Positions 1-64,000 of a stretch of DNA of 64,000 nucleotides are shown here, piece by piece; the first letter of the stretch is position 1, and the number at the start of each line of letters is the position of its first letter. The notes beneath the pieces were generated by a model that had not been told where the DNA came from, made no database searches, and saw only the letters and a program-made list of their open reading frames with translations. The DNA is from Trypanosoma brucei (Eukaryota). The translations under genes and the position numbers were made by a program. The stretch spans positions 3,200,001 through 3,264,000 of the forward strand of contig CM000208.1 of assembly GCA_000002445.1 (NCBI GenBank). Reading direction: 5' to 3'.

Positions 1-1521
1 AACCTTCGTAGTAGACAACAGCAATGACTGAGCGGAACTGCTCCCCACACACCAGTCACGCATTGATGGAACAGGGTTTGCTGAAATCGTGGGGTACCTG
101 AAATTCCCGTCATTTATATAATTCAGAAGCGTTTCTTGCACCCCTTCCGGACAGTAGTAGCAAGGCGTAGCAGACAGAGGCAAAAGGGAATTCGGCGCCA
201 CGGTGGGACATCGTGTCTCTCCTGTTCTCTTAAGAAAATCTCTCCTCTTCCGCAATACAATATACCCCCATCGCAGCATCAGTCGAGGTAGACACGGAAA
301 TGCACTCCGCAGAGCCTCCGCCAAACTATGGAAGGAAATAAATGTCATTACAGTGCAGAGGCCCCTTCCCCACCCTACTTGTGACAAGAACAGAACACAT
401 GCATCACACATGCAAAAGATAAAAATATATACGTCGACACAAAGTACCATATATTAACAGCGCACATAATCATGAACTCATGAACGCAGCGATATTCATA
501 TCCTGCAAGAACAAAGAATATACCCAATGAAAAGGTATCAATCATCTTTTGACTGGAACCAGGCTACTTTGATCCAACCCTATCAAACTGGTATGGGTAA
601 AAACGTACCAGTTATTATGACACCTAGATAACACCATGTATTTGAGTGTTGATTATTTAGCCGTTCACACCAATCACCAATGGCAGAAGTCCGTAGAGTA
701 ACTGGCAAAACCAAATCAGTTGTGTTCACGCGTAGCATATACACCATACCGTGCAACTAATAACGGTACCGATATGCCATTCACACTCACACATCCCACA
801 GATTCTCCACGCTATCTGTCACCGTGCTTGGCACTTTCACAAGTTCCATCTGCTTCAGCTATGCTACTTCAGTACCACTAATTGTACAAACATATTCCGT
901 GGCGTATGCCCACACAGACACACACACGTGATAATCCTACTGAAAAGAGGCAATGTGAAGAAGTAAAAACACCGATGAAAGCAATACACAAACAGCGAGT
1001 GGGGAAGGCGACCTACCCGAAAAGAAACATTAAAACGCACATTAACTTTTTTCTAATGGAAAACAATGGGTATCATATCAATGGACGAAAATAATAAAAA
1101 GAATAACAATGCAGGGCAGTGAGCAGAACCACACAATGAGTCAAATGGGAATGCAGCAGCAGCCAACCACGGTTGCAGCAAACATGTCGCCTCGATGTCT
1201 CAATCATAACCCACGTATGGTAGTCTGTGTTACCCTTGGGTTCATACGCCCTCCTAAAGAAACAAGTTGTAAAATGTTATACTACGTCGGAAACTATTTA
1301 TTATTATATCCACTCTCTCCACAGAACCAATCACTCTCTCGTTATTAACACACTAAATTACGGAATAAAAGTTAGACATTAGTGTCACAGCGCTCTTCAG
1401 ATGTTAAGGGGTTTCGATATTAGCGAATAGAATGGGGAGTAAAAAGAAAGTCAAACATATTAAATCATAAATAACAAATAACCAAATATGAGAAGAAGGG
1501 GAAGAATAAAGCATCATGTAC

Positions 1522-2514
1522 TCATTTAGTTATATCAGACAACACCTGCCCACCATGACGCCGCACGAAATCCAGACGGCGGGGCACCATGAATGCCTTC
1601 CCTTTGCCAAGTCGGAAAAAGATGGCAACGGCAAGAAGCCCGCTTAGCATGCCAATAACGCTACCAGCCACTACATCACCGCTGTGGTGACGATTGTCGC
1701 GTAACCGTGACGCAGCAACGGCGCATGCAAAATAAATCGGCAGGAGACCAACGAGCGTGCGCCACACAGATGCACCACTGAAGGCACGCAGAACTGAAAG
1801 GAAGTACATGGCCATAGGCGTGAAAACAGAGAAGGCGCAACCGCTGTGACCTGAAGGGAAAGACCGTCTGCCTTCTGCAGCAACCTTGCACCAATCTTTA
1901 ACTCTGGATGTCGAATTGTAACCTTCGCGTTCCAACCTAGCGAGGAAGTCGGGACGGAGCACACCAGCGTAAACTTTCAGAACTTCAACGATACAAAGGG
2001 CCAATACAACTGAGAAACCGTGCGCCACAACCCAATAATTAGCGGTTTCAAGGAACGTCATTAACCGCTTTGAGCTGCCTTTGTTCTCTGTCGTAAATGA
2101 CCCGTCAGGGCAGTTACCAGTACGTTCCGCGGCAGCATTATTAAACCCGTCGGAAGATACCTCCAGCATCTCTACTGGAGCCCGCGATTCATCAGGGAGA
2201 CGGTTAGACACATGTATATCCAAATACCACTCCCCCTTCGAGGCGAAAAGGGCACGTAAAAACTCCATTATGAAGTAAAATCCAATGGGCGCAACCTCCA
2301 TTATAAGGAGAGTTAACACAGAAAATGTTGAACTCTTTAGCTTGTAGCTTATGGTTGCATCGGTCCACGAAAAACCTCGGCAATACGGTTGAAGGGATTC
2401 CATCCACAGGCAAACGACGAATGCTATCCCAATTAGCAGAAAATAGTCCAAAACGTGAAATACTTTACAGTAGTGCACAAACTTCGAACAGCACGTCCCG
2501 CTTTCGGTGGTCAT
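1522..2514 (-). CDS. Lipid phosphate phosphatase, PAP2 (type-2 phosphatidic acid phosphatase) family membrane protein
   Basis: 330-aa ORF starting at an ATG (read from DNA). It has several hydrophobic segments. The three PAP2 signature motifs occur in canonical order: KVYAGVLRP (KX6RP), SFPSGHS (PSGH) and SRLRDNRHHSGD (SRX5HX3D). Confidence 0.75.
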   Translation of the reverse strand: MTTESGTCCSKFVHYCKVFHVLDYFLLIGIAFVVCLWMESLQPYCRGFSWTDATISYKLKSSTFSVLTLLIMEVAPIGFYFIMEFLRALFASKGEWYLDIHVSNRLPDESRAPVEMLEVSSDGFNNAAAERTGNCPDGSFTTENKGSSKRLMTFLETANYWVVAHGFSVVLALCIVEVLKVYAGVLRPDFLARLEREGYNSTSRVKDWCKVAAEGRRSFPSGHSGCAFSVFTPMAMYFLSVLRAFSGASVWRTLVGLLPIYFACAVAASRLRDNRHHSGDVVAGSVIGMLSGLLAVAIFFRLGKGKAFMVPRRLDFVRRHGGQVLSDITK

Positions 2515-4988
2515 TTTCGCACTTCTTGAAATGATTAATTACTCCCAAGAACTACAACTTGTATCAGACACGGGGGAAAGCAAAATGTAGAGAGCACTAA
2601 AGGAAGACAACAAACTCGGAAAGAAAATACCAGGCAAGAAAATAGGCGGTCTTTCACTACCACCAACCAGCAAACATCACACAACCATACGGTCTGCAAA
2701 TGCATTATTATGAAACTCAGTGCGCTGCGCCACATTGGCACGGTAACAAGAGGCACACAGCACAAAAAAAGACCATACCACACAACTGCCACCCACAATA
2801 ACATCTACAAGCCGACAACACGGGGCTCAGCTTTAACGATACTGACAAGTGCACTCCGGTAAGTGTAGTGATATTTTTCAAAAAGCACAACATAAGCCTC
2901 ACTTCTACACCACCGATAACGCGTGCAAATAAGCCTGGCGGTGAAACTCCAACGCAAGTACGAGCAAGCACAGCAAACACCTGGTGGCACAATAAGGAAT
3001 ATCACAGGGAAGAAACTAGAAGAAAGGAGGATAGGCGGTGTGTACACAAGGCACCGACATACTCGCCTCGCCTCTTGGAAAGCCACCACCCACAACGCAC
3101 CACCAAAAAGGCATGCCGTGGCTACGGGCCTCCTCAGAAATAGAAGGTAACACTGAAGAAACAGCAATGGGGGAAATTACTGCAGGTACGTGTCAGTCAA
3201 GTACAGCACTCTCGCTGAAAGCGTTGGTATCAATCAGCACTAAGTTGTCACTCAGTCGCGCACTACAACTTCTGTCCTCATACACAGCCATGCAGCAGAA
3301 CATCTCCGCCACATGTATCACCCCACAATGCATGCAAAGCACGGTGTGGGGCGGTTGTATGGGCGTCGATACAGCAACAGTGAATAAAGATGCAGTGTAA
3401 ACACACATAGCAGGAAGGAGTTAGGGACGGTAAATGCCGGTACAATCAACACCGCTGCTCAACATTTGTACACATTCAAGAGTCCTCATTGGATGTGTCG
3501 GTCCGCCTGTCGTTAGACAGTTTCTCATCGTCGCAGCGGTGTCGTGCCCATAACATGTCACATTTCGCATAGTCCAATGATCCAAGAGTCAAAAGAGAAG
3601 GGAAAAAAGAGTAACGAGGGGAAGAAGGGAGGAATCAGATAGATTGGTAAACGCAAAGTTGGTTTCTCGTTCATTATGGGTCGTCAGTGCGCACTACAAC
3701 TGCAGTCACATCACGCAGAGTAAACGCTATTGGAATATCTCCGCCTCCTGAAATCGCCCCACAACGATTTCTGCACATGTGAGGCGTTAGACAGAGACGG
3801 TAACCCGCAACAGCAGCTGCTGCAGGAAGAATGCATGTCCTCGGCCAGTACGGAATATTTATCACATTGGTTTCTATGGCGGCCCACTTGGCGTTAACCG
3901 ATTCTCCATCTAACACCATCGCCCTGGTGAGAAGGTTTTCTGTCTATTTTTCTTGGGTGATGAGTGATAAGCGTATTTTGGTACTGCCTTAGGTTTGTAC
4001 ATATGAAAAGAAATAACGAGGAAATAAAAACAAAGTTTTGATTATCCTGCAGCATCAGTCTACTTCATTGCAGGCAGAAAACGCTCATTTACGTATGAAC
4101 ATATTCATATCATCCCCATCTTCAAGTACGCTTCCCACGCACGTACACAAAGTGGTAAGTGGGAATGTACGAAAAGAGAAGAATGGAAGAATAATACTTT
4201 AAATACCCAGTCGCACTTGCGGACACCCTCTAACGATCCCAGCGGGAACGGTTGAGGTGGCACATACAAGATAATTAGCATAATCAAATATGGAAAAAAA
4301 AAAGAAAAGTAAAAGGGACAGAGCACGGTAGAAACAAAAAAGAAAAAGAAAGCAACTCCGTACACCTTCTGTTTTTTTTTCACTGCCAAAGCAGGACCGC
4401 TCTGTGCCACACACTGGCAAAACAAAAGCGGAAAATGTGGAGGGGAAAAGGACAGGATGAAAGGTAATAAAAAAAAGAAAATTGAAGAAACGTGTCGCAT
4501 GATATAAAAAAGGAGATATAACGTCCCTCTTTTATAATCGGTGGCATTGCTGCTTTGGTCTTTTTTATGGCTGAGCTGATTCATACCGGCCCGAGTTTGC
4601 TCTTTGTGACATTGTGAAGAGGAGTTGCCAGTTAAGGTCCACACAACACCGTCACCTACGGTAGCAAGTAGATACTGCAAACTCACACACACCTGGGGGT
4701 GGGGGATTTAAAAAATAATAATAATAATAATTGTAAAACGAAGTAAGGCATCTCTCTTATAGCCGCAGCCGCCATTACGAGCACAGGGAAGGTAGACATT
4801 TGCTCACGCTGCAGGCAGTAAGTTATCATATAAATAAATCAAGAAAAAAATTACGCAAGGGGGGATGCACTCATTCCCTTCCGGACACGGAACAGAAAAT
4901 TGAAGAAACAGGTGTGTAAGTAAAACACAAAAAATAAGGTACCACATAGCACGGTGGATTAACCAAAGGACTAAAAGAAAGAAGTTGT

Positions 4989-4989
4989 G

Positions 4990-5024
<35 letters not shown>
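4989..5024. repeat. (CA)9-(TA)9 compound microsatellite
   Basis: Direct reading: acacacacacacacacacatatatatatatatatat. Confidence 0.9.
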
Positions 5025-6180
5025 GAGCAAATACCCCCGCGGAATGAATGATTACGCAAAAACCACGGAAAGGGGAAGTAGTTGTACCCAAGATGTAAGC
5101 ACTGCAGCTGTAAAAAAAAAAAAGTGTTCGGTGCCCAACCACATGACCCCGCCCACAGCCGAGAAGCAACACTTGCAATAAAACGGCGGAAACAAGAGCG
5201 ACACACAAACAGTTGGAAGTAACCGAAGTATAAATCCTTCCCTTGGGCTTTACGAACGCGTTTTGGTATTGAAAAGGAAATTCGAGGAGATTTTAAATGC
5301 ACACACTTGTGGAGGGTCAGCCGTTCAGAAGTGACGACGCTCATCCTCAGTTGGTAGCCTCTCTTCCATTACCCCACACGTTTCAATTTTACGTCCCCTC
5401 GACTACAACTGAGTGTGTTTTACACTTGCCTTGCTTATCCACACCGTCTTTCCTTCCGCTTTTCTACAGCAAGATCGCACGTTTTCGCCACGTTTTGCAC
5501 TTATCAAAAAAAAATATATATTCGTTTTGTTTTTACCCCCTTTAGCCCCACGTTTTTTTCTTTTGTTCGCTCCGGCGCACGCACAGCCACATGCATGTTT
5601 CGCCATGCGTTGCTGTTCATCAACGTTTACAGTCGTATGACGATAATAAGGAAGACGATGATAGTAATAATAGTAATAATAACAGTAAGGAAATAATTAA
5701 AAGAGCTAAAAGAAAAAGTAAAGATCGGTAGATCAAAATGGTGACAAACACATCACCACACACGTATTTACGTACGTGCACGTACATATATATATACGTT
5801 TTTGAAGACGTAAGGTACTGCAACCACATAGAGTATTTTAAATGTGTTGACCGCAAGCACTCCCAGATGCACATCACTGTGGTAATACCCGCGTGCCCAC
5901 TTTCCTTCAGTGGAGATATCCCACAAGCTGCTTTCCATCTCATTCAGTCTGGTAACAGCCCCTTCAGTCGCACTTGCACCAACTTTGTCCAGAGCTTCCG
6001 CTGCTGTTTTATGAGCGTTGACGTACAATACTTTGCCTTCACGTCGAAACCCGCCGCCAGCGAAACTTTCAATTGGTTTGCAACTGTTTCTACAATTTGT
6101 TTTCTTGCTTCCCTTCCCTCGTCTGCCTCATCTCCCATCCCCGCCCCCCCCCAGTTTTTGAACCGCTGGGACGCGCTACC

Positions 6181-7635
6181 CTACGCTATGTTGTACTTTG
6201 TGAGAAGTGACTCACTTGTCATCGTTTTGGGTCTCTCGATAGGTCGCCCCTGCAGTCGATCCCATACGATTCCTGTAAGGACCCCCAGCTGTCGCGAAAG
6301 ACCGAATAGAACTGTGTAAAATAACTGTTCTTTCATCCCATAGTGCTGAAGAAGTACACCGGATTGGGCATCAACGTTGGGGAACGGATTCCTCACCTTA
6401 CCATGTTTCTTGAGGATTCCGGGCATGATCTCGTAGATGGCGTCAACGAGTATAAAAAGCTCATCATTAGGGAAGTTATTTTTACAGTACTCGCGGAAGC
6501 AGGTGTAACGGGGGTCAGTCATACCAAGAACAGCATGCCCATAACCTGGCACCACCCTTTTGGCGTTGAGCACATCCCAAGTGAGTTTTTCCAGCTCCGC
6601 GGCAAGCCGCTTGCGATCATGAAGGTCCACACCTGCAGCTTTGCATTTGTCGCGCATCTCAAATAAATATGTTAACACCTCTTGGTTTGCCAAACCGTGA
6701 AGTGGGCCAGCGAGGCCGGCGAGACCTGCAACAAGGGATAGATATGGGTCACTGAGTGCTGATGCAACCAAAACTGTGGCGTGAGCAGACACGTTGCCAC
6801 CTTCATGGTCCGCATGGAGGCAAAGGTAAAGGCGCATGCAGTCCCAGAATGACTCATCTTTATATCCCAGCATGTTTGTAAAGTTTGCTGCCCAATCAAG
6901 ATTAGGGTCACTGGGGTTGGCCAGTTGCGCCTTACCAGTTGCGAGACGATTGTACACAATGGCCGCCACATGTGAAGAGCGAGCGATCAAGTCAAGGCTG
7001 TCATCCAGTGCATACTCCCAATAGTTTGTTTTGTTCGCCTTCCCCTGGGAATACGCTGTGGCAAACTTCGAGTACGTTTGGAGGGCCATTAAACCAGCGC
7101 CAAACTGAGTCATGGGATGAGAGTTATCCGGCAATGAGGCAATTGTCTTCACGGCAGCACTGATTGCACGCTCGTCTGCACGGCGGTGCAATTCTTCGTG
7201 CATTTCTTTCACCTGCCGCTCGTTTGGTATTGTGCCGGTCACAAGCAACCACAGCATTCCCTCAGGGAGCGGGGAGCTTCCGCCACGCCACGATTTGGGA
7301 AGTTTTTCGCAGCACTCCGAAATGGTGAGCCCCCGGAAGCGAATACCAACTTCCTTATCGAGATATGATGGTTCATAAACGAAACCGGTAACTCCGCGCA
7401 TGCCACCGTACATGCTGGACACCGTGGACTCTGAAAGCTTATCCCCGCCATGTTTGGCTATCAGTTGCTTAATGCGAGGCGCATCACTCTGGTGTTTTTT
7501 CAGTATAGACAGTTTCAGTTCATCAAAGATAGGCGAACCGCCGGCGGCAGCACAAAACAATGAGGGCGAAGATGAAAACCCTCGTAACATAGCTCCCCTC
7601 ACGATTCCAGATGAGTAACGAGCACGCATGCACAT
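6181..7635 (-). CDS. Citrate synthase (mitochondrial type)
   Basis: Citrate synthase active-site signature GYGHAVLGMTDPRY, plus the GLAGPLHGLANQEVL block and homology across the full length. The track ORF (6181..7707) begins with TTG. The first in-frame ATGs are at 7635 and 7629 and give a basic, Ser/Arg-rich N-terminus (MCMRARYSSGIVRGAMLRGFSSS) that fits a mitochondrial presequence. Confidence 0.9.
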   Translation of the reverse strand: MCMRARYSSGIVRGAMLRGFSSSPSLFCAAAGGSPIFDELKLSILKKHQSDAPRIKQLIAKHGGDKLSESTVSSMYGGMRGVTGFVYEPSYLDKEVGIRFRGLTISECCEKLPKSWRGGSSPLPEGMLWLLVTGTIPNERQVKEMHEELHRRADERAISAAVKTIASLPDNSHPMTQFGAGLMALQTYSKFATAYSQGKANKTNYWEYALDDSLDLIARSSHVAAIVYNRLATGKAQLANPSDPNLDWAANFTNMLGYKDESFWDCMRLYLCLHADHEGGNVSAHATVLVASALSDPYLSLVAGLAGLAGPLHGLANQEVLTYLFEMRDKCKAAGVDLHDRKRLAAELEKLTWDVLNAKRVVPGYGHAVLGMTDPRYTCFREYCKNNFPNDELFILVDAIYEIMPGILKKHGKVRNPFPNVDAQSGVLLQHYGMKEQLFYTVLFGLSRQLGVLTGIVWDRLQGRPIERPKTMTSESLLTKYNIA

Positions 7636-7996
7636 TGGAAATAAATCCTCCCGTTTAGTGATGGTGTTACCTTTCAAATGCAAATCTGACAAATTATAGA
7701 GGAACAACTGGCGGTATTTTCCTTTCTCTTTTTTGCTGTTGCTTTTTATATCCCTTTGTATGCCTTTAACTGCGAATTTTGCTCAGAACGCGGCGAGCCA
7801 CAGATTAAAATAAACAGAACGAAAAGGGTGCAACAGCTCTGTGGACAATGGAGTCCCCTCAGAGGGGTGGGGTTGGAGAGACCATGTTAAATATTAAAAA
7901 ATGAGATGCAACGGGGAAGTCGTGTATTTGGAAACGGCGTATTGTGCCCACACACAATTTTCAAGCTTCCTGCTGCCGCAACCGCACGGCGACGAT

Positions 7997-8007
7997 GGGG
8001 GGGGGGG
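7997..8007. repeat. G11 homopolymer (C11 on the transcribed strand), about 360 nt upstream of the citrate synthase ATG
   Basis: Direct reading: gatgggggggggggtaatag. Confidence 0.8.
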
Positions 8008-8478
8008 TAATAGAAAAATAAAAGATCGATGAGTGGAGGGTAGTACGACGACATCGCACGCTAACACAAATCATGAGCAGTTGCGCTAAGCAGATGTTGG
8101 TGCTGCGCTAACGGGATATGGACACAGCTTCGCCACAGGTTGTCGCACGCACCTCGATAGCTCAATCCAGTGGTTTCTGGCTCTTCTACGGCGCAAGTCG
8201 CACAAAGCAGGTATGTCTGTGCAAGTCCCTTCATAGGAGTGACCGGCACCCTTGAGAGACACGTACATACTGTTCACAAAAACACGGCAAAATAAAAATA
8301 AAACAGACGTCACATTCCTCGTGTAAGTTGATCACGGGCCACCTCTGCCAAACATGCAAACATTTCCTCCGAACAAAGACCTGAGCCACAGAGCAGAAAC
8401 CACCCCATACATTGCCGAGAACTACATGTCGCTCCAACAGACTCTACCGTACACACACATACTGAGCACTTGTAACCT

Positions 8479-10047
8479 TCATTTGTGGGTTTGCAAGCGC
8501 AGAACGGCGTATCGTGTGTCAACAACATGGTTATCACTCAGCACTGGGCCCGACGGCACGTACATGAATCGCACTGATTCTTGTGTCAAACGCATGCACC
8601 GGCCTACGCCTGAACGCAAAAAGCTTAATTTTACATCTTTGATTCTTACGTGCGATGTGGTACTCTCAGGGAGAAGTTCTAACGGGCCCCGTGCTGTGAG
8701 CAGAAGAACCCCATGACAAAACGTAGTTGGTGAACCTTTCGGTGGTACTGACTGCAAAGTGTGCAACCGACCACTGAAGAGGGGTCCCCGCTCGCCTCCC
8801 TCCCACGGCGGATTTGTGGGCGGAGGTTTCGAAGCTTGCGATGTGGTCGACAACATCTCCTGTTGCTGATTTTTCAAGTTGAAGGACGGACTACTTCCCA
8901 TTTCTACATTTGTCTTCCTTTCGCCGTGAAGTTCAGTAGAATCGAGCTTCTCCAAACTCTGCACAACCTCCACGTCCGAGATCCGGTATCCCTCGCCCGT
9001 GAGGCTGCTGGTGCCAGACGTTCCTTGGGCTGCCATAGATGAATGAAGTCCATCACGGAACTTTTGTGGCAGCTCCGCGACACGAAACTCACCTACCTCA
9101 CTGGAAAACACCGTTGATATCCATTCTCCGCGTAGCTGCACTCCCATTGGGTACGCTGAACGCAGAAAGGAGGGAAGGTACGACTGACAAATGTCTTGTA
9201 TGATAGAAGATTGATCTGAGGGACTCATGAACAAAACGCCAATGGGAGCGCCCCAACGTGACTCACCATGCAGCAAAACGTTCATTGCTTTAACCCCTGT
9301 AGAGGTCTGCGGAAGCCGCAGTTCGCCTGTCTTCAATACTCCCTCCAGGGGAAAAACGATAGCACCTTCCGGAGGAAACTGTTCAAGTTGCAAGGCGGCA
9401 ACATCACTGTAGTTGCGGTGTTGCGCCGAGCCATTCAAGTCAACTGCCAGAACGAAATCACTGCCAACGAGAATCCAAACAGGTTGTAACTGTTCTTTGC
9501 TCAGTTGTGCCCCACCCCTCCCTTCCGCGTGACGTATCACCCACTCCCTCATATCGAACTTGCGAGCATCTGCCTCAATCATACTATTCAAAAGATCAAT
9601 GGCTTTATGAAACTGGGCTTTGTCAGCGGGTCTCCGCCGACAAATAAGCTTTTCAGAGCCCTTGTCGTCCACTCCGCAGCTATCCGGAGGAGCTCTTGGA
9701 CAAATTGCATTTAACCTATGATCAAGATGAACTATGTTACGTTTTTGCATTCTGCCGAGAAATTTCGGCTGCTGTCCACCATCTTCCGGACTGGGTGGCC
9801 CACACATTTTTGGTTTTATATGTCCTGGTAACAACGGAATGGAGTGGCGCGGCAGTGGTGGGGATTCGCAGACCTTTTCCCCATTATTTGCCTTTCCGGG
9901 CATCAGGGTTCCTTTGGAGCGGAGAGGTCGAAGCGAGCCAACTAATGTCTTCGATGAATTGGCAAGCGAATTAGGCGTCGCCTTGCTGGAACCATCTTGC
10001 CCTTGCGGCGGTGCAGAGTTTGTGGGTAGTGGGATTTCTACACCCAT
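8479..10047 (-). CDS. Hypothetical protein (522 aa, Pro/Ser-rich termini, central globular region)
   Basis: Long ORF starting at an ATG, on the same strand as the cluster. I recognise no family motif. The termini are low complexity; the central region (DMREWVIRHAEGRGG...VWILVGSDFVLAVDLNG) looks globular. Confidence 0.55.
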   Translation of the reverse strand: MGVEIPLPTNSAPPQGQDGSSKATPNSLANSSKTLVGSLRPLRSKGTLMPGKANNGEKVCESPPLPRHSIPLLPGHIKPKMCGPPSPEDGGQQPKFLGRMQKRNIVHLDHRLNAICPRAPPDSCGVDDKGSEKLICRRRPADKAQFHKAIDLLNSMIEADARKFDMREWVIRHAEGRGGAQLSKEQLQPVWILVGSDFVLAVDLNGSAQHRNYSDVAALQLEQFPPEGAIVFPLEGVLKTGELRLPQTSTGVKAMNVLLHGESRWGAPIGVLFMSPSDQSSIIQDICQSYLPSFLRSAYPMGVQLRGEWISTVFSSEVGEFRVAELPQKFRDGLHSSMAAQGTSGTSSLTGEGYRISDVEVVQSLEKLDSTELHGERKTNVEMGSSPSFNLKNQQQEMLSTTSQASKPPPTNPPWEGGERGPLFSGRLHTLQSVPPKGSPTTFCHGVLLLTARGPLELLPESTTSHVRIKDVKLSFLRSGVGRCMRLTQESVRFMYVPSGPVLSDNHVVDTRYAVLRLQTHK

Positions 10048-13000
10048 AACGGCGTGTCACGCAGCCGCTTCACTAACTGAAGTGTGCTGAACCGTGTCCC
10101 AAGGCCCTTTCGCTAAGGGCTACCTTTGGATTCGAGCGAATTCTTCCACTCTTCAGGGGAAAGCTTCCAAGGAGAAACAGTGAAGCTATGAACGTACATG
10201 CCGAGGGCAGGAAAAGAACACAACATACTCACCCAATGGCTTGCAAGATCGAATAAATAACACACAGAAGGTAAAACATTGCCAGACACATGCACATATA
10301 AAAGAGGAGGAAAAGGAAAACGGGTGCCGGCCACCCGGCAACTGCGCACGACAGCAAAGGGTTTGCTCCGCTGTGTGAACTCCCTTTGTCCAACGGCACA
10401 TGTTCACAGAAATACACACGCACAAAGACACACAAGGAAGAAAAAAAAAAGAAAGAAACGTTACACACACAACACATGATCCAATAGAGAACAAAACAAC
10501 TCCCTAAATCTTTCCTCCTTTCGCGTTCCCCAAACCCTCTCGCACTCACACGATGTCACATGTAACTTGTCGGGTAAAACAACCAAAGGACAAAAAGTGG
10601 CAAGCACGTTCCGTACCATCCCCACACCAGCCGAATCCTCTCCAGAGACAGACACAAAAAAACGAATAAAGAAGGTGGAGAGGAGTACATATTGATGCTC
10701 GTGAAATCGCACTAAACGAAAAAAATGCGTCACACATCCAAAAGGGGTAAAAACATCTATACATCAATCGCTTGTTTACTCATACATCTCCACAGTCAAC
10801 GGTCCACAGAATGACAACCCACCAAAACGAAGATAAGGATAAACGAACCAACAACCGAACAGAAACAATAATAAGTCGACACAGGTGCGCGAATCTAAAG
10901 GGGAAAGGTCAGGTGGGGGTGTTGCTAGCGTAAGTATTGCCACATCTCGAAACGGATGGCGCAGCGGTGAGGTAGTTGCATGATGAAGATGTGTACGCAG
11001 GGTTCAACATCAAACAAGTTGCGGTATTCGTTGCCAAATAATATAGGGGTTGGTTCACCTCAAAAAGCCTTTAGTCCCCCCTCATTATTCGCCATCTTCA
11101 CATCATCGTTACCTTCATCCGTAGGGCATCCCCCACACCTACGCCCATCCCAATCATGCATCTGTACGCCTTCCACTGTGGAACACATGCAGTTGCAAAA
11201 TTACAAATCAAAATAAATACCCCCAATGCACTCGCGTACAGGGGGAACAGAAAAACACCGAACGATTCGCAAGGAAGCAGAGCACCCAGGTACACAACGA
11301 CACCATCTCAGCCGGAAAAGTAAAAATGAAGGGGATGCAAGAGACAATTCCCCGCGCAGGGGCCAAAACCGAAGAAAAAGTTAATAGCACAACCCTCGCA
11401 TCACCACACACACACAAAAAAAAAAGAATTATGGTAAAACCGTGGTGATCAAAAGGGAAAGAGAGTTACCCCTTTTTTTATCAGAGTGGTGCAGGGGTCC
11501 CTCATTTTTTCTTTTTTTTTGGAGGGGGGGTTGTAGGATGCCACAGTTGATTGAAAGGAATTTCTTAACAACAACACCAAAGCCACCCATCTCCAGTATA
11601 TTCCCACCACCACCACCACGAAAGAAAACAAGTTAAAGGAATGGCCCCTCTTTTCTCCCCTTTAAAAAAGAGGGGAGACGGCAAGCCGTCCTCCTCACTG
11701 TAAGTCTGAGATACTCAAAAATGAATCCTTGTACCCTTCCGTCTTCACCTTCACTCAAGCAATAACTTCTTCCGACTTTTTTGCAGTGGAGCGTTTCTCT
11801 TATAATCCCTTCACTCTTCGCAGGCCTTTTTTTTTTAAATTCCATTCCTTTTTTATCCCAGCGGTTACTTCACTCATTCGCTACAAAAATTTCCCCCCCT
11901 AACTAAGCGGAGGTCTACACGCTCCCCCTCGGCACCTCCAAAGACGGGTTTTTCGTCCCTACGGTTAGTTTCACTTTCTTTTACCCATTTTACCATCACC
12001 ATCACCACCACCCCCTCCTTCCTTCTCTGTTTCAGCGGGTTGCGTTCCGCACTTATTTAACGATCCGTGAGAGTTACATTCCCGAGACGGAAAAATATTC
12101 ACACAAACATATATATGCAGACGCTTGTAAACGCACTAAGTTAGAATGACAAGAAAATAAAAGACAAAAGACAAACACCACATACACACAACGAAAAAAA
12201 ACGTGTGGAATATGATAGGCGTTTCCGACTTGGGACGTTCCTTTCACAATCATTCCCACAGTGACAGTCCACGATCTTCTGCACTCAAAAAGTAAAACTT
12301 TCTTTTAACTCCCTCCTTCCCTCCTTTTTTCTTTTTGTTTTTAAAACTTGTGCCTCGGTCACAACGTCACTCGTCACAGCTTTTGCAACGGTGACGGCTG
12401 AGCAGGCGCATACAACCCTAACACGTAAACATTACACCACCATCTTCCTCTCTAGAGATATATCCGCTTGCCGGCAAAGCACCTGTTGGTAACTTTTAAC
12501 TCTTTTCCATGTTGTCCCCGCCACTCTCTCCCAGTAAAAATGAAAAAAAAACGAAAAGGAGAGAGAGAGAGGGACAACAACGGAAAACTGAAGAAGGTAT
12601 TTGCCACCACCAAGTTAAATTATGATGAAATAATAAAAATAAATGTAGCAACACTCCCCCTCGTCCCCATATGTTGCTAAAATTTCGCCCATCTTCATCA
12701 TCAAACGTGTGTGCGATCGCACTGCTACATGCAATAATCGCATGAGAGAGAAAATGAAAAAGGGGTCAGATTATTTAAAGAATAAAAGAGAACGCATACC
12801 TGTGGCAGTTAATTATCAAATATCTCCTAAGGATACGCCAACGCAAGAATAGAGTGGGATATACAAGCACGCAAACATCCCGACACTAATACTGCAAGCG
12901 ACTTTTGCACATGCTGCGAATAACAACTTTGCACAATTGGAAAGCACCCAAAAATATTGCAAACCATCCTTCCCCCTCTTCGTTTCTTGACAACTTCGGT

Positions 13001-13073
13001 TACTTCACTTTCATCGAAACGCCCATGTTTATGTTTCTTTGTACGTATGAATGTATGAGAAAAAGGTGAGTTA

Positions 13074-14876
13074 TCACTGCTCGTCTTCACTGTCCTTCAG
13101 TGCATCCTCAATCTGTTGTATTTTGGTATTATGTGCCCATTTATCATTAACCAGAAATGTGCGGGTCAGTGCGGTATGAACAGCATACCTCACATTGCTC
13201 ACCTTATCCTTCGCTAAACTCAGTAACCCATCGAGAAAGTACTTGTCCACCAGGCTCTCCGCGTCCAGTTTCGCTACCTCCTCCGCAATATATGGAAACA
13301 TCAGCCGATCACGAAAACTGTAGCGACCGGCGATCTGCAGTAACGCGTCCGCGTAGTCCCCGCAACTGTTCTCCCGCCCAGCATCAGCCAAATGCTTGAG
13401 AAGGACGGCCGCTGAGCGATACGTTGACCGCCGTACCTCCATCACGCTATCATCAAGAAGACGCAGTACTAGAGCGATAACCGAACCAAGCGCACTGCTG
13501 CTGGTGGGATCGAGCAGTACACCAACATCGCCAATCCTCTGCCCGACCACGTTCCGAAGCCGCCAGTTCTCACTGTCGAGGGGTACGTGACAAAGAAGTG
13601 GAACGAGTCGCTCACGCGTTGCCACGCCCATGACGGCAAGGAAGACGTCAGCATTTAGTACGACCCCCAACCGCACCTCGTCAAGATCTCTAATAAGCAT
13701 CTCAAAAGCAGTGACAAGGTGCGACTCGGTGAGATCTCGACCTAAAATCTTAGCAAATTCATGCAGTGAATGGGCCAGGGACTTGCGGACTTTCCATTTA
13801 ACATCCTTGAGCAGGGTTGCGTACGCATCTCCAGCCTCGTCCCAACGACCTGGTCCTGCGATCTCTACAACAGCAGGGAACGAGTAGGCACATGGTTCAC
13901 TGTAATCTGTGTCGCCATTCTCCGACTCAAAAGCCATATCCGTGTATGTCTTGAGCAGGGCTGGAGTTAGATCTGAAGGTCGAAGTGTGTGCAAAAATCT
14001 CCCCAGGTACTCGTAAGCTCCATTCCGCACCCAACGCGAGTTGTCATCCAGCAAAAGTCGAAAAGCGGGCACGAGTTTATCAGCTCTGGCGGTGGGACTC
14101 ACACCGAGAGAGATCTCTTCGATGTTCTCCGCGCAAGCTTTACGAACCCCCCAGATTTCGTCCAGGCACAGATTAAGGTATATCGGTAGCACAGTCTTGT
14201 CCGCTATTTCCTCCTGCACTACCTCGCATACTTTTCCCAAGTTCGCGCCGACAGTTTTTCGCACGGTAAAGTTACTATCGTTGGCCAACAGTTCCAACTC
14301 CGGAAGCACGTCGTTCACACAGCACTCTTTACCGAAAAGCCCCGCCATTTCGTTGAATAGAAGTGCTGCTACAACGCGATAATCCTCCGCCCTCTCGTCG
14401 CGCGCTAACATTATGGCAACATGAAGCAGGTGCTCCTGAATATGTTCGGGCTTAACGAGTTCACCAAGTGCTTTTAACGCTACCAAAGCTGCTGCCCCCA
14501 CCTCCACATTCTTGTCTACTAACATCTCAAATCCAATCGGAAGGAACTTTCCTAATAGACAGTTGTAACCAGCGTCACCACCCTCCTGAACAAAATATGC
14601 AGCCACTTCCGGGAGTTGCTGAACCAACATGCGCCGCACAAGGGGTTCACAGTCATTTGTGAATCTGCTCAGAAGTGGAATGATGTGGCTGGTACTCTGC
14701 TCAAAACCAGCATACCTTACAGTATCCGCGAGCTCACGCAGCAAAAATTGACGCTGCAATGAAAAGCCAGAAGAGTGATAGCTCAAGAGCCGGTTGAGTG
14801 GGTCTAGGGTGTCGTCAATTGCATACTCGTTGTAGATAAATTCCTCCTCACCGTCTCGTTGATTCTCGTCGAGCAT
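13074..14876 (-). CDS. HEAT-repeat protein, protein phosphatase 2A scaffold subunit A (PR65)-like
   Basis: About 600 aa of tandem ~39-aa helical repeats. The motifs W-R-[VL]-R-x-x-[VA] and V-R-x-x-[AV]-x-x-x-L recur (WRLRNVVGQRIGDV, VRKTVGANLGKV, VRNGAYEYLGRFL, VRYAVHTALTRTF), as in PR65 HEAT repeats. The track ORF begins with GTG at 14939; the first ATG is at 14876 (MLDENQRDGEEEF). Confidence 0.6.
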   Translation of the reverse strand: MLDENQRDGEEEFIYNEYAIDDTLDPLNRLLSYHSSGFSLQRQFLLRELADTVRYAGFEQSTSHIIPLLSRFTNDCEPLVRRMLVQQLPEVAAYFVQEGGDAGYNCLLGKFLPIGFEMLVDKNVEVGAAALVALKALGELVKPEHIQEHLLHVAIMLARDERAEDYRVVAALLFNEMAGLFGKECCVNDVLPELELLANDSNFTVRKTVGANLGKVCEVVQEEIADKTVLPIYLNLCLDEIWGVRKACAENIEEISLGVSPTARADKLVPAFRLLLDDNSRWVRNGAYEYLGRFLHTLRPSDLTPALLKTYTDMAFESENGDTDYSEPCAYSFPAVVEIAGPGRWDEAGDAYATLLKDVKWKVRKSLAHSLHEFAKILGRDLTESHLVTAFEMLIRDLDEVRLGVVLNADVFLAVMGVATRERLVPLLCHVPLDSENWRLRNVVGQRIGDVGVLLDPTSSSALGSVIALVLRLLDDSVMEVRRSTYRSAAVLLKHLADAGRENSCGDYADALLQIAGRYSFRDRLMFPYIAEEVAKLDAESLVDKYFLDGLLSLAKDKVSNVRYAVHTALTRTFLVNDKWAHNTKIQQIEDALKDSEDEQ

Positions 14877-16714
14877 AGCGGCACAGCTTTCCCCTCCTAA
14901 CCCCTTGCTGTAGTCTCGGTTTGCCCCACACGGCTTCACTCCTTCCCTTTCCCGTTCCTAAGACTGAACACCCTTGACTACAGAACAAAAAGCAATGAAC
15001 TGTCTGTCCGACGCCCCTCTCCTCGCTTCCTTCACAACAACGCCTAAATCCAACAAGGGCACTACAAGAAATGTAAACTTTTTATTCACCTCCCACGGTA
15101 CACTGTTTGGCCCCTGTTCTTTCTTTTCGGGGCTCCCCGATGCGACGTCAGTAGAGCCCGTTGCACCACGCGGTACGCCCAATTTTGGGGGTCTCCTTTC
15201 CTCCCGTTCCCCTCCCTGCACACGCACGCAAGAACACGTTCAATAAGAAACCAATAACGCCCGAACGCAACAATGTAAAGCAGGACCTTTCAATAAGGAA
15301 GGTTAGCTTCGTTTCGGTCTCCTGCTGCGTACTTGCTGCACGGACCTACAGTGTGATTCTCTGTGGCTTCCTACGATACTCGTTCCTTCAGTATCAATAA
15401 AAACGTTTCTTCTGTCTCTTCTTTATTTCTCCTGCGTCACCACAAAGCCGTAACCCTGTTAGTCTCCTCGACCTTCCCTCCTCACCGCTCTTCGTTGCGG
15501 GGGCTGCCTCGTCTCCTTCACAGCCTCCCAGTGGAGTCCCCCTTTAATTTAATTTGCTTTCTTTCCTTGTATATATTGAGGTGAGTTGTGGTTTTTGGTC
15601 CTATCGTTCTCTCCACCCAAACTCGGTACACAACCACAATATAAATAGGTAGTTGTACGTGATTTTGTGCCTGTGCGAGAGCCCGTAGGTTTTGTGAGCC
15701 TATTGTTCTTATTATTATCGCTTATTGTTATACACGCACTCGAATATACGCTTTTACACCCTTTGCGCTTTAGTAACACACTAAATAGGTAGAAAGTCAT
15801 GTGCAACCAACCGGGTGCATCAGACAAACAACAAAGGGGGAGAACGTGAGGAAGTATAGGCAAAGAGCAGAGAAGACGACGGACGGTTACACGCGACACA
15901 AAAGGGTGTGGGGTATGACAGTTGTCTACACTGTCCTTTTCCATTTTTTCCTTTGCCCTCACTCTTCCACACAGATGTAGCTGGAGTGGATACCACCGAC
16001 ACTGCAGGATTAGATAGTGACAATCGCTACAACGTATCCCAGGTAGGGAAGATGGAGACCTCAACGCCAGACAGAGACCGCCCACCGAAAGGGGGGAAGG
16101 AACAAAAATGTGGTAGTTGCAGAGAGGTGAACACCGCCGTTCATCACAACTACGTCAGTGCTGCCCATGTACATGTCACAACACACAAGCAGTGTGCTTT
16201 ACTTCACTCTAGACGAAAGCCACTGCCCACCGTGTATGCGAAGCAGCCAGACGGACGAAAACAACAAACGACACCAACACACACGATGCAAGATGACAAA
16301 AAAAAAAGGAAAGACACTTTTTCTCGCGCCGTTTGACTGTCGCCGTTGTTGAACAAAGTCCATCACATACTCTTAACCGTAGACACATCATCATGTGCAA
16401 CAAGCACACACGGATAGGCGCTCTACTGCTCTCTCACACTTCTAAAAGTGTAATCAACGGCTATTCCTTCCCCTCCATAAATGACAGAAAATCTCCAAAA
16501 CGCCAGAAATATATGTAAAAAATAAATAAAAGGTCCTCCCACCACTTTTAATCCAAGAATTGCGTAGGGAGGCCCTGAACCGTCACGTACCGCCGTTTCG
16601 TTCACTATTAGCATTACTAATGGTAAAGTTTCTGATAAACTGGCACCAATGACAGAGAAAAATCCCTTCATTTTCGAGAAGCTTTCTCCTGGCAGTTAAA
16701 GCAGACACGCACCT

Positions 16715-19363
16715 CTACATGTTGTTAAGAATTTTCCACATTGGATAAAGTAAAAGAGTCATTAGTCCCTCTTTTCGTGCCTTCATCGTGCACAAGAGCA
16801 AAACTAACACAAGCCACTCCTCGTGCAGGCGCAGTGCCTCCTCCACCACGTCGTCCTCTGGCCTCCCGCAGTGTTCCGTGGAATCACCCGGCAAACTCAA
16901 GGTGAAGGGCGCGCGGTGGCGATTTAGAGACTCTATCAGCTCTTGCTTTTGATCCTCAGCACGTCGCTCCGCGGTCATCCGCCTCCTGGTATCACCCGAC
17001 AAAACTTGAGAAGATGAAAAGTCGCCTGTTGAAGTACTTCCCTCCACAGCTGGTTGCATCCACAGGCGCAACTGAGCACCAGATAGTGTTTCAGGGTGCA
17101 TTGTACAAGTCTGTGCAATCAACTTCGCCGGCCGGCGAAGTACCTTGTTAATATCATTATAAGGATAATTGTCAGACATGAAGCCGATGATATTCTGCAC
17201 GTACAGCAGTAACGACTGGAATGCATAAGCCGGGGAATACTCAGGACTTGTGAGCCCTACGCAATCTGAGTGGTTTAGACGGCGAACGACGCCCGCTAAG
17301 GCGTCAAATTCATCATTTATAAGCGACGCGGCGCCGGGGTAGTACTGTTCCATTAGTGTACTGCCGTGCTCTTGCCAGTTGAAATTACCGCTTCTCAACG
17401 TGCAACCGCCAACGTTAGAGCCCTTGATTCGCTTCTCACTAACTATATCGTCAACTCCTGTGTATCGTGTAAAACTGATGTCAGCGTTGTGGTGGTGCTC
17501 ATCCCCAACGACCACACAAGGGGAAAGCAAGGCAGCCAGCGCCGGTGGTAGCGCGGTAAATGAACATAAATCATTTGGCACGAAGAGTCCCATAACCAAA
17601 CTGCATAACGACAGCGTTTCGGCCACAATGGTTGACACTTGCATGAGGCCATGAATGCTCCATCCTGCGCTCATGGCTGTACGAATGTCAACATCAGATA
17701 TTTGCCATGGGACGTGGGTTGCGATTGCTATAAAGCGTTGAAGGGCCTGCAACTTTGGTGGTGGTCCGTCCCGGAGCCAAGACCTTGCTGTTCCACAGAC
17801 TCCACCCTCCTTTCCACCCACTCTCATAAGCAAGGCACCGAATCGGCACACAAGATACTCACATTTCTGACGGCAGGCCGTCATGAATGCCACCATCAAA
17901 CGTTCAGAATTCAACAGCGGGCCATTCCCGAAGAAAACATAGATAAACGTGCTGTGGTGAGCCTTAAGAAATTCAGGACATGCCGAGAGGACGTAGTAAT
18001 ATTGTGGCAATTCGCCCATATCTGTGAATATACGATACAGTAGGTCGCGACGTCCGCTGCACAGTGACCGCAGGGAGGCGATACTGCAATGAGAAAGTGC
18101 CTCCCATAACGCTTGTTGTGTCGCGTCCTTTTCCTTTGAAGCCTCTTTGTTCGCTAGCTCCCCATCGATTGCACCGCAGCTACTTGTCCTACCTTTCGAT
18201 AAGGTCCCGAGGCGCCGGCGGGCCAGGGACGGTGTTGAGGAGGAGGATGGTAGGGAGCAACGAGGCATCGTACCCGCGGTAGAGACTGACTTCTGCAATG
18301 CGTCCAACTCCCTAGAAAGCCTCCCGGAGAGCAGCTGCCCCAGAGTCGGTAGAGCCGCAGTTGGAGAAGGAGCTACGTACCATTTGACATCGGTAGCTTC
18401 GTGGAGACGTGGAGAAAGTACCTCATCCCAATTTAACCTTACCAGTTTACCCTCCACAACGTAGAGAAAGTTGGCGTTCGATTCCATCCCCCAGAGCTCA
18501 CTCACCTGTGTTTCCCTAATTGTTCTTGCGTCGACCTGTGACAGACATTTCAATATTCTACCGCGTAAACCTGAGGGGCATATGGCCTTCCCCAAAACAT
18601 CTGCGATAATTAGTTGCAGACAATTGGCTAACGACTGACATGGACAAGAGAATGCAATCCCAATGAGACAACAGAACGCCATCTCCGCCTCGTGGAGACT
18701 TCCAGCATAGGACCTTTCACCACGTACAGCGTCTCCGGTGTGGTAATCACCACTCATAAGACTTGTGCCGTCTTCACTACTATAAGCCAGAGGAAAGGAG
18801 CGAGATACACTCTCCACGGTAGGTTTACGAATTTTACACTGCTGCGCAAGCCGTCCGTCATCGTCACACGCAGACACGTCGATGCCGATAGAAGAAGAAT
18901 GGTGGCCAACCCCGCTATGGCTACCCCTCGACACTGCTTGGCAACTCTTTAACCCGTTCTCCGCGTCCCGCAGCAACATACATGCTCTTTGCAGGTAGCG
19001 AGAAGTGCACTTAATCAACCCAGCCGGCACGCAGCCAACGTCACACTCAGCTACTAATGCACTCAATTGTTTTGCCATATCGTCAGCGAAGCCAAGAGTT
19101 GCAGGCTGAGCTCCAGATGGGCCCAGCGCATCGCACTGCACCGCGTCTTCAGAAGGTACACGAAAGAGCACCCTCAACGAATGGTTTTGGTGGGCACTTT
19201 GTTCTGATTGTGCCGCATGCTGATGGGCTTTACGCTCCAGCGCGTAGGTGTCACCAATATGTCCCAAAACAGAAGTTATGAGCTCTGCAAAAGACGGACA
19301 TGCCAAGTGGTTGTCTGCTTCCGAGCTATCCTGTCCCTCTGGAAGCATCGTGTTGGGCTGCAT
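16715..19363 (-). CDS. Hypothetical protein (882 aa)
   Basis: 2.6-kb ORF on the cluster strand. The track start at 19399 is TTG; the first ATG is at 19363 (MQPNTMLPEGQ). No domain recognised by eye. Confidence 0.6.
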   Translation of the reverse strand: MQPNTMLPEGQDSSEADNHLACPSFAELITSVLGHIGDTYALERKAHQHAAQSEQSAHQNHSLRVLFRVPSEDAVQCDALGPSGAQPATLGFADDMAKQLSALVAECDVGCVPAGLIKCTSRYLQRACMLLRDAENGLKSCQAVSRGSHSGVGHHSSSIGIDVSACDDDGRLAQQCKIRKPTVESVSRSFPLAYSSEDGTSLMSGDYHTGDAVRGERSYAGSLHEAEMAFCCLIGIAFSCPCQSLANCLQLIIADVLGKAICPSGLRGRILKCLSQVDARTIRETQVSELWGMESNANFLYVVEGKLVRLNWDEVLSPRLHEATDVKWYVAPSPTAALPTLGQLLSGRLSRELDALQKSVSTAGTMPRCSLPSSSSTPSLARRRLGTLSKGRTSSCGAIDGELANKEASKEKDATQQALWEALSHCSIASLRSLCSGRRDLLYRIFTDMGELPQYYYVLSACPEFLKAHHSTFIYVFFGNGPLLNSERLMVAFMTACRQKCEYLVCRFGALLMRVGGKEGGVCGTARSWLRDGPPPKLQALQRFIAIATHVPWQISDVDIRTAMSAGWSIHGLMQVSTIVAETLSLCSLVMGLFVPNDLCSFTALPPALAALLSPCVVVGDEHHHNADISFTRYTGVDDIVSEKRIKGSNVGGCTLRSGNFNWQEHGSTLMEQYYPGAASLINDEFDALAGVVRRLNHSDCVGLTSPEYSPAYAFQSLLLYVQNIIGFMSDNYPYNDINKVLRRPAKLIAQTCTMHPETLSGAQLRLWMQPAVEGSTSTGDFSSSQVLSGDTRRRMTAERRAEDQKQELIESLNRHRAPFTLSLPGDSTEHCGRPEDDVVEEALRLHEEWLVLVLLLCTMKARKEGLMTLLLYPMWKILNNM

Positions 19364-20316
19364 GTTGCTACGCAGTAGAGCAAGGTGTAAGCAGGTCAAC
19401 TATACAAAGTAACTATTTCTATTGATGCACAACAAGGGAGAAGGCAAAAACGCACGAAAAACAAAGTGAAGACGCAAAAGAGAAATCAAAGAGACAGAAG
19501 ACCAGCACCAAAGAAAACCATAACGAAAGTGAAATCAAAAAAGAAACAAAATGCACATCAACATAAATCAAAAATGTCCTACGGATGACTCCAAGTTTAA
19601 CTGGATATCATGGGTGCATCAACGATGCGGAAAGGTCGAGCTGCAGCGCCTTAAATTTGAGGGTAAATCCACAATGTAGTTACGACCACCGCCTCCCTCC
19701 ATATATTCTCCCCATTTTTTATTCTGTTCCTGCCTGCAAATACAGAGATGAGCAATTTTTTCCCCTTTTAACATTTAAAAAAAAAATCTATATCATCTGC
19801 ACATTTACCCACGTCACAAAATGACACAGTTTCTTTCATTTATTTTTCCTCTTTTTTTCTTTCTTACATCACTTCCTCCAGCACCATCGCAGCACTCAAT
19901 CGAAACCACTGACGGTACGCCAGTCCTCGCAACGAGACGGCGGAAACTGGGGTACCCCCTCAACACTTTTGAGTGCTAAGAGATGAAGGAGAATGGAGAG
20001 GGGATTATACACAGTAAAGCAAAAAAAAACAAGAAGGAAATAATAGACGGATACGGAGTGAAGAAAAGGCAAATTTTGATCGCTTTTGCACTTCCCCATT
20101 TTCTTAGATCCTTCCATTGTGTGTAACACACGTTACCAACAGGGCTTTCACCACGAGTTGAAAACAAAACGGTAAGAAAAGACATGAGGAAACGGGGAAA
20201 ACGCACATTAACTCTGCATCAGGCATGGTTGGCACACGCACTCGTTCAAATAGTTACGAGCGGGTTTCAAGGGGCACCTTACACGCACATACAAACACAA
20301 AGTGTGGAAATAACAT

Positions 20317-21144
20317 TTACGCAGCCTCCTTTAGACACTTAGGGTCCCAACCAACGGCAAACCAGGGATGGGAAATGATACCCTCAAGGGTGATACGGTT
20401 TTGGGGGTCCACAGTCAACATGCGCTTGACTAAATCCCTTACAGCCTCAGACACCTGCCGCAGCATAGCGTACTCACCGCGCTTGACTTTCTCAAGAAGG
20501 GATTTCTGGTTACGATCCTCAAAGGGGAGTTTTCCAGCGAGCATGACGTAAAGAATGACACCACAACTCCAAATATCAGCGGCGAATGCGTTGTGGTCGC
20601 TTCCACTAAGTGCCTCGGGAGCAATATAGTTCGGGGTCCCCATAGCCCTGCTGGAAGGGAGGTCACTGTCGCCACTGCCATTGCTGCAAAAGCCAAAATC
20701 ACTAATTTTCAGCACTCCGACAGCATCAAGCAGAAGATTTTCGGGCTTCAAGTCACGGTGAGCGAACCCCTTGCCGTGGCAGTGGTGAACGCCGGCGATG
20801 AGCTGTTGGAAGTAGCGTCGTGCAGTCGGTTCGTCAAAGCGTTTCGCAGCAACGATTTTGTCAAACAGCTCACCGCCCGATACGAACTCTAACACCAGGC
20901 AGTAGTGAGTTGGCGTTTCCTTGAAATCGTGAAATGCAATTATATTTTCATGCTTAAATACGCGCATGGCCTCTACTTCCCGCATCAATTGGCCTTCCAT
21001 TTCTTCCTTTCGCAGTTTAGCCTTGTCTATGATCTTAACTGCCCACCTCCGTCGTTGCTCATCCGTTGCCAAGCGGACGGTGGAGAAGGTACCAGATCCA
21101 AGTTTTTGGGAAACCGTGTACGGTGGAAGAACAAAATTTTCCAT
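20317..21144 (-). CDS. Serine/threonine protein kinase, CAMK/AMPK-related (kinase domain only, 275 aa), paralog 1
   Basis: ATG start. The kinase subdomains are present: GSGTFSTV (Gly loop), AVKIIDK (VAIK), HRDLKPENLLLD (catalytic loop), DFG, GTPNYIAPE (APE), and DIWSCGVILYVMLAG. Confidence 0.85.
   Translation of the reverse strand: MENFVLPPYTVSQKLGSGTFSTVRLATDEQRRRWAVKIIDKAKLRKEEMEGQLMREVEAMRVFKHENIIAFHDFKETPTHYCLVLEFVSGGELFDKIVAAKRFDEPTARRYFQQLIAGVHHCHGKGFAHRDLKPENLLLDAVGVLKISDFGFCSNGSGDSDLPSSRAMGTPNYIAPEALSGSDHNAFAADIWSCGVILYVMLAGKLPFEDRNQKSLLEKVKRGEYAMLRQVSEAVRDLVKRMLTVDPQNRITLEGIISHPWFAVGWDPKCLKEAA
20693..20895 (-). repeat. 203-bp near-identical segment (copy A) shared by the two kinase paralogs; candidate gene-conversion tract
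   Basis: Compared base by base with 22854..23056: 201 of 203 nt are identical. The flanking coding sequence is only about 60-70% identical. Confidence 0.8.
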
Positions 21145-22486
21145 ATTACCTCTTTATAATGTCTATATCTTATTCTTGTTCGGCTTTGACCATGCGAAAC
21201 AAGTCGAATTGCAGCCTGCAAGTGCGAGCTAGGAGAAAGGAAAGAAAGGACGAAGAAGAAAGAGTACCCAAATGTTTTTCTAAATTACCACCACACTCCC
21301 TCACCGACCAAACTTCACTATCAGCCGTTGCACGTGGAAGACGCGAGCGAGACGCTATTGCTAATCACATTCCGAAGCGCAACATTAGGAAAAAGGAAAC
21401 GTAAAAAAAAAAAGGAGAAATAGGAAGAGACAAAAGAAAGTGAGAAAACGGAAAAAAAAGAAGCGGAAGGTGCTCGTGGCACGCACCGAACAAAGTTTTC
21501 CGCAGAGAGACCTTTTTGAGAGCAGGAAGTTAATGCTTCGTCCCTAAGTATAGGTTTCAATACGCACCGTATTCGATGACATCATTTACTCCTTCTTCCC
21601 TTCGTCTCCCCTTCTCTGAAAACGGAACTAGAAAGGTAAAGAGGAAAAACGATTAAGACCCCTTATTGAACGGTTGCCCCGTAGAATTGTCGCCACAGGC
21701 GGTGGGGGAGGGTAGAAACATACCGTACAATCAAACAAGAAAGGGCAAAACCACTTGCAAAAAAAAAAAGACATAACTAATCACTTAAGTTAACGATCGC
21801 TGAGATGTCCGAAGGGAAGTGAAACGAGCGGACGGATATAACAACACCAACTAGCCACCAGGAATCAGCAGTTCGGGACTCTCTTTACCCCCCCCCCTTC
21901 CTCTTTTAACGAGCAAACGCACACACATGTATAAATACATACATACACATGTATATATACATGTTGCGCCTTCACTGGAGGTTCCCAGTCCCGCAAAGAA
22001 CAAAAAAACAAGAAATATTGCGCACGCTACTCTTATTAACCACTCCTTTCTCTTCCCCAGAACACATATACTCGACTTCTTTCCTTCTCCGCTCGCCACT
22101 TAGCTCCACAGTTTTCGTTCTTCCTTCCTCAGAACATTTTTCATATTCTCCCAGTAGACACCTGCCACACCGTCCCCTGGGGTATCGCAATGGCAAAAGG
22201 GTGGCACAACGAAGATGATAGAAAGTGGAAACTTGGCTCTGGCAACAGAGAAACATATAACAAAGATAACAATGATAGAGAGTCGAGTCCCTGCACCTCT
22301 TCAAAACTCATAAACTAATCCCGCAAACTTTTTCGGTGAAATCAACCGGTTTCACCCCTTTCAGCCCACAAACAACCGTATGCACAAACACAACAAATAA
22401 CAAATATATATATATTTATTTATTTAAAAGCAGTAATACACACAACACAGAATAACTCCCAGAATAATCGGGAAGAAAGAGTACCA

Positions 22487-23308
22487 TCACGCCGACTCGT
22501 TCAGACACTTAGGGTCCCAATCAACGACAAACCAGGGATGGGAAATGATAGCCTCAAGGGTGATACGCTTCTTAGGATTTACGACAAGCATGCGCGCGAT
22601 TAAGTCCTTTGCTGCGTCTGACACGTGCCGGACCATGCTGTACTCGCCACGCTCGATCCGTGCAAGAAGATGTCTCATGCTCCGATCCTCAAAAGGAAGT
22701 CGTCCAGCGAGCATGACGTAAAGAATGACACCGCAACTCCAAATGTCAGCACAGAGACCGTTGTAGCCGCGCTCCATGAGGACCTCAGGTGCCACATAGT
22801 TGGGAGTGCCACACACTGTTTTTAGCAGGATGTCCTGCTGCCGGTTTCCGAGACCAAAATCACTAATTTTCAGCACTCCGACAGCATCAAGCAGAAGATT
22901 TTCGGGCTTCAAGTCACGGTGAGCGAACCCCTTGCCGTGGCAGTGGTGAACGCCAGCGATGAGCTGTTGGAAGTAGCGTCGTGCAGTCGGTTCGTCAAAG
23001 CGTTTCGCAGCAACGATTTTGTCAAACAGCTCCCCGCCCGATACGAACTCTAACACAAGATAGTAATGGTTCGCTGATTCGAGCACGTCGTGAAGATCAA
23101 TAACATTCCTATGTTTAATGGATCGCATTATAGCAACTTCACGAAGCATTTGATCCTCCATCTTTTCCTTCCGAAGTCGAGTTTTGTCTATGATCTTAAC
23201 GGCAAATTTCTTACCACCTTCATCTGTTGCCAACCTTACCGTTGAGAAGTTTCCGAACCCGAGTTTTTCCCCCAAACAATACGGTCCCAGCCGCACAGGA
23301 GGTGTCAT
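22487..23308 (-). CDS. Serine/threonine protein kinase, CAMK/AMPK-related (kinase domain only, ~273 aa), paralog 2
   Basis: Same motif set as paralog 1 (GFGNFSTV, AVKIIDK, HRDLKPENLLLD, DFG, GTPNYVAPE). The track ORF starts with GTG at 23347; the first ATG is at 23308 (MTPPVRLGPY). A 203-nt block is near-identical to paralog 1. Confidence 0.85.
   Translation of the reverse strand: MTPPVRLGPYCLGEKLGFGNFSTVRLATDEGGKKFAVKIIDKTRLRKEKMEDQMLREVAIMRSIKHRNVIDLHDVLESANHYYLVLEFVSGGELFDKIVAAKRFDEPTARRYFQQLIAGVHHCHGKGFAHRDLKPENLLLDAVGVLKISDFGLGNRQQDILLKTVCGTPNYVAPEVLMERGYNGLCADIWSCGVILYVMLAGRLPFEDRSMRHLLARIERGEYSMVRHVSDAAKDLIARMLVVNPKKRITLEAIISHPWFVVDWDPKCLNESA
22854..23056 (-). repeat. 203-bp near-identical segment (copy B) shared by the two kinase paralogs
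   Basis: See copy A at 20693..20895. The two mismatches are gccGgcg vs gccAgcg and ctcAccg vs ctcCccg. Confidence 0.8.
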
Positions 23309-24177
23309 GGCAGTGAAGCCCTCTGTTACACCGGTGTTCACCCTCACTTGATAACGAGCCCTCAGGCAAACAAGACCGTCTTCTCCTTCCCTATAGTGCT
23401 ACAAAGATAGATACAGAAATATATTTATTTGTATCAGCGCTTAAGCCTCCCTTAAACCTCAGCTACGAGTATAACCCCTTTTTCGGCCTGTCTGTTGCCT
23501 TCGCCGGTTTTGCTTTTGGCTGTACACGTACGTACTTCTGTTGCCTACAGTGTCTGGTGCGAGGTGGTGCACAGGGGTGTAGAGAATAAGGGGGGCGAGT
23601 TGTATGTAGTCGATAGATGAAACACAACTGATAAGCCTGTAGTGAGGGCAGATAGAAGAGCAGATACGAGAAAACGTCCCGCGGCTTGACCTTTAAAAAA
23701 AAACACAAAAAAGTATGCAAACACTTTGGTGCACAACGCCAGCGGCTCCTGTCGCTTGCAGAGCAGGAAATGGAACAAGAGCCAGAAATAGAAAAAAAAA
23801 ACGTTTGGATAGGAAAGCACAACAGAAATAAACAAAGGAAGCACTTATGAGTCGGGCGGGATCAGGAGGAGAAAAATGCAGGAGCAACTAAGCCGGCAAC
23901 GGTAGAGAAAAAAAAAGAGAAGGGTCGAACCAAAGAAAAAGATTCCTCCCTACAGCTGGGGCCTCAGCAGACCTCTAACCACCTTTTTTTCCTCTAGGTT
24001 GTGAAGCCGCACCGCGGTATCTTTTCTCTCATACTGTATCCCTCGTTTACCCTAACCCTTTAGTCTGAATCACCTAGTTTTAAAAAAGAAAAACACACAC
24101 ACACAAATTGAGGCTTCTCTCCGACATAACAACACGCCTACCTCCCATGGGTCAATTGAATTTACGCACCACATGCC

Positions 24178-24822
24178 TTAGTAGATACGCTGCGACTTCC
24201 CCATCGTCGACTTGATGTACGCGGATTTCAGATTCTGCCAGTTCTTCTTCAACAAAGACACAAGGAAGTTGATCGCCATAACAACATTCTGGCGTACCTG
24301 ATCCTCCGTCATATCGACATGGCCGACGCATGTTCCAAGGCAGAGCACCTTCTTGAGCTGAAACTTCACTGTGGACTGAAGCTCGAGCACCTTGTCCGGC
24401 AGGCTCTCATTCTGCGCACACACCGTAGGGAACTTACCTACACGATGCATGTGAGGGCCGACAAGACGCGGGACTGTCTTAATGATAGACTCCGAACACA
24501 AGAAGGCATCGTACTGGTTACACATCTTTTTCACCAGCTTCTTGTTCTTGTTCAGTTTCTTCAGTTCCTCCTGGTTCATGGTCGGGACGTCATTCTTCTT
24601 GGCGATGTCCTCGTGCACGAGGTCACAGAGAAGGCAGACAGTCATACGGGGGCGGCACACGTGCGGGAGGCGCACAGAACCAGAGAAACGCTTGTCCTTT
24701 TGGGGGTCGTAGTTCTTCAGGTTTACTTGCAAATCAATGCTCTCCTTGAACTTACGCTCCTTGCGATCTTTCAACACATTTTGAATAGCCTCAGAAAGCA
24801 GTGCTGGAGGGATCTTAGACAT
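24178..24822 (-). CDS. RPL10A: 60S ribosomal protein L10a (uL1)
   Basis: 214 aa with an ATG start. Full-length match to eukaryotic L10a ([51 protein letters not shown]). Confidence 0.92.
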
Positions 24823-25439
24823 CGCTCAAATGTTAACTGAATGAGTTAAAATATTTGTGTGTTGGTGTGTAGATTCGCTCGCACGGGTAATTGCGACTTA
24901 AGGACGGGAAACTGAACTCGGCTCCTCGTTCTCGCGTGGCTTTCTTCCTTAGAACGTAACTTCTATTATGGCTGTTGTTTGCTAATCGTGGCACCTCCCA
25001 TACGTTTTTTGAGGTTGGTGAGCAAATAGACGAAAGGGTAGAGGAACCGAATGAATAGAAATGAATGGCACGACATGCTATGCCGCTGGTACCAAAAAGT
25101 AGTGACGAAGCGAATCTTTGCATGAGCACAAACAGAATGCATGATCCCTCAACCTTCCTAGAAAAAAAAAATATTGTGCGAGTGAAAGATAATGCGGTCT
25201 TTACCCGAACCCCGTCCGCCCTACAGAGTTTGGCAAACAAATTCCTGCGCTTCCAAATTTCTCCCTTTGCCGCAATTATGAAAAAAAAATGTAGTTGCCG
25301 TTAGAGATGCGAAATCGAAACACCAAGAAACAGACGTGTCGTCAACAACAAATGAAGTGGATGATTATGAAGTCCTTCAACATGGGAAGCGTGTATGCTC
25401 CCACCCCCGATACCCCACTTCCGCCAGGAATGGGTTGCA

Positions 25440-27149
25440 CTAGTACTGCGGCTGGTTTTGCGCGTCCATTAGCTTACCAACTAGCTGCTCAACAGTTGGT
25501 GTCACCGGGCGCTCTCCCCACAAGCGCTCCAGGTCCGCGCTCATGAGCTCCTTTTTACTTAGCAGCTCGCCCACAACGATCTCAACTTTTTCGGTATTAT
25601 TTTTGATTATGTCCACCGCCATCTGGTATGAGAGGGACACAAGTTTCATGGCCTCCTTTTCTGCCAGATGCTGCGCTTTATTGGAGTAGTTCACAAACAT
25701 GCGACCAGCTTGGGTTGACTCCGGATGATATGCAAGTAACCCGGCGTCAGCGTCCATACCGAAGGCCATCATTTGCTTCAATGCAAGGTCAGTGGCACGC
25801 TGAAGATCATCCATTGCACCGGCGGAAGGATTTCCCAGCAGCGCTTCCTCCGCAGCTCGACCACCCAACATGACAACCATGTCAGCCAAAAGAGTAGCAT
25901 TTGTTTGATACTCGTGATATTCATTTCCTGCGCGTTGCGTGTACCCAAGAGCCTGTCCGCGCGGAACGACACTCACTTTCAGTACTCGTTTCACCGTGGG
26001 CAACATCCACGCTGTCAACGCGTGGCCTGTTTCATGGATAGCCGTTCTCCGAAGTGAAGTTTCACTTTGGCGGTTCCTGTGCTTGCTACCCACCAACGTG
26101 TTGTCCACAGCCTCAAGGAATGATTCCTTCTCCACTAGCTTCTTTTCCTGAATACCGCTCTGCAATGCCGCCTCGTTTACAACGGTAGCAATTGTTGCAG
26201 GAGAGAGACCAGGTGTCATGTCGGCAAGCTCTTTTGCTAGAACTAAGTTGCTGATTCGGTCGTCCACCTGCAACGGTTGCCCCTCGTCGTCCGTGGTTCG
26301 TCCTTTAGGGTCACCAGTACAAACACGATCCAAGTAGTGTTTAAATACCTCCACTCGCGCAGCTTTGTCAGGCATCTCAATGTTAATCTTGCGGTCAAAC
26401 CGACCCTCACGAAGGAGTGCCTTGTCAATATTGTCCTGAAAGTTCGTTGCTGCCATGACGATAAGTACGTCGGAACCTGAATTCAACCCATCGAGCTCCG
26501 CGAGGAGTTGATTGATTGTCCGGTTTTCTTCACTGCTGACAGACCCTCCCCGTTTTCCCGCACGTGAACCTATGGCGTCAATTTCATCAATGAAAATAAT
26601 TGCGGGTGCGGCTCCTCTAGCTTCCTCAAACAACTCCCTGACACGCTTAGGTCCGCTGCCACCCATTAACTCAATAAAGTCTGAGCCGCTGCAACTAAAG
26701 AATGGCACATCCGCCTCACCAGCAACAGCTTTTGCCAGCAAGGTTTTTCCAGTTCCTGGTTCACCAGTCAGTAAGCACCCCTTCGGAAGTCGCGCACCCA
26801 GGCGCGTAAACTGGTTTGGGTTCTTCAGAAATTCCACATAATGACGAACCTCCTCCTTAGCCTCAGGTATGCCGATCACATCGCTAAACCTTGTGCCTTT
26901 CACTTCAACACGGAATTGTCGCTTCTTTATTGGCATCATTTGTTCCATAAAGCTATCAAACATATTGTTTTTGGCTCCCGTAGGGGACTGGCGGCGCATG
27001 TAAACCCACGACAGTGCGATTGGCACACCGAACCACAGTAAAGGCCCAAGTGATGGACGCAGCCAGTTATCCTCAGTGCGCGACCGATGGGCATAGGCGT
27101 CGTTGAGCCCACGGACGTATTCGGAGTTGGTGTTGCTAGCAGTGCTCAT
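25440..27149 (-). CDS. ATP-dependent zinc metalloprotease FtsH/YME1-like (AAA+ plus M41 peptidase), probably mitochondrial
   Basis: ATG start. One TM segment (LGPLLWFGVPIALSWVY). Walker A GEPGTGKT, Walker B IIFIDEID, second region of homology (AATNFQDNIDKALLREGRFDRK) and the zinc-binding HETGHAL of the M41 protease domain. Confidence 0.9.
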   Translation of the reverse strand: MSTASNTNSEYVRGLNDAYAHRSRTEDNWLRPSLGPLLWFGVPIALSWVYMRRQSPTGAKNNMFDSFMEQMMPIKKRQFRVEVKGTRFSDVIGIPEAKEEVRHYVEFLKNPNQFTRLGARLPKGCLLTGEPGTGKTLLAKAVAGEADVPFFSCSGSDFIELMGGSGPKRVRELFEEARGAAPAIIFIDEIDAIGSRAGKRGGSVSSEENRTINQLLAELDGLNSGSDVLIVMAATNFQDNIDKALLREGRFDRKINIEMPDKAARVEVFKHYLDRVCTGDPKGRTTDDEGQPLQVDDRISNLVLAKELADMTPGLSPATIATVVNEAALQSGIQEKKLVEKESFLEAVDNTLVGSKHRNRQSETSLRRTAIHETGHALTAWMLPTVKRVLKVSVVPRGQALGYTQRAGNEYHEYQTNATLLADMVVMLGGRAAEEALLGNPSAGAMDDLQRATDLALKQMMAFGMDADAGLLAYHPESTQAGRMFVNYSNKAQHLAEKEAMKLVSLSYQMAVDIIKNNTEKVEIVVGELLSKKELMSADLERLWGERPVTPTVEQLVGKLMDAQNQPQY

Positions 27150-27496
27150 GTCTTAAATGCTGCGGAGCACGGTCGGAAAAATGTAATGTACTTAATTCTT
27201 TCCAAAGGAACACATGAATTGCCCACCAGAAAAAGAAAAGAGTAAAAAATAAAGATAATATGATTTTTCCCCCTTTTTTTTAAGAAAGTTTACAACCACT
27301 AAAGTCAGGTTAGAATAAGAGGAAAGCACCGGTAGAACACAAACTGGAGCGAAGATGAAATACACATGGCAACGGCGAGCATCCCCCTTTTTTTTTTTCA
27401 CACAAACCGAATAATATAAAGGTTTCCCTAATATTTTCTTGTACTATTCACAGAAACTGCCAAATTACGATGCTTGGACACACGGGTCTTAGCATA

Positions 27497-27850
27497 CTAT
27501 TTTGGTTGCGCTGGGGGTTGGTATGCCAGTTGTTTGATGACGTCAGCAGCTCGCTGCGCGATCTCTTGAAGCGGTACCCTCCTCCCTTCTTCAGTCAGCA
27601 ACGGGTGTGAAACTCTCTGCGGATTGTTGCTCAGCAGGTACGCTGCCAAAAATGCGAGTGGATCGGCGGGCCGCACTTTCACCACCTCCTCTAGTCCACG
27701 AAGCAACAACGGCAAAACGGTTGTCTCGAGATATGGCTGGTCCGGCAGCGCATAAACGGGCACCTTAGGTGGTGTAGGGGGCGCACGAAGATGCGCTGCT
27801 AGGCGGTCAAGCGGTGCATTCGCATCCTCTGATTCTTCTGGGGGGTTCAT
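27497..27850 (-). CDS. DPY-30 motif (RIIa-like dimerisation/docking) protein, 117 aa
   Basis: ATG start. The segment YLETTVLPLLLRGLEEVVKVRPADPLAFLAAYLLSNN matches the DPY-30 consensus (YL..V.P.L..GL..L.K.RP.DP..FLA.YLL). Confidence 0.6.
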   Translation of the reverse strand: MNPPEESEDANAPLDRLAAHLRAPPTPPKVPVYALPDQPYLETTVLPLLLRGLEEVVKVRPADPLAFLAAYLLSNNPQRVSHPLLTEEGRRVPLQEIAQRAADVIKQLAYQPPAQPK

Positions 27851-28199
27851 GCAACACTTTTTTCGTGTGTCTATGCTGTGTAATGTGCTATTATGTTTGC
27901 CTTTCTAACACAGGTCTGACCACGTCTCGCCTTTCTTGTTTACGAGTGTGGGAACTCTTTATACATAGAAGAGGAAAGAAAAGAAAAGTTATTAGCTGCG
28001 TTTAAAAGAAAAAAAAGGCCTAGTGGACCCCCAAAAGGTGAAAATGTTGGGTGAAGAGGCGTAGATGAGTTGCTATGAGCACGCAAAAAAAAAAAGAAAA
28101 CGAAATATTTGCTTTTCATTCCATTGCAATCCCAGGGGAAAATAGCTTAGCATCTGCTTCACGACGCCAATCCGGTGAAAGCCCATCGTGTACCTTTGC

Positions 28200-28460
28200 T
28201 TAATGATCTGGTTTTTTGCGGAATCCGCAGCCAGTTACCAGGATTGCCTTACCACCAGTGGGGCGGCAGAGCATGGTAGCGCAACCATTGCACTTAACCT
28301 CTGACGTGGCATGGCTGTATACCACAGTGATGTTCTTGCATCCGGGGCACTTGACGTCCATGAAATATGAATTGGGGCCCTGCACAAGACGACGGCGCTT
28401 GTGCTTCATGCGCTCTGTGCGCACCGTGGGGTAGCTGAGGTCAGAGTCGAAGAAACCCAT
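28200..28460 (-). CDS. RPS27: 40S ribosomal protein S27 (eS27)
   Basis: C4 zinc-finger core KCPGC...CNGC and [23 protein letters not shown] match eS27. The track ORF (28200..28484) starts with TTG directly after a TAA. The first ATG is 8 codons in and gives an 86-aa protein, which is typical for eS27. Confidence 0.9.
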
Positions 28461-29454
28461 TGTAGCCTCTCTGTTCTTGCCCAATTAGACTAAGAACCCT
28501 CTATCCCCGAATGTGAGCTAAAAGAAAAAGTGCTTACCGCTGCAGGCTGTGGGCGCGTGCAAGCGTGAATGGCACCGCTAGTTTTCTCCGCCGGGGGAAA
28601 TCCAAGAATGACTTGAGCGAGAAGAAAGAAAATTGAATTGAAGGCAATGTAGTATTGACAAAAGTTTGCTATATGAAAGCCGAATCACTCTCACTGGTGT
28701 ACCCAGTACACACCCTTAGGATTTCGCTCACAGACACATAACGAACCACAGGCGAGGACCGGGTGACAAAAGAAACCGTGAATTCACAGGGAAGGAAAAG
28801 ATAAATTATTAATCACTGCCCCACCAATTGCACTATCCATGTGAACTGAAAATTAACTTGCGCACCACTTTCCATAGAAAAAGATAAGAAGCAAATTTGC
28901 ACCAGCAAACTAAACGAAAACAACGGCATACTTATACATGTCGTCACTCACGTACCCCTCCCTCACCACGTTCATATCGACTGACTGTCACTTGTATAAA
29001 TTGCGATTTTAGTTACCCTTGTGAATGTGTCCAGCATTTTTTTTTTCACACCTTTTCCTCTCCAATAACAGTCTACACTGCCGTAGAGTTGCCCCCGATG
29101 TGGTATAAAAAAAAAAAAAAGAGTCAATGATAAGTGGAAAAAAAAAGACACGACGCACATTCACCGTAAAAGAACTAACAAATCACACAGCACATACACC
29201 TTTCACGCCACTAACGCAGATGGCACATAGTGCCTTTGAGTGGCGCAATACCAGAGGTGAGGACACCTCCGTGTTTCTACAACTCACTAACATGAGAGTA
29301 AAGGCAGAAGGGCATATACATACCGAAGGTTGTGGTGCGCAGTTTGTACTGTGCCATACGCAGACGCACATACGTAAGGGTTTAAGTGCGACTCCTACCC
29401 TTCGCATACGTATTTGGACGCTTATCAACCTTTTACGTATCGAATTTTTGACCC

Positions 29455-31062
29455 CTACTTACGAGCCTCGAAGCAAGTGACACACACACGCTCCGGCACG
29501 TCACCCCTTAGCGGCAACTGGAACGGTGAACAGGTGGCACAGAATACATACCCACACGCGCGGCAGTGGTGTCTACGGCGCTTGAATGTGAACGGTTGCT
29601 GGCACCTGTTGCATTCTTTTGCGGCATCGTCACTCTGCCACTGCACCGCTTCAACAACCTCCTCCTGCTTCAACCCACCTCCACCCACTTGTGCGGCTCG
29701 CATATGCGCGGGTTGCTTCGCGGAGCACATCTCACATGCCTCGAGCGCCCATGTGTTTTGGTATGTACAGGAGGGGCAGCTCCACCACTTGGGCGAGCCC
29801 AAGTTCTGCTCTTCGTTGTGGTCCTTTTTGGATGGCGCCAGGTGGCGGGGCCGTTGCCCGCTCTGACACGCAGTACACAATGCCTCACTGACAGGGTTCT
29901 CCAGAGTGCAAGCGGAGCACACCCACGTGAGATCCCCCGCGGTGCCCACATCAGTGCGCAGTTGAGTGCTTGATTTGTCAACGATGGGCGTTCCGTTGCT
30001 TTGATAACTCTGGCATTTCTCACAACGTGGGTTTGTGACTTTGTTATTTTTTCCGCAGATACCGCAGAGCCAAGCATTGGCAACCACGTGGGAGGAAGCA
30101 GTTGGCCCACCAACTATCGATGCAGTGGTAACAGGTGTGCCATTTTTCTGATAACTGTGACATACTTTGCAGTTCGTGTGGTGCGCCTCATTAGGTGCGA
30201 AACACATACTGCAAAGCCACGCAGTAGGTCCAGCAACTGAAGCTGCCAAAGGAACATTGTTGTGCCTATGCGGCGCTGGTGCACCGTGGTTTCCACTCGG
30301 AGGACCCGCGTTAACGGGAAGGTTGCATCCCGGCCGGCCAGCCTCGCACATTTCGCAAGTGTTTACGGTCAACGGATTCCGATAGGTACACTTTGGGCAA
30401 CCCCAGGTTTCCAGTTCTTCCCGTTTCCTTCGTTCTTTCTCACGTTCTTTCTCAATCTCCTTGCGGAGTTTAATAATCTTCTCCAATTGTTTCCGATCCT
30501 CCTCCTCTTGAGCCAATGCGAGGTCATTCGCGGACACAGCAGGTCCTACAGCACCTGTTCCTGCGACAACAGGGATCTGCGCCTGCAAAGCATTCGCCGT
30601 GTGGGGCACAACGGCAGAAAAAGCAAGCGCTTCTGGGACTATAGAACCGTGAGGTGCAGTGATTGGCGGCGAAGAGTAAGGCGCCACTTGCGGGGGAAGT
30701 GGAGCTGGTGGTGGCTGCACCTGAAGCGGTGGTGGAGAATATGCCGCTCCCCCTAGAGTCGACGTAACCGGGATAGTGGGGTTAGCAGCCGTAGCCTGAT
30801 ATATGCCAGGTGCATAACCCTGTACATGCCGGTGTTGCTGGGTTGCACCGTGACAGGTGAAAGAAGGAGGAGCGGAGGCCACACTCTCGAAAGGCGGCGG
30901 GGGCGCAGAGGGTAGCAAAGTGTTCACGCCGAACGGGTCGTGCTGCTGCATCACCGGGGGGGGAGGTGGGTCACTGGGTGGTGGTGGTGGCACGTAACCG
31001 CCAGTTTGGTTCTGACGCCCCCGTGACCCCGTGTCAAAGAGATCGTCCAAGTTGACATTCAT
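29455..31062 (-). CDS. Zinc-finger protein: Pro/Ala-rich N-terminus, coiled-coil KE-rich linker, five RanBP2-type zinc fingers and a C-terminal FYVE domain
   Basis: ATG start. Five W-x-C-x2-C-x3-N-x6-C-x2-C units: WGCPKCTYRNPLTVNTCEMC, WLCSMCFAPNEAHHTNCKVC, WLCGICGKNNKVTNPRCEKC, WVCSACTLENPVSEALCTAC and WSCPSCTYQNTWALEACEMC. FYVE signatures W-x-x-D, RRHHCRACG and RVCVTC are present. Confidence 0.8.
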   Translation of the reverse strand: MNVNLDDLFDTGSRGRQNQTGGYVPPPPPSDPPPPPVMQQHDPFGVNTLLPSAPPPPFESVASAPPSFTCHGATQQHRHVQGYAPGIYQATAANPTIPVTSTLGGAAYSPPPLQVQPPPAPLPPQVAPYSSPPITAPHGSIVPEALAFSAVVPHTANALQAQIPVVAGTGAVGPAVSANDLALAQEEEDRKQLEKIIKLRKEIEKEREKERRKREELETWGCPKCTYRNPLTVNTCEMCEAGRPGCNLPVNAGPPSGNHGAPAPHRHNNVPLAASVAGPTAWLCSMCFAPNEAHHTNCKVCHSYQKNGTPVTTASIVGGPTASSHVVANAWLCGICGKNNKVTNPRCEKCQSYQSNGTPIVDKSSTQLRTDVGTAGDLTWVCSACTLENPVSEALCTACQSGQRPRHLAPSKKDHNEEQNLGSPKWWSCPSCTYQNTWALEACEMCSAKQPAHMRAAQVGGGGLKQEEVVEAVQWQSDDAAKECNRCQQPFTFKRRRHHCRACGYVFCATCSPFQLPLRGDVPERVCVTCFEARK

Positions 31063-31078
31063 TACAGCTGCTTGATAA

Positions 31079-31098
31079 TATATATATATATATATATT
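31079..31098. repeat. (TA)10 microsatellite immediately upstream of the RanBP2/FYVE gene start
   Basis: Direct reading: aatatatatatatatatatatatttatc. Confidence 0.85.
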
Positions 31099-32178
31099 TA
31101 TCAGCAGAAGTTAGGTGCTCAAATACCCGCTTGGTTGCAACAAGGTCACTTAAGGGTGACGGTGTGTAATATATACGATAGCAGACAAAAGAAATAGGAA
31201 GAAGTGCGTCCAGAAATTCCCACCGAAGAAGAGATTTGACAAAGCTCTCACCCTTTAGAACGAAAGCATCAAAATAAACAAAATGAAAAAATAAGAGGGA
31301 AGGCCGCAAAACAGAGTAGTAGAACGTTGCTGCAAACAGCAGTGACGGAAGAAACAACATCATTGAAAGCTCACGTACGCAGTCGCGGTACTACTAGGCA
31401 ACGATCCCCGAATAGGCCAATCAAAAGAACACTGAAGCACCTTTTAGCTGGCAGACAAGAGTACTGCACCCTCTGTTCTCAGGCCATGGACAACAGGTTG
31501 CCAACAATAAGGAAAATGCACACACATCTGTATGTACGCATCTATGCGGGCAGAAGTGGGTTCAGCGTCACAATTTTCTCAAATGCAGCAAGCATCGTTA
31601 GCATTAAACACATCCGTAAGGTGAAAGCCTCAGTCAAACAAAGCACGATGTACAAAACAAAGGGATTCATCGTCCACTTCCATAAAAGTCAATGCGGCAA
31701 TATAACGTCGACACTTTTGGATAAAGGGAAATCGAGACAATGTGCTCCATTAACGCTTCTCATTCAACTTATAACGCTTTACCTCGGCACACACGACATG
31801 CCCCCTCTCCTGACCTTCACATGCGTTTAGACGAGGGAAAAGCACAAAGGTTCATGTGATGCAGCACTAGCACATACTCAGACTCAAGTGCACACGCACC
31901 TTTATTGACTTGGTCCCACATATGTGTGACACAGAATGATAGCGCAAAAAAGAAAAAGACGGCAACATCCGTCGACAGCAACACCGATGATAACAACCGG
32001 CACAGGCATTTAAAAAAAAAAAAGGTTCAATTTTACTGGTTTGAACGAGGGAGGTGTAAAGGAAGGAATGCAGAAACAAAAAAAACATGCCGATGGAAGC
32101 AAACGTGGCACACAGGGGCGTGTGTCTTCGTTCCCTAACTGAATAAACACACGAACACAAAAATAGGAACATATGCAT

Positions 32179-32204
32179 GCATATATATATATATATATAT
32201 ATAT
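32179..32204. repeat. (AT)13 microsatellite
   Basis: Direct reading: gcatatatatatatatatatatatatattccc. Confidence 0.85.
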
Positions 32205-33092
32205 TCCCTTGGCATTCCCCCCTGCACCACGTTTAGACATTTACCAGATCACCCAGATGAAACCATGACAAGTGAAACCGCAATTGCATAAAAGCGGTTT
32301 CCATGACATGGTTGCAGCAATTTTACAATGGAAAAAAGCAAGCAACGGTTTGCAACACCGTTCAACAAAGAACGAGGGAAAACCTGGAAAGAAGGCGACG
32401 GTCGATCACCTCCAAAATGACTTTCCGTCGTTTTCCCCTTCGAATTTTGTACCAACATGCATCTCCTCACCAATCAACATTTCCTTATTGTCATCTCCGA
32501 ACAGTACCGACCGCCAAAGAGCAATAAAAATTTTGCTTTGGACATAAAAACAAAGAAACTTCCACCTTCCACCGGGAAACCGCAGTTACAGGACGACAAA
32601 CGAAGTAGAAGAAAAGAGGATTTGGCATGGTAAGTTATTGTGAAAGTGGGGAACCCAGACAGGGTACCCTCTAGAACCCATTCACGCACGCACACCCTCG
32701 CCGTAACCCATATTACAACATTTATGTGAGCATAAGCAATGTTACAGAGAAAGCAGGAAGGCGCAAATAAAGTAGTGCTTCAAGACGGAAAAACAATGTC
32801 GTTGAAATGTCGCAGTGGCCTTCACAGGGCCTCGTAATGAACTCTCTGCCCCCAGCACTCACCACACAACACAAATAAGGGGAAAGGAGATACACGGTTC
32901 TCCCCTTGTTACGAGCACTTCCAACACATACAAAAGCAACCAACCCTGTCACTCAAGCATGAAGCAGCACACGATACGATCGGAGTTTGCCAGACACACA
33001 CACACACATATACCAAAGCAAAACACTGCTAATTTTAGGTGATTGACCACGGTTTCAACCGTTGATTGTTTTTTTTCCCCTTGCTCGGTATG

Positions 33093-34196
33093 CTACTCGC
33101 CCGATCCGCTCAAGCGGATCATTGCACCTGTTGGGGACTGCCATTTCTCGTCATCCCACGAAATATTCCCATTGTTGAGAGAAAGGCCACCGTTTCTGGA
33201 AATGGAGGCATCGTTTTGTAAACTTTCGATGTGTTCATCATCCGCTACGTCAAAAGTCCACGTACGTCCGGTACAAGTCTCTTTCTTGTTAGAGCCACTC
33301 TCAGATTGTTTTTGCTGTGTATGCACGTGTTGATTATATACATTTGAATGGGGAGCAGTGGCTGATGGATAAACAACACTCTCAAACTGGTAGAGTCTCG
33401 GTGCTGATGTGTATGGTTGCTCCTCGACAGAGAAGGAACTATAACTGCCTCGGTTCCTATCTAAGCCATCAACGCGATTTGTAGATGATGTGTACGGGCC
33501 AGAACCTGTGCCGGGAACACTCTGAGAGTGGATAGATGACGGAAGAGTATACCCTCCATTGTTGTCGGCGATTGTGGGGGGAAACATGTTAACAGAGGCA
33601 CCCAAACGCAACGGCATTCCCACCATGCCCGTTTCACCAGGAATTTGAGCCATTGGTGCTCTTGAACTCATCGTATACACCTGTTGGTTCGGGCACCTTG
33701 CTTTGCTTATGGTGGCAAATTGTACACGAAGTGGATTGGTTTGGGGAGGAACCGTGTGCTTCTCATGGAGAGCATAAATGGCGCTCGAGGCCATCTCATC
33801 CGTTCGATAACGCACCCATGCGCTCCCCTTTGAACGTCCCATGGAATCACGCATGATCTTAACCTCTAAAAGCTCTCCATAGGGTTCAAAAACCGGTCGC
33901 AGTTGTTTTTCTGTTGCGACAGCAGGTACCTGCCCTACAAAGAGCTTGCTTCCAACACGAGTATGCCTATTACCCCTGGAAACAGGGTATTGCTGGGCGT
34001 GATGGACCATGTTCGTCATATGCCCGGTGCTGAAGGTTCTTGACTGTCGGTGCGTTACGGCTCCATGTGAATCTGCACGCCCCACATCATTGTCGCAGTG
34101 TTTTGGGGAATAGCCCATACCTGTATCATCGTTGACGTTGCCTATGCTGGGGCTGCTGAACACACACTGAGGATTCGCCAATGGTGAAAAATTCAT
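33093..34196 (-). CDS. RNA-binding protein with one RRM
   Basis: ATG start. RNP2 LFVGQV and RNP1 KGSAWVRY are about 40 aa apart. The remainder is low complexity, rich in Ser, Pro, Gly and Gln. Confidence 0.75.
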   Translation of the reverse strand: MNFSPLANPQCVFSSPSIGNVNDDTGMGYSPKHCDNDVGRADSHGAVTHRQSRTFSTGHMTNMVHHAQQYPVSRGNRHTRVGSKLFVGQVPAVATEKQLRPVFEPYGELLEVKIMRDSMGRSKGSAWVRYRTDEMASSAIYALHEKHTVPPQTNPLRVQFATISKARCPNQQVYTMSSRAPMAQIPGETGMVGMPLRLGASVNMFPPTIADNNGGYTLPSSIHSQSVPGTGSGPYTSSTNRVDGLDRNRGSYSSFSVEEQPYTSAPRLYQFESVVYPSATAPHSNVYNQHVHTQQKQSESGSNKKETCTGRTWTFDVADDEHIESLQNDASISRNGGLSLNNGNISWDDEKWQSPTGAMIRLSGSGE

Positions 34197-36253
34197 TCCT
34201 TCCTACCTTATCCACTTTCTTCACGCTAAACGTTTCGCCCCACTCTTCCTCTGGCGCGCGCACTTACTCAACTAGTAAATTTCGGGATAGTTAACAACTC
34301 TCAGTCGACCTCGAAACTCCAAAGAGAAAGGATCCTAAGAAACATAAAAGAGACAAAGCATAGAAAAGCTTGAACTCACAGGGCAGTACGAAGTGCCTGG
34401 AAGGCTCAGTGAGTGTGCTCAAGCTTAAATCGCACCACGCAGAAAGGATGAAAAGGGCACGTATAATTGAAAAGCAACCCCCTTTTCCCCTTATGTGCCC
34501 CTCGCTTTGGGAATGGATTATGAAGTGGTCTTGAAAGGCAACGAAAGGCCTTCATAGTCCCATGACGGTGCGTCAGCGAAGCAACATCGTCGCGTCAGGG
34601 TATGTCAACCTGTGCTCAATGGCAATAGTTACCAGGAAGCACCTCCATGGCATCCTAGCAAGCTTGCATAAGCGTTTAATATAATCACCCACAAGCACAG
34701 GGATTAGTCTGCTGTGTTTAACCAAAAACCCCTCGAATTGACATTACCTCAGTTGCAGTGGCGGGGTGGCGAGAGACAAAAGTAAAAACACAAGAATGCA
34801 CAAACACAAGCAGCGAAACTAACAACGAAAACACAGAGGGTCCAACGTGTCTTACGCAGATAGAAAATACAAAACGGTTATATTTTCATCCAAAACTAAC
34901 CATCCACTCAATTTGCGCTTCCTCAAACATGAAGTATGAGCACAATTTACTCAAAAGCACTGTGGCTGAAAGAAGGGGGCGAGCGGAGGAACGATATTCC
35001 CTTCACTCTGAAAGACGCCACCATAGATACCCATAGTGTTCACATAATGTGGACAACGCAGGGGGAGAAGGTTGGCACAATCACTCCTCCAACCCCCCGA
35101 CAAACTGATCGGTCCAAAGCAATAACAGCTAAGGCAGCGAAAAATGCACCACATAACTTTACATGGCCCCTTACGCACTCACCGGGAATGGCGCAGAAGT
35201 GCCCCTGGTAGCACCACTTGTCAAAAATGCACTGACATGGTTACCGCCGCCCAATTAGGCTCTTTGTTCTGGTTCTAGCAAAGGTCATCAAGATGTCGCA
35301 CAATTGCGCAACTCCTCAACGTGCAGTAATACACGCATCCTTTGGGGTAGTGCGCACATATCGACGACGGTGGCCTCCATACCCCTAAAACTACAAACAA
35401 ATATCCCACGTTCTGTACAGAAGATCACAGTTTGGGTTGCCTAAAACCGTAACCACACGACGTGACGAATGTTTAAGCCGGTGATCTGTCCTGAAAGTTA
35501 TAACACCAGTTGAAGAAACACCGCATCCTTAAATAACAGAAATAGTACACCTAGCATCATTTGTTGTAAAAATCACAGGGAGAGAAAGTGATCACTGACA
35601 AACAAAAAATTGCAAAAGGAGGTTTTATGCTTCAAAACTCTCTCCCCCTATACCTACGGAACAACAACTGAGCAACCAGTTTGCTCCCGCATTGGATCGA
35701 ATCCAATGCCTTGTTTAAATAAACCTGCACTTCTGTGGGTGTTGAATAGCACGGACTGAACTAAAAAAAACGAGTGTCCAAATGCGCGAAAAGCCGTATC
35801 CAACAAAATCAACCTATGATAGTATCTGGGAGTAATCGCTTCTGCCTGTTTATTCAATTCCATCACCGTACGCAGCACAAGAACTTGTGTGCATGTTATT
35901 CAGGACCAATGCCAAATGCGCTTACGAACCAAAGAAAACACCAAGAGTATGTGGGTGGTGTGTCCTTTCCACCGCGTACATGACGTGCTCCCCAAGCACG
36001 CAACGAGTATCGCCTACTTAGCTAGGTACAGAGGTGGTGTCGATTTGCTTTAGGGAGGAGCTACGGCTACAGGACATCAGTACACTGAACACACATCAGC
36101 AACGCACAAGGCCGCACACGTCACACGTACGTCAAACCACTAGAGGATCGGGGCTACTGTGACCTTTCTAGCTAACGATGGTCACGACAACGCCCAACTA
36201 CAAATAGTGTAATAGACTTACACACCGATGTTTTGTAAAAGCCAGTAATTTAC

Positions 36254-39200
36254 TTAGGCAGTTCCTGTGCACTGAACATGGTACACCCTTTCTTCCGGCA
36301 CCAAAGCACACTTAATCGCCAGTGAAAACGTACAAAATGAAACGTCCGTGTGATCACGTCTGGGGTTGTATGACACCGTGAATGTACCGTGACTCCCAGC
36401 AGGTCCAGTAATTTTCAGAGGCTCTAACTTCCACCCATTCTCAGTAAACGTCTCACTCCAGCCACCAACAATGCATTCAAAAGAGCTTCCTGCCTTGAGG
36501 CTACCAACGGATATTGATCTTGTTTGTTCTGCTGCGAAATAGAGTCGGACCGGGTCAATGGCAGACGCACCAGTTTCCGGGAAGGGGTTTTTCCGGAAAC
36601 CAGTGTACGGTGCACTCTCTCCCGCCGCCAATTCCTTACATGAGGGAAATGTTAGAAACACAGGCAAGTCGCACCCACGACCTTCCACAAGGATGGTTTG
36701 AACAGACGAGCCATCTGAAACGCGAAGATGCAAGGAAACCATTCCAACTACTTGTGGGGTGAACACAATCGTTTTGGGGACCTTTGTCCTTCCTGGTATG
36801 ACAAACTGATCGCACTCAAAGGTAAAAGAACAGCCTTCTGGCCACGCAGGAGTCTTTCCCTCCCCAGTAATAAACGCAACGTTCACTTCAAGAGGCAAAT
36901 TGCTCATATTGTGGAAAAAGAGTTGCTGCCGAGATTCCTGTCCAACCTGAGCGGGTTCTAGAACGATCACCTCAATGGACTTTGTTTGCTCCCCGAGCTC
37001 TCGATCGCCAGTTACAAGCAAATCGGCGGGCTCACATGATCCTTGCAACGATAACGTCACGTCATTTGAGCATGCGGAGGAAAAAACTACCTCCTCTCTG
37101 TAATAGCCGCACTCTGCGGGTGTAAAGCAAACGGTTACCGCACATTCTTCATCGTGAGAAAGGATAAACTGAGGTGGCTTGGAAACGAAGAACGGTGAAT
37201 ATGCAGCCACTGGGCGCATTTGCAAATACATGGACCCTTCCCCAGTGTAGCGAAGCAGGAAAACTCGTTCAACACGAGAGTTTAGCGGCACCTTCCCAAA
37301 ATCAACACTTTGCTTGACAGCACTCGGTGATATTTCTAGTGTTAGTGACTGCTCGACACCGCGACGTTCGTTCTTCTTCGCACCGCGTTTCGATGCCTTC
37401 CTCAAAACTGCCTTCTGGTGGACGCGGGAGACTAGGCTCACGGATAGCGTGGGTTTGACAACAACACAATTAATTTGAAGCATCACAACTTGTTCACTAG
37501 CCGCCTCCCCTACCACGCACTTTAAGAAGAAGCTGGAATGTCTGCTCCACCCCTCACCGGAGGAATTACACTCCCATGCCTTGTATAGTTCGTTTAAGCA
37601 AGCTTCTTCGCTATCTGTCACCTTTTCCAGCGGTGGTGTATGTTCCCGTTCCCTTCCTCTCCGGGATATGCGCTTGGTACTTGGCCGAGGCATTGTCTCC
37701 TCCAAGGGTGGTGTGGACGGCTGCGCAAGAGGTGCGAAGAATACAACAATAGGACAATGTTCTCCTCCTTGAAGGGTCCCGAACGAAGGACTTGCCCTTA
37801 GGTATTCAAGAGGGGAGGAAATGAAGAACGATTGTTGAGCATTCCCATTGTTCTGCAACGTTACTGAGTAATTGATCTCACCACCCAATGGGCATGCTGG
37901 AAGATCGATACATGACTTTGAGAACCGTACAGGATACTCGCATCCGCAGCCAGTCAGTTGAATGGCACGTGAAACATCGTATTCGTTGGTAATATTGACA
38001 ACGTGAGTGAACTGGCCAAGCGTTGGCGGTCGCACTCCCACCTTGAACTCCATCACCTCTTTCGGTAGCAACGTAACGATTGGGTATGGAGCAACCTTCA
38101 CGTTATCAGGAAGTGTTAAGAATCCAAGAGTTTGGGGGAGATCGGACAAATTTTCTACCCTCAGCGGCTGTACTATCTCTTCGCAGACGCTTCGCGAACC
38201 AAAGTGCAGTTCATTCGTGCTAACCCCGAACCCCCGCTCAGTTAACCTCGCATTCAGTTTTACTGAAAGGGGCGTTTTCTGATCACGGACTGACATCAGA
38301 ATTACGCTTTGAACTGTGTGTCCAAGACCTCTTTGAGGAGTGAAAAAAACGCAAATTTCGGAAGTGCTCTTTGCTTGAACACATACCGACTTTGGTGAAA
38401 AAGAGAGCGACGAAGACAACGTTGGTGGGACCTCCGGAATAACTGTTGTCAGCACGTTTGTTGTATTTTGAATCGTTATCTTTTCGCAGTACGTGGTTTC
38501 AAAAAAACACCACTCGAAGTCTATTTCAGCTGCCGAGGAGACGTGCACAGGAAGTGAACCTCCAGTCCCTCTTACTTGAATTTTTTTGACAGCCGCCGAC
38601 CCGTCTACATCGTAGCGGATTTCAATGTCACCATCAATAACAACATCTTCATGAGGAGAAAATATTACATCAAAGTAACTAGCGGAATACGGTTCAATGG
38701 TCAGAGTGTAACCAGCGGGGTTAAACACCACGACAGATTCTTCTTTTCCGTTGATAGGATTCTTATGAAGCACATCTGTCCAGTCGCGCACCGACCCACC
38801 AACCGATACTGTAGCTGCAAGGGCACCGTCATTCCTCAGAGTAACCCTTTTGGACAATTTCTCTCCGAATATCACACAACCATAATCAAGTTTGTCAGGG
38901 GAAGCAGAAACAACTGATTTACGACGAAAAGCCCTCACCGGGACAACGAAAACACCTTGTTCTGTCCGAAATACGATGGTTGTTTCTAAATCGTCTTCCT
39001 TCGAGGGGGTAAACCGAATGTTCACACTCCAAGACAGTCCGGAGGGAAGTTTCGGCGGAAGACGATATTCATACTGGAGGACCTCTTTATATTTTGGGGA
39101 GACGGGTAAAATCCTGAAGGCGTACAACTTGTTCGTGCAGTTTGTTAACGTTACCTTCTTGGTGTACGTTTGGCCGACTACAATATCTCTAAAATCTACA

Positions 39201-39394
39201 GTCCTAGGGGTTACAGTGAACAATCCTTCTGCTTGTGAACGGTCTTGCTGCTGAGCGCATGTCAGTCCGTAATCTTTAACACTCCTTTGCCGATGGTTCA
39301 CCTTCGGACGGTCAGGTAACCTTTCTTCAACCTCATCTATAATCCTGTAGCGGTCGTCTCGCAGGCCACCATCCTTAAATGCAATGAAATCCAT
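36254..39394 (-). CDS. Large ASH/MSP-fold repeat protein (about 1046 aa), likely cilium/flagellum-associated (CFAP65/CFAP74/CFAP221-like architecture)
   Basis: 3.1-kb ORF. It has repeated ~100-aa beta-rich units of the type seen in ASH/MSP domains of Hydin-family proteins (VTLTNCTNKLYAFRILPVSPKYKEV; IRFTPSKEDDLETTIVFRTEQGVFVVPVRAF; VTLRNDGALAATVSVGG). The track ORF starts with GTG; the first ATG is 3 codons in, at 39394. The family assignment is an inference. Confidence 0.65.
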   Translation of the reverse strand: MDFIAFKDGGLRDDRYRIIDEVEERLPDRPKVNHRQRSVKDYGLTCAQQQDRSQAEGLFTVTPRTVDFRDIVVGQTYTKKVTLTNCTNKLYAFRILPVSPKYKEVLQYEYRLPPKLPSGLSWSVNIRFTPSKEDDLETTIVFRTEQGVFVVPVRAFRRKSVVSASPDKLDYGCVIFGEKLSKRVTLRNDGALAATVSVGGSVRDWTDVLHKNPINGKEESVVVFNPAGYTLTIEPYSASYFDVIFSPHEDVVIDGDIEIRYDVDGSAAVKKIQVRGTGGSLPVHVSSAAEIDFEWCFFETTYCEKITIQNTTNVLTTVIPEVPPTLSSSLSFSPKSVCVQAKSTSEICVFFTPQRGLGHTVQSVILMSVRDQKTPLSVKLNARLTERGFGVSTNELHFGSRSVCEEIVQPLRVENLSDLPQTLGFLTLPDNVKVAPYPIVTLLPKEVMEFKVGVRPPTLGQFTHVVNITNEYDVSRAIQLTGCGCEYPVRFSKSCIDLPACPLGGEINYSVTLQNNGNAQQSFFISSPLEYLRASPSFGTLQGGEHCPIVVFFAPLAQPSTPPLEETMPRPSTKRISRRGREREHTPPLEKVTDSEEACLNELYKAWECNSSGEGWSRHSSFFLKCVVGEAASEQVVMLQINCVVVKPTLSVSLVSRVHQKAVLRKASKRGAKKNERRGVEQSLTLEISPSAVKQSVDFGKVPLNSRVERVFLLRYTGEGSMYLQMRPVAAYSPFFVSKPPQFILSHDEECAVTVCFTPAECGYYREEVVFSSACSNDVTLSLQGSCEPADLLVTGDRELGEQTKSIEVIVLEPAQVGQESRQQLFFHNMSNLPLEVNVAFITGEGKTPAWPEGCSFTFECDQFVIPGRTKVPKTIVFTPQVVGMVSLHLRVSDGSSVQTILVEGRGCDLPVFLTFPSCKELAAGESAPYTGFRKNPFPETGASAIDPVRLYFAAEQTRSISVGSLKAGSSFECIVGGWSETFTENGWKLEPLKITGPAGSHGTFTVSYNPRRDHTDVSFCTFSLAIKCALVPEERVYHVQCTGTA

Positions 39395-42300
39395 TACTTG
39401 CACTCTGACAGAGCAAAAAAAAAAGAAAAAATAGGAATAAATGCGCGGTTGACATGCTACTGCAGTGAGTCAGTGAGTAGCACAGAAATACACAAAAATT
39501 GTCAGTTTGATATAACGGCCTACGAAGTGAAACATTCAAAAAAGGTAGGACCGATACAGGACGCGATACCAGGTATATTCGCCTCTCAGAGGCAGTGCAA
39601 TAATGGGTAACATTTAAAAATAGAAAAAGAGATTATAGGGCAGAAGCACCAATAGTTTAGAAAACCTCGCGGCAACAAACTAGCAACATCACATCCTTTA
39701 CGTATAAGCGACGCCACTCCAATACCTAATACAAGCCTTCATTTCACAAGGGTGACCTCGGAGAAACTCCCACAGGTGTTGACGTGGAAGCACTAAGGGG
39801 AAAGGGAGGTGACACTACTTGAAACACAGACCCTCTCCATACCAGTGTACTGTCATCACACTTGTGCGTACCATTAAGCCAGAAACACATACGATAATTG
39901 CGTGACAGTATTAACGTTCTGATTGAGTGTGAAAGACGTAAATAAAACGGGCGATGCACTAATATCAGCAACAAATGAATGTTATCCGTCCTATACGCGA
40001 GGAAAATTTGCTACCGAAGCTGACGCAACACCAACGCCCAATAGCAGACCAAAGATCAACACCAGCCAGTATTATCCCTGGGATTGTTGAGCGCTAGCCC
40101 ACCCAGGCCAATGAGACAACACGCGTCCGCACCCTCACCCTTTTTTGACGCGGCAGTAAACACTGCCTTCCGCGGAAAAGCACAACTCCTGTACAATGTG
40201 GGTAACCACTTGAAGTGAAAACACCTACGCTGGGCAAGGGCTGGTGAAGCTCCACTCGCACTTCTACCACGTAGGAGTGCAACCCCGACAACCCCCTGAG
40301 GGGGCGTCGGGCACACCCGTGGCTCTACTGGCCACAGCATCAGAGGGACAGGGTCGACACCGCGACGAACCAGCCGACTCTGGTGAAGGTGCTCCGGGGA
40401 AGCAGGGTCACCTCCTGCACTTCTGTGGAATACGAGCTCCGACGGTGGAAGAGAAGAAAATCACTTTAAACACACAGGTCTCCAGCACATAACCCCTGAT
40501 AGCTACGCAAGCAAAGGTAGAGTGGGCGGTTTCAGCACCGAAAGCAGGGGTACCGCAGAGGGTCCAATGTGCTCAGGAGGGTTGGAAAGGACGATCACCG
40601 GGGCGACGCCCAGCAATGCAGGAACGGATGTTGGTTCAGGCCATGTGGCCCGAGAGCACCCTGCCCCTGCGAACCGCGAATCATAAAGAACATAGGTCGG
40701 CATGCCAATGGGAAAGTAAGAATCGGCAGTGCGGTGGCAGCCAGATGAAACAAAAAAATGAAGGAGGTGGAAACGGAGCGACACACCGCGGAGCACAGAG
40801 GACTGAAGCGTTATGGTGGACCACCCCGCGCCAAATCAACCGGATCACAGTCTGGTAGCTTTTGATGTCACCGTTGGCCGCCGTATTTGGGGAGCACACC
40901 AGGCTTCTGCACGGCATTATGTCAGGCAAAGAAAAGGGCGGCCCAGCCACGACGCCATGAACAGGCCCATGCAAAGATAAAGGAACGGCTCAGGACTTCG
41001 CCTAACTGTTTGAACAGTATCAACGGAGCAAAAAACCCAGTCATCCGAGGGGTGGCAGCACCGGGCGTCCCACGGGAAAGGAGCAGGACGATCTCCAGCA
41101 CAGGAGAGGAAAGTATCAAATCCAGAGAACGATGCAGAAAGGCGCCTCGGGGGGAGGGATGAGGGGAAAATGTCCCGGAAGAGAAGCCATAAAACACGTA
41201 CGAAGCAGCCTTCAATGGAAGGGAGGGCGGCGTCTTTCAGTTGCCTCCACCGTTGAGAAACAGCTGGGAACCACACGGCGTCTGTGTATGCCCAACGAGC
41301 TGGCTTAAGCACAGAGCCCATGACGAATGGGGCTGCACCAGTAAAAAGGCAACAGATGCAGATGTTAGAAAGGATGTGCCGAGAGAAACCGACGAAAACG
41401 CCTCTACTGAACAGCAGCGAGGATGCTAGACGCCAAAGAAGCGACGCCGAAATTGTTTCCGTACGACCGAGTCGATGTTGGCAGTGTGGGAACGACCTAC
41501 TGGATCGACAGCGGGTTAGGTTGACGTATGCTTCAAGGATTTAAAAAAATTGCTTGACTTCGTTTTGGCATGCGCAAAAACAATCAACCGAAGTCCACAA
41601 TTCAGAAAGGGACCGGGGAAGGGAAAGCGTGGGGGGACTATAGTACGGCCAAATGCACAAACGAGAGAACCTGGTGCGAAATGCCCACACACGCATCAAG
41701 TAACGCCGAACACTGCCATGCGCAAAACGTTTGGGCGACTGGCAGCCAGGAGTTTTTTTAACTTGATTGGTTGTCTGTTACGAAAAAGTAAAAAGCGCTA
41801 TCGCTTACGGCACTCACCGACAAACTGCACAGCTCAGTTTCTTGGAAACGTAATCACGAGCAGAACACCACAGTGAGTTGCCGTTGTGCGACCATAAACT
41901 TTTCATATGCGTTCGGTTCCGTGAACCATGGATTGGACTGCCCCCGCCCCTCGTGGAGCTCGCCGCCGATTCAAATACCTTCCAATCGATAAGCAAGTTT
42001 TTGTCACACATCACGACCATGTAGCGTTCCCCCTCGCAGGCTACAGGGCACCCGAAACATCACGGGTACGTTGCAAGAAGCACGGGCAGCGTGGTACAAA
42101 ATGTGCGGACCACACCCGTAACGAGACCGAAACCTGAAAACACCGGCACGCGCAGCCCACCCTCCGACAAAGTTGCTGGCTGCCTCTCCACCCAAAAATA
42201 AAAATAACGTGCACCAACTATCATGAAGATGTTGCGGCGGCAGGTGCCGGCTCTCATAGCACATATAATGAATGAGGTGGGAGGTACCCCTTCCGCTGCC

Positions 42301-44908
42301 CAATGGTGCCGAAGATGGGGAGGGACTTTCTGTTTGAGTTCCCCACCTACAGGAAGCAGTTGCGGCGGATGGCCAACAAGGGCCGCTTTCAAGTGCAGGA
42401 AGAAAAATAATTCCCCTCGTCACACTCCGGAGGTGATGGCATTGGTGACCGACCTTGTTCCACTCGGTGGTGGACGCTCTGCCGCCCTCGAGAAGAAAAT
42501 ATTAGAGTGCGTGCATGCGATTCGCTTTCGGTAAGCACAAGCGGCAACGGAACTGGATCACAAGGTCGAATAAGTTTGGTACCCCCGAAGGCGGTTGCAA
42601 CCTCAGAGTAGTTCCTTTTTGCTTCACTTTCTCCTTTTCCGTCGTTAGAGGGAAGGCGAACTTCCGCGACGGTTGGCGAGCAGAGTGGGGTCTACACTCA
42701 TTCCCATAGTGCTTCCCCGACGCGCTGACAACGATCTACGGTGACACGGTGCTGCGCTTGCCAACAAACTAGGGTAAAGGAACTGTGCTTGAAAAATGAT
42801 TGGCAACTAAAGGCTATTTTCCTAGAGGCCTCTTGCCGGAACTTGCGGGCGCGAAGTGGTGTGCAGTTGGCGGGATGAGCCCCCGGAAAAGGCGCACACT
42901 TCCAAGCATGTCGTCCTTTTAGGCGCCGGCCTTGCGACCACACCCTCAAACGTTGCTCCGCGTTGTGCTTGTGCGCGTTTCGGTGACCTTGGTGGTCGTG
43001 ATCTAAACAAAAGTGTACAATAAGAGTAAATTCTGGCGTATGTTGAGTGTGCCGCTTCCAGCACCTTTTTCATGCACTCTGGTGACGTTTTCCACCGCAT
43101 CGGGAGTGGGATGCGCAATGAAGGTGGCAACGGTGGAAAGCGCTGCGAAGAGGATTGGGGTAGAGGAAGTGCCAGAGGGATACGACGAAGGAATAAGAAA
43201 ATGAGGCTCTGCCTAGTTCAAGAAACGGACCCGACATGGGATGAAAAGTGTACAAGTGGTGGCGGGATAAAGGAACACGGGAACGCCGAAGATGACGGGC
43301 TGCACAGGGAAGGGAGGAGCAGATGGTGGGGAAACCGCATGAACTTATCACCCTTCAATTTTCACAGCCACGTGTCGGGCTCCGGTGGGGTTGGGAGGGG
43401 AAAGGGGGATGGGGAATAAATATCGCAGAATTACCGCACCCCTCGTCCTGGATGAATCCGGTTCCTTGGCCACGTTGGAACGTTGAACCGAATAGACCGT
43501 GTAAACTGCGCGCCATCAGGCGGCTCGAGGCTACGGCACTTTCAAACACAGCGAAAGTGGCGATCCCGAAGCAGACAAGGGATTTGTTCTGCAAGGAATA
43601 AAAGGAATTCCACACCTCGTTACACAAAGTGGCGTCTCCACCTTCCACACCCGGGGAAAGTAACTTTGGGGCGCCGGAGCATCACTGCTTTTGTGCTGCC
43701 TCAGTTCCACCCGCTTTCTCACAACGTCTCCGTGGTAAACATATTTCGTAACCCGCTATCCCTGCTGATGCTCACAGCTGCATCGGCCTCCAAAGGATGG
43801 AGGTTGGAATGGGCTGTTGTAAACTCTCCTCCGCCTGTAGGGTCCCAAATTCGGAAGGATTGAAGTCTCAGTGGTCTGACCCAACGTAATATCTGCATAT
43901 GCCCCCCTTCGGTGATTTAGCGGCACATTGGGTAGGAGAGACTGATTGGACGACTACAAGCTCCAGCCAACGAATTCGATTGGATTTGGTGGCCGTAAGG
44001 GCTCTAATTGCCTGGAACAATTGCTTTAGAGAGCTTTTTGGGAAAATGCCTCCCTAACCCCAACGACATCAAACTACGCACGGGGAGGGGGAAACTATTT
44101 ACGGCGAAAGCGGGCTCGAGAGTCACTGGCTTTGCGAATAGCAGTTCACACCTGCCCTGCGGATGTGCATGATTTGGTGGGAAAGGTGGAAAGTTGGAAA
44201 TGCTGCCACTATGCGGTTCGAGGGTCAGGAGGATCCGCTGTCATATGATCAAGTGATGTGTCTGAGAAGGAGGGAGAAGAGGAAGGGGATGCCAGAAAGG
44301 CCGATTCGCCGCGGCCCACGCGCTGCAACATGAGAACTCTTTGCTTAAACAGCGTGGGACCCGCAGTGAGAAAGTATGGTGGGAGGGTGGGCTTTGGTTT
44401 TTCCAACTTCCTGCGAAGAGATCGACCGTTACAACTTTGTGTCAATCCATCTGGTGCCGACCTACTCTTATTAACATTTCCGCCGTTTCGGTTTGTCCTC
44501 ACTACTTCTGATGAGAGAACAACCGCAAAGGGCATTGACTACGCTCCAAATGAAAGATAATTAAAAAAGAGAGCACAGGGAGAATGAAATGCAGCGACGG
44601 GCACTGTGCGGAACAACCGCCACTGCCGCATTCGTACCAATATATGCGTAATTTGAGCAATGCTACTCCAGTGGAAGGATGAAGGGAGGGGAGAAGGTTT
44701 GTTCCCCACCACCTCCACCGGTCCGTTACTCAAACACAACGTCCCGAGGACAGCTATGTTTGAAAGTAAGAAAATGTCGATAAATGGGGTTAGATGGATC
44801 TTAACAACACATAAAGAAATAAATTACGGGGGAATAGGAACTGGAGCATTAGTCCCAGCCAAATACCCCCATATCGTCACCCATTTCCTTCATCCCCCGC
44901 AGTACTTC

Positions 44909-46057
44909 TCATACCCGAGGTGGAATGAGTGACTCGGAGGGGCCGAGATACTTCACCCCACACCCGACAGGGGACTGCAGTAACATCTCAAACGGCTTCT
45001 TCGGGTGGTCAATCAGCTTCTTATATTCGTCGGGAAGCGATACAACCTTGACTTTCTCAAGTAACTCGCGGTCTCCGAAGAAAAACTTCTCGAATGGTGT
45101 TGGGAAGTGCTCCATGAGCATAGCCACGGCTTCAGGAAGGTCCTCCTTAAGAACAAACAAGAAACAGTTCGCCCCGGCATCGAAGGTGTAAGCCAGTGCT
45201 GTGCGGCCCTTCTTCGCATTGTAGGCTTTCACGAGGCGGATCATCGCGTAGCTGTCCTCCGTCGCATACGTAATCTTCGGTTCGGTGGTCGCGCATATCT
45301 CCTGCAGGTCGTCCGATTCAAGCATTGCAATCTCTGCAAAGGTTGCGAAATCCCTCGCCTTTATAGCTCTCGAGGCAATTTTCATGCGCTCCGGTACGGT
45401 TTCTGAGATGCGCTTCTTCATCAAAGGCGACGTTTTGAGGGACTGCTGCATGCCCTTGGTGCTGGAGACATCCTTCTGTGCCCCTTTAAGGACAGCGCAC
45501 ATCACCTGTATCTCGGGCCAATGCGTTTCGTCAACAAATTGTGTGGCCACACAGTCGCTACCATCAGGTTTCTCCCCCTTGTTCCATATAACGAAACCCC
45601 CAAAGGCACTGCGGCAGGCGCTGCCAGATCCAAGGCGAGCAAGCATTGAGACGTTAGTGGTGGACTTGAAAGCACGGATGAGCGCCGCCGACATGGCGCA
45701 GTAGCCGCTAGCGGAAGAGGCCATCCCAGCGGCAGTTGGGAAGTTGTTCTCCGATACGATGTTCACCTTTTTGTTTTTCAGGTCTTCGGGGCATGTGCTC
45801 CTGAGATGAAGGAGCATCGACTGGACCCGTGGAGTCTTTCCCACATCAACCTCGGTGCCGTTCAGTCGCAACGTGTCTGTCTCGATGTCGTCCCTGAGTT
45901 CCACGGAGGTTTTGCTACGAAACGGGCTTGCGGAGAGCGTGATGCTAAAAGAGTCATTTGTGGGGAGTATCAGCGTCTCTCCACCCTCACGCTTACCCCA
46001 GTACTTGATAAAAGCGATGTTGATGGGTGCCTCGACGGTGACACACTGGTCGGACAT
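44909..46057 (-). CDS. MVD: Diphosphomevalonate decarboxylase (mevalonate pyrophosphate decarboxylase), GHMP kinase family
   Basis: The NIAFIKYWGKR N-terminal motif, the GHMP ATP-binding loop (TAAGMASSASGYCAMSAAL) and overall collinearity with MVD. The track ORF (to 46165) begins with TTG; the first ATG is at 46057 (MSDQCVTVEAPIN) and gives a protein of about 382 aa. Confidence 0.88.
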   Translation of the reverse strand: MSDQCVTVEAPINIAFIKYWGKREGGETLILPTNDSFSITLSASPFRSKTSVELRDDIETDTLRLNGTEVDVGKTPRVQSMLLHLRSTCPEDLKNKKVNIVSENNFPTAAGMASSASGYCAMSAALIRAFKSTTNVSMLARLGSGSACRSAFGGFVIWNKGEKPDGSDCVATQFVDETHWPEIQVMCAVLKGAQKDVSSTKGMQQSLKTSPLMKKRISETVPERMKIASRAIKARDFATFAEIAMLESDDLQEICATTEPKITYATEDSYAMIRLVKAYNAKKGRTALAYTFDAGANCFLFVLKEDLPEAVAMLMEHFPTPFEKFFFGDRELLEKVKVVSLPDEYKKLIDHPKKPFEMLLQSPVGCGVKYLGPSESLIPPRV

Positions 46058-46259
46058 GGCGCCGCTTTGCCACGCAGCAATTAATTCTTCCCTCGCTTTA
46101 CCTACGCTGAGGTCAGTAAGAAAGGGGAAGTAAGTACTGAGGAGAAAAAGTGATTGAGAAAACAATTTAAAAGCTACAAGCTCCGTTCACATTACGATTT
46201 CCCCCCTCTTTTTGCGGATAGGAAACGCCACGCCTGGGTCGAATCTGCGACCCGCAATG

Positions 46260-47285
46260 CTAGGCCACACTCCGGCAGGAACGCAAGATGGTGGCCACCC
46301 TGTTATGTGCGGCGAAGGAGGCTTGTGGTACACTTGGCGGGGTCAGCGGAGCCACCGAGGCCTCAGCCTCCCAACCAAATCCTACAAGAGCCGCTAACGC
46401 ATCTTCGGCATCGGCGTGCTTCTCCGTGCTTTTTGACACCATGCGCCGACCTGTCAGCAGGGCCAACGCAAAGTCGGCATCGTCAGGATGGAACAACTCC
46501 ACGACTGTAGCGAATGAGCCACCGTTGGAAGCAAAACTGAAAGCGTAATCCGCAACGGGACCAACGTGTCTGGTGAGTTTCGATAGCAGCCCCGCGGGGT
46601 CGCAAGTGGACAGCGGCACCGGCACCGCGTTTCGTATCCGTGCGCTCGCTAGTGGGGTATTGCCCTGCACAAAGCCTTCACTAGATGGGCCGCTAACGTC
46701 GGTGGCTGCCGTTGTTTCACCACGAAGCAGTGCCGTCAACTCTCCATCCGTCTCACGAATGCCTTCCGTCGTCCTCTCCAACGATTCTTGCGCGCGGCAG
46801 TACGACTCCTGGAGCTCCAACAGTCTTTGCAGCAACTCCCCGCCCTCAGCCGCCTGCTCGCTAGTTTCCAACATTTCCGGAATGGCACGTACAAGCAGCT
46901 CATCCATTTGCAAGTCGCGGGGCATCAGGTGGTTCTTTGGGAGATTTGGATTCATTTCCAACTTAGTTTTCTCCTCTTGTACGCCCCCCGCGGCGCCCTC
47001 TAGAGTAGCCACTGCAGCCGTTTGTTTCTTGAACACGTTGGAGTGTATTTCGATGGCATGATTCTTCAGCCGTTCGCCATCAAGGTGGTCTACCGCCAGC
47101 CGCGCCGCTGAACTCTGGTGGAAACGAACCCAGTAAAATGACCGTTGCCGGGAAGCATCGTATCGCATTTTCAACTCATCAATGTCCCCAATAATACGCA
47201 ACCATTCGTGCACATCTTCAGCGAGTACCGCCGAGAGGTCATCAACAAAGACGTGCACAACCCTTGCGTCACCTCGATCGGCCAT
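46260..47285 (-). CDS. Hypothetical protein (about 341 aa) with degenerate RRM-like segments
   Basis: The track ORF starts with TTG at 47399; the first ATG is at 47285 (MADRGDARVVHVFVDD). The N-terminus has a beta-alpha-beta pattern with an RNP1-like SFYWVRF. I cannot assign a family. Confidence 0.5.
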   Translation of the reverse strand: MADRGDARVVHVFVDDLSAVLAEDVHEWLRIIGDIDELKMRYDASRQRSFYWVRFHQSSAARLAVDHLDGERLKNHAIEIHSNVFKKQTAAVATLEGAAGGVQEEKTKLEMNPNLPKNHLMPRDLQMDELLVRAIPEMLETSEQAAEGGELLQRLLELQESYCRAQESLERTTEGIRETDGELTALLRGETTAATDVSGPSSEGFVQGNTPLASARIRNAVPVPLSTCDPAGLLSKLTRHVGPVADYAFSFASNGGSFATVVELFHPDDADFALALLTGRRMVSKSTEKHADAEDALAALVGFGWEAEASVAPLTPPSVPQASFAAHNRVATILRSCRSVA

Positions 47286-47637
47286 TGCTTTCAGGAATAG
47301 GGAAGGAGAGGGATTGTCGCGCACACGGGCAGGGAGAGGGGCAACAGTTGGTTCACAGAAAGATGTACAGAACAACGGAGGCCCGCAGTACGTGCTCAAA
47401 CTGGCATAGGGACCATGCGTTTAAGAACACCAAATTGAAATAAAGGAAACAAAAAAGTATAATTAGGTGTAAAGAGGGAGTAGGACAAAAGGGGAAACAT
47501 AGGTGCTATCCCCTGGTGGTGGTGACCCTAGCAACGAAGAACGAGCCACAGTTATTCCACAGTTAATGTTTACAACAAATCAAACGCATTTATTTTGTAT
47601 ATAACATTGTCTATGTATTTTCCTTTACGAATTATTT

Positions 47638-49220
47638 CTACGAATTAGCCTTTTCAGCCTCCTCAGTTTTTTTGTTTCCCCCCGTTTCGCTACCTTCGCT
47701 GTCCGCATTGGAGTGAGGTGCACTCGCCTCACGCAACATTATGCAGTAGACGGCAAGCCAGCACGGAATTGCAAGACCAAGGAATGCGAATATCACAAGA
47801 AGAGCATTACGTAGCTGATACTTGCTGACGCAGTGTCCATCCGTGCTATTACCCGTTTTGTTTATCCACTTGCATAAATTGTCAATGTCGTTTCTGCACT
47901 GGGTGTTATTACCATGCGCCGGACATCCTCTCGAGAAGGCATTGTCAGAGAGATAACCAGCAAGTGTTGGTGACGGGAAATCGCCTAGCAAGTGAATAAG
48001 AAGAACGGAGTAACTCACGGCATATGCCCTTTGATCCCATGGGACCACTGTTAGTATTGCTGAGTTAATGGGTGCTGTGACTGCAAAGAGAGTAAACACC
48101 GAAACCACCAGAAGCGATGTAAACAGCCAAGTAACTTCCATGAACAATGCAGCAAGTCCTACGGGGACGCTGACGGCAATCATGACGACGCAAAAAAGCT
48201 GACACTTCATAGTGCCTGAAGAGCCAAGGCTCCCTCCAAGTTTGTCCACTACAACGCCTCCGACGATGGATCCAATGATACCGGTAAGTGCTGTGGTACC
48301 GCCCATGATCATTGATGCCGTCATGTTGGTAAGCTCCATCGGCCCATCAACTAGAAAAGGTATTGACCATACCGAGAGGCCGCCGATTACAAAGCAGTAC
48401 ATTGCGTAACCGAAGACAACAAGGAGATACCGTGCGTTCGTGAAAATTGAAAGGCAGCCTTATGTACCGGGAGGTATTCGTTGTCGCGTTTCTGGCGCAT
48501 GTTGTATCGTTTGGGGAGGAATACGATAAGTAGCAAAATCGGAATGGCGACGATCGCAAGGGAGAGAAAGGTTACACGCCAGCCCTCCAGACCCCCTACG
48601 GAACCATACGTACCCATCACACCACCGGCAGCCATACCAACCGCTGTCCCGACGGGGATCATAGAGTAGAACGTGCCTATCCACGATGTCCGTGACTCGG
48701 GTGGTGCAATGGCATCAATCACCGTCACTGTGAAACCAACAAAGGCGGCCTCTCCCACCCCATCAAAGATTCTGCAGGCGAGAAGGAACTCATACGAGCG
48801 TGCCAGGCCGGTTCCAACTAAAGAAGCAACCCATACAATGATGCCTACGGCGATGATCCACTTGGATTGTACGACACCTCCGAGCCCAGCGAACAGGGGA
48901 CAGGCGACCATGAAGCCAATCATGAAGCCTGAGAAAAGCAAGCCGGCCTTCGTATCCGTCAGAACATTCGATGACCCCGCGATGGTCGGATCACCCTTAA
49001 TGACGACTAAACAACCGGCAATGGCTCCGCGGTCGTAATACGTGACGAAGTTGAGAAGCGTGAAGATGGAAAGAACAATGCGAGGTGTCATGAGCCGCCC
49101 CCACCGTGATACAGGTTCCTCGGCAGTAGGATCAACCTCCTCAGGTGTAGTTTGCACTTCTTCATGTTCGTTCGTTTCGTGGGGATCGTTCCTTTGCGTT
49201 TTATCTTCGGAAGCCATCAT
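47638..49220 (-). pseudogene. Major facilitator superfamily transporter (12 TM) interrupted by a -1 frameshift in the central loop; pseudogene or sequencing/assembly indel
   Basis: The N-terminal ORF 48387..49220 (ATG start, 6 TM helices) ends in the TM6-TM7 loop (...KRYNMRQKRDNEYLPVHK). The C-terminal ORF 47638..48402 lies in the adjacent frame and supplies TM7-TM12. Reading the C-terminal frame upstream gives ...GCLSIFTNARYLLVVFGYAMYCF back to a TAA at 48460..48462. A single extra C in the CC run at about 48458 (plus strand) would fuse the two into one 530-aa MFS protein. Confidence 0.55.
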
Positions 49221-49494
49221 TCACTACTGTAGTCGAAAAAAGAGGCGGGGTATGGGAAGCTTTGTCCGCTGCTTAGCGGTAAGCGTAGCAATGGATTGAA
49301 ACAAATGAGAGGGCGAGGTGGGTGTTGTGTGAAAGGCGTGGCGCTTTGTTTTCACTTTCTGTTAATAAGCGGTTTGCACAAATGAATCTAAGTGTATTGT
49401 TGATCAACAACTAAAGGAAATAAATAAGTCACGAACGAATAACATCAAGGGAAGCTCCCATGAACTTGAAAGAATTATCTGTCAGTTGGGCAGG

Positions 49495-52326
49495 TCAGCA
49501 GCCTGTGATCCCTCTCAGCGCATGTAGGGCAGAGACAACACGGTGTGTTGGAGGGAGAATGTCAACCAGAGCCCAGGCAGCACGCGCCCACTCACCCTGC
49601 TTTTCTGTATTGTTGATGTGAAGATAGAAGACGGAATTGTTCCACGCCTCGACCGTAAAATATTCCAAAAGGAGTAGGGCGAAAGCGGAGGAGTTATTGG
49701 CGGTTACGCCCCTTTCCCCAACCGCACCGTAGCGCCCAAGAAAGGTGCCGACGGTAATACCCATCACGGGAAGAGAAAGGAAACTCATGAGGTGCTGCAC
49801 TACGCACATTTGCTCTTTTCTGTCGGATCCCAAAGTGAAGGCTTTGTACAGGCAAGAGAGGTTCTTTGTAAGGGTTTCAGCAACCGCTTCCTCTTCACCT
49901 GCCCGAACCTCAGTGGAAGCCGCAACTCTTTCCATTAAGTCGAGCGAGGCTTTCGCAAACAGCCCCATGGCGAATTCTCGTAAATAGGAACATTCTGTTG
50001 TGACACGGGATGCCTCGAACGTGGCGGCCTCTGCCAGCGCCTCGTAAACATTATACGGCACAGGGATAGTGGAAAGCTCCCTCACTATCTCATCCATTTC
50101 CTGCGGTGTTTCGATCGATGGGCCACGCAAATGCCACTCAGACTTACTCAGCAAAAATGTCACACGACATTCCGCGGTATAAGTTGTTGAGATAAGATCC
50201 CTACACGCGTTAAGGTGTTTCTCAAGATCCGCCAAGTCAATCAGTGGATTACCTGTTGAAAACAACCGAAACTCGTCCTCCAACATGCACAAGATGGCAG
50301 CCAACAACGGTGACTGTGTGCCCGCTTCCCTAGGCGACGGATCTTGCTCTGCAATGCAAGCGGCTGCTCGAAATAAGGCAATACTTGTGGCGCTAGCTTC
50401 GAGTGTGAACTCTGAACCTAGTAAAAGGAAAGCTTGCGTCCACCACATTACTTCGTCATGTGTTAGTTTCAGCGTGGCAGAGCCCTCCGAGAGAATGTTT
50501 TGAATCCGCTGCGTGAGTTTGTACAAGTCGTCATCAGAGTGCGCGCAACTTCTATTGATAGCCGTGGTGACATACACCCGTAGAACCTCAAGTTCTGTCC
50601 TGACATCTGCGAAGGGTACTGGCGAGAGGAGAGCTTGCAAGGCGGCCAACGAGGCAACGTTGAGGCAGTTCCGCTTTAGGCAGCAGTTGATAGCAGTGCA
50701 CAAGGCTGGGATTACCAACTCCGAGGGTTCACATGCCACCAGTTGGTGTATTTCCTCTTTCATGCATGTCTCGCTTCCTTCCATCACAAATATTTTGAAT
50801 AACAACGCGTGGGCGAAGACACAACGTGGTTTTCGCTCTGTGTACCTAAGCAGAATGTCCTTTGGTTTTGCCAGCATGTTCACTTGCTGTCCTTGCTCCA
50901 CAGACTCCACATATTTTGTGCATAGGTGAAGCTGCAGAGCATTGATCTCAGAGTCGCTTGCACAATCTGCAAGGCGGATCGCTGCCTCAAGACTTTCCAC
51001 TGCCTCTCCGTGGCTAAATTCTGCGTTGTCGCTAAGTTCCCAGAGCCATTTAAAGCAATAGCGTCGATATTTCGGATCCTCGAAGTCCAAACACTCATTT
51101 CGCATTATTTGCAGGGCGGAACGACAAGACTCGGTATCTTTACTGTGAAGGAGGAGCTGAACAAGTCGAAACGTGACACCCTCGGCAGCCGAAGTGCCCT
51201 TGGTCCTGTTCTGTAGTAACTGCATGCTTTCGACTGAACCGCTTTCCATTGTTGTGAACAGCTTCTGAAAGTCAAAACAGACAGCCACCGCGTCATCGAC
51301 GGTGACGTCGAGTCTCTGGACATATTCGCGGAGTTGAACAGACGCCTCCTTTTCCATACCTGCTGCTGCGGTAGCTTTTAGACGCAATAAAGCGGATGTA
51401 TTGGATTGCAGTGCGGAGTCTGCCTCCACCGCCCAACGAACCGCTTCTGACGCGTTCCCTTCCCGGAGCCACGATAACGCCATCTGCTCTAGCGTTGCCC
51501 CACGAAGCATTGGCAGGCGGCAGGGTGCGTCACTTCCTCCATTCTCTTTGAGGTAATTTTGAACGTTAATCGAAGACATAAGCATGTCGCGTATGAAACA
51601 CTCATTTGGAGGCTCCACCTCAGCACTGCCTACCGTGAAAACGAAGTGGAAGAATGTCTCGAGCAAAGTGCGGTGAAGCGTGTTGTCTCGCAACAGCATT
51701 TGCGCAAGCCTTTCACATGACTGTGACGACTCAAACAGGTGCCCGAGGTTCCACATCACCTCCATCTTTGTGTATTCAAATTCCCAACTCAAATTACGGT
51801 GTTTGAGGTGTGGCAACCGTTGTACTACTCCGGGTGGTATGTGGGGAACGATGGTTTCAACAGCGGCAAGAAGTGCCTTAGAACCCTCTGGCATATGATT
51901 CAGAGAGAGGTCACGCGACGTCTTCAGACACATTAGTATGCATTGCTCTGCTTCCCTTGGATGGTGAGTAAAGTAACTGTGTCGAACACTCTCCTCCGAG
52001 TACACAAAATTACCAAGAAGGAACGACCTAGTCGCAAACTCACGCAACGCTACCTTCAGTCTTCGCTCATGCTCTCTACTGTGGTCCGTGCACCGCATTG
52101 TGACGTTCCAACATGCGCTTCCGAGAAGTCGCAGTTCTTCCAGCACCTTCACTGGGAGCGGAGAATCACTGCTTTGATTTGCGGCTGCCCCCTCAACCGC
52201 ACTTGTGGCGATTTTAATATCTGATAGCATATCCTCACAATTGGCGAGGTCCTCACCTTTCCCATGGGTGGTGAATCGATGAAGCACACCATCGAGTTTG
52301 GAGCACAACTGCTTTGTGTCTATCAT
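49495..52326 (-). CDS. Hypothetical protein (943 aa, largely alpha-helical)
   Basis: 3-kb ORF. The 5' 84 codons of the track ORF (TTG start at 52578) translate a G-run and a polypyrimidine tract (FFPPPL...LLFLFLGCYTYCVFLLLL) and are probably 5' flank. The first plausible ATG is at 52326 (MIDTKQLCSKLDG). Confidence 0.65.
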   Translation of the reverse strand: MIDTKQLCSKLDGVLHRFTTHGKGEDLANCEDMLSDIKIATSAVEGAAANQSSDSPLPVKVLEELRLLGSACWNVTMRCTDHSREHERRLKVALREFATRSFLLGNFVYSEESVRHSYFTHHPREAEQCILMCLKTSRDLSLNHMPEGSKALLAAVETIVPHIPPGVVQRLPHLKHRNLSWEFEYTKMEVMWNLGHLFESSQSCERLAQMLLRDNTLHRTLLETFFHFVFTVGSAEVEPPNECFIRDMLMSSINVQNYLKENGGSDAPCRLPMLRGATLEQMALSWLREGNASEAVRWAVEADSALQSNTSALLRLKATAAAGMEKEASVQLREYVQRLDVTVDDAVAVCFDFQKLFTTMESGSVESMQLLQNRTKGTSAAEGVTFRLVQLLLHSKDTESCRSALQIMRNECLDFEDPKYRRYCFKWLWELSDNAEFSHGEAVESLEAAIRLADCASDSEINALQLHLCTKYVESVEQGQQVNMLAKPKDILLRYTERKPRCVFAHALLFKIFVMEGSETCMKEEIHQLVACEPSELVIPALCTAINCCLKRNCLNVASLAALQALLSPVPFADVRTELEVLRVYVTTAINRSCAHSDDDLYKLTQRIQNILSEGSATLKLTHDEVMWWTQAFLLLGSEFTLEASATSIALFRAAACIAEQDPSPREAGTQSPLLAAILCMLEDEFRLFSTGNPLIDLADLEKHLNACRDLISTTYTAECRVTFLLSKSEWHLRGPSIETPQEMDEIVRELSTIPVPYNVYEALAEAATFEASRVTTECSYLREFAMGLFAKASLDLMERVAASTEVRAGEEEAVAETLTKNLSCLYKAFTLGSDRKEQMCVVQHLMSFLSLPVMGITVGTFLGRYGAVGERGVTANNSSAFALLLLEYFTVEAWNNSVFYLHINNTEKQGEWARAAWALVDILPPTHRVVSALHALRGITGC

Positions 52327-52390
52327 CTGCGCAACACGAAATGTGCTTCTCCCGCACCTTCCCTTTTTGAGGTGCAAAGTGTCCCGACAC

Positions 52391-52460
52391 GATAATAATA
52401 ACAAAAAAACACAGTACGTATAGCAACCAAGGAAGAGAAAAAGAAGAGGAAGAACAAATG
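52391..52460 (-). promoter_or_regulatory. Polypyrimidine tract / probable trans-splicing acceptor region upstream of the 943-aa gene
   Basis: The plus strand is purine-rich here (gataataataacaaaaaaacacagtacgtatagcaaccaaggaagagaaaaagaagaggaagaacaaatg), so the transcribed strand is a long pyrimidine tract. AG dinucleotides follow before the ATG at 52326. This is the kinetoplastid trans-splicing/polyadenylation signal, inferred from established knowledge. Confidence 0.5.
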
Positions 52461-52544
52461 TATCTCCATCTTTGCACCTCACAATGTTGGGATGAACCAC
52501 CGAATTAAATAGTGCATATAACAAAAAACACCGAGACAAGAACA

Positions 52545-52556
52545 TGAGGGGGGGGG
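52545..52556. repeat. G12 homopolymer (poly-C on the transcribed strand) upstream of the 943-aa gene
   Basis: Direct reading: catgagggggggggggaaaaac. The track translates it as FFPPPL at the extended 5' end of that ORF. Confidence 0.8.
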
Positions 52557-52749
52557 GGAAAAACAGCCGAGCGCACAAACGACCACGCCACTGCCACCTC
52601 TATGGAGCAGTTGTTCACACGGTCGCATTCCGAACGCATATGTAAGTAATTCACTGCATTCATCTGAATATAAGAGGGATGGGTAATGTCGTCGATAAGG
52701 TTTGTTCACGTTGAAGAATGTCTTCATCTTACATTTCGATTATTTGATA

Positions 52750-53226
52750 CTACAATGTCTTCTGAGCGGCGATCGCCTCTTTTGCAGCTGCCAGTTCTTC
52801 TTCAGCTAACAGTTCGTTCTCTCGCTCCCTAACCATCTGCAAAACTTGTTTTGACACGCGGTGTTCACGTACCTTGCGCTCAAGGACGGGAGTTGTCGGT
52901 CCCACCGTGTAGGCGTGATAGACAAAGGACAACCATATGTTACCGAACATCACAGCAGAGAAGAAAACCATTGTCATGACGAATGTCTTCCACAACTGCA
53001 GTTGGGTCTTCCGCCAGATCCATCGTACGCGGTTTGTACGAAAGGGTTTCGTCAGACGGCCAATTTTGTTCATCACCAACATACGAAAGAACATGGAGCG
53101 CCGGGCAAGTGTGTCCTTAACTGGTCCAGTGCCAGGTCCCCACATTCCAGGCTGGTCGGTGTACTTCGATGGTGTAGGGGCGAGATGCCCACGATTCATG
53201 GCGCGCCGCTGGCACCGACTAAACAT
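52750..53226 (-). CDS. Hypothetical small membrane protein (158 aa, one TM helix, basic N-terminus, acidic coiled-coil C-terminus)
   Basis: ATG start. There is a single hydrophobic helix, TFVMTMVFFSAVMFGNIWLSFVYHAY. The ORF has its own upstream polypyrimidine flank and lies on the cluster strand. Confidence 0.45.
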   Translation of the reverse strand: MFSRCQRRAMNRGHLAPTPSKYTDQPGMWGPGTGPVKDTLARRSMFFRMLVMNKIGRLTKPFRTNRVRWIWRKTQLQLWKTFVMTMVFFSAVMFGNIWLSFVYHAYTVGPTTPVLERKVREHRVSKQVLQMVRERENELLAEEELAAAKEAIAAQKTL

Positions 53227-53907
53227 AACGAAAACTGTTCAGGTGCTATCTGTAATAGGTATCAACCCAAGTGGCTGTCAGAGGAACGAGTCGTTTACAC
53301 TCAGTGAAGAGAAGAAGGTTTAAGGTACAAGTTGCATTGCGTAAGGTGCAGGTGCCAAACTAGGGGAACACAACTGAGCAGATGTATGAAAGAATAATGT
53401 AATTGAAGTGCCACAGACTCAGTAAACTAAAGGTTCCCGTGGTCGGAATATACTGAAGCACAAAAGGCTACATTTGGAAGAGAGGAGGAAGGTTACATGC
53501 ATACATATATGATAACCAGTACAAGAGCGTGGCTCGCCACCAAACCATAGAATTTACAACAACGAAGGACCACAAACAGTTCCCACTGGCGCACGAGCAA
53601 TAAGACAAGGTAGCAAAAAAAAAAAGAAGGCGAGCGCATGGTTTGCCTCATGGACTGAATTCGTCGCAGCGCACGTGGTGTATGAAATAAGAAAGCATGA
53701 GCGATACAATTGCAATACGAGTCAAGATAGAGACCGCTTTATGCAGACCCGACGTGAGACTACTTAATTATGTTTGACCTCTGTTTCCTCATAGCCCGCA
53801 CCTCCCACTGTACTTTGTTCATGTGCACCACATTGCGTCACAACAATATCCGTTATAACTACATCGTTTTTATTTCATCCAAATTGATGAGCTCAGTCAT
53901 AATGTCC

Positions 53908-56106
53908 CTAAAACCGCCTTCGCGGAGGAGCTTTGGGTTTGTTCACAGTGTTTGCACAGCGTGGAATGTGTCGCTCCGCGACGTCCGGGGCAAACTTCCT
54001 CCCGCAGTGTGGACAGGGCGTGTAATGGCTGTTCTCACTATAGGTTGGGGGTGGAAGATTGCGCAAATTGCCGCCAGACTTCAGCACCTTGTCCACCATT
54101 CGCGCCTCCTTCAAGGATCGTCTGAATGCTTCGCTTTCGGCACGCCAATCTTTTTTCGGTGGCGCTGGGGCACTGGCGGTAGTATCGATCTTTTTGGCAA
54201 AACTCATGGCTTCGGTGCCTGCAAGACGCTGAGCCCGCATGTTGAACACCTTTCGCTGCTTCTGCGATGCGCATACGCGCTCGTGCCGCTGCAGTGCCTC
54301 TGGGGCAAACTTTCTGCCGCACTTCTGGCACTCCAGGCGCTCCCCAACTTCTGCCGCCTCGTAGTCAGTTGCCGTATAGGATTCCTGCGTGCATTTCTTC
54401 GGGGAAGAGGGTGAGAGATTGCCACGCCCCCTTGAGGGTACTTTGGGGCCACCGCGGTTATCCTCACTGCCTCCTATTTTAGTGTTTGCTTGCCTGAACC
54501 CTCCCGCTGAGTGTCGCTTGTCATCATTTGTTGTTGATGGCGGCGCCGTCGACAAAGCTCTCTGAGGAGCAGAAACTTCCTTAACCCCATGCGGAGTTAA
54601 CGTACATTCTGCTGCCGGAGGACCCTCACTAACGTCTTCGATAGTTTTCCTCTCAAGGACTTCGCCACATTCTTCGCAGTACTTCGCCGAGAGCTCCTCA
54701 ACAGTTTCACCACACCCTTTACAATACATAACTTCTTTGGTGGTTTTAGCGGGGGTTCGCGCTCCACCTACGGCAAGAGGCTCCGCGTCACCTAGGGCTC
54801 CTCCGCAGTTGTCACAGAAGTTACTATCAGCATCACATATAGCTCTACATGCTGGACAAGTCAGTACCCGCACAGTCGGTGCATTAACATTCTCAGCTCC
54901 TTCGCCCCGTTCGTCCGCTGATGCACCATTAACTGGCACTCCACACGTGCCGCAGAACCTAGATCCCTGGGGTATCGACTCTCCACATTGCGCACACGGT
55001 TTCGCAAGGTTCTTGGACGCCAGGTTAGCGCCGCATTCCCTGCAGTACTTTGCATTTTTATCATATTCAACGGCACTACACCGCGGGCACTCGCGCCCAT
55101 CCGCATCGACCGTTCCACCCTTCGGCAAACGTTTTAACTTTGGATTAATGTTAGAAAGTCTTCTGTTATGGTCTGTACCTATCGCAGAACCCCGCGATTG
55201 TGATCGTTCGGCGGTATCTGTAGCACCCCCCACATGGCTCCCCGTATTCGGTTGAGGGACCTTTCCTGTGGGAGGGCGAGATTGGGGTGCACTCGGTGCT
55301 GGGGGCGGTCTTGCCGTAGAACCGGGCTTGCAGGAGCGGAGATGCACCACCAAGCGATCCGCAAGAAACTTTCGACCGCAGTTGGGGCAAGGTTCCAAGT
55401 TTCTAACAAACTCAGCAAATTGTGCATCATTGTGCTCCTCAACATTACCACAACCCTCTCCCTTCCAGTTAAAGGAATCTGGATGCTTTGGTGGCTTGCC
55501 GCGTGTCTCCACATCTGCCGCCTCCCATTGCGCTAACTTCTTTGCGTAACATTGGGGCACGTGAATTCCGATAGAACTCGTCCCAAACTGCTGACCACAA
55601 AGGTAACATATTGGAAGCTGGGGCTTGGCTCCGGGGCCCATAGAAGCGGTCCGTTTCCCCTGTCCTCCCCGCTGACTATCCCTTGAGGGTGACGCGCCCC
55701 TACCGCTGGAAGCCAAGCTTCTGGTGCTTCCCGCTCTACTGCGGTTGGCACTTGCAGATGGGCAGCGACTGTCACCCTTACAACCGCGTAGGTGAACCGG
55801 AAGTCGATCGGGAAGGAACTTCCGTCCGCATCTATCACAAGGTACGAGATTGTTCGTAAATTCTTGGAACTGCTCATCCATCAGTTTCTCCGCACTCACT
55901 CCCGATCCCTGCCAGTTGACAGTGTCGGGGTGTTTGGGTCGCTTTCCGCGCGTGGCGGGGTCTGCCACTTCCCACTGCGCTACCTTCTTTGCGTAACACT
56001 GTGGTATGTGGATGCCTATTGAGGCGCTACCGAACTGTTGACCACATAGATAGCAGACACGCATCTGCGGCCGAGGCGCCGGCCCCTTGCTACGGGACGA
56101 CAGCAT
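53908..56106 (-). CDS. Multi-zinc-finger protein: tandemly duplicated ~140-aa module containing paired C2HC fingers, four CxxC...CxxC zinc-ribbon motifs and two C-terminal C2HC fingers
   Basis: ATG start. Module 1 is CYLCGQQFGSASIGIHIPQCYAKKVAQWE...CDRCGRKFLPDRLPVHLRGCK. Module 2 is CYLCGQQFGTSSIGIHVPQCYAKKLAQWE...CPNCGRKFLADRLVVHLRSCK. Zinc ribbons are CPRCSAV...CRECG, CAQCGES...CGTCG, CPACRAI...CDNCG and CKGCGET...CEECG. The C-terminal fingers are CQKCGRKFAPEALQRHERVC and CPHCGRKFAPDVAERHIPRC. Confidence 0.8.
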   Translation of the reverse strand: MLSSRSKGPAPRPQMRVCYLCGQQFGSASIGIHIPQCYAKKVAQWEVADPATRGKRPKHPDTVNWQGSGVSAEKLMDEQFQEFTNNLVPCDRCGRKFLPDRLPVHLRGCKGDSRCPSASANRSRAGSTRSLASSGRGASPSRDSQRGGQGKRTASMGPGAKPQLPICYLCGQQFGTSSIGIHVPQCYAKKLAQWEAADVETRGKPPKHPDSFNWKGEGCGNVEEHNDAQFAEFVRNLEPCPNCGRKFLADRLVVHLRSCKPGSTARPPPAPSAPQSRPPTGKVPQPNTGSHVGGATDTAERSQSRGSAIGTDHNRRLSNINPKLKRLPKGGTVDADGRECPRCSAVEYDKNAKYCRECGANLASKNLAKPCAQCGESIPQGSRFCGTCGVPVNGASADERGEGAENVNAPTVRVLTCPACRAICDADSNFCDNCGGALGDAEPLAVGGARTPAKTTKEVMYCKGCGETVEELSAKYCEECGEVLERKTIEDVSEGPPAAECTLTPHGVKEVSAPQRALSTAPPSTTNDDKRHSAGGFRQANTKIGGSEDNRGGPKVPSRGRGNLSPSSPKKCTQESYTATDYEAAEVGERLECQKCGRKFAPEALQRHERVCASQKQRKVFNMRAQRLAGTEAMSFAKKIDTTASAPAPPKKDWRAESEAFRRSLKEARMVDKVLKSGGNLRNLPPPTYSENSHYTPCPHCGRKFAPDVAERHIPRCANTVNKPKAPPRRRF

Positions 56107-56774
56107 CCCCTGACAATCTAAATAATATACACGTGATGCGCCGCAAAACTAAACTGTGTTCACGCGGGTTAGTCCGCAGTTGCACGCACTGCTATAGAAC
56201 AAAGGGAGGTGTTATGCAGAGTTCAAATGGAAAAAAAAAGGCGCAGTACACATTTTCTTTAGCATATGTAACTGTTTTGGTTTATAAAGTCTAGTAAAGA
56301 GAAACCACTGCACAAACTGTTGCCAATTGAACCCGATAAGTACAGCGCCACAAACAGTCTACTGATGCGGGACAGTGAATGAAAGGAGATATTGAGTACA
56401 ATCCAGACGCTACTTAGCAGTGGACGGACTTAAGAATGGCACTAACTTTCAACGGAACAAAAAAAGTCTTGTTGAAGTGGAACGCTCCTTTTTCCGATCC
56501 AACACTGATGGCTTCCCCCTCCTTCCTCCGAGTGGCACTGCAACCCCGCCTAAAACAATGGGGGTTAGAAAAAGGGAATAAAGGTGCTATTTCCCCTACC
56601 GACTCCAATAGCACCTAACTAAACGATTTTCGCTATCCCTAACTTATCTTTACAATTCCCAAGCATTCACCGCTACAAAAGGACAAAATCCCCTACGCTA
56701 CCTACAAGTGGGGTGAAGAGGTATCTCCAGACCGAAATGCTTGCTGAATGGCAACGCTGTCCTAACGACAACTA

Positions 56775-58232
56775 CTAATGAATAGCCACAGGTCCGGGAT
56801 TCTTCACATTAGAGGGATATTTGGCACCCTCCAACGGACGAATACGGAACTGCTGCCCTGGATAGATCTCTTGCGCAAGCGCCTCCAAACCGTCTGTGCG
56901 ACCAAAACCGGGTTCCGCCTTTGCGCGGTGGATTCCAAACTTCTTAGCATTCTCCTCCTCTAAATCAAACGCGGCTTTGTCAGCTGCTTCCAGGGCCTTG
57001 TAGGACACGTCAAGCTCATGCAATGGAGGGAGCTTCACTTTGCCCTTCTCAATTGCAGCAGCCTCCGCTATTGTGTGTGGGGCATACGCGATTCGTTCCC
57101 ATGATGCAAGACGATCGAAAAGAGTGCTACGACGATTCACCTGATCGAGTTCATAAGTAACAATCCAGTTGTCATCAAACCACGGGTTTGGAACCACCCA
57201 CGGTAAAAGTTTTCCAAAAAATCGTCCTATGCCACGGTAACATGGGACGACGAGGCGCGCGTCGAAGTGGGATGCAATGTCGCGGAACGCCTCAACATGC
57301 GTTAAAGTCTGGGGTCCTCCCAGATCAAACTTGTAGCGCACGGCCCGTCGGGACATGGAACAACGGACAACAGCTCGGGCAGCGTCAACAACCCAAGTTG
57401 GTTGCACTAGAGAGTTCGGAAAGCACGCAGGATAGATGTAGCGGCCCAACCCTCGGTAGCGGTAATTCTTCCCGTACAGCGGTCCGAAGCGAATAATCGT
57501 GGCGTCCGGATGGTTTGCGCCCACAGCGTCTTCGGCTCGAGCGCGAAAGTCGCAGTAGTTGGACTCTGAGGCAAATGTTGCGTCCAATCCATTGCAGAAT
57601 ATGACACGCTCCGCCCGTACGCTGCGCGCTGTCCAACTTACGTTTGTTGACCCCGTCAGAAAGACGTCGTGATGGCTGTTGTTAGCGTATTCAGCGTGGT
57701 AATCAACAGCGAAAACGAGGGTGTCACTTCCATTGGCCGCAACGTTAACCTGGATGCGGTCGGTTACATCGCACTCATGAAGTTCAATTTTTTCAGGGTA
57801 TTTTTGCAGCAAGAGATCCAAATCCGACCCCTCTGGTATCAGTGTGGGGTACCGCGTAGTGGCACGCACTTTCTCAATGTCTTTGTGCTCACAAAACTCA
57901 CGCACAATTTCTCCACCGAGGTACCCGCTAGCCCCGAACACTGTTACCCGTTTCGCCGGTTTTGGGTTAAGCCTACGTCGTTCGTGTGGCAACCGGACGG
58001 CGGGATTAGGGACAAGCATCGCCGCCCAGTAAGGACCTCGCTCGTACCCAAACTCACCACCGGTCGTTTTTGGCTTCCGAGTGGGGTACATCTGCTCAAG
58101 ATCCTTTCGATCAAGAAACATGGACTCCGGTTGATGTCCATATGGGTCCCAGAAATAGCGTACAGGGCCCACAACGGGCGCCACTGTGCACGGTATGCCT
58201 CCCGTGACGCGCTCTCCTACACGGCGCAACAT
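56775..58232 (-). CDS. NAD(P)-binding Rossmann-fold protein of the NAD-dependent epimerase/dehydratase (NmrA/SDR) type; probable complex I NDUFA9 (39-kDa subunit) homolog
   Basis: ATG start. There is an N-terminal extension of about 90 aa, then the dinucleotide-binding motif VTVFGASGYLGGEIV and an SDR-like core. The NDUFA9 assignment rests on fold-level similarity and recalled synteny; it is an inference. Confidence 0.6.
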   Translation of the reverse strand: MLRRVGERVTGGIPCTVAPVVGPVRYFWDPYGHQPESMFLDRKDLEQMYPTRKPKTTGGEFGYERGPYWAAMLVPNPAVRLPHERRRLNPKPAKRVTVFGASGYLGGEIVREFCEHKDIEKVRATTRYPTLIPEGSDLDLLLQKYPEKIELHECDVTDRIQVNVAANGSDTLVFAVDYHAEYANNSHHDVFLTGSTNVSWTARSVRAERVIFCNGLDATFASESNYCDFRARAEDAVGANHPDATIIRFGPLYGKNYRYRGLGRYIYPACFPNSLVQPTWVVDAARAVVRCSMSRRAVRYKFDLGGPQTLTHVEAFRDIASHFDARLVVPCYRGIGRFFGKLLPWVVPNPWFDDNWIVTYELDQVNRRSTLFDRLASWERIAYAPHTIAEAAAIEKGKVKLPPLHELDVSYKALEAADKAAFDLEEENAKKFGIHRAKAEPGFGRTDGLEALAQEIYPGQQFRIRPLEGAKYPSNVKNPGPVAIH

Positions 58233-58927
58233 GCCGCCTCAATGCCAAAAAAAAAAAAAAAACAGCGCCGCTTGTACTTCCACCCCTGCGTATGTGTCCG
58301 TGTACGTGCGCTCCGCCACGTTGCCTAACTATACTGTCCCGCGAGGTTCGTACCAGAAGCAAAGAAGGGATAATTTGCGATGATACAAAGAGAAAGTTAA
58401 CAGCTGACGGCGTGGAGGAATGCTTCGCCACAAAGGCGCGACAAACATCCGTATGTCCGTTGACGTTGAAATACTTAGGCTCATCTTCTTCAACGGCGAT
58501 TCGTTGTCGTCCCCCTCTGACTCCAACACACCCATCTTCTCAGAATTGGTGCATGCGAGTTTATTGCTCCTCCCATGGCCTTCCCATGTTCAATTATTCA
58601 CAAAGAATTTATGACCTTAGTGTTTTCTAGGTTCATACCGGTAAGAGATTAGATGCATAGTGTTCCCGCTTCCTTTCACTTTTTCCTCCTCGACGTATCT
58701 TCAAATAGGGTCAGTAGTGTATGCTGCTGTATGATTAACAGGACATGCTGTCACGTAAAATAGAATGAGAACACGACGCCTACCACTTTCCCAGACGAAC
58801 TACCTCCCCTTTCATTGTTGCTGTTCAGAGGTGGTAAACGAAAAGAGTGATGAGTGTAGAGCCGATGTGCATGAGCAACAAGATCAGACCCAGAGAAATG
58901 TGGCAGCAACCCGCCGGCCTCGCCATC

Positions 58928-61351
58928 CTATCTCTTCAGCACAATGGTCCAGTCGTCACTTATTGGAAGATCCGGGTTCCGCAGTACAAGGGACCCGTCC
59001 TCTATCTCACAGTCAACTTCCCGTCCCATAATGACTGACTGCGTTGGCACTTCTATCATGGCCACCTTCGGCTTTCCTTCGTACCCGAGAATGATAATCC
59101 TTTCCACCCTGTTCTTTGCGGTAAACATCGCATTCGCCGTCGAATTAGGGTGCACCGTGTTGACAAGGCGGCCATCAGTAAATGACAGCAGTCTGTGGAT
59201 GTATGCCCCCGACTCATAGTTAAATGACTCTCCGTCATCAATGAATAATTCTCCCGCACTATTGCCTTTATCGTTCAGCGCGACGTAGAGGGTGAAGGGA
59301 TCATGCTTGGTTCCGAATGTCCCTCTACGCATGCGCAACTTTGCTGGAATGATGTGGCCACCGCGGAGAAAAAACGGTATAGAGTCCATATCCACTTTGA
59401 CGCGGTGCTGGCCTGGCAGGACCACTTCACCAGTGGCATAAGAATACCATTTACTGCCGCTAGGAATGGGAATAACCTTTTCTGTCTCACCTTCGTTGAT
59501 GACAGGCGATGCAAGCAGCGACGGACCAAACATGAAAGTGTACTGTTCATCATAGAATTGTTCCTCATGGGGGAACTCATAAAAGAGGGGCCTCATGATA
59601 GTTGAGCCAGTCCTATGGCTGATGAAGAACTGTGTGTAGATGTAGGGGAGAAGCGAATAGCGAAGCGCCAGGGCGGCACGGATTCTGTCCGTCGCGGCCC
59701 CACCGAACATCCATGGTTCACGACGCTTCGTTTCCAAGTGTGAATGCGTCCGCATAAACGGGTAGAAAACGGCTGCCTGCATCCACCGCACGAAGAGTTC
59801 CTCGCTTGGATCAAAGAAGAAGCCACCCGCATCCGCACCAATGAAAACGTAGTTGGAGACCGAAAGGGACAGAAGTTCTGGGAAGGAATTCTGTAGGTGA
59901 TCCCACTTTGCCATGTTGTCTCCGGTCCACATGGCTGAATAACGCTGTGAGCCAGAGAAGAAGCTCCGTGTAAGAATGAAGGGCCGCTTCACGTGGTCAA
60001 GTCCTTTGCTGGACTCCAAGTGCCCCTGGTGTGCGCTCATCACGGTATACAGCGAATATATGTTGTGAATGTATTTGTTATCAACCAACTTCCCGCTATC
60101 ACTGGTGTGTTTGGCATCGCGACGAATTGTCTTTTCAGGTCCATCAAATATGGATGGTTCGTTCATATCAACCCATGTGTGAACATCATGGCTTCCCCCC
60201 TCATACCTATCGTGGTGAAAGAATGTGGCGTACCAGTCCCGTGTCCTTTTGTTATAAAAATCCGGCCACGAACTGCGACCCGGCCAGCATTGCCCAACGT
60301 AGGGCCCGTCCCCACTGCTGCTCTTCACGTAGTAATCACCCTGCATGGCCTCATCGTGTACAAAATAGCCCGGCTCGACCCTAACGTGAGGATCTTTGAT
60401 AGTTACAAGCTTTCGTCCTTTTGAGGCTAACGTCCCAACAAGCAACTTAGGGTCGGGAAATGTGTCCTTGTCCCACGTAAAATATTTTTTGTTATCAGTG
60501 TGTTCGATGTCAAGCCAGAGAACGTCGTAGGGAAGATTGTGTTGGTCGAAGCCTTGATCAACACCGAGCGAGTCCTCCGTACTGCGGTAATTCCACCTGC
60601 ACTGGTGAAAACCCAGGCTGAAGTATGGGGGAAGAATTGTAGGACCCGTGATAGAGGCATGTTGTTGTTGCACTAGGGCAGGTGTGGGGCCTGGAAAGAA
60701 GAATAAATCAACTAACCCAGCCTCAGCGTCCCACTGGCAACCCATCCCATTTTCGGACAGCACTTTTACCTTCATTCCGGCACTGTTGAGGAAGAGCACA
60801 CCAGTGGTTACTTTCACTGAGTGCGCGATGAGAAAGGGAATAGAACCATACAGTGGTTGGGGGTCGTTGATTTTATACTGAAATGCGTCTGTGTTGTACA
60901 TCAGATAGGTGACATCTCCCTTCAGAGCCAGATCCATAGAATGCTCCGGAATGCCGTAGAGACGCTGAGCAACTGGAAAGGAAAAGTTCACAGATGGTTC
61001 CTCTAGGTGATCCAATGATAGATCCACAGAGGTCAGCATGGAGCCAGCACACTGGTAATTTGCCTGGAATCTGTTTCCTTCCACTGTAGTGGTGATGGCA
61101 CAGTTCCCACTGGAAATTGTGCAACTAGCACCGTCGCACTTTGATTGAAGTTCCCCGACCACTGGTTCCCTTACCACTACCGAATCCACCTCATAAAACC
61201 AGTCCTTATTTGGCTTCAACACAAGACGGAGTATTCCCTCGCCATAGTCCGAGGCATCAAGGTTGAACTCGGAATTCAGCTTCGTGATTTCTTTACTTCT
61301 GACAGTGGTGACGGAGAGGAAAATCAACGATAGCACAAGCGATAGCATCAT
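58928..61351 (-). CDS. Glucosidase II alpha subunit (neutral alpha-glucosidase, glycoside hydrolase family 31)
   Basis: GH31 catalytic regions WLDIEHTD and HTWVDMNEPS, the YSAMWTGDN motif, and a signal peptide (MMLSLVLSLIFLSVTTVRS). The track ORF starts with GTG at 61354, followed immediately by ATG ATG; the start is set at 61351. Confidence 0.9.
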   Translation of the reverse strand: MMLSLVLSLIFLSVTTVRSKEITKLNSEFNLDASDYGEGILRLVLKPNKDWFYEVDSVVVREPVVGELQSKCDGASCTISSGNCAITTTVEGNRFQANYQCAGSMLTSVDLSLDHLEEPSVNFSFPVAQRLYGIPEHSMDLALKGDVTYLMYNTDAFQYKINDPQPLYGSIPFLIAHSVKVTTGVLFLNSAGMKVKVLSENGMGCQWDAEAGLVDLFFFPGPTPALVQQQHASITGPTILPPYFSLGFHQCRWNYRSTEDSLGVDQGFDQHNLPYDVLWLDIEHTDNKKYFTWDKDTFPDPKLLVGTLASKGRKLVTIKDPHVRVEPGYFVHDEAMQGDYYVKSSSGDGPYVGQCWPGRSSWPDFYNKRTRDWYATFFHHDRYEGGSHDVHTWVDMNEPSIFDGPEKTIRRDAKHTSDSGKLVDNKYIHNIYSLYTVMSAHQGHLESSKGLDHVKRPFILTRSFFSGSQRYSAMWTGDNMAKWDHLQNSFPELLSLSVSNYVFIGADAGGFFFDPSEELFVRWMQAAVFYPFMRTHSHLETKRREPWMFGGAATDRIRAALALRYSLLPYIYTQFFISHRTGSTIMRPLFYEFPHEEQFYDEQYTFMFGPSLLASPVINEGETEKVIPIPSGSKWYSYATGEVVLPGQHRVKVDMDSIPFFLRGGHIIPAKLRMRRGTFGTKHDPFTLYVALNDKGNSAGELFIDDGESFNYESGAYIHRLLSFTDGRLVNTVHPNSTANAMFTAKNRVERIIILGYEGKPKVAMIEVPTQSVIMGREVDCEIEDGSLVLRNPDLPISDDWTIVLKR

Positions 61352-61592
61352 CACTGCTAGTTTTTCCTACTCAAGCAAACAACAATAGCGAAAAAATACT
61401 GAAAAAAAAATATATACATATATATGGCTGTGTATTGTTAGAACAGCGTTGATTAAGCTAACTTCAGTAACGGGAGGAGAACGATCACCTTGAAGGCATT
61501 GTAGTCCACATCCCTACTCCCACGTATGTGAAATTCAATAAACACACATATATACACGTGTATGTCCGTACGTGGATGAAGGATGCATATGC

Positions 61593-61621
61593 GTGTGTGT
61601 GTGTGTGTAGGGGGGGGGGGG
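61593..61621. repeat. (GT)8 followed by G12 (poly-C on the transcribed strand), about 250 nt upstream of the glucosidase II ATG
   Basis: Direct reading: gcgtgtgtgtgtgtgtgtagggggggggggggaactt. Confidence 0.85.
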
Positions 61622-61796
61622 AACTTACGGCTAATTGATGCTGGTAATGGTGTGATTCCTTCTGCATCTGCGCCTCGCGCATCTACTGTATCCGCAATCC
61701 ACACAAATAGAGGTACGTACACAAAAATATTTTGGCTCGACCATCTGTGGGGTAAGTGCCGCCGATGTGTGAAAAAGGGAGATGCACGAAGATGTG

Positions 61797-63167
61797 TTAA
61801 CCATCCTCGTGACCCAGCACTTCCCGGCTCACCGTCGCTCCGTCAACGTACCTAAGCCCACAATTTATCGCAAAAAGCACATCTCTACGCCCCTGACACC
61901 CCATATCCCTGTGCTCTTCATCCGGATTTACCGTCAACCCTACGAGCAGGGAGTCCCTCTCCGCCCGCATTCCACCATTGAGTTGTGTAACGAAGAACTC
62001 CCACAAGCCGGAATGAGGGAGTACAAAGGGAATGGCGTCTCGTCTGCGCGATCCGCTGATGTTGGACACTGCAGAGATTACCACCGTCACGTCCGCCGTG
62101 AAGTGCTGCCTACATAATTCGGCGATAGGTATTAACTTCGTGTGAAGCGCGTAGTGGTTCCCATGGTGGAGAGCAGGGTAGTGGTCGAGTAGCACGATCC
62201 GATATCCCCTTTCCGACAGAGCACGCGCGACTTCAGGCAATTTTTCATCAACCAATGACCACAACGGTCCTTCATTGTGCGCACCGGGCTTTGCAGGTTC
62301 ACGCTTCAGCAACACATTGTCGATGATAAAAACAGCAATAAGACGCTCGGAATCTGTATGAGTGGACGTGCTAGGGCCCTCTCCCTCGCCACCGCGGCGG
62401 AACACACGATAAATCACTCGCTCATCTGGTACGTTCCAGATGCAACCCAGCACATTAAGTGATGTCATTCGTTTGTTTTGCGTAACAAAGTGGAGCGGTG
62501 GGGCATTACACACCTGAATTAAATTGTCTAACGTTTCCCTGATAATGACACCCTCACGTGGTGTACTCTTACCGCCTCTCAGTGTCACCAACGCCTCCTG
62601 CAGGAACCCATCAAATGCAGCATCACTCCTCGCACGTTTATTCACCTGCCCTGCGGACGTATCCGTGCTCGCTGGTGCCGTCGGAACACTACCAACAGTC
62701 AACCCCGAATCCGACAATGCTTGCTTCTTCGCTACTTTAGGCTGCGGTTCAGCGTCAGAAAGGCAAGACCCCTCGGCCAACGCTTGTGCGGGTGTAACTG
62801 AACGGTGCATGACCGTTAACCCTGATGGGATACGCTTGCTTGCCATTGCTTTGGAAGCCCGAGCAAAAATAGTGCAGTCTGTCGGAATGGCAGAGAGTGG
62901 AAATGCAAAGTTCCTCTCGTCAGCAAACAGCACAGGCACCAGCGCGAGGATCTCGCTCCTGCGGGTGGTTAATTTTCCAGTTTTGTGGTTCAGGAGCACG
63001 GCAGCTGTACTTGGTGAGAGTACAACTGGGGTATCGTCCTTTGCGCGAGCCGGGCGCAGCAACTGCAACGGAAGCCATACGTCCGTGACATTCACCCTTT
63101 TCGCGGCACAGAATCGCCCTAATGTTTCACCTTGCTCGCTTGGCAGCAACTGAAAGGTTTCGGCCAT
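61797..63167 (-). CDS. Hypothetical protein with a PNKP-like HAD phosphatase-fold region in which the DxDxT catalytic motif is degenerate
   Basis: The track ORF (to 63377) has a 5' 70 codons that translate a pyrimidine tract. The first plausible ATG is at 63167 (MAETFQLLP). The segment AVFIIDNVLLKR...LWSLVDEKLPEVARALSERGYRIVLLDHY...LPHSGLWEFF is collinear with PNKP 3'-phosphatase blocks ([51 protein letters not shown]). The nucleophile and second Asp positions are substituted. There is no P-loop kinase domain. Confidence 0.5.
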   Translation of the reverse strand: MAETFQLLPSEQGETLGRFCAAKRVNVTDVWLPLQLLRPARAKDDTPVVLSPSTAAVLLNHKTGKLTTRRSEILALVPVLFADERNFAFPLSAIPTDCTIFARASKAMASKRIPSGLTVMHRSVTPAQALAEGSCLSDAEPQPKVAKKQALSDSGLTVGSVPTAPASTDTSAGQVNKRARSDAAFDGFLQEALVTLRGGKSTPREGVIIRETLDNLIQVCNAPPLHFVTQNKRMTSLNVLGCIWNVPDERVIYRVFRRGGEGEGPSTSTHTDSERLIAVFIIDNVLLKREPAKPGAHNEGPLWSLVDEKLPEVARALSERGYRIVLLDHYPALHHGNHYALHTKLIPIAELCRQHFTADVTVVISAVSNISGSRRRDAIPFVLPHSGLWEFFVTQLNGGMRAERDSLLVGLTVNPDEEHRDMGCQGRRDVLFAINCGLRYVDGATVSREVLGHEDG

Positions 63168-63179
63168 CCATTCAGCCCT

Positions 63180-63340
63180 TCGGGGCGTTGTAGAATTGAA
63201 AAGACAGAACCATTGCCAGTCACCACGAGAAACAAGGAAGCGGGAGAGGAGAGCAACTAAGGAGAAATCAGGACAACGTAACAACAAAGAACAAATCTCG
63301 TCAGAAGTAACAGCGATAAGAGTGGGAGAAGCGAAATCAT
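63180..63340 (-). promoter_or_regulatory. Polypyrimidine-rich flank / probable trans-splice acceptor region upstream of the PNKP-like gene
   Basis: The plus strand is strongly purine-rich (gaaaagacagaaccattgccagtcaccacgagaaacaaggaagcgggagaggagagcaactaaggagaaatcaggacaacgtaacaacaaagaacaaatctcgtcagaagtaacagcgataagagtgggagaagcgaaatcattgagg). The ORF track translates this as an N-terminal extension. Confidence 0.45.
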
Positions 63341-63555
63341 TGAGGTATCCACGTGACGGGAAAGTGAGTCTTAACATAGCTCTCTCTCACGCACACTCCC
63401 CTGGCAGTTACCGGCGAAGCGCGTAACAGGCCCACGAACATATTCCACCTCGAGTGTCTTTCTCTTGGATAAGAACGCTACGAATAATTCGGTATCGCGA
63501 TCACTACCCTTAACGGACGAGAGTCGGGGAGGGATACCGGGGGAGCACGGTTCCG

Positions 63556-63939
63556 TTATTGATCTCGCTTTTCCCATGCTTCCACAAAGATATTGTAGTC
63601 AAGGAAGCCGTCACTAACAAAGTCCAACACGTCTTCGGAGATTTCCTCTTTGCGCGACTCCAGTATGCGAACAGCATTCTCCATCGATCCGATGCTCTGA
63701 CAGTTTTTCAGCACATGTTCATCTAAATCTGCATCAACGCGTTTGAGTAACTCCCTATGAATTTTATGTCGCTCGTGCTCATCAGAGACGGAGAAAAAGG
63801 GCGGTAACTTCGCCAACATGGCGTCCTGGTCCAGATTTACCATAAAATCCTCTATGGCACCCACCAGCTGATCAAATTGGGCATCTTCGGCGCTTCCGCA
63901 GTCGCCATATACAACGAACTCACCTTCCTCACTATCCAT
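63556..63939 (-). CDS. ARL2-binding protein (BART) domain protein, 127 aa
   Basis: ATG start. SAEDAQFDQLVGAIEDFMV and DFVSDGFLDYNIFVEAW match the ARL2BP/BART pattern (DAEFD.VVG.LEDI.M ... FTDFLAFKEMFLDY). Confidence 0.6.
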   Translation of the reverse strand: MDSEEGEFVVYGDCGSAEDAQFDQLVGAIEDFMVNLDQDAMLAKLPPFFSVSDEHERHKIHRELLKRVDADLDEHVLKNCQSIGSMENAVRILESRKEEISEDVLDFVSDGFLDYNIFVEAWEKRDQ

Positions 63940-64000
63940 GTGGTTGTTAACTTTATTCTCGTTGGTTTAAGGTAATTCAAGCAAAAGAAAAGTAAGAGGA

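What the first reader, a model, noticed from the sequence alone, without database searches (positions are those of the whole stretch)
48440..48480. 12-TM MFS transporter is split by a single-base frameshift in a CC run within the central cytoplasmic loop
ORF 48387..49220 encodes TM1-6 and the start of the central loop (...DNEYLPVHK). ORF 47638..48402, in the adjacent frame, encodes TM7-12. Reading the second frame upstream gives GCLSIFTNARYLLVVFGYAMYCF back to a TAA at 48460..48462. Reading gaa tac ctc ccg gta cat aag g|gc tgc ctt on the minus strand, one extra G (C on plus, in the CC at about 48458) would give a continuous transporter of about 530 aa. This is either a real pseudogene, a strain polymorphism, or a homopolymer sequencing error.
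Basis: seen in the sequence. Interest (0 to 1): 0.5.

Follow-up and report, generated by a model that had tools for sequence, protein, structure and literature searches.

The report
Frameshift-split Spinster-like transporter gene, T. brucei
A conserved 527-residue membrane transporter gene in the Trypanosoma brucei TREU927 reference is cut in two by one missing base, which lies exactly where two divergent versions of the gene are spliced together, so it is either a reference-assembly error or a strain-specific dead allele, and in both cases ordinary.

Summary
The window is T. brucei brucei TREU927 chromosome 10. The two ORFs are real: 48387..49220 (277 aa) and 47638..48402 (254 aa, identical to XP_827842.1 'transporter, putative'). 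They are the halves of one Spinster-like MFS transporter. That gene is a single 494-548 aa ORF in every other trypanosomatid found, and 527 aa in the syntenic T. b. equiperdum locus.

A net loss of one base separates the halves, but it is not in the CC run at 48458. Homology holds frame 1 through ...HKAAFQ, and the missing base lies at 48443-48449 (TTTCA-ATTTTC).

The gene sits in a segmental duplication of at least 6.3 kb. At this spot two haplotypes differ at 15 of 42 bases. The window switches from one haplotype to the other within 5 nt of the missing base. The T. equiperdum OVI assembly broke at the same place, leaving a 10-N gap.

I judge a collapsed-haplotype or paralog consensus artefact slightly more likely (about 0.5) than a real recombination-born null allele (about 0.42). 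Programmed frameshifting or a functional split gene is not supported. Only reads or PCR from TREU927 can decide. Interest is low. The practical consequence is that the reference proteome lacks the full-length protein.

The parts
47638..49220 (-). Whole interrupted gene for a Spinster-like MFS transporter, 527 aa once one base is restored. It is probably old locus tag Tb10.05.0030, roughly Tb927.10.13580; both IDs are inferred only.
   Evidence: A fused query hits the T. b. gambiense 527-aa MFS protein at 97% identity and 100% coverage. The best PDB sequence matches are SPNS1 (1e-24) and SPNS2 (6.5e-20). The neighbour RBP27 is XP_827841.1 = Tb10.05.0020.
48387..49220 (-). N-terminal ORF of 277 aa. 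Residues 1 to about 258 are genuine (TM1-6 plus the loop). The last 19 residues (FSRTHGISLLSSVTQCTAL) are an out-of-frame tail.
   Evidence: This 277-aa product is absent from the protein collection, so it is not annotated as a protein.
47638..48459 (-). C-terminal reading frame (TM7-12 plus a Cys-rich loop). The annotated CDS 47638..48402 (254 aa) starts at a Met inside TM7.
   Evidence: The 254-aa ORF is identical to EAN78730.1/XP_827842.1. The frame is open back to the TAA at 48460-62.
48443..48449 (-). Site of the net one-base loss. The minus strand reads CAATTTTC where intact copies read CACATTTTC (beta) or CAATTGTTT (alpha). It includes a T4 run at 48446-48443.
48426..48467 (-). Hypervariable 42-bp patch where the alpha and beta versions differ at 15 positions. 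The window is alpha-like at 48467-48453 and beta-like at 48452-48426.
48346..48545 (-). Tract carrying the diagnostic bases of the B paralog inside an otherwise A-locus gene. It is interrupted by the short alpha patch at 48467-48453.
   Evidence: Diagnostic-site table: A = L008 + L002, B = L003, L004, L006, L005. The closest haplotype (T. equiperdum OVI left contig) has the same tract, uninterrupted and in frame.
43632..49902 (-). The 'A' copy of a segmental duplication. It contains the 3' end of the ZIP4-like gene, the MFS gene, RBP27 (46260..47285), MVD (44909..46057) and a 108-aa ORF. It is 98-99% identical to a second copy beside SSNA1.
   Evidence: BLAST of the loci against the window and the gene content of L002, L003, L004 and L006.

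Best explanation
One conserved Spinster-like MFS transporter gene is interrupted by a net -1 frameshift at 48443-48449. The frameshift is a junction scar between two divergent versions of the gene. The alpha version is typical of the syntenic 'A' locus and the beta version is typical of the duplicated 'B' locus.

The two versions can be aligned with two compensating one-base gaps 4 nt apart (CA-ATTG versus CACATT-). The window carries the alpha state at the first gap and the beta state at the second, so one base is lost.

I think it most likely that this join was made in silico. The TREU927 reference is a collapsed mosaic of two haplotypes, and here also of two 98%-identical paralogs. The consensus probably switched between reads of the two versions inside the dense variant cluster. 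On this reading the real gene is an intact 527-aa ORF, and the 254-aa 'transporter, putative' model is an annotation consequence.

Shown: the split, the site, the mosaic, and intact orthologues. Inferred: that the join is an assembly artefact.
For: 1. Window identity. The 254-aa ORF, MVD and RBP27 are identical to TREU927 proteins EAN78730, EAN78728 and EAN78729. The snoRNAs TB10Cs4H2-4 are present.
2. Intact single ORFs elsewhere. This holds in T. b. gambiense (two copies), T. b. equiperdum, T. congolense, T. vivax, T. theileri, T. cruzi and Leishmania. The truly syntenic T. b. equiperdum locus, colinear over 18.8 kb, encodes an uninterrupted 527 aa.
3. Mosaic structure. The window is B-like at 48545-48529, A-like at 48456-48453, B-like at 48452-48346 and A-like downstream. 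The missing base lies no more than 5 nt from a switch. A random indel in a 1.58-kb gene would fall that close with a probability of about 0.6-1% (inference).
4. A second assembly failed here. T. equiperdum OVI broke at the same spot. It has a 10-N gap whose 85-bp overlapping ends are beta (left, in frame) and alpha (right).
5. No other defect. Both halves are open, and this is the only coding indel in 21 kb of TREU927-versus-OVI alignment.
6. Cost of a real lesion. No full-length family member from TREU927 exists in NCBI or UniRef-derived data. A real lesion would therefore remove a pan-trypanosomatid protein from the annotated proteome.
7. Published precedent. PMC8445201 states that the TREU927 assembly collapsed both haplotypes into a mosaic. 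It also states that clusters of nearby allelic variants produced INDEL errors and truncated ORFs in collapsed T. brucei assemblies. It gives a wrongly split TREU927 gene as an example.
Against: No reads from TREU927 could be examined. The TREU927 chromosome is not in the gene-position index, and a junction-peptide search found nothing.

Chromosome 10 is finished Sanger sequence with a low error rate (my own knowledge). Real gene conversion between the two copies clearly happens in this lineage: the C-terminal tails and patches are swapped among strains. The same mosaic could therefore be a real allele.

One base (T at 48452) does not fit a single clean alpha-to-beta switch under the gapped alignment. 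MAFFT itself aligns alpha and beta without gaps, so the compensating-indel reading is not forced.
Confidence: 0.5

Rival explanations
1. The frameshift is real in TREU927 DNA, on one or both alleles. Gene conversion between the A and B paralogs, or between alpha and beta alleles, formed heteroduplex DNA across the hypervariable patch. Patchy repair or an out-of-register template switch then produced the alpha/beta mosaic and lost one base. The result is a very young pseudogene or null allele. Translation stops after 277 aa, and the TM7-12 half is not made.
For: Mosaicism between the two copies is widespread among strains. It includes swapped C-terminal tails and short patches. The B-like tract at the A locus also occurs in T. 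equiperdum OVI, so conversion here is real. The copy number of the unit varies: there are two B-type copies 15.6 kb apart in T. b. equiperdum. Duplicated genes tolerate loss. The reference is finished Sanger sequence (own knowledge).
Against: There is no second disabling mutation and no sign of decay in either half. No other assembly shares the lesion. No intact second copy is annotated in TREU927: the B locus there shows only MVD-B, a 139-aa ZIP4 fragment and SSNA1. A homozygous lesion would thus mean loss of a transporter conserved from Leishmania to T. brucei.
Confidence: 0.42
2. The split is functional. Either a programmed -1 ribosomal frameshift (or transcriptional slippage) restores the full protein, or the two halves are expressed as separate six-TM half-transporters that assemble.
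For: A -1 shift after ...CAA would read ATT TTC ACG and restore ...AAFQIFTNARY... exactly (read from the sequence). Split MFS halves are known to complement each other when co-expressed (LacY; own knowledge).
Against: There is no X XXY YYZ heptamer anywhere in the overlap zone, and the only homopolymer is T4. The two-frame arrangement is absent from every orthologue and paralog. The 254-aa ORF starts in the middle of TM7. Trypanosome mRNAs are monocistronic, and no separate processing signal was looked for (own knowledge).
Confidence: 0.03
3. It is a simple homopolymer miscall unrelated to the mosaic. The true sequence has T5 (CAATTTTTC) or A3 (CAAATTTTC) and the reference dropped one base.
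For: The missing base abuts a T4 run at 48446-48443. An in-register alpha-to-beta hybrid would read CAATTTTTCACG, with T5 (derived).
Against: No sequenced copy has T5 or A3 at this place. Sanger chemistry rarely miscounts runs of 4-5 bases (own knowledge). The coincidence with the haplotype switch would remain unexplained.
Confidence: 0.05

Closest known systems
Wrongly split or truncated genes in collapsed T. brucei assemblies (for example Tb927.2.5860/Tb927.2.5870 in TREU927; Cosentino, Brink & Siegel 2021, PMC8445201)
   Same: One gene appears as two adjacent ORFs in the TREU927 reference while other assemblies have one ORF. The paper names dense nearby allelic variants as a cause of INDEL errors in collapsed assemblies. 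Here 15 variants lie in 42 bp at the break.
   Different: This locus is not mentioned in that paper's main text. Its size-ratio table is cut before chromosome 10 in the copy held. The confusion here may involve a paralog 146 kb away as well as alleles. The artefact status is inferred, not shown.
Spinster (SPNS) family of MFS transporters: human SPNS1 and SPNS2, Hyphomonas HnSpns
   Same: Sequence matches are SPNS1 (9boi, 1e-24), SPNS2 (8g92, 6.5e-20) and HnSpns (6e8j, 2e-8). They cover residues 34-435 or 49-508 and include the TM1 'Y-x-D-R' motif. Pfam MFS_1 and hydropathy are consistent with 12 TM. JGI names some homologues 'Spinster family'.
   Different: Identity is low, so this is a family-level match only. 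The trypanosomatid proteins carry a Cys-rich insertion of about 40 residues before TM12 that matches the Pfam OATP C-terminal region. The substrate is unknown.
Frameshift (unitary or duplicated-copy) pseudogene
   Same: The reading frame is broken relative to intact orthologues, inside a duplicated unit where redundancy would relax selection.
   Different: It has a single lesion and no further decay. The lesion coincides with a haplotype junction. No intact second copy is annotated in this strain.
Chimeric genes formed by recombination between neighbouring paralogs in T. brucei (for example AQP2/3 chimeras; own knowledge)
   Same: Short-tract exchange between highly similar paralogs on chromosome 10 produces mosaic coding sequences.
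   Different: AQP2/3 chimeras are in frame and are selected by drugs. Here the junction is out of frame, and no selection is evident.

Membership tests
Major facilitator superfamily / Spinster-like subfamily | Significant match to the MFS profile above the curated threshold | tested here: met
   The N half scores 85.3 bits against PF07690 MFS_1 (cut-off 33.4). The precomputed Pfam for all full-length homologues is MFS_1.
Major facilitator superfamily / Spinster-like subfamily | Twelve transmembrane segments arranged as 6 + 6 around a central loop | tested here: met
   Kyte-Doolittle peaks give TM1-6 before residue 234, TM7 at 266-284 and TM12 at 473-491. TM9 and TM10 merge in the scan. The alignment to SPNS1 spans residues 34-435. 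This is an approximate method and no dedicated topology predictor was run.
Major facilitator superfamily / Spinster-like subfamily | Closest characterised relatives are Spinster proteins | tested here: met
   The top PDB sequence hits are SPNS1, SPNS2 and HnSpns. OATP and VAChT matches are far weaker.
Major facilitator superfamily / Spinster-like subfamily | Transport of lysolipid or sphingolipid substrates | not testable with these tools
   No functional data were found for the trypanosome protein.
Frameshift pseudogene | Reading frame broken relative to intact orthologues | tested here: met
Frameshift pseudogene | The lesion exists in the organism's DNA and is not an assembly product | not testable with these tools
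   No TREU927 reads or independent TREU927 assembly were reachable.
Frameshift pseudogene | Further signs of relaxed constraint (extra stops, indels, excess substitutions) | tested here: not met
   Both halves are open. Only about 4 private substitutions were seen. This is the only coding indel in 21 kb against T. equiperdum.
Collapsed-haplotype or paralog consensus artefact | The indel lies inside a dense cluster of variants between two co-assembled versions, at a switch between them | tested here: met
   There are 15 differences in 42 bp, and the alpha-to-beta switch is within 5 nt of the missing base. A second assembly broke at the same spot.
Collapsed-haplotype or paralog consensus artefact | Underlying reads contain only in-frame versions | not testable with these tools
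   This needs TREU927 reads.
Programmed -1 ribosomal frameshifting | Slippery heptamer X XXY YYZ in the zone where both frames are open | tested here: not met
   None was found between 48475 and 48387.
Programmed -1 ribosomal frameshifting | The two-frame arrangement is conserved in orthologues | tested here: not met
   All orthologues and paralogs are single ORFs.
Naturally split half-transporter gene pair | Orthologues also encoded as two genes, each half with a plausible N-terminus | tested here: not met
   Orthologues are single genes. The second ORF starts inside TM7. The T. equiperdum 254-aa model is caused by a scaffold gap.

The most novel reading that the evidence does not exclude
The frameshift is real and homozygous, and TREU927 has no intact second copy, since none is annotated at its B locus. 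This tsetse-transmissible reference strain would then be a natural knock-out of a Spinster-like transporter conserved across all trypanosomatids. That would show the transporter is dispensable through the whole life cycle. It would also show a gene-conversion junction between haplotypes that differ by compensating indels directly creating a null allele.
Probability: 0.12. Interest if true: 0.35.

Novelty: new member of a known kind. Interest (0 to 1): 0.15.

Why it matters
The main consequence is practical. The TREU927 annotation is the reference for most T. brucei proteomics, RNAi (RIT-seq) and tagging work. In the GenBank and UniProt-derived data reachable here, this conserved Spinster-like transporter appears only as a 254-aa fragment that starts inside TM7. 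The N-terminal half is not annotated as a protein.

If the frameshift is an artefact, the gene model should be merged into a 527-aa protein. If it is real, it is a recent strain-specific null allele in a duplicated, gene-converting locus. Neither outcome changes current understanding of biology.

Tried and rejected
1. Independent evidence for the frameshift in TREU927. Exact look-ups of the 254-aa ORF, the 277-aa ORF and the TREU927 MVD-B protein found no contigs. The 277-aa ORF and three repaired 527-aa variants are not in the protein collection. A search with the out-of-frame junction peptide found nothing. A Logan contig carrying the identical MVD was only 1.4 kb long.\n\n2. T. equiperdum OVI as a second split orthologue. 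I rejected this because its 254-aa model follows a 10-N gap with overlapping, divergent contig ends.\n\n3. The T. b. equiperdum 428-aa model as evidence of decay. I rejected this because it comes from two homopolymer contractions (C4 to C3, T4 to T3), which look like the homopolymer errors common in long-read assemblies, though I did not check how this assembly was sequenced.\n\n4. DAL972 copy 'A' (L002) as the syntenic orthologue. This holds only in part. Its upstream flank does not match the window beyond 50540. The real ZIP4 locus in DAL972 ends in a 739-N gap. I used T. b. equiperdum L008 instead.\n\n5. Literature. No paper in the library mentions XP_827842, Q388P0, Tb10.05.0030 or Tb927.10.13560-13590. 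The size-ratio table of PMC8445201 is cut before chromosome 10. The T. b. gambiense genome paper does not discuss this locus.\n\n6. Programmed frameshifting. No slippery site was found.

Full report
WHAT THE WINDOW IS

The 254-aa ORF 47638..48402(-) is identical to T. brucei brucei TREU927 protein EAN78730.1/XP_827842.1, 'transporter, putative'. The next two genes downstream are identical to TREU927 RBP27 (XP_827841.1, Tb10.05.0020) and mevalonate-diphosphate decarboxylase (MVD, EAN78728.1) (ID from PMC9695099).

Rfam finds the chromosome-10 snoRNAs TB10Cs4H2-H4 at 3073-3800. The GH31 ORF at 58928..61354 fits glucosidase II, Tb927.10.13630 (PMC8630539). The MFS gene is therefore about Tb927.10.13580 or Tb10.05.0030. 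That ID is inferred from gene order and was not verified. Nearly all ORFs of 200 aa or more, including every one with a database match, lie on the minus strand, which indicates one polycistronic unit.

CHECKING THE OBSERVATION

- The N ORF matches Pfam MFS_1 (85 bits), and the C part matches the C-terminal region of OATP.
- A fused query hits a 527-aa T. b. gambiense protein at 97% identity over its whole length.
- It also hits single-ORF homologues of 494-548 aa in T. congolense, T. vivax, T. theileri, T. cruzi, Leishmania and other trypanosomatids.
- The best solved relatives by sequence are SPNS1, SPNS2 and HnSpns, so this is a Spinster-like MFS transporter.
- The break is at about residue 258, between TM6 (216-234) and TM7 (266-284).

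Intact copies read ...HKATFHIFTNARY... or ...HKAALQLFTNVAY.... The window's first frame (...HKAAFQ) therefore stays homologous past the CC run at 48458.

DNA alignment puts the missing base at 48448|47 against TTTCACATTTTC, or at 48445|44 against CTTCAATTGTTT. The repaired protein is ...HKAAFQ-x-FTNARY..., 527 aa, not ...HK-GCLS-IFTNARY.

CONTEXT: A GENE-CONVERTING SEGMENTAL DUPLICATION

Window 49902..43632 is one copy ('A') of a duplicated unit of at least 6.3 kb. The unit holds the 3' end of a ZIP4-like gene, the MFS gene, RBP27, MVD and a 108-aa ORF.
- In T. b. gambiense DAL972 a second copy ('B') lies beside SSNA1, about 146 kb away.
- T. b. equiperdum has two B-type copies 15.6 kb apart.
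- T. b. equiperdum also has the truly syntenic A copy, colinear with the window over 18.8 kb. Its MFS gene is an uninterrupted 527-aa ORF.

The copies are 98-99% identical but exchange patches. Examples are the C-terminal tail of the B copy in T. b. equiperdum, which is A-type, and several short tracts.

THE FRAMESHIFT SITS ON A HAPLOTYPE JUNCTION

In a 42-bp patch (48467-48426) two versions differ at 15 positions.
- Alpha is GCTGCCCTTCAATTGTTTACGAACGTGGCGTATATCC. It is found in the A-type copies L008 and L002, and on the right side of the OVI gap.
- Beta is GCCACTTTTCACATTTTCACGAACGCACGGTATCTCC. It is found in all four B-locus copies and on the left side of the OVI gap.

At sites that are fixed between A-type and B-locus copies, the window reads as follows:
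- B-like at 48545-48529
- A-like at 48456-48453
- B-like at 48452-48346, including the missing base
- A-like from 48161 downward

The missing base is thus no more than 5 nt from a switch. For a random indel in 1.58 kb the chance of that is about 1% (inference).

Alpha and beta can also be aligned with two compensating one-base gaps (CA-ATTG and CACATT-). The window has the alpha state at the first and the beta state at the second, which alone gives a net -1. Only the T at 48452 does not fit. MAFFT prefers the ungapped alignment, so this reading is possible but not forced.

The closest haplotype is the left contig of T. equiperdum OVI. It shares about 10 private variants with the window and carries an uninterrupted, in-frame beta tract. 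That assembly breaks exactly here, with a 10-N gap whose 85-bp overlapping ends are beta and alpha.

Across 21 kb of TREU927-versus-OVI alignment, this is the only indel in coding sequence.

MECHANISM AND RIVALS

The join between alpha and beta was made either in the cell or in the assembler.

For the assembler:
- PMC8445201 states that the TREU927 reference collapsed both haplotypes into a mosaic.
- It reports that clusters of nearby allelic variants caused misalignment and INDEL errors that truncated ORFs in collapsed T. brucei assemblies.
- It gives a wrongly split TREU927 gene as an example.
- A second assembly failed at the same spot.
- The gene has no other defect.
- No full-length TREU927 family member exists in the protein data. 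The annotated B locus has only MVD-B, a 139-aa ZIP4 fragment and SSNA1. A real lesion would therefore remove a pan-trypanosomatid protein from this strain's annotated set.

For a real allele:
- Conversion between the copies is clearly frequent.
- The B-like tract at the A locus is seen in two assemblies.
- Chromosome 10 is finished Sanger sequence.
- Heteroduplex repair or an out-of-register template switch would give exactly this sequence.

I put the artefact at about 0.5 and a real null allele at about 0.42. A plain homopolymer miscall of a T5 or A3 run is possible but unsupported by any copy (0.05).

Programmed frameshifting or a functional split is very unlikely (0.03), for three reasons:
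- There is no slippery heptamer in the overlap.
- The arrangement is not conserved.
- The second ORF starts inside TM7.

COMPARISON WITH WHAT IS KNOWN, AND VERDICT

The protein is a member of the Spinster-like MFS group by sequence. Its substrate is unknown.

The interruption is an ordinary kind of event: either a reference consensus error or a young frameshift allele in a duplicated locus. I found no paper that mentions this gene.

The useful output is a corrected position for the lesion, a specific cause (a haplotype or paralog junction), and a simple k-mer or PCR test that would settle it. Interest is low.

Noticed in passing
window 43632-49902; L002, L003, L004, L006, L008: There is a segmental duplication of at least 6.3 kb at 98-99% identity. 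It holds the 3' end of the ZIP4-like gene, the MFS gene, RBP27, MVD and a 108-aa ORF. A second copy lies beside SSNA1 about 146 kb away in DAL972, and two B-type copies lie 15.6 kb apart in T. b. equiperdum. Copy number and patch content vary between strains.
   Followed up: partly
TREU927 B locus (not in window); proteins EAN78778-EAN78780: In the TREU927 annotation the B locus has MVD-B, a 139-aa fragment of the ZIP4-like gene and SSNA1. It has no RBP27 or MFS protein between them, although DAL972 has both. This could be a deletion, unannotated pseudogenes or an assembly collapse in the reference. I could not fetch the DNA.
   Followed up: partly
window 48426-48467 and 48529-48545: Two short hyper-divergent patches lie in otherwise nearly identical paralogs: 15 differences in 42 bp and 6 in 17 bp. 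They change 7 of 13 residues at the start of TM7 and 3 residues in TM6. The origin of such dense divergence is unexplained.
   Followed up: partly
L007 11024-11762 (DAL972 FN554973.1): The DAL972 assembly has a 739-N gap immediately after the ZIP4-like stop codon, where the MFS unit should begin. Genes from near NMT follow the gap. The DAL972 'A' copy of the unit sits about 100 kb away next to a NIF-domain gene. This suggests a rearrangement or a misplacement at the duplication boundary.
   Followed up: partly
L001 3913-3922 (T. equiperdum OVI CZPT02001192.1): A 10-N scaffold gap lies inside the MFS gene. Its 85-bp overlapping contig ends carry different haplotypes. The annotated 254-aa protein SCU69297.1 is a by-product of this gap.
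   Followed up: yes
L006 3706-3990 (T. b. equiperdum CM010681.1): Two homopolymer contractions (CCCC to CCC, TTTT to TTT) truncate one B-type MFS copy to a 428-aa model. They look like long-read assembly errors. In the same assembly the intact syntenic A-locus ORF (L008 11107-12690) has no gene call on record.
   Followed up: yes
window 47460-47721 versus L003 5512-5817: The DAL972 B copy has a completely different C-terminal tail and 3' flank (…STPHSRVASEDRRLVGDQTPAERSKDTL). The B-type copies of T. b. equiperdum carry the A-type tail.
   Followed up: no
window 39403-44909: A 5.5-kb stretch with 52-54% G+C has no ORF over 140 aa. It lies between MVD and a CFAP74-like gene (36254..39403). It is equally free of called genes in T. 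equiperdum and T. b. equiperdum (L009, L010). Its nature is unknown; a long UTR or a degenerate element are possibilities.
   Followed up: no
window 3073-3800 (-): A cluster of three H/ACA-like snoRNAs (TB10Cs4H4, TB10Cs4H3, TB10Cs4H2) scores well above the Rfam thresholds.
   Followed up: no
window 20317-21144 and 22487-23347 (-): Two neighbouring short protein-kinase genes (275 and 286 aa) share 82% nucleotide identity over about 600 bp. They are a tandem paralog pair.
   Followed up: no

Follow-up and report, generated by a model that had tools for sequence, protein, structure and literature searches.

Tb927.10.13640 of Trypanosoma brucei, a Very Probable Kinetoplastid Pseudo-Phosphatase of PNKP Descent with a Pol II-Like Nuclear Pattern

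Gene Model and Genomic Context

The window, that is, the whole stretch of 64,000 nucleotides that was analyzed, is part of chromosome 10 of Trypanosoma brucei. A mechanical search for ORFs returns on its reverse strand a single frame of 526 aa (61797..63377), whose second methionine (M71) gives a shorter form of 456 aa. Both models are found in public records. The TREU927 record (XP_827848.1, UniProt Q388N4) is the 526-aa form, and the 456-aa translation is 100% identical to RHW69240.1 of T. b. equiperdum and to the 456-aa model of T. b. gambiense. In the ortholog alignment, every ortholog starts at the equivalent of M71, and the extension of 70 codons is missing from all of them. The first and the second ATG are 210 nt apart; the intervening sequence contains a long tract rich in pyrimidines, and AG dinucleotides are located just upstream of the ATG at 63167. 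To judge from these features, the region is probably a noncoding 5′ UTR with the polypyrimidine/AG region of trans-splicing. Because the orthologs start at M71 and the extension resembles a trans-splice region, the ORF of 456 aa is the better gene model. This is the ORF which an earlier note on this DNA had placed at 61797-63167; it is real and is preferred here to the frame of 526 aa on account of the ortholog starts and the upstream pyrimidine tract. The features of the gene are listed in table 1, where residue numbers refer to the 456-aa protein; PNKP residues are numbered throughout as in the mouse protein.

The downstream neighbors of the gene encode a GH31 glucosidase II alpha and an NDUFA9-like protein, for which the published identifiers are Tb927.10.13630 (glu2) and Tb927.10.13620 (NDUFA9), respectively. 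A supplementary gene table (PMC13056571) lists Tb927.10.13640 as "hypothetical protein, conserved", Tb927.10.13650 as ARL2BP, and Tb927.10.13660 as a DUF21/CNNM protein. The assignment of the gene as Tb927.10.13640 is based on the two neighbors glu2 and NDUFA9 and on this table. An antisense ORF of 209 aa (62524-63153) overlaps the gene.

Table 1. Coordinates in the Window of Tb927.10.13640, Its Domains, and the Regions Aligned with the PNKP Catalytic Motifs
Feature	Coordinates	Strand	Basis or remark
CDS of Tb927.10.13640, 456 aa plus stop	61797..63167	-	Translation equals RHW69240.1; orthologs share the same start Met
In-frame upstream extension, 70 codons	63168..63377	-	Part of the 526-aa TREU927 model
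N-terminal α/β domain, aa 1-135, family specific	62763..63167	-	Weak LysM-like βααβ substructure
Disordered, poorly conserved linker, aa 136-170	62658..62762	-	pLDDT; identity among Trypanosoma
Two long helices between the linker and the HAD-like domain, aa 171-218	62514..62657	-	DSSP on the AF2 model
PNKP-type 3′-phosphatase (HAD, PNK3P) homology domain, aa 221-451	61815..62507	-	Includes the N-terminal β-hairpin with W244
Degenerate motif I, IAVFIIDNVLL	62307..62339	-	HMMER to PNKP chains, hhalign, 56-sequence census
Family hallmark RIVLLDHYPALHHG in place of motif II (VIFTNQxGIxxG)	62160..62201	-	Alignments, census
Degenerate motif III, PFVLPHSGLWEFF	61992..62030	-	Alignments, census
Degenerate motif IV, SLLVGLTVN	61926..61952	-	Alignments, census

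Domain Architecture of the Protein

An AlphaFold2 (AF2) model was produced from the family alignment, with a mean pLDDT of 85. The first 135 residues are confidently modeled as an α/β domain, whose resemblance to LysM is weak. Residues 141-170 of the linker have pLDDT values below 50, and the two helices that follow (171-198 and 203-218, assigned by DSSP on the model) are of medium confidence. Across Trypanosoma, the identity amounts to 51-57% in both folded domains versus 5-24% in the linker, and this difference indicates that both folded domains are under constraint. Just past the linker, a basic KRAR cluster is located at aa 177-180, with basic equivalents in the orthologs, and it could be a nuclear localization signal. 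At the other side of the helices, the W244 of the N-terminal hairpin is found in all members of the family whose sequence extends over it.

No FHA domain was detected at the N-terminus, either with Pfam or by fold comparison, and the 456-aa protein contains no Walker A motif. The protein stops about five residues past its HAD-like domain (residue 451 of 456) and the next gene is 442 nt away, which bears out the initial claim that there is no kinase domain. On the contrary, the bifunctional metazoan PNKP combines an N-terminal FHA domain and a C-terminal P-loop 5′-kinase with its phosphatase domain, and Tb927.10.13640 has neither of the two.

Descent of the C-Terminal Domain

The sole family match in Pfam is PF08645 (PNK3P), with residues 277-441 aligned to positions 2-155 of the 161 of the profile. 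The T. brucei protein alone scores 20.6 bits (E about 4e-4), just under the gathering threshold of 22 bits. Among its relatives, for which matches were counted at E ≤ 0.01-0.1, PF08645 was found in seven of the eight close orthologs (best E 5.9e-10) and in 20 of the 34 wider family members (best E 5.5e-16), and for several orthologs the match is precomputed in the database records. The respective NCBIfam search gave no match.

In the HMMER comparison of the ortholog profile with PDB sequences, the chains retrieved were exclusively those of mouse PNKP. The single T. brucei sequence returned noise only in the same database, and the family profile is thus needed to recover PNKP. The family alignment of 34 sequences was also compared by hhalign with four authentic PNKP-type phosphatases (one choanoflagellate, one green algal, and two metagenomic sequences), resulting in a probability of 99.5% and an E value of 3.3e-22 over 165 columns. 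In the Foldseek search against the PDB, the top eight matches are mouse PNKP (E 5e-8), followed by HisB-N, GmhB, and T4 PNK, and the Rossmannoid capless HAD core of the predicted structure can be superposed on the phosphatase domain of PNKP. Mouse PNKP ranks first whether the search is made by profile, by profile-profile comparison, or by fold, as expected from the PNKP-like HAD phosphatase fold that had been proposed for the protein. Taken together, these comparisons show that the C-terminal ~230 residues descend from a PNKP-type (capless, class III HAD) 3′-phosphatase domain, with the fold and the core-packing residues kept. The capless HADs HisB-N and GmhB (2fpr, 2gmw, and 2o2x), which are bacterial small-molecule phosphatases with intact motifs, are less similar to it than PNKP.

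The earlier note had aligned three blocks of the protein with PNKP, and two of them are recovered with the same pairing both by HMMER against the mouse PNKP chains and by hhalign, namely FDLDGTLI with FIIDNVLL and the helix that reads here WSLVDEKLPEVARALSERGYRIVLL. The third pairing has to be revised. LPHSGLWEFF, which had been placed opposite the C-terminus of PNKP, constitutes the motif III region and pairs in both alignments with (RK)PVSGMWDHL, whereas the C-terminal FALNVGLPF of PNKP pairs with FAINCGLRYVD of Tb927.10.13640.

Distribution of the Family

When 1.84 billion representative proteins were searched exhaustively with the profile, only 37 sequences reached E ≤ 1e-3. These sequences, together with Leishmaniinae orthologs, compose the census set of 56 family sequences. 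Word-indexed homolog searches recovered 8-16 close relatives only, even with the 34-sequence profile, whereas the exhaustive representative search exposed a deep family and a graded series of sequences toward real PNKPs. The family includes representatives from Trypanosoma (T. vivax, T. congolense, T. cruzi, T. grayi, and others), Leishmania, Porcisia, Leptomonas, Novymonas, Angomonas, and Bodo saltans.

One of the relatives (P0034) lies on an environmental contig of 8 kb, with the gene order CNNM, small ORF, and Tb927.10.13640 homolog, which matches the order of Tb927.10.13660, 13650, and 13640. The small ORF shows no detectable similarity to the T. brucei ARL2BP, and for this reason the case for synteny is limited to the CNNM gene and to the order of the genes. 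The arrangement speaks for orthology, within a lineage that is deep and kinetoplastid-like.

This distribution also bears on whether the frame encodes a functional protein. That it represents a chance ORF or a pseudogene without function is extremely improbable. The sub-threshold Pfam score of the T. brucei protein alone and the presence of the antisense ORF would be in line with such an origin, but full-length orthologs exist across Kinetoplastea with conservation specific to the domains, AF2 folds both domains confidently, the transcript has been quantified in RNA-seq tables, and the tagged protein is specifically localized. A non-functional ORF is refuted by these conservation and expression data.

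Fate of the Catalytic Residues

Motif I was aligned by HMMER to the PNKP chains 1yj5 (wild type), 3u7g (D170A), and 3zvn (D170N). The nucleophile D170 of PNKP corresponds to I281 and T174 to V285, whereas the Asp at position +2 (D172) is retained as D283. The Thr of motif II is replaced by D328, the catalytic Lys of motif III (RKP) by L383, and the Asp of motif IV (GDAAGR) by L411. The Asp of the PNKP sequence D-x-x-F-A-x-N is present as D429; it is kept in Trypanosoma and is His in most other members. The original reading of the sequence, that is, the replacement of both the nucleophile and the general acid of DxDxT, is thus correct for the nucleophile (I281) but not for the general acid, which is kept (D283). 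Similarly, the Asp of GDxxGR is lost as had been proposed, but the residue in its place is L411 in T. brucei instead of Ser or Asn.

The census extends these replacements to the family. Asp occupies the nucleophile position in none of the 53 sequences (Phe in 30, Met in 6, Ala in 6, Pro in 4, Ile in 3, and others), and no ortholog with an intact DxDxT was found; position +2 is acidic in 44 of the 53. At the position of the motif II Thr, Asp or Glu is present in 43 members and Ala or Gly in 12, with no Ser or Thr listed. Lys is absent from the respective motif III position (0/55), and the Asp of motif IV appears in a single case out of 55, which is a fragment. Since the catalytic residues are replaced throughout the family, including its deep relatives, their loss is ancient and fixed. 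In detail, the deep environmental relatives read FAIDGTLF ... FASYPSLHH ... MP ... VGN, and the first of these stretches is a DxDGTL with only the first Asp lost, which makes the alignment register secure.

The possibility of an active HAD phosphatase was considered in the form of a register shifted by two, with D283 as the nucleophile (AVFII-D-NVLL). The five hydrophobic residues before D283 superficially resemble the hhhhD pattern. However, HMMER, hhalign, and the FAIDGTLF relatives all set D283 at +2, the residue at +2 would become Val after the shift, and the Lys of motif III and the Asp of motif IV are absent whichever register is chosen. Such an enzyme is highly improbable, and D283 as a nucleophile is rejected in view of the two alignment methods, the deep relatives, and the missing Lys and Asp.

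With the Asp nucleophile, the Thr, the Lys, and the Mg-binding Asp replaced, the aspartyl-phosphate mechanism should be impossible according to established HAD chemistry. On the evidence of the alignments, Tb927.10.13640 is very probably a pseudo-phosphatase. The description of the protein as catalytically dead agrees with the replacement of these four residues in essentially every member.

Stand-alone PNK3P phosphatases, such as the yeast Tpp1 and the phosphatase domain of the plant ZDP, are active DNA 3′-phosphatases which keep DxDxT, the Lys, and GDxxGR. Tb927.10.13640 resembles them in having a PNKP-type phosphatase domain in the absence of a kinase, but the catalytic motifs are lost in its family. 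Likewise, the phosphatase domain of mammalian PNKP (PF08645) shares ancestry with the T. brucei protein and differs from it by the four residues that the latter has replaced, that is, the nucleophile Asp, the Thr, the Lys, and the motif IV Asp.

A Conserved Motif in the Former Active Site

In the position where PNKP has motif II and the following loop (V-I-F-T-N-Q-x-G-I-x-x-G), the family carries a motif of its own, (D/E)HYPxLHHG, which is new with respect to PNKP. According to the census, H334 is present in 54 of the 55 sequences, L333 in 53, P331 in 52, H329 in 46, and H335 in 45. Nothing else in the family is as well conserved as this motif and W244. In HAD topology, strand 1 ends next to the end of strand 2, and D283, D/E328, and H329 should therefore line the former pocket; on the same topology, D283, D328, H329, H334, and H335 may form a cluster.

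The nearly invariant (D/E)HYPxLHHG near the retained D283 suggests that the former pocket did not simply decay but was turned into a binding surface. Canonical phosphate binding, of the "substrate-trap" kind, is unlikely, because the nucleophile position is mostly Phe and the phosphate-binding Thr, the Lys, and the Mg-binding Asp have been lost. From the residues found in the pocket, it is more plausible that the site was converted to an interaction or to the binding of a ligand.

The same residues could be seen as a different innovation, namely an enzyme or sensor in which D283, D/E328, H329, H334, and H335 form a new metal or ligand center with non-HAD chemistry. The motif tops the conservation of the domain, position 283 is acidic in most members, and the motif stands in the place of motif II, which borders the active site of HAD enzymes. 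On the other hand, the closeness of these residues in three dimensions is deduced from HAD topology, no other catalytic family was detected with Pfam or NCBIfam, and such conservation could equally reflect a protein-protein interface. To our knowledge, there is no precedent in the PNK3P clade for a metal or ligand center re-tooled in this manner. A neo-functionalized site of this kind is therefore considered unlikely, and the re-purposed binding surface is preferred.

Localization and Possible Role in the Pol II Compartment

The trypanosome Pol II machinery for the synthesis of spliced-leader (SL) RNA is essential, and its proteins are so divergent that most of them were found only biochemically. 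In the source data of TrypTag, a published localization atlas, Tb927.10.13640 is one of the 48 proteins assigned to "Pol II-like" nuclear foci. The same class includes XPB (Tb927.3.5100), XPD (Tb927.8.5980), p44 (Tb927.8.6540), TSP1 (Tb927.1.1080), and TFL1 (Tb927.11.1040). The authors of TrypTag tie this pattern to the Pol II spliced-leader factories and state that the class is "based on a qualitative similarity". The assignment, which is one qualitative, high-throughput call, is the sole experimental datum found on the function of Tb927.10.13640.

Known complexes of this compartment were examined for the gene. Tb927.10.13640 is absent from the subunit IDs compared for TFIIH (TSP1/TSP2, p62, p34, and TFB5), and equally from those of the TFIIF-like TFL1/TFL2 and of the CRK9/CYC12/CRK9AP complex and its co-purifying proteins; a subunit of any of these was rejected. 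It was not found in the supplements of PMC12975129, PMC8559703, and PMC6597758, among which are chromatin-factor IP data, and the literature searched contained no report of an interaction, a ChIP, or a knock-down for this gene. A further complex, MED-T, has nine subunits and is described as being without recognizable homology; its gene IDs were not found in the papers searched. Tb927.10.13640 resembles the factors of SL RNA genes (TFIIH/TSP1-2, TFL1/2, and MED-T) in the "Pol II-like" TrypTag class and in being restricted to kinetoplastids, with no recognizable ortholog elsewhere, and it differs from them in not being among the TFIIH, TFL, and CRK9 subunit IDs compared.

The explanation favored for the whole of these results, whose chances of being right or wrong we judge to be about equal, is that Tb927.10.13640 is a kinetoplastid-specific nuclear pseudo-phosphatase and an adaptor of the Pol II/spliced-leader compartment. 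In this explanation, a PNKP-type 3′-phosphatase domain kept its fold and lost the nucleophile, the Thr, the Lys, and the Mg-binding Asp in nearly the whole family. In the place of the FHA and kinase domains of PNKP, the protein has a conserved N-terminal α/β domain and a disordered basic linker. The old active-site region would have gained (D/E)-H-Y-P-x-L-H-H-G beside the acidic D283, resulting in a binding surface, and the protein would act as a non-catalytic adaptor or structural subunit at the Pol II/spliced-leader transcription sites. This last part, that is, a non-catalytic role within the compartment of Pol II and SL RNA gene transcription, is put forward tentatively, with chances somewhat short of even. 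A combined version, in which the pocket was rebuilt as a His/Asp ligand or metal center from (D/E)HYPxLHHG and D283 and the protein is an unrecognized subunit of the SL transcription machinery, for example of MED-T, is doubtful; if it is true, a DNA-repair phosphatase fold takes part in a basal complex of Pol II transcription.

The nuclear pattern bears equally on the role which the earlier note had suggested, the binding of phospho-substrates or scaffolding during DNA repair. In this role, the dead PNKP domain would recognize 3′-phosphate DNA ends or repair partners and recruit factors to breaks. The domain clearly descends from the DNA 3′-phosphatase of PNKP, the tagged protein is nuclear (TrypTag), and TFIIH, which is a factor of repair as well as of transcription, belongs to the same localization class. 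However, the HAD residues that contact phosphate and Mg are all lost except the Asp at +2, and the residue in place of the nucleophile, mostly Phe, should fill the phosphate pocket. In addition, neither an FHA domain nor another known repair-interaction module was found, and the literature searched holds no damage-related finding on Tb927.10.13640. The TrypTag pattern is common to spliced-leader transcription factors and comes with no repair annotation, so that the protein differs from PNKP also in a localization class that is Pol II-like and has no link to repair. A repair scaffold is thus improbable and is abandoned here in favor of the adaptor in the Pol II/spliced-leader compartment.

With its recognizable PNKP ancestry, degenerate active site, conserved His motif, and Pol II-like pattern, Tb927.10.13640 is a testable candidate for a missing or unassigned part of the Pol II/spliced-leader compartment. 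These features also offer a starting point for functional work on a gene which all TriTryp genomes list only as "hypothetical protein, conserved". If the protein is an ordinary structural paralog with a minor role, the value of these results lies mainly in a better annotation.

Novelty and Annotation

HAD-fold pseudo-enzymes are known as a class, in which the scaffold was kept after the loss of the Asp nucleophile and is used for binding or scaffolding, and they belong to other HAD clades. Neither for the PNK3P clade nor for trypanosomatids does the literature searched describe a pseudo-phosphatase, and the search for PNKP or PNK3P in trypanosomes gave nothing relevant. The identifier Tb927.10.13640 appears in no main text searched and its annotation is that of a conserved hypothetical protein, in agreement with the initial statement that none is described in trypanosomatids. 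While the concept of a HAD pseudo-enzyme is itself known, no PNKP-type pseudo-phosphatase was found described that combines this architecture and motif with the same restriction to a lineage, and, as far as the literature searched goes, no pseudo-enzyme of the PNK3P clade would have been described before this protein.

Based on the alignments, the Tb927.10.13640 family should not be annotated as polynucleotide kinase 3′-phosphatase, since none of the four catalytic motifs is intact and both accessory domains of PNKP are absent. The ortholog of T. melophagium carries this name through automatic annotation.

Gene Order and Gene Model of Tb927.10.13640

The environmental contig encoding P0034, the deep relative of the Tb927.10.13640 protein, is 8.1 kb long and carries all of its called genes (7/7) on a single strand, with spacers of ~100-240 bp. 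The order of the genes on this contig (L001), that is, CNNM, a small ORF and the pseudo-PNK3P, is that of Tb927.10.13660, Tb927.10.13650 and Tb927.10.13640 in T. brucei. The source of L001 is probably an unsampled kinetoplastid-like protist. The gene next to that of P0034, which is also found on a second contig (L002), would encode a deacylase fused to an acyl-lysine reader, an unusual pairing.

The TREU927 model of Tb927.10.13640 (XP_827848.1, 526 aa) appears to begin 70 codons too early. A polypyrimidine/AG tract lies in the extended part, which is missing in all orthologues, as well as in the gambiense and equiperdum models.

Neighboring and Overlapping ORFs

The upstream neighbor, Tb927.10.13650, is annotated as an ARL2-binding protein in a published gene table (PMC13056571). 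Its product showed no significant match against Pfam, the top match (L1R_F9L, E 0.044) being spurious. The antisense ORF most likely arises simply from the composition of the coding strand of Tb927.10.13640. Across the spacer preceding the glucosidase II gene, both mechanical ORFs yield peptides that are repetitive and of low complexity, such as PPPPTHTHTRI (minus strand) and VCVCVGGGG (plus strand), and this region is consistent with a UTR or intergenic simple sequence. The products of the two ORFs upstream in the polycistron had no Pfam matches at E <= 1e-3 and are uncharacterised proteins.

Features on the environmental contig and in the window
Feature	Position	Strand	Remarks
Gene next to P0034 gene	L001:4655-5851	+	SIR2 and YEATS Pfam matches in one protein
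ORF, 1027 aa	window 49495-52578	-	Upstream, same polycistron
ORF, 158 aa	window 52750-53226	-	Upstream, same polycistron
Intergenic, Tb927.10.13640 to glucosidase II	window 61453-61722		Low GC (0.43)
Antisense ORF, 209 aa	window 62524-63153	+	Wholly within conserved CDS of Tb927.10.13640
Extension of TREU927 model	window 63168-63377	-	Upstream, 70 codons
Tb927.10.13650, 127 aa	window 63556-63939	-	Upstream neighbor of Tb927.10.13640

Nuclear Classes of CRK9 Co-purifying Proteins

The TrypTag source data were compared with the published CRK9 purification table. Several co-purifying proteins annotated as "hypothetical, conserved" (Tb927.1.4680, Tb927.7.3080, Tb927.4.3150, Tb927.9.13970, Tb927.3.3740, and Tb927.10.11600) fall in the nuclear classes "Pol II-like", which includes Tb927.10.13640, or "One or two points". 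This overlap hints at a nuclear body in common.
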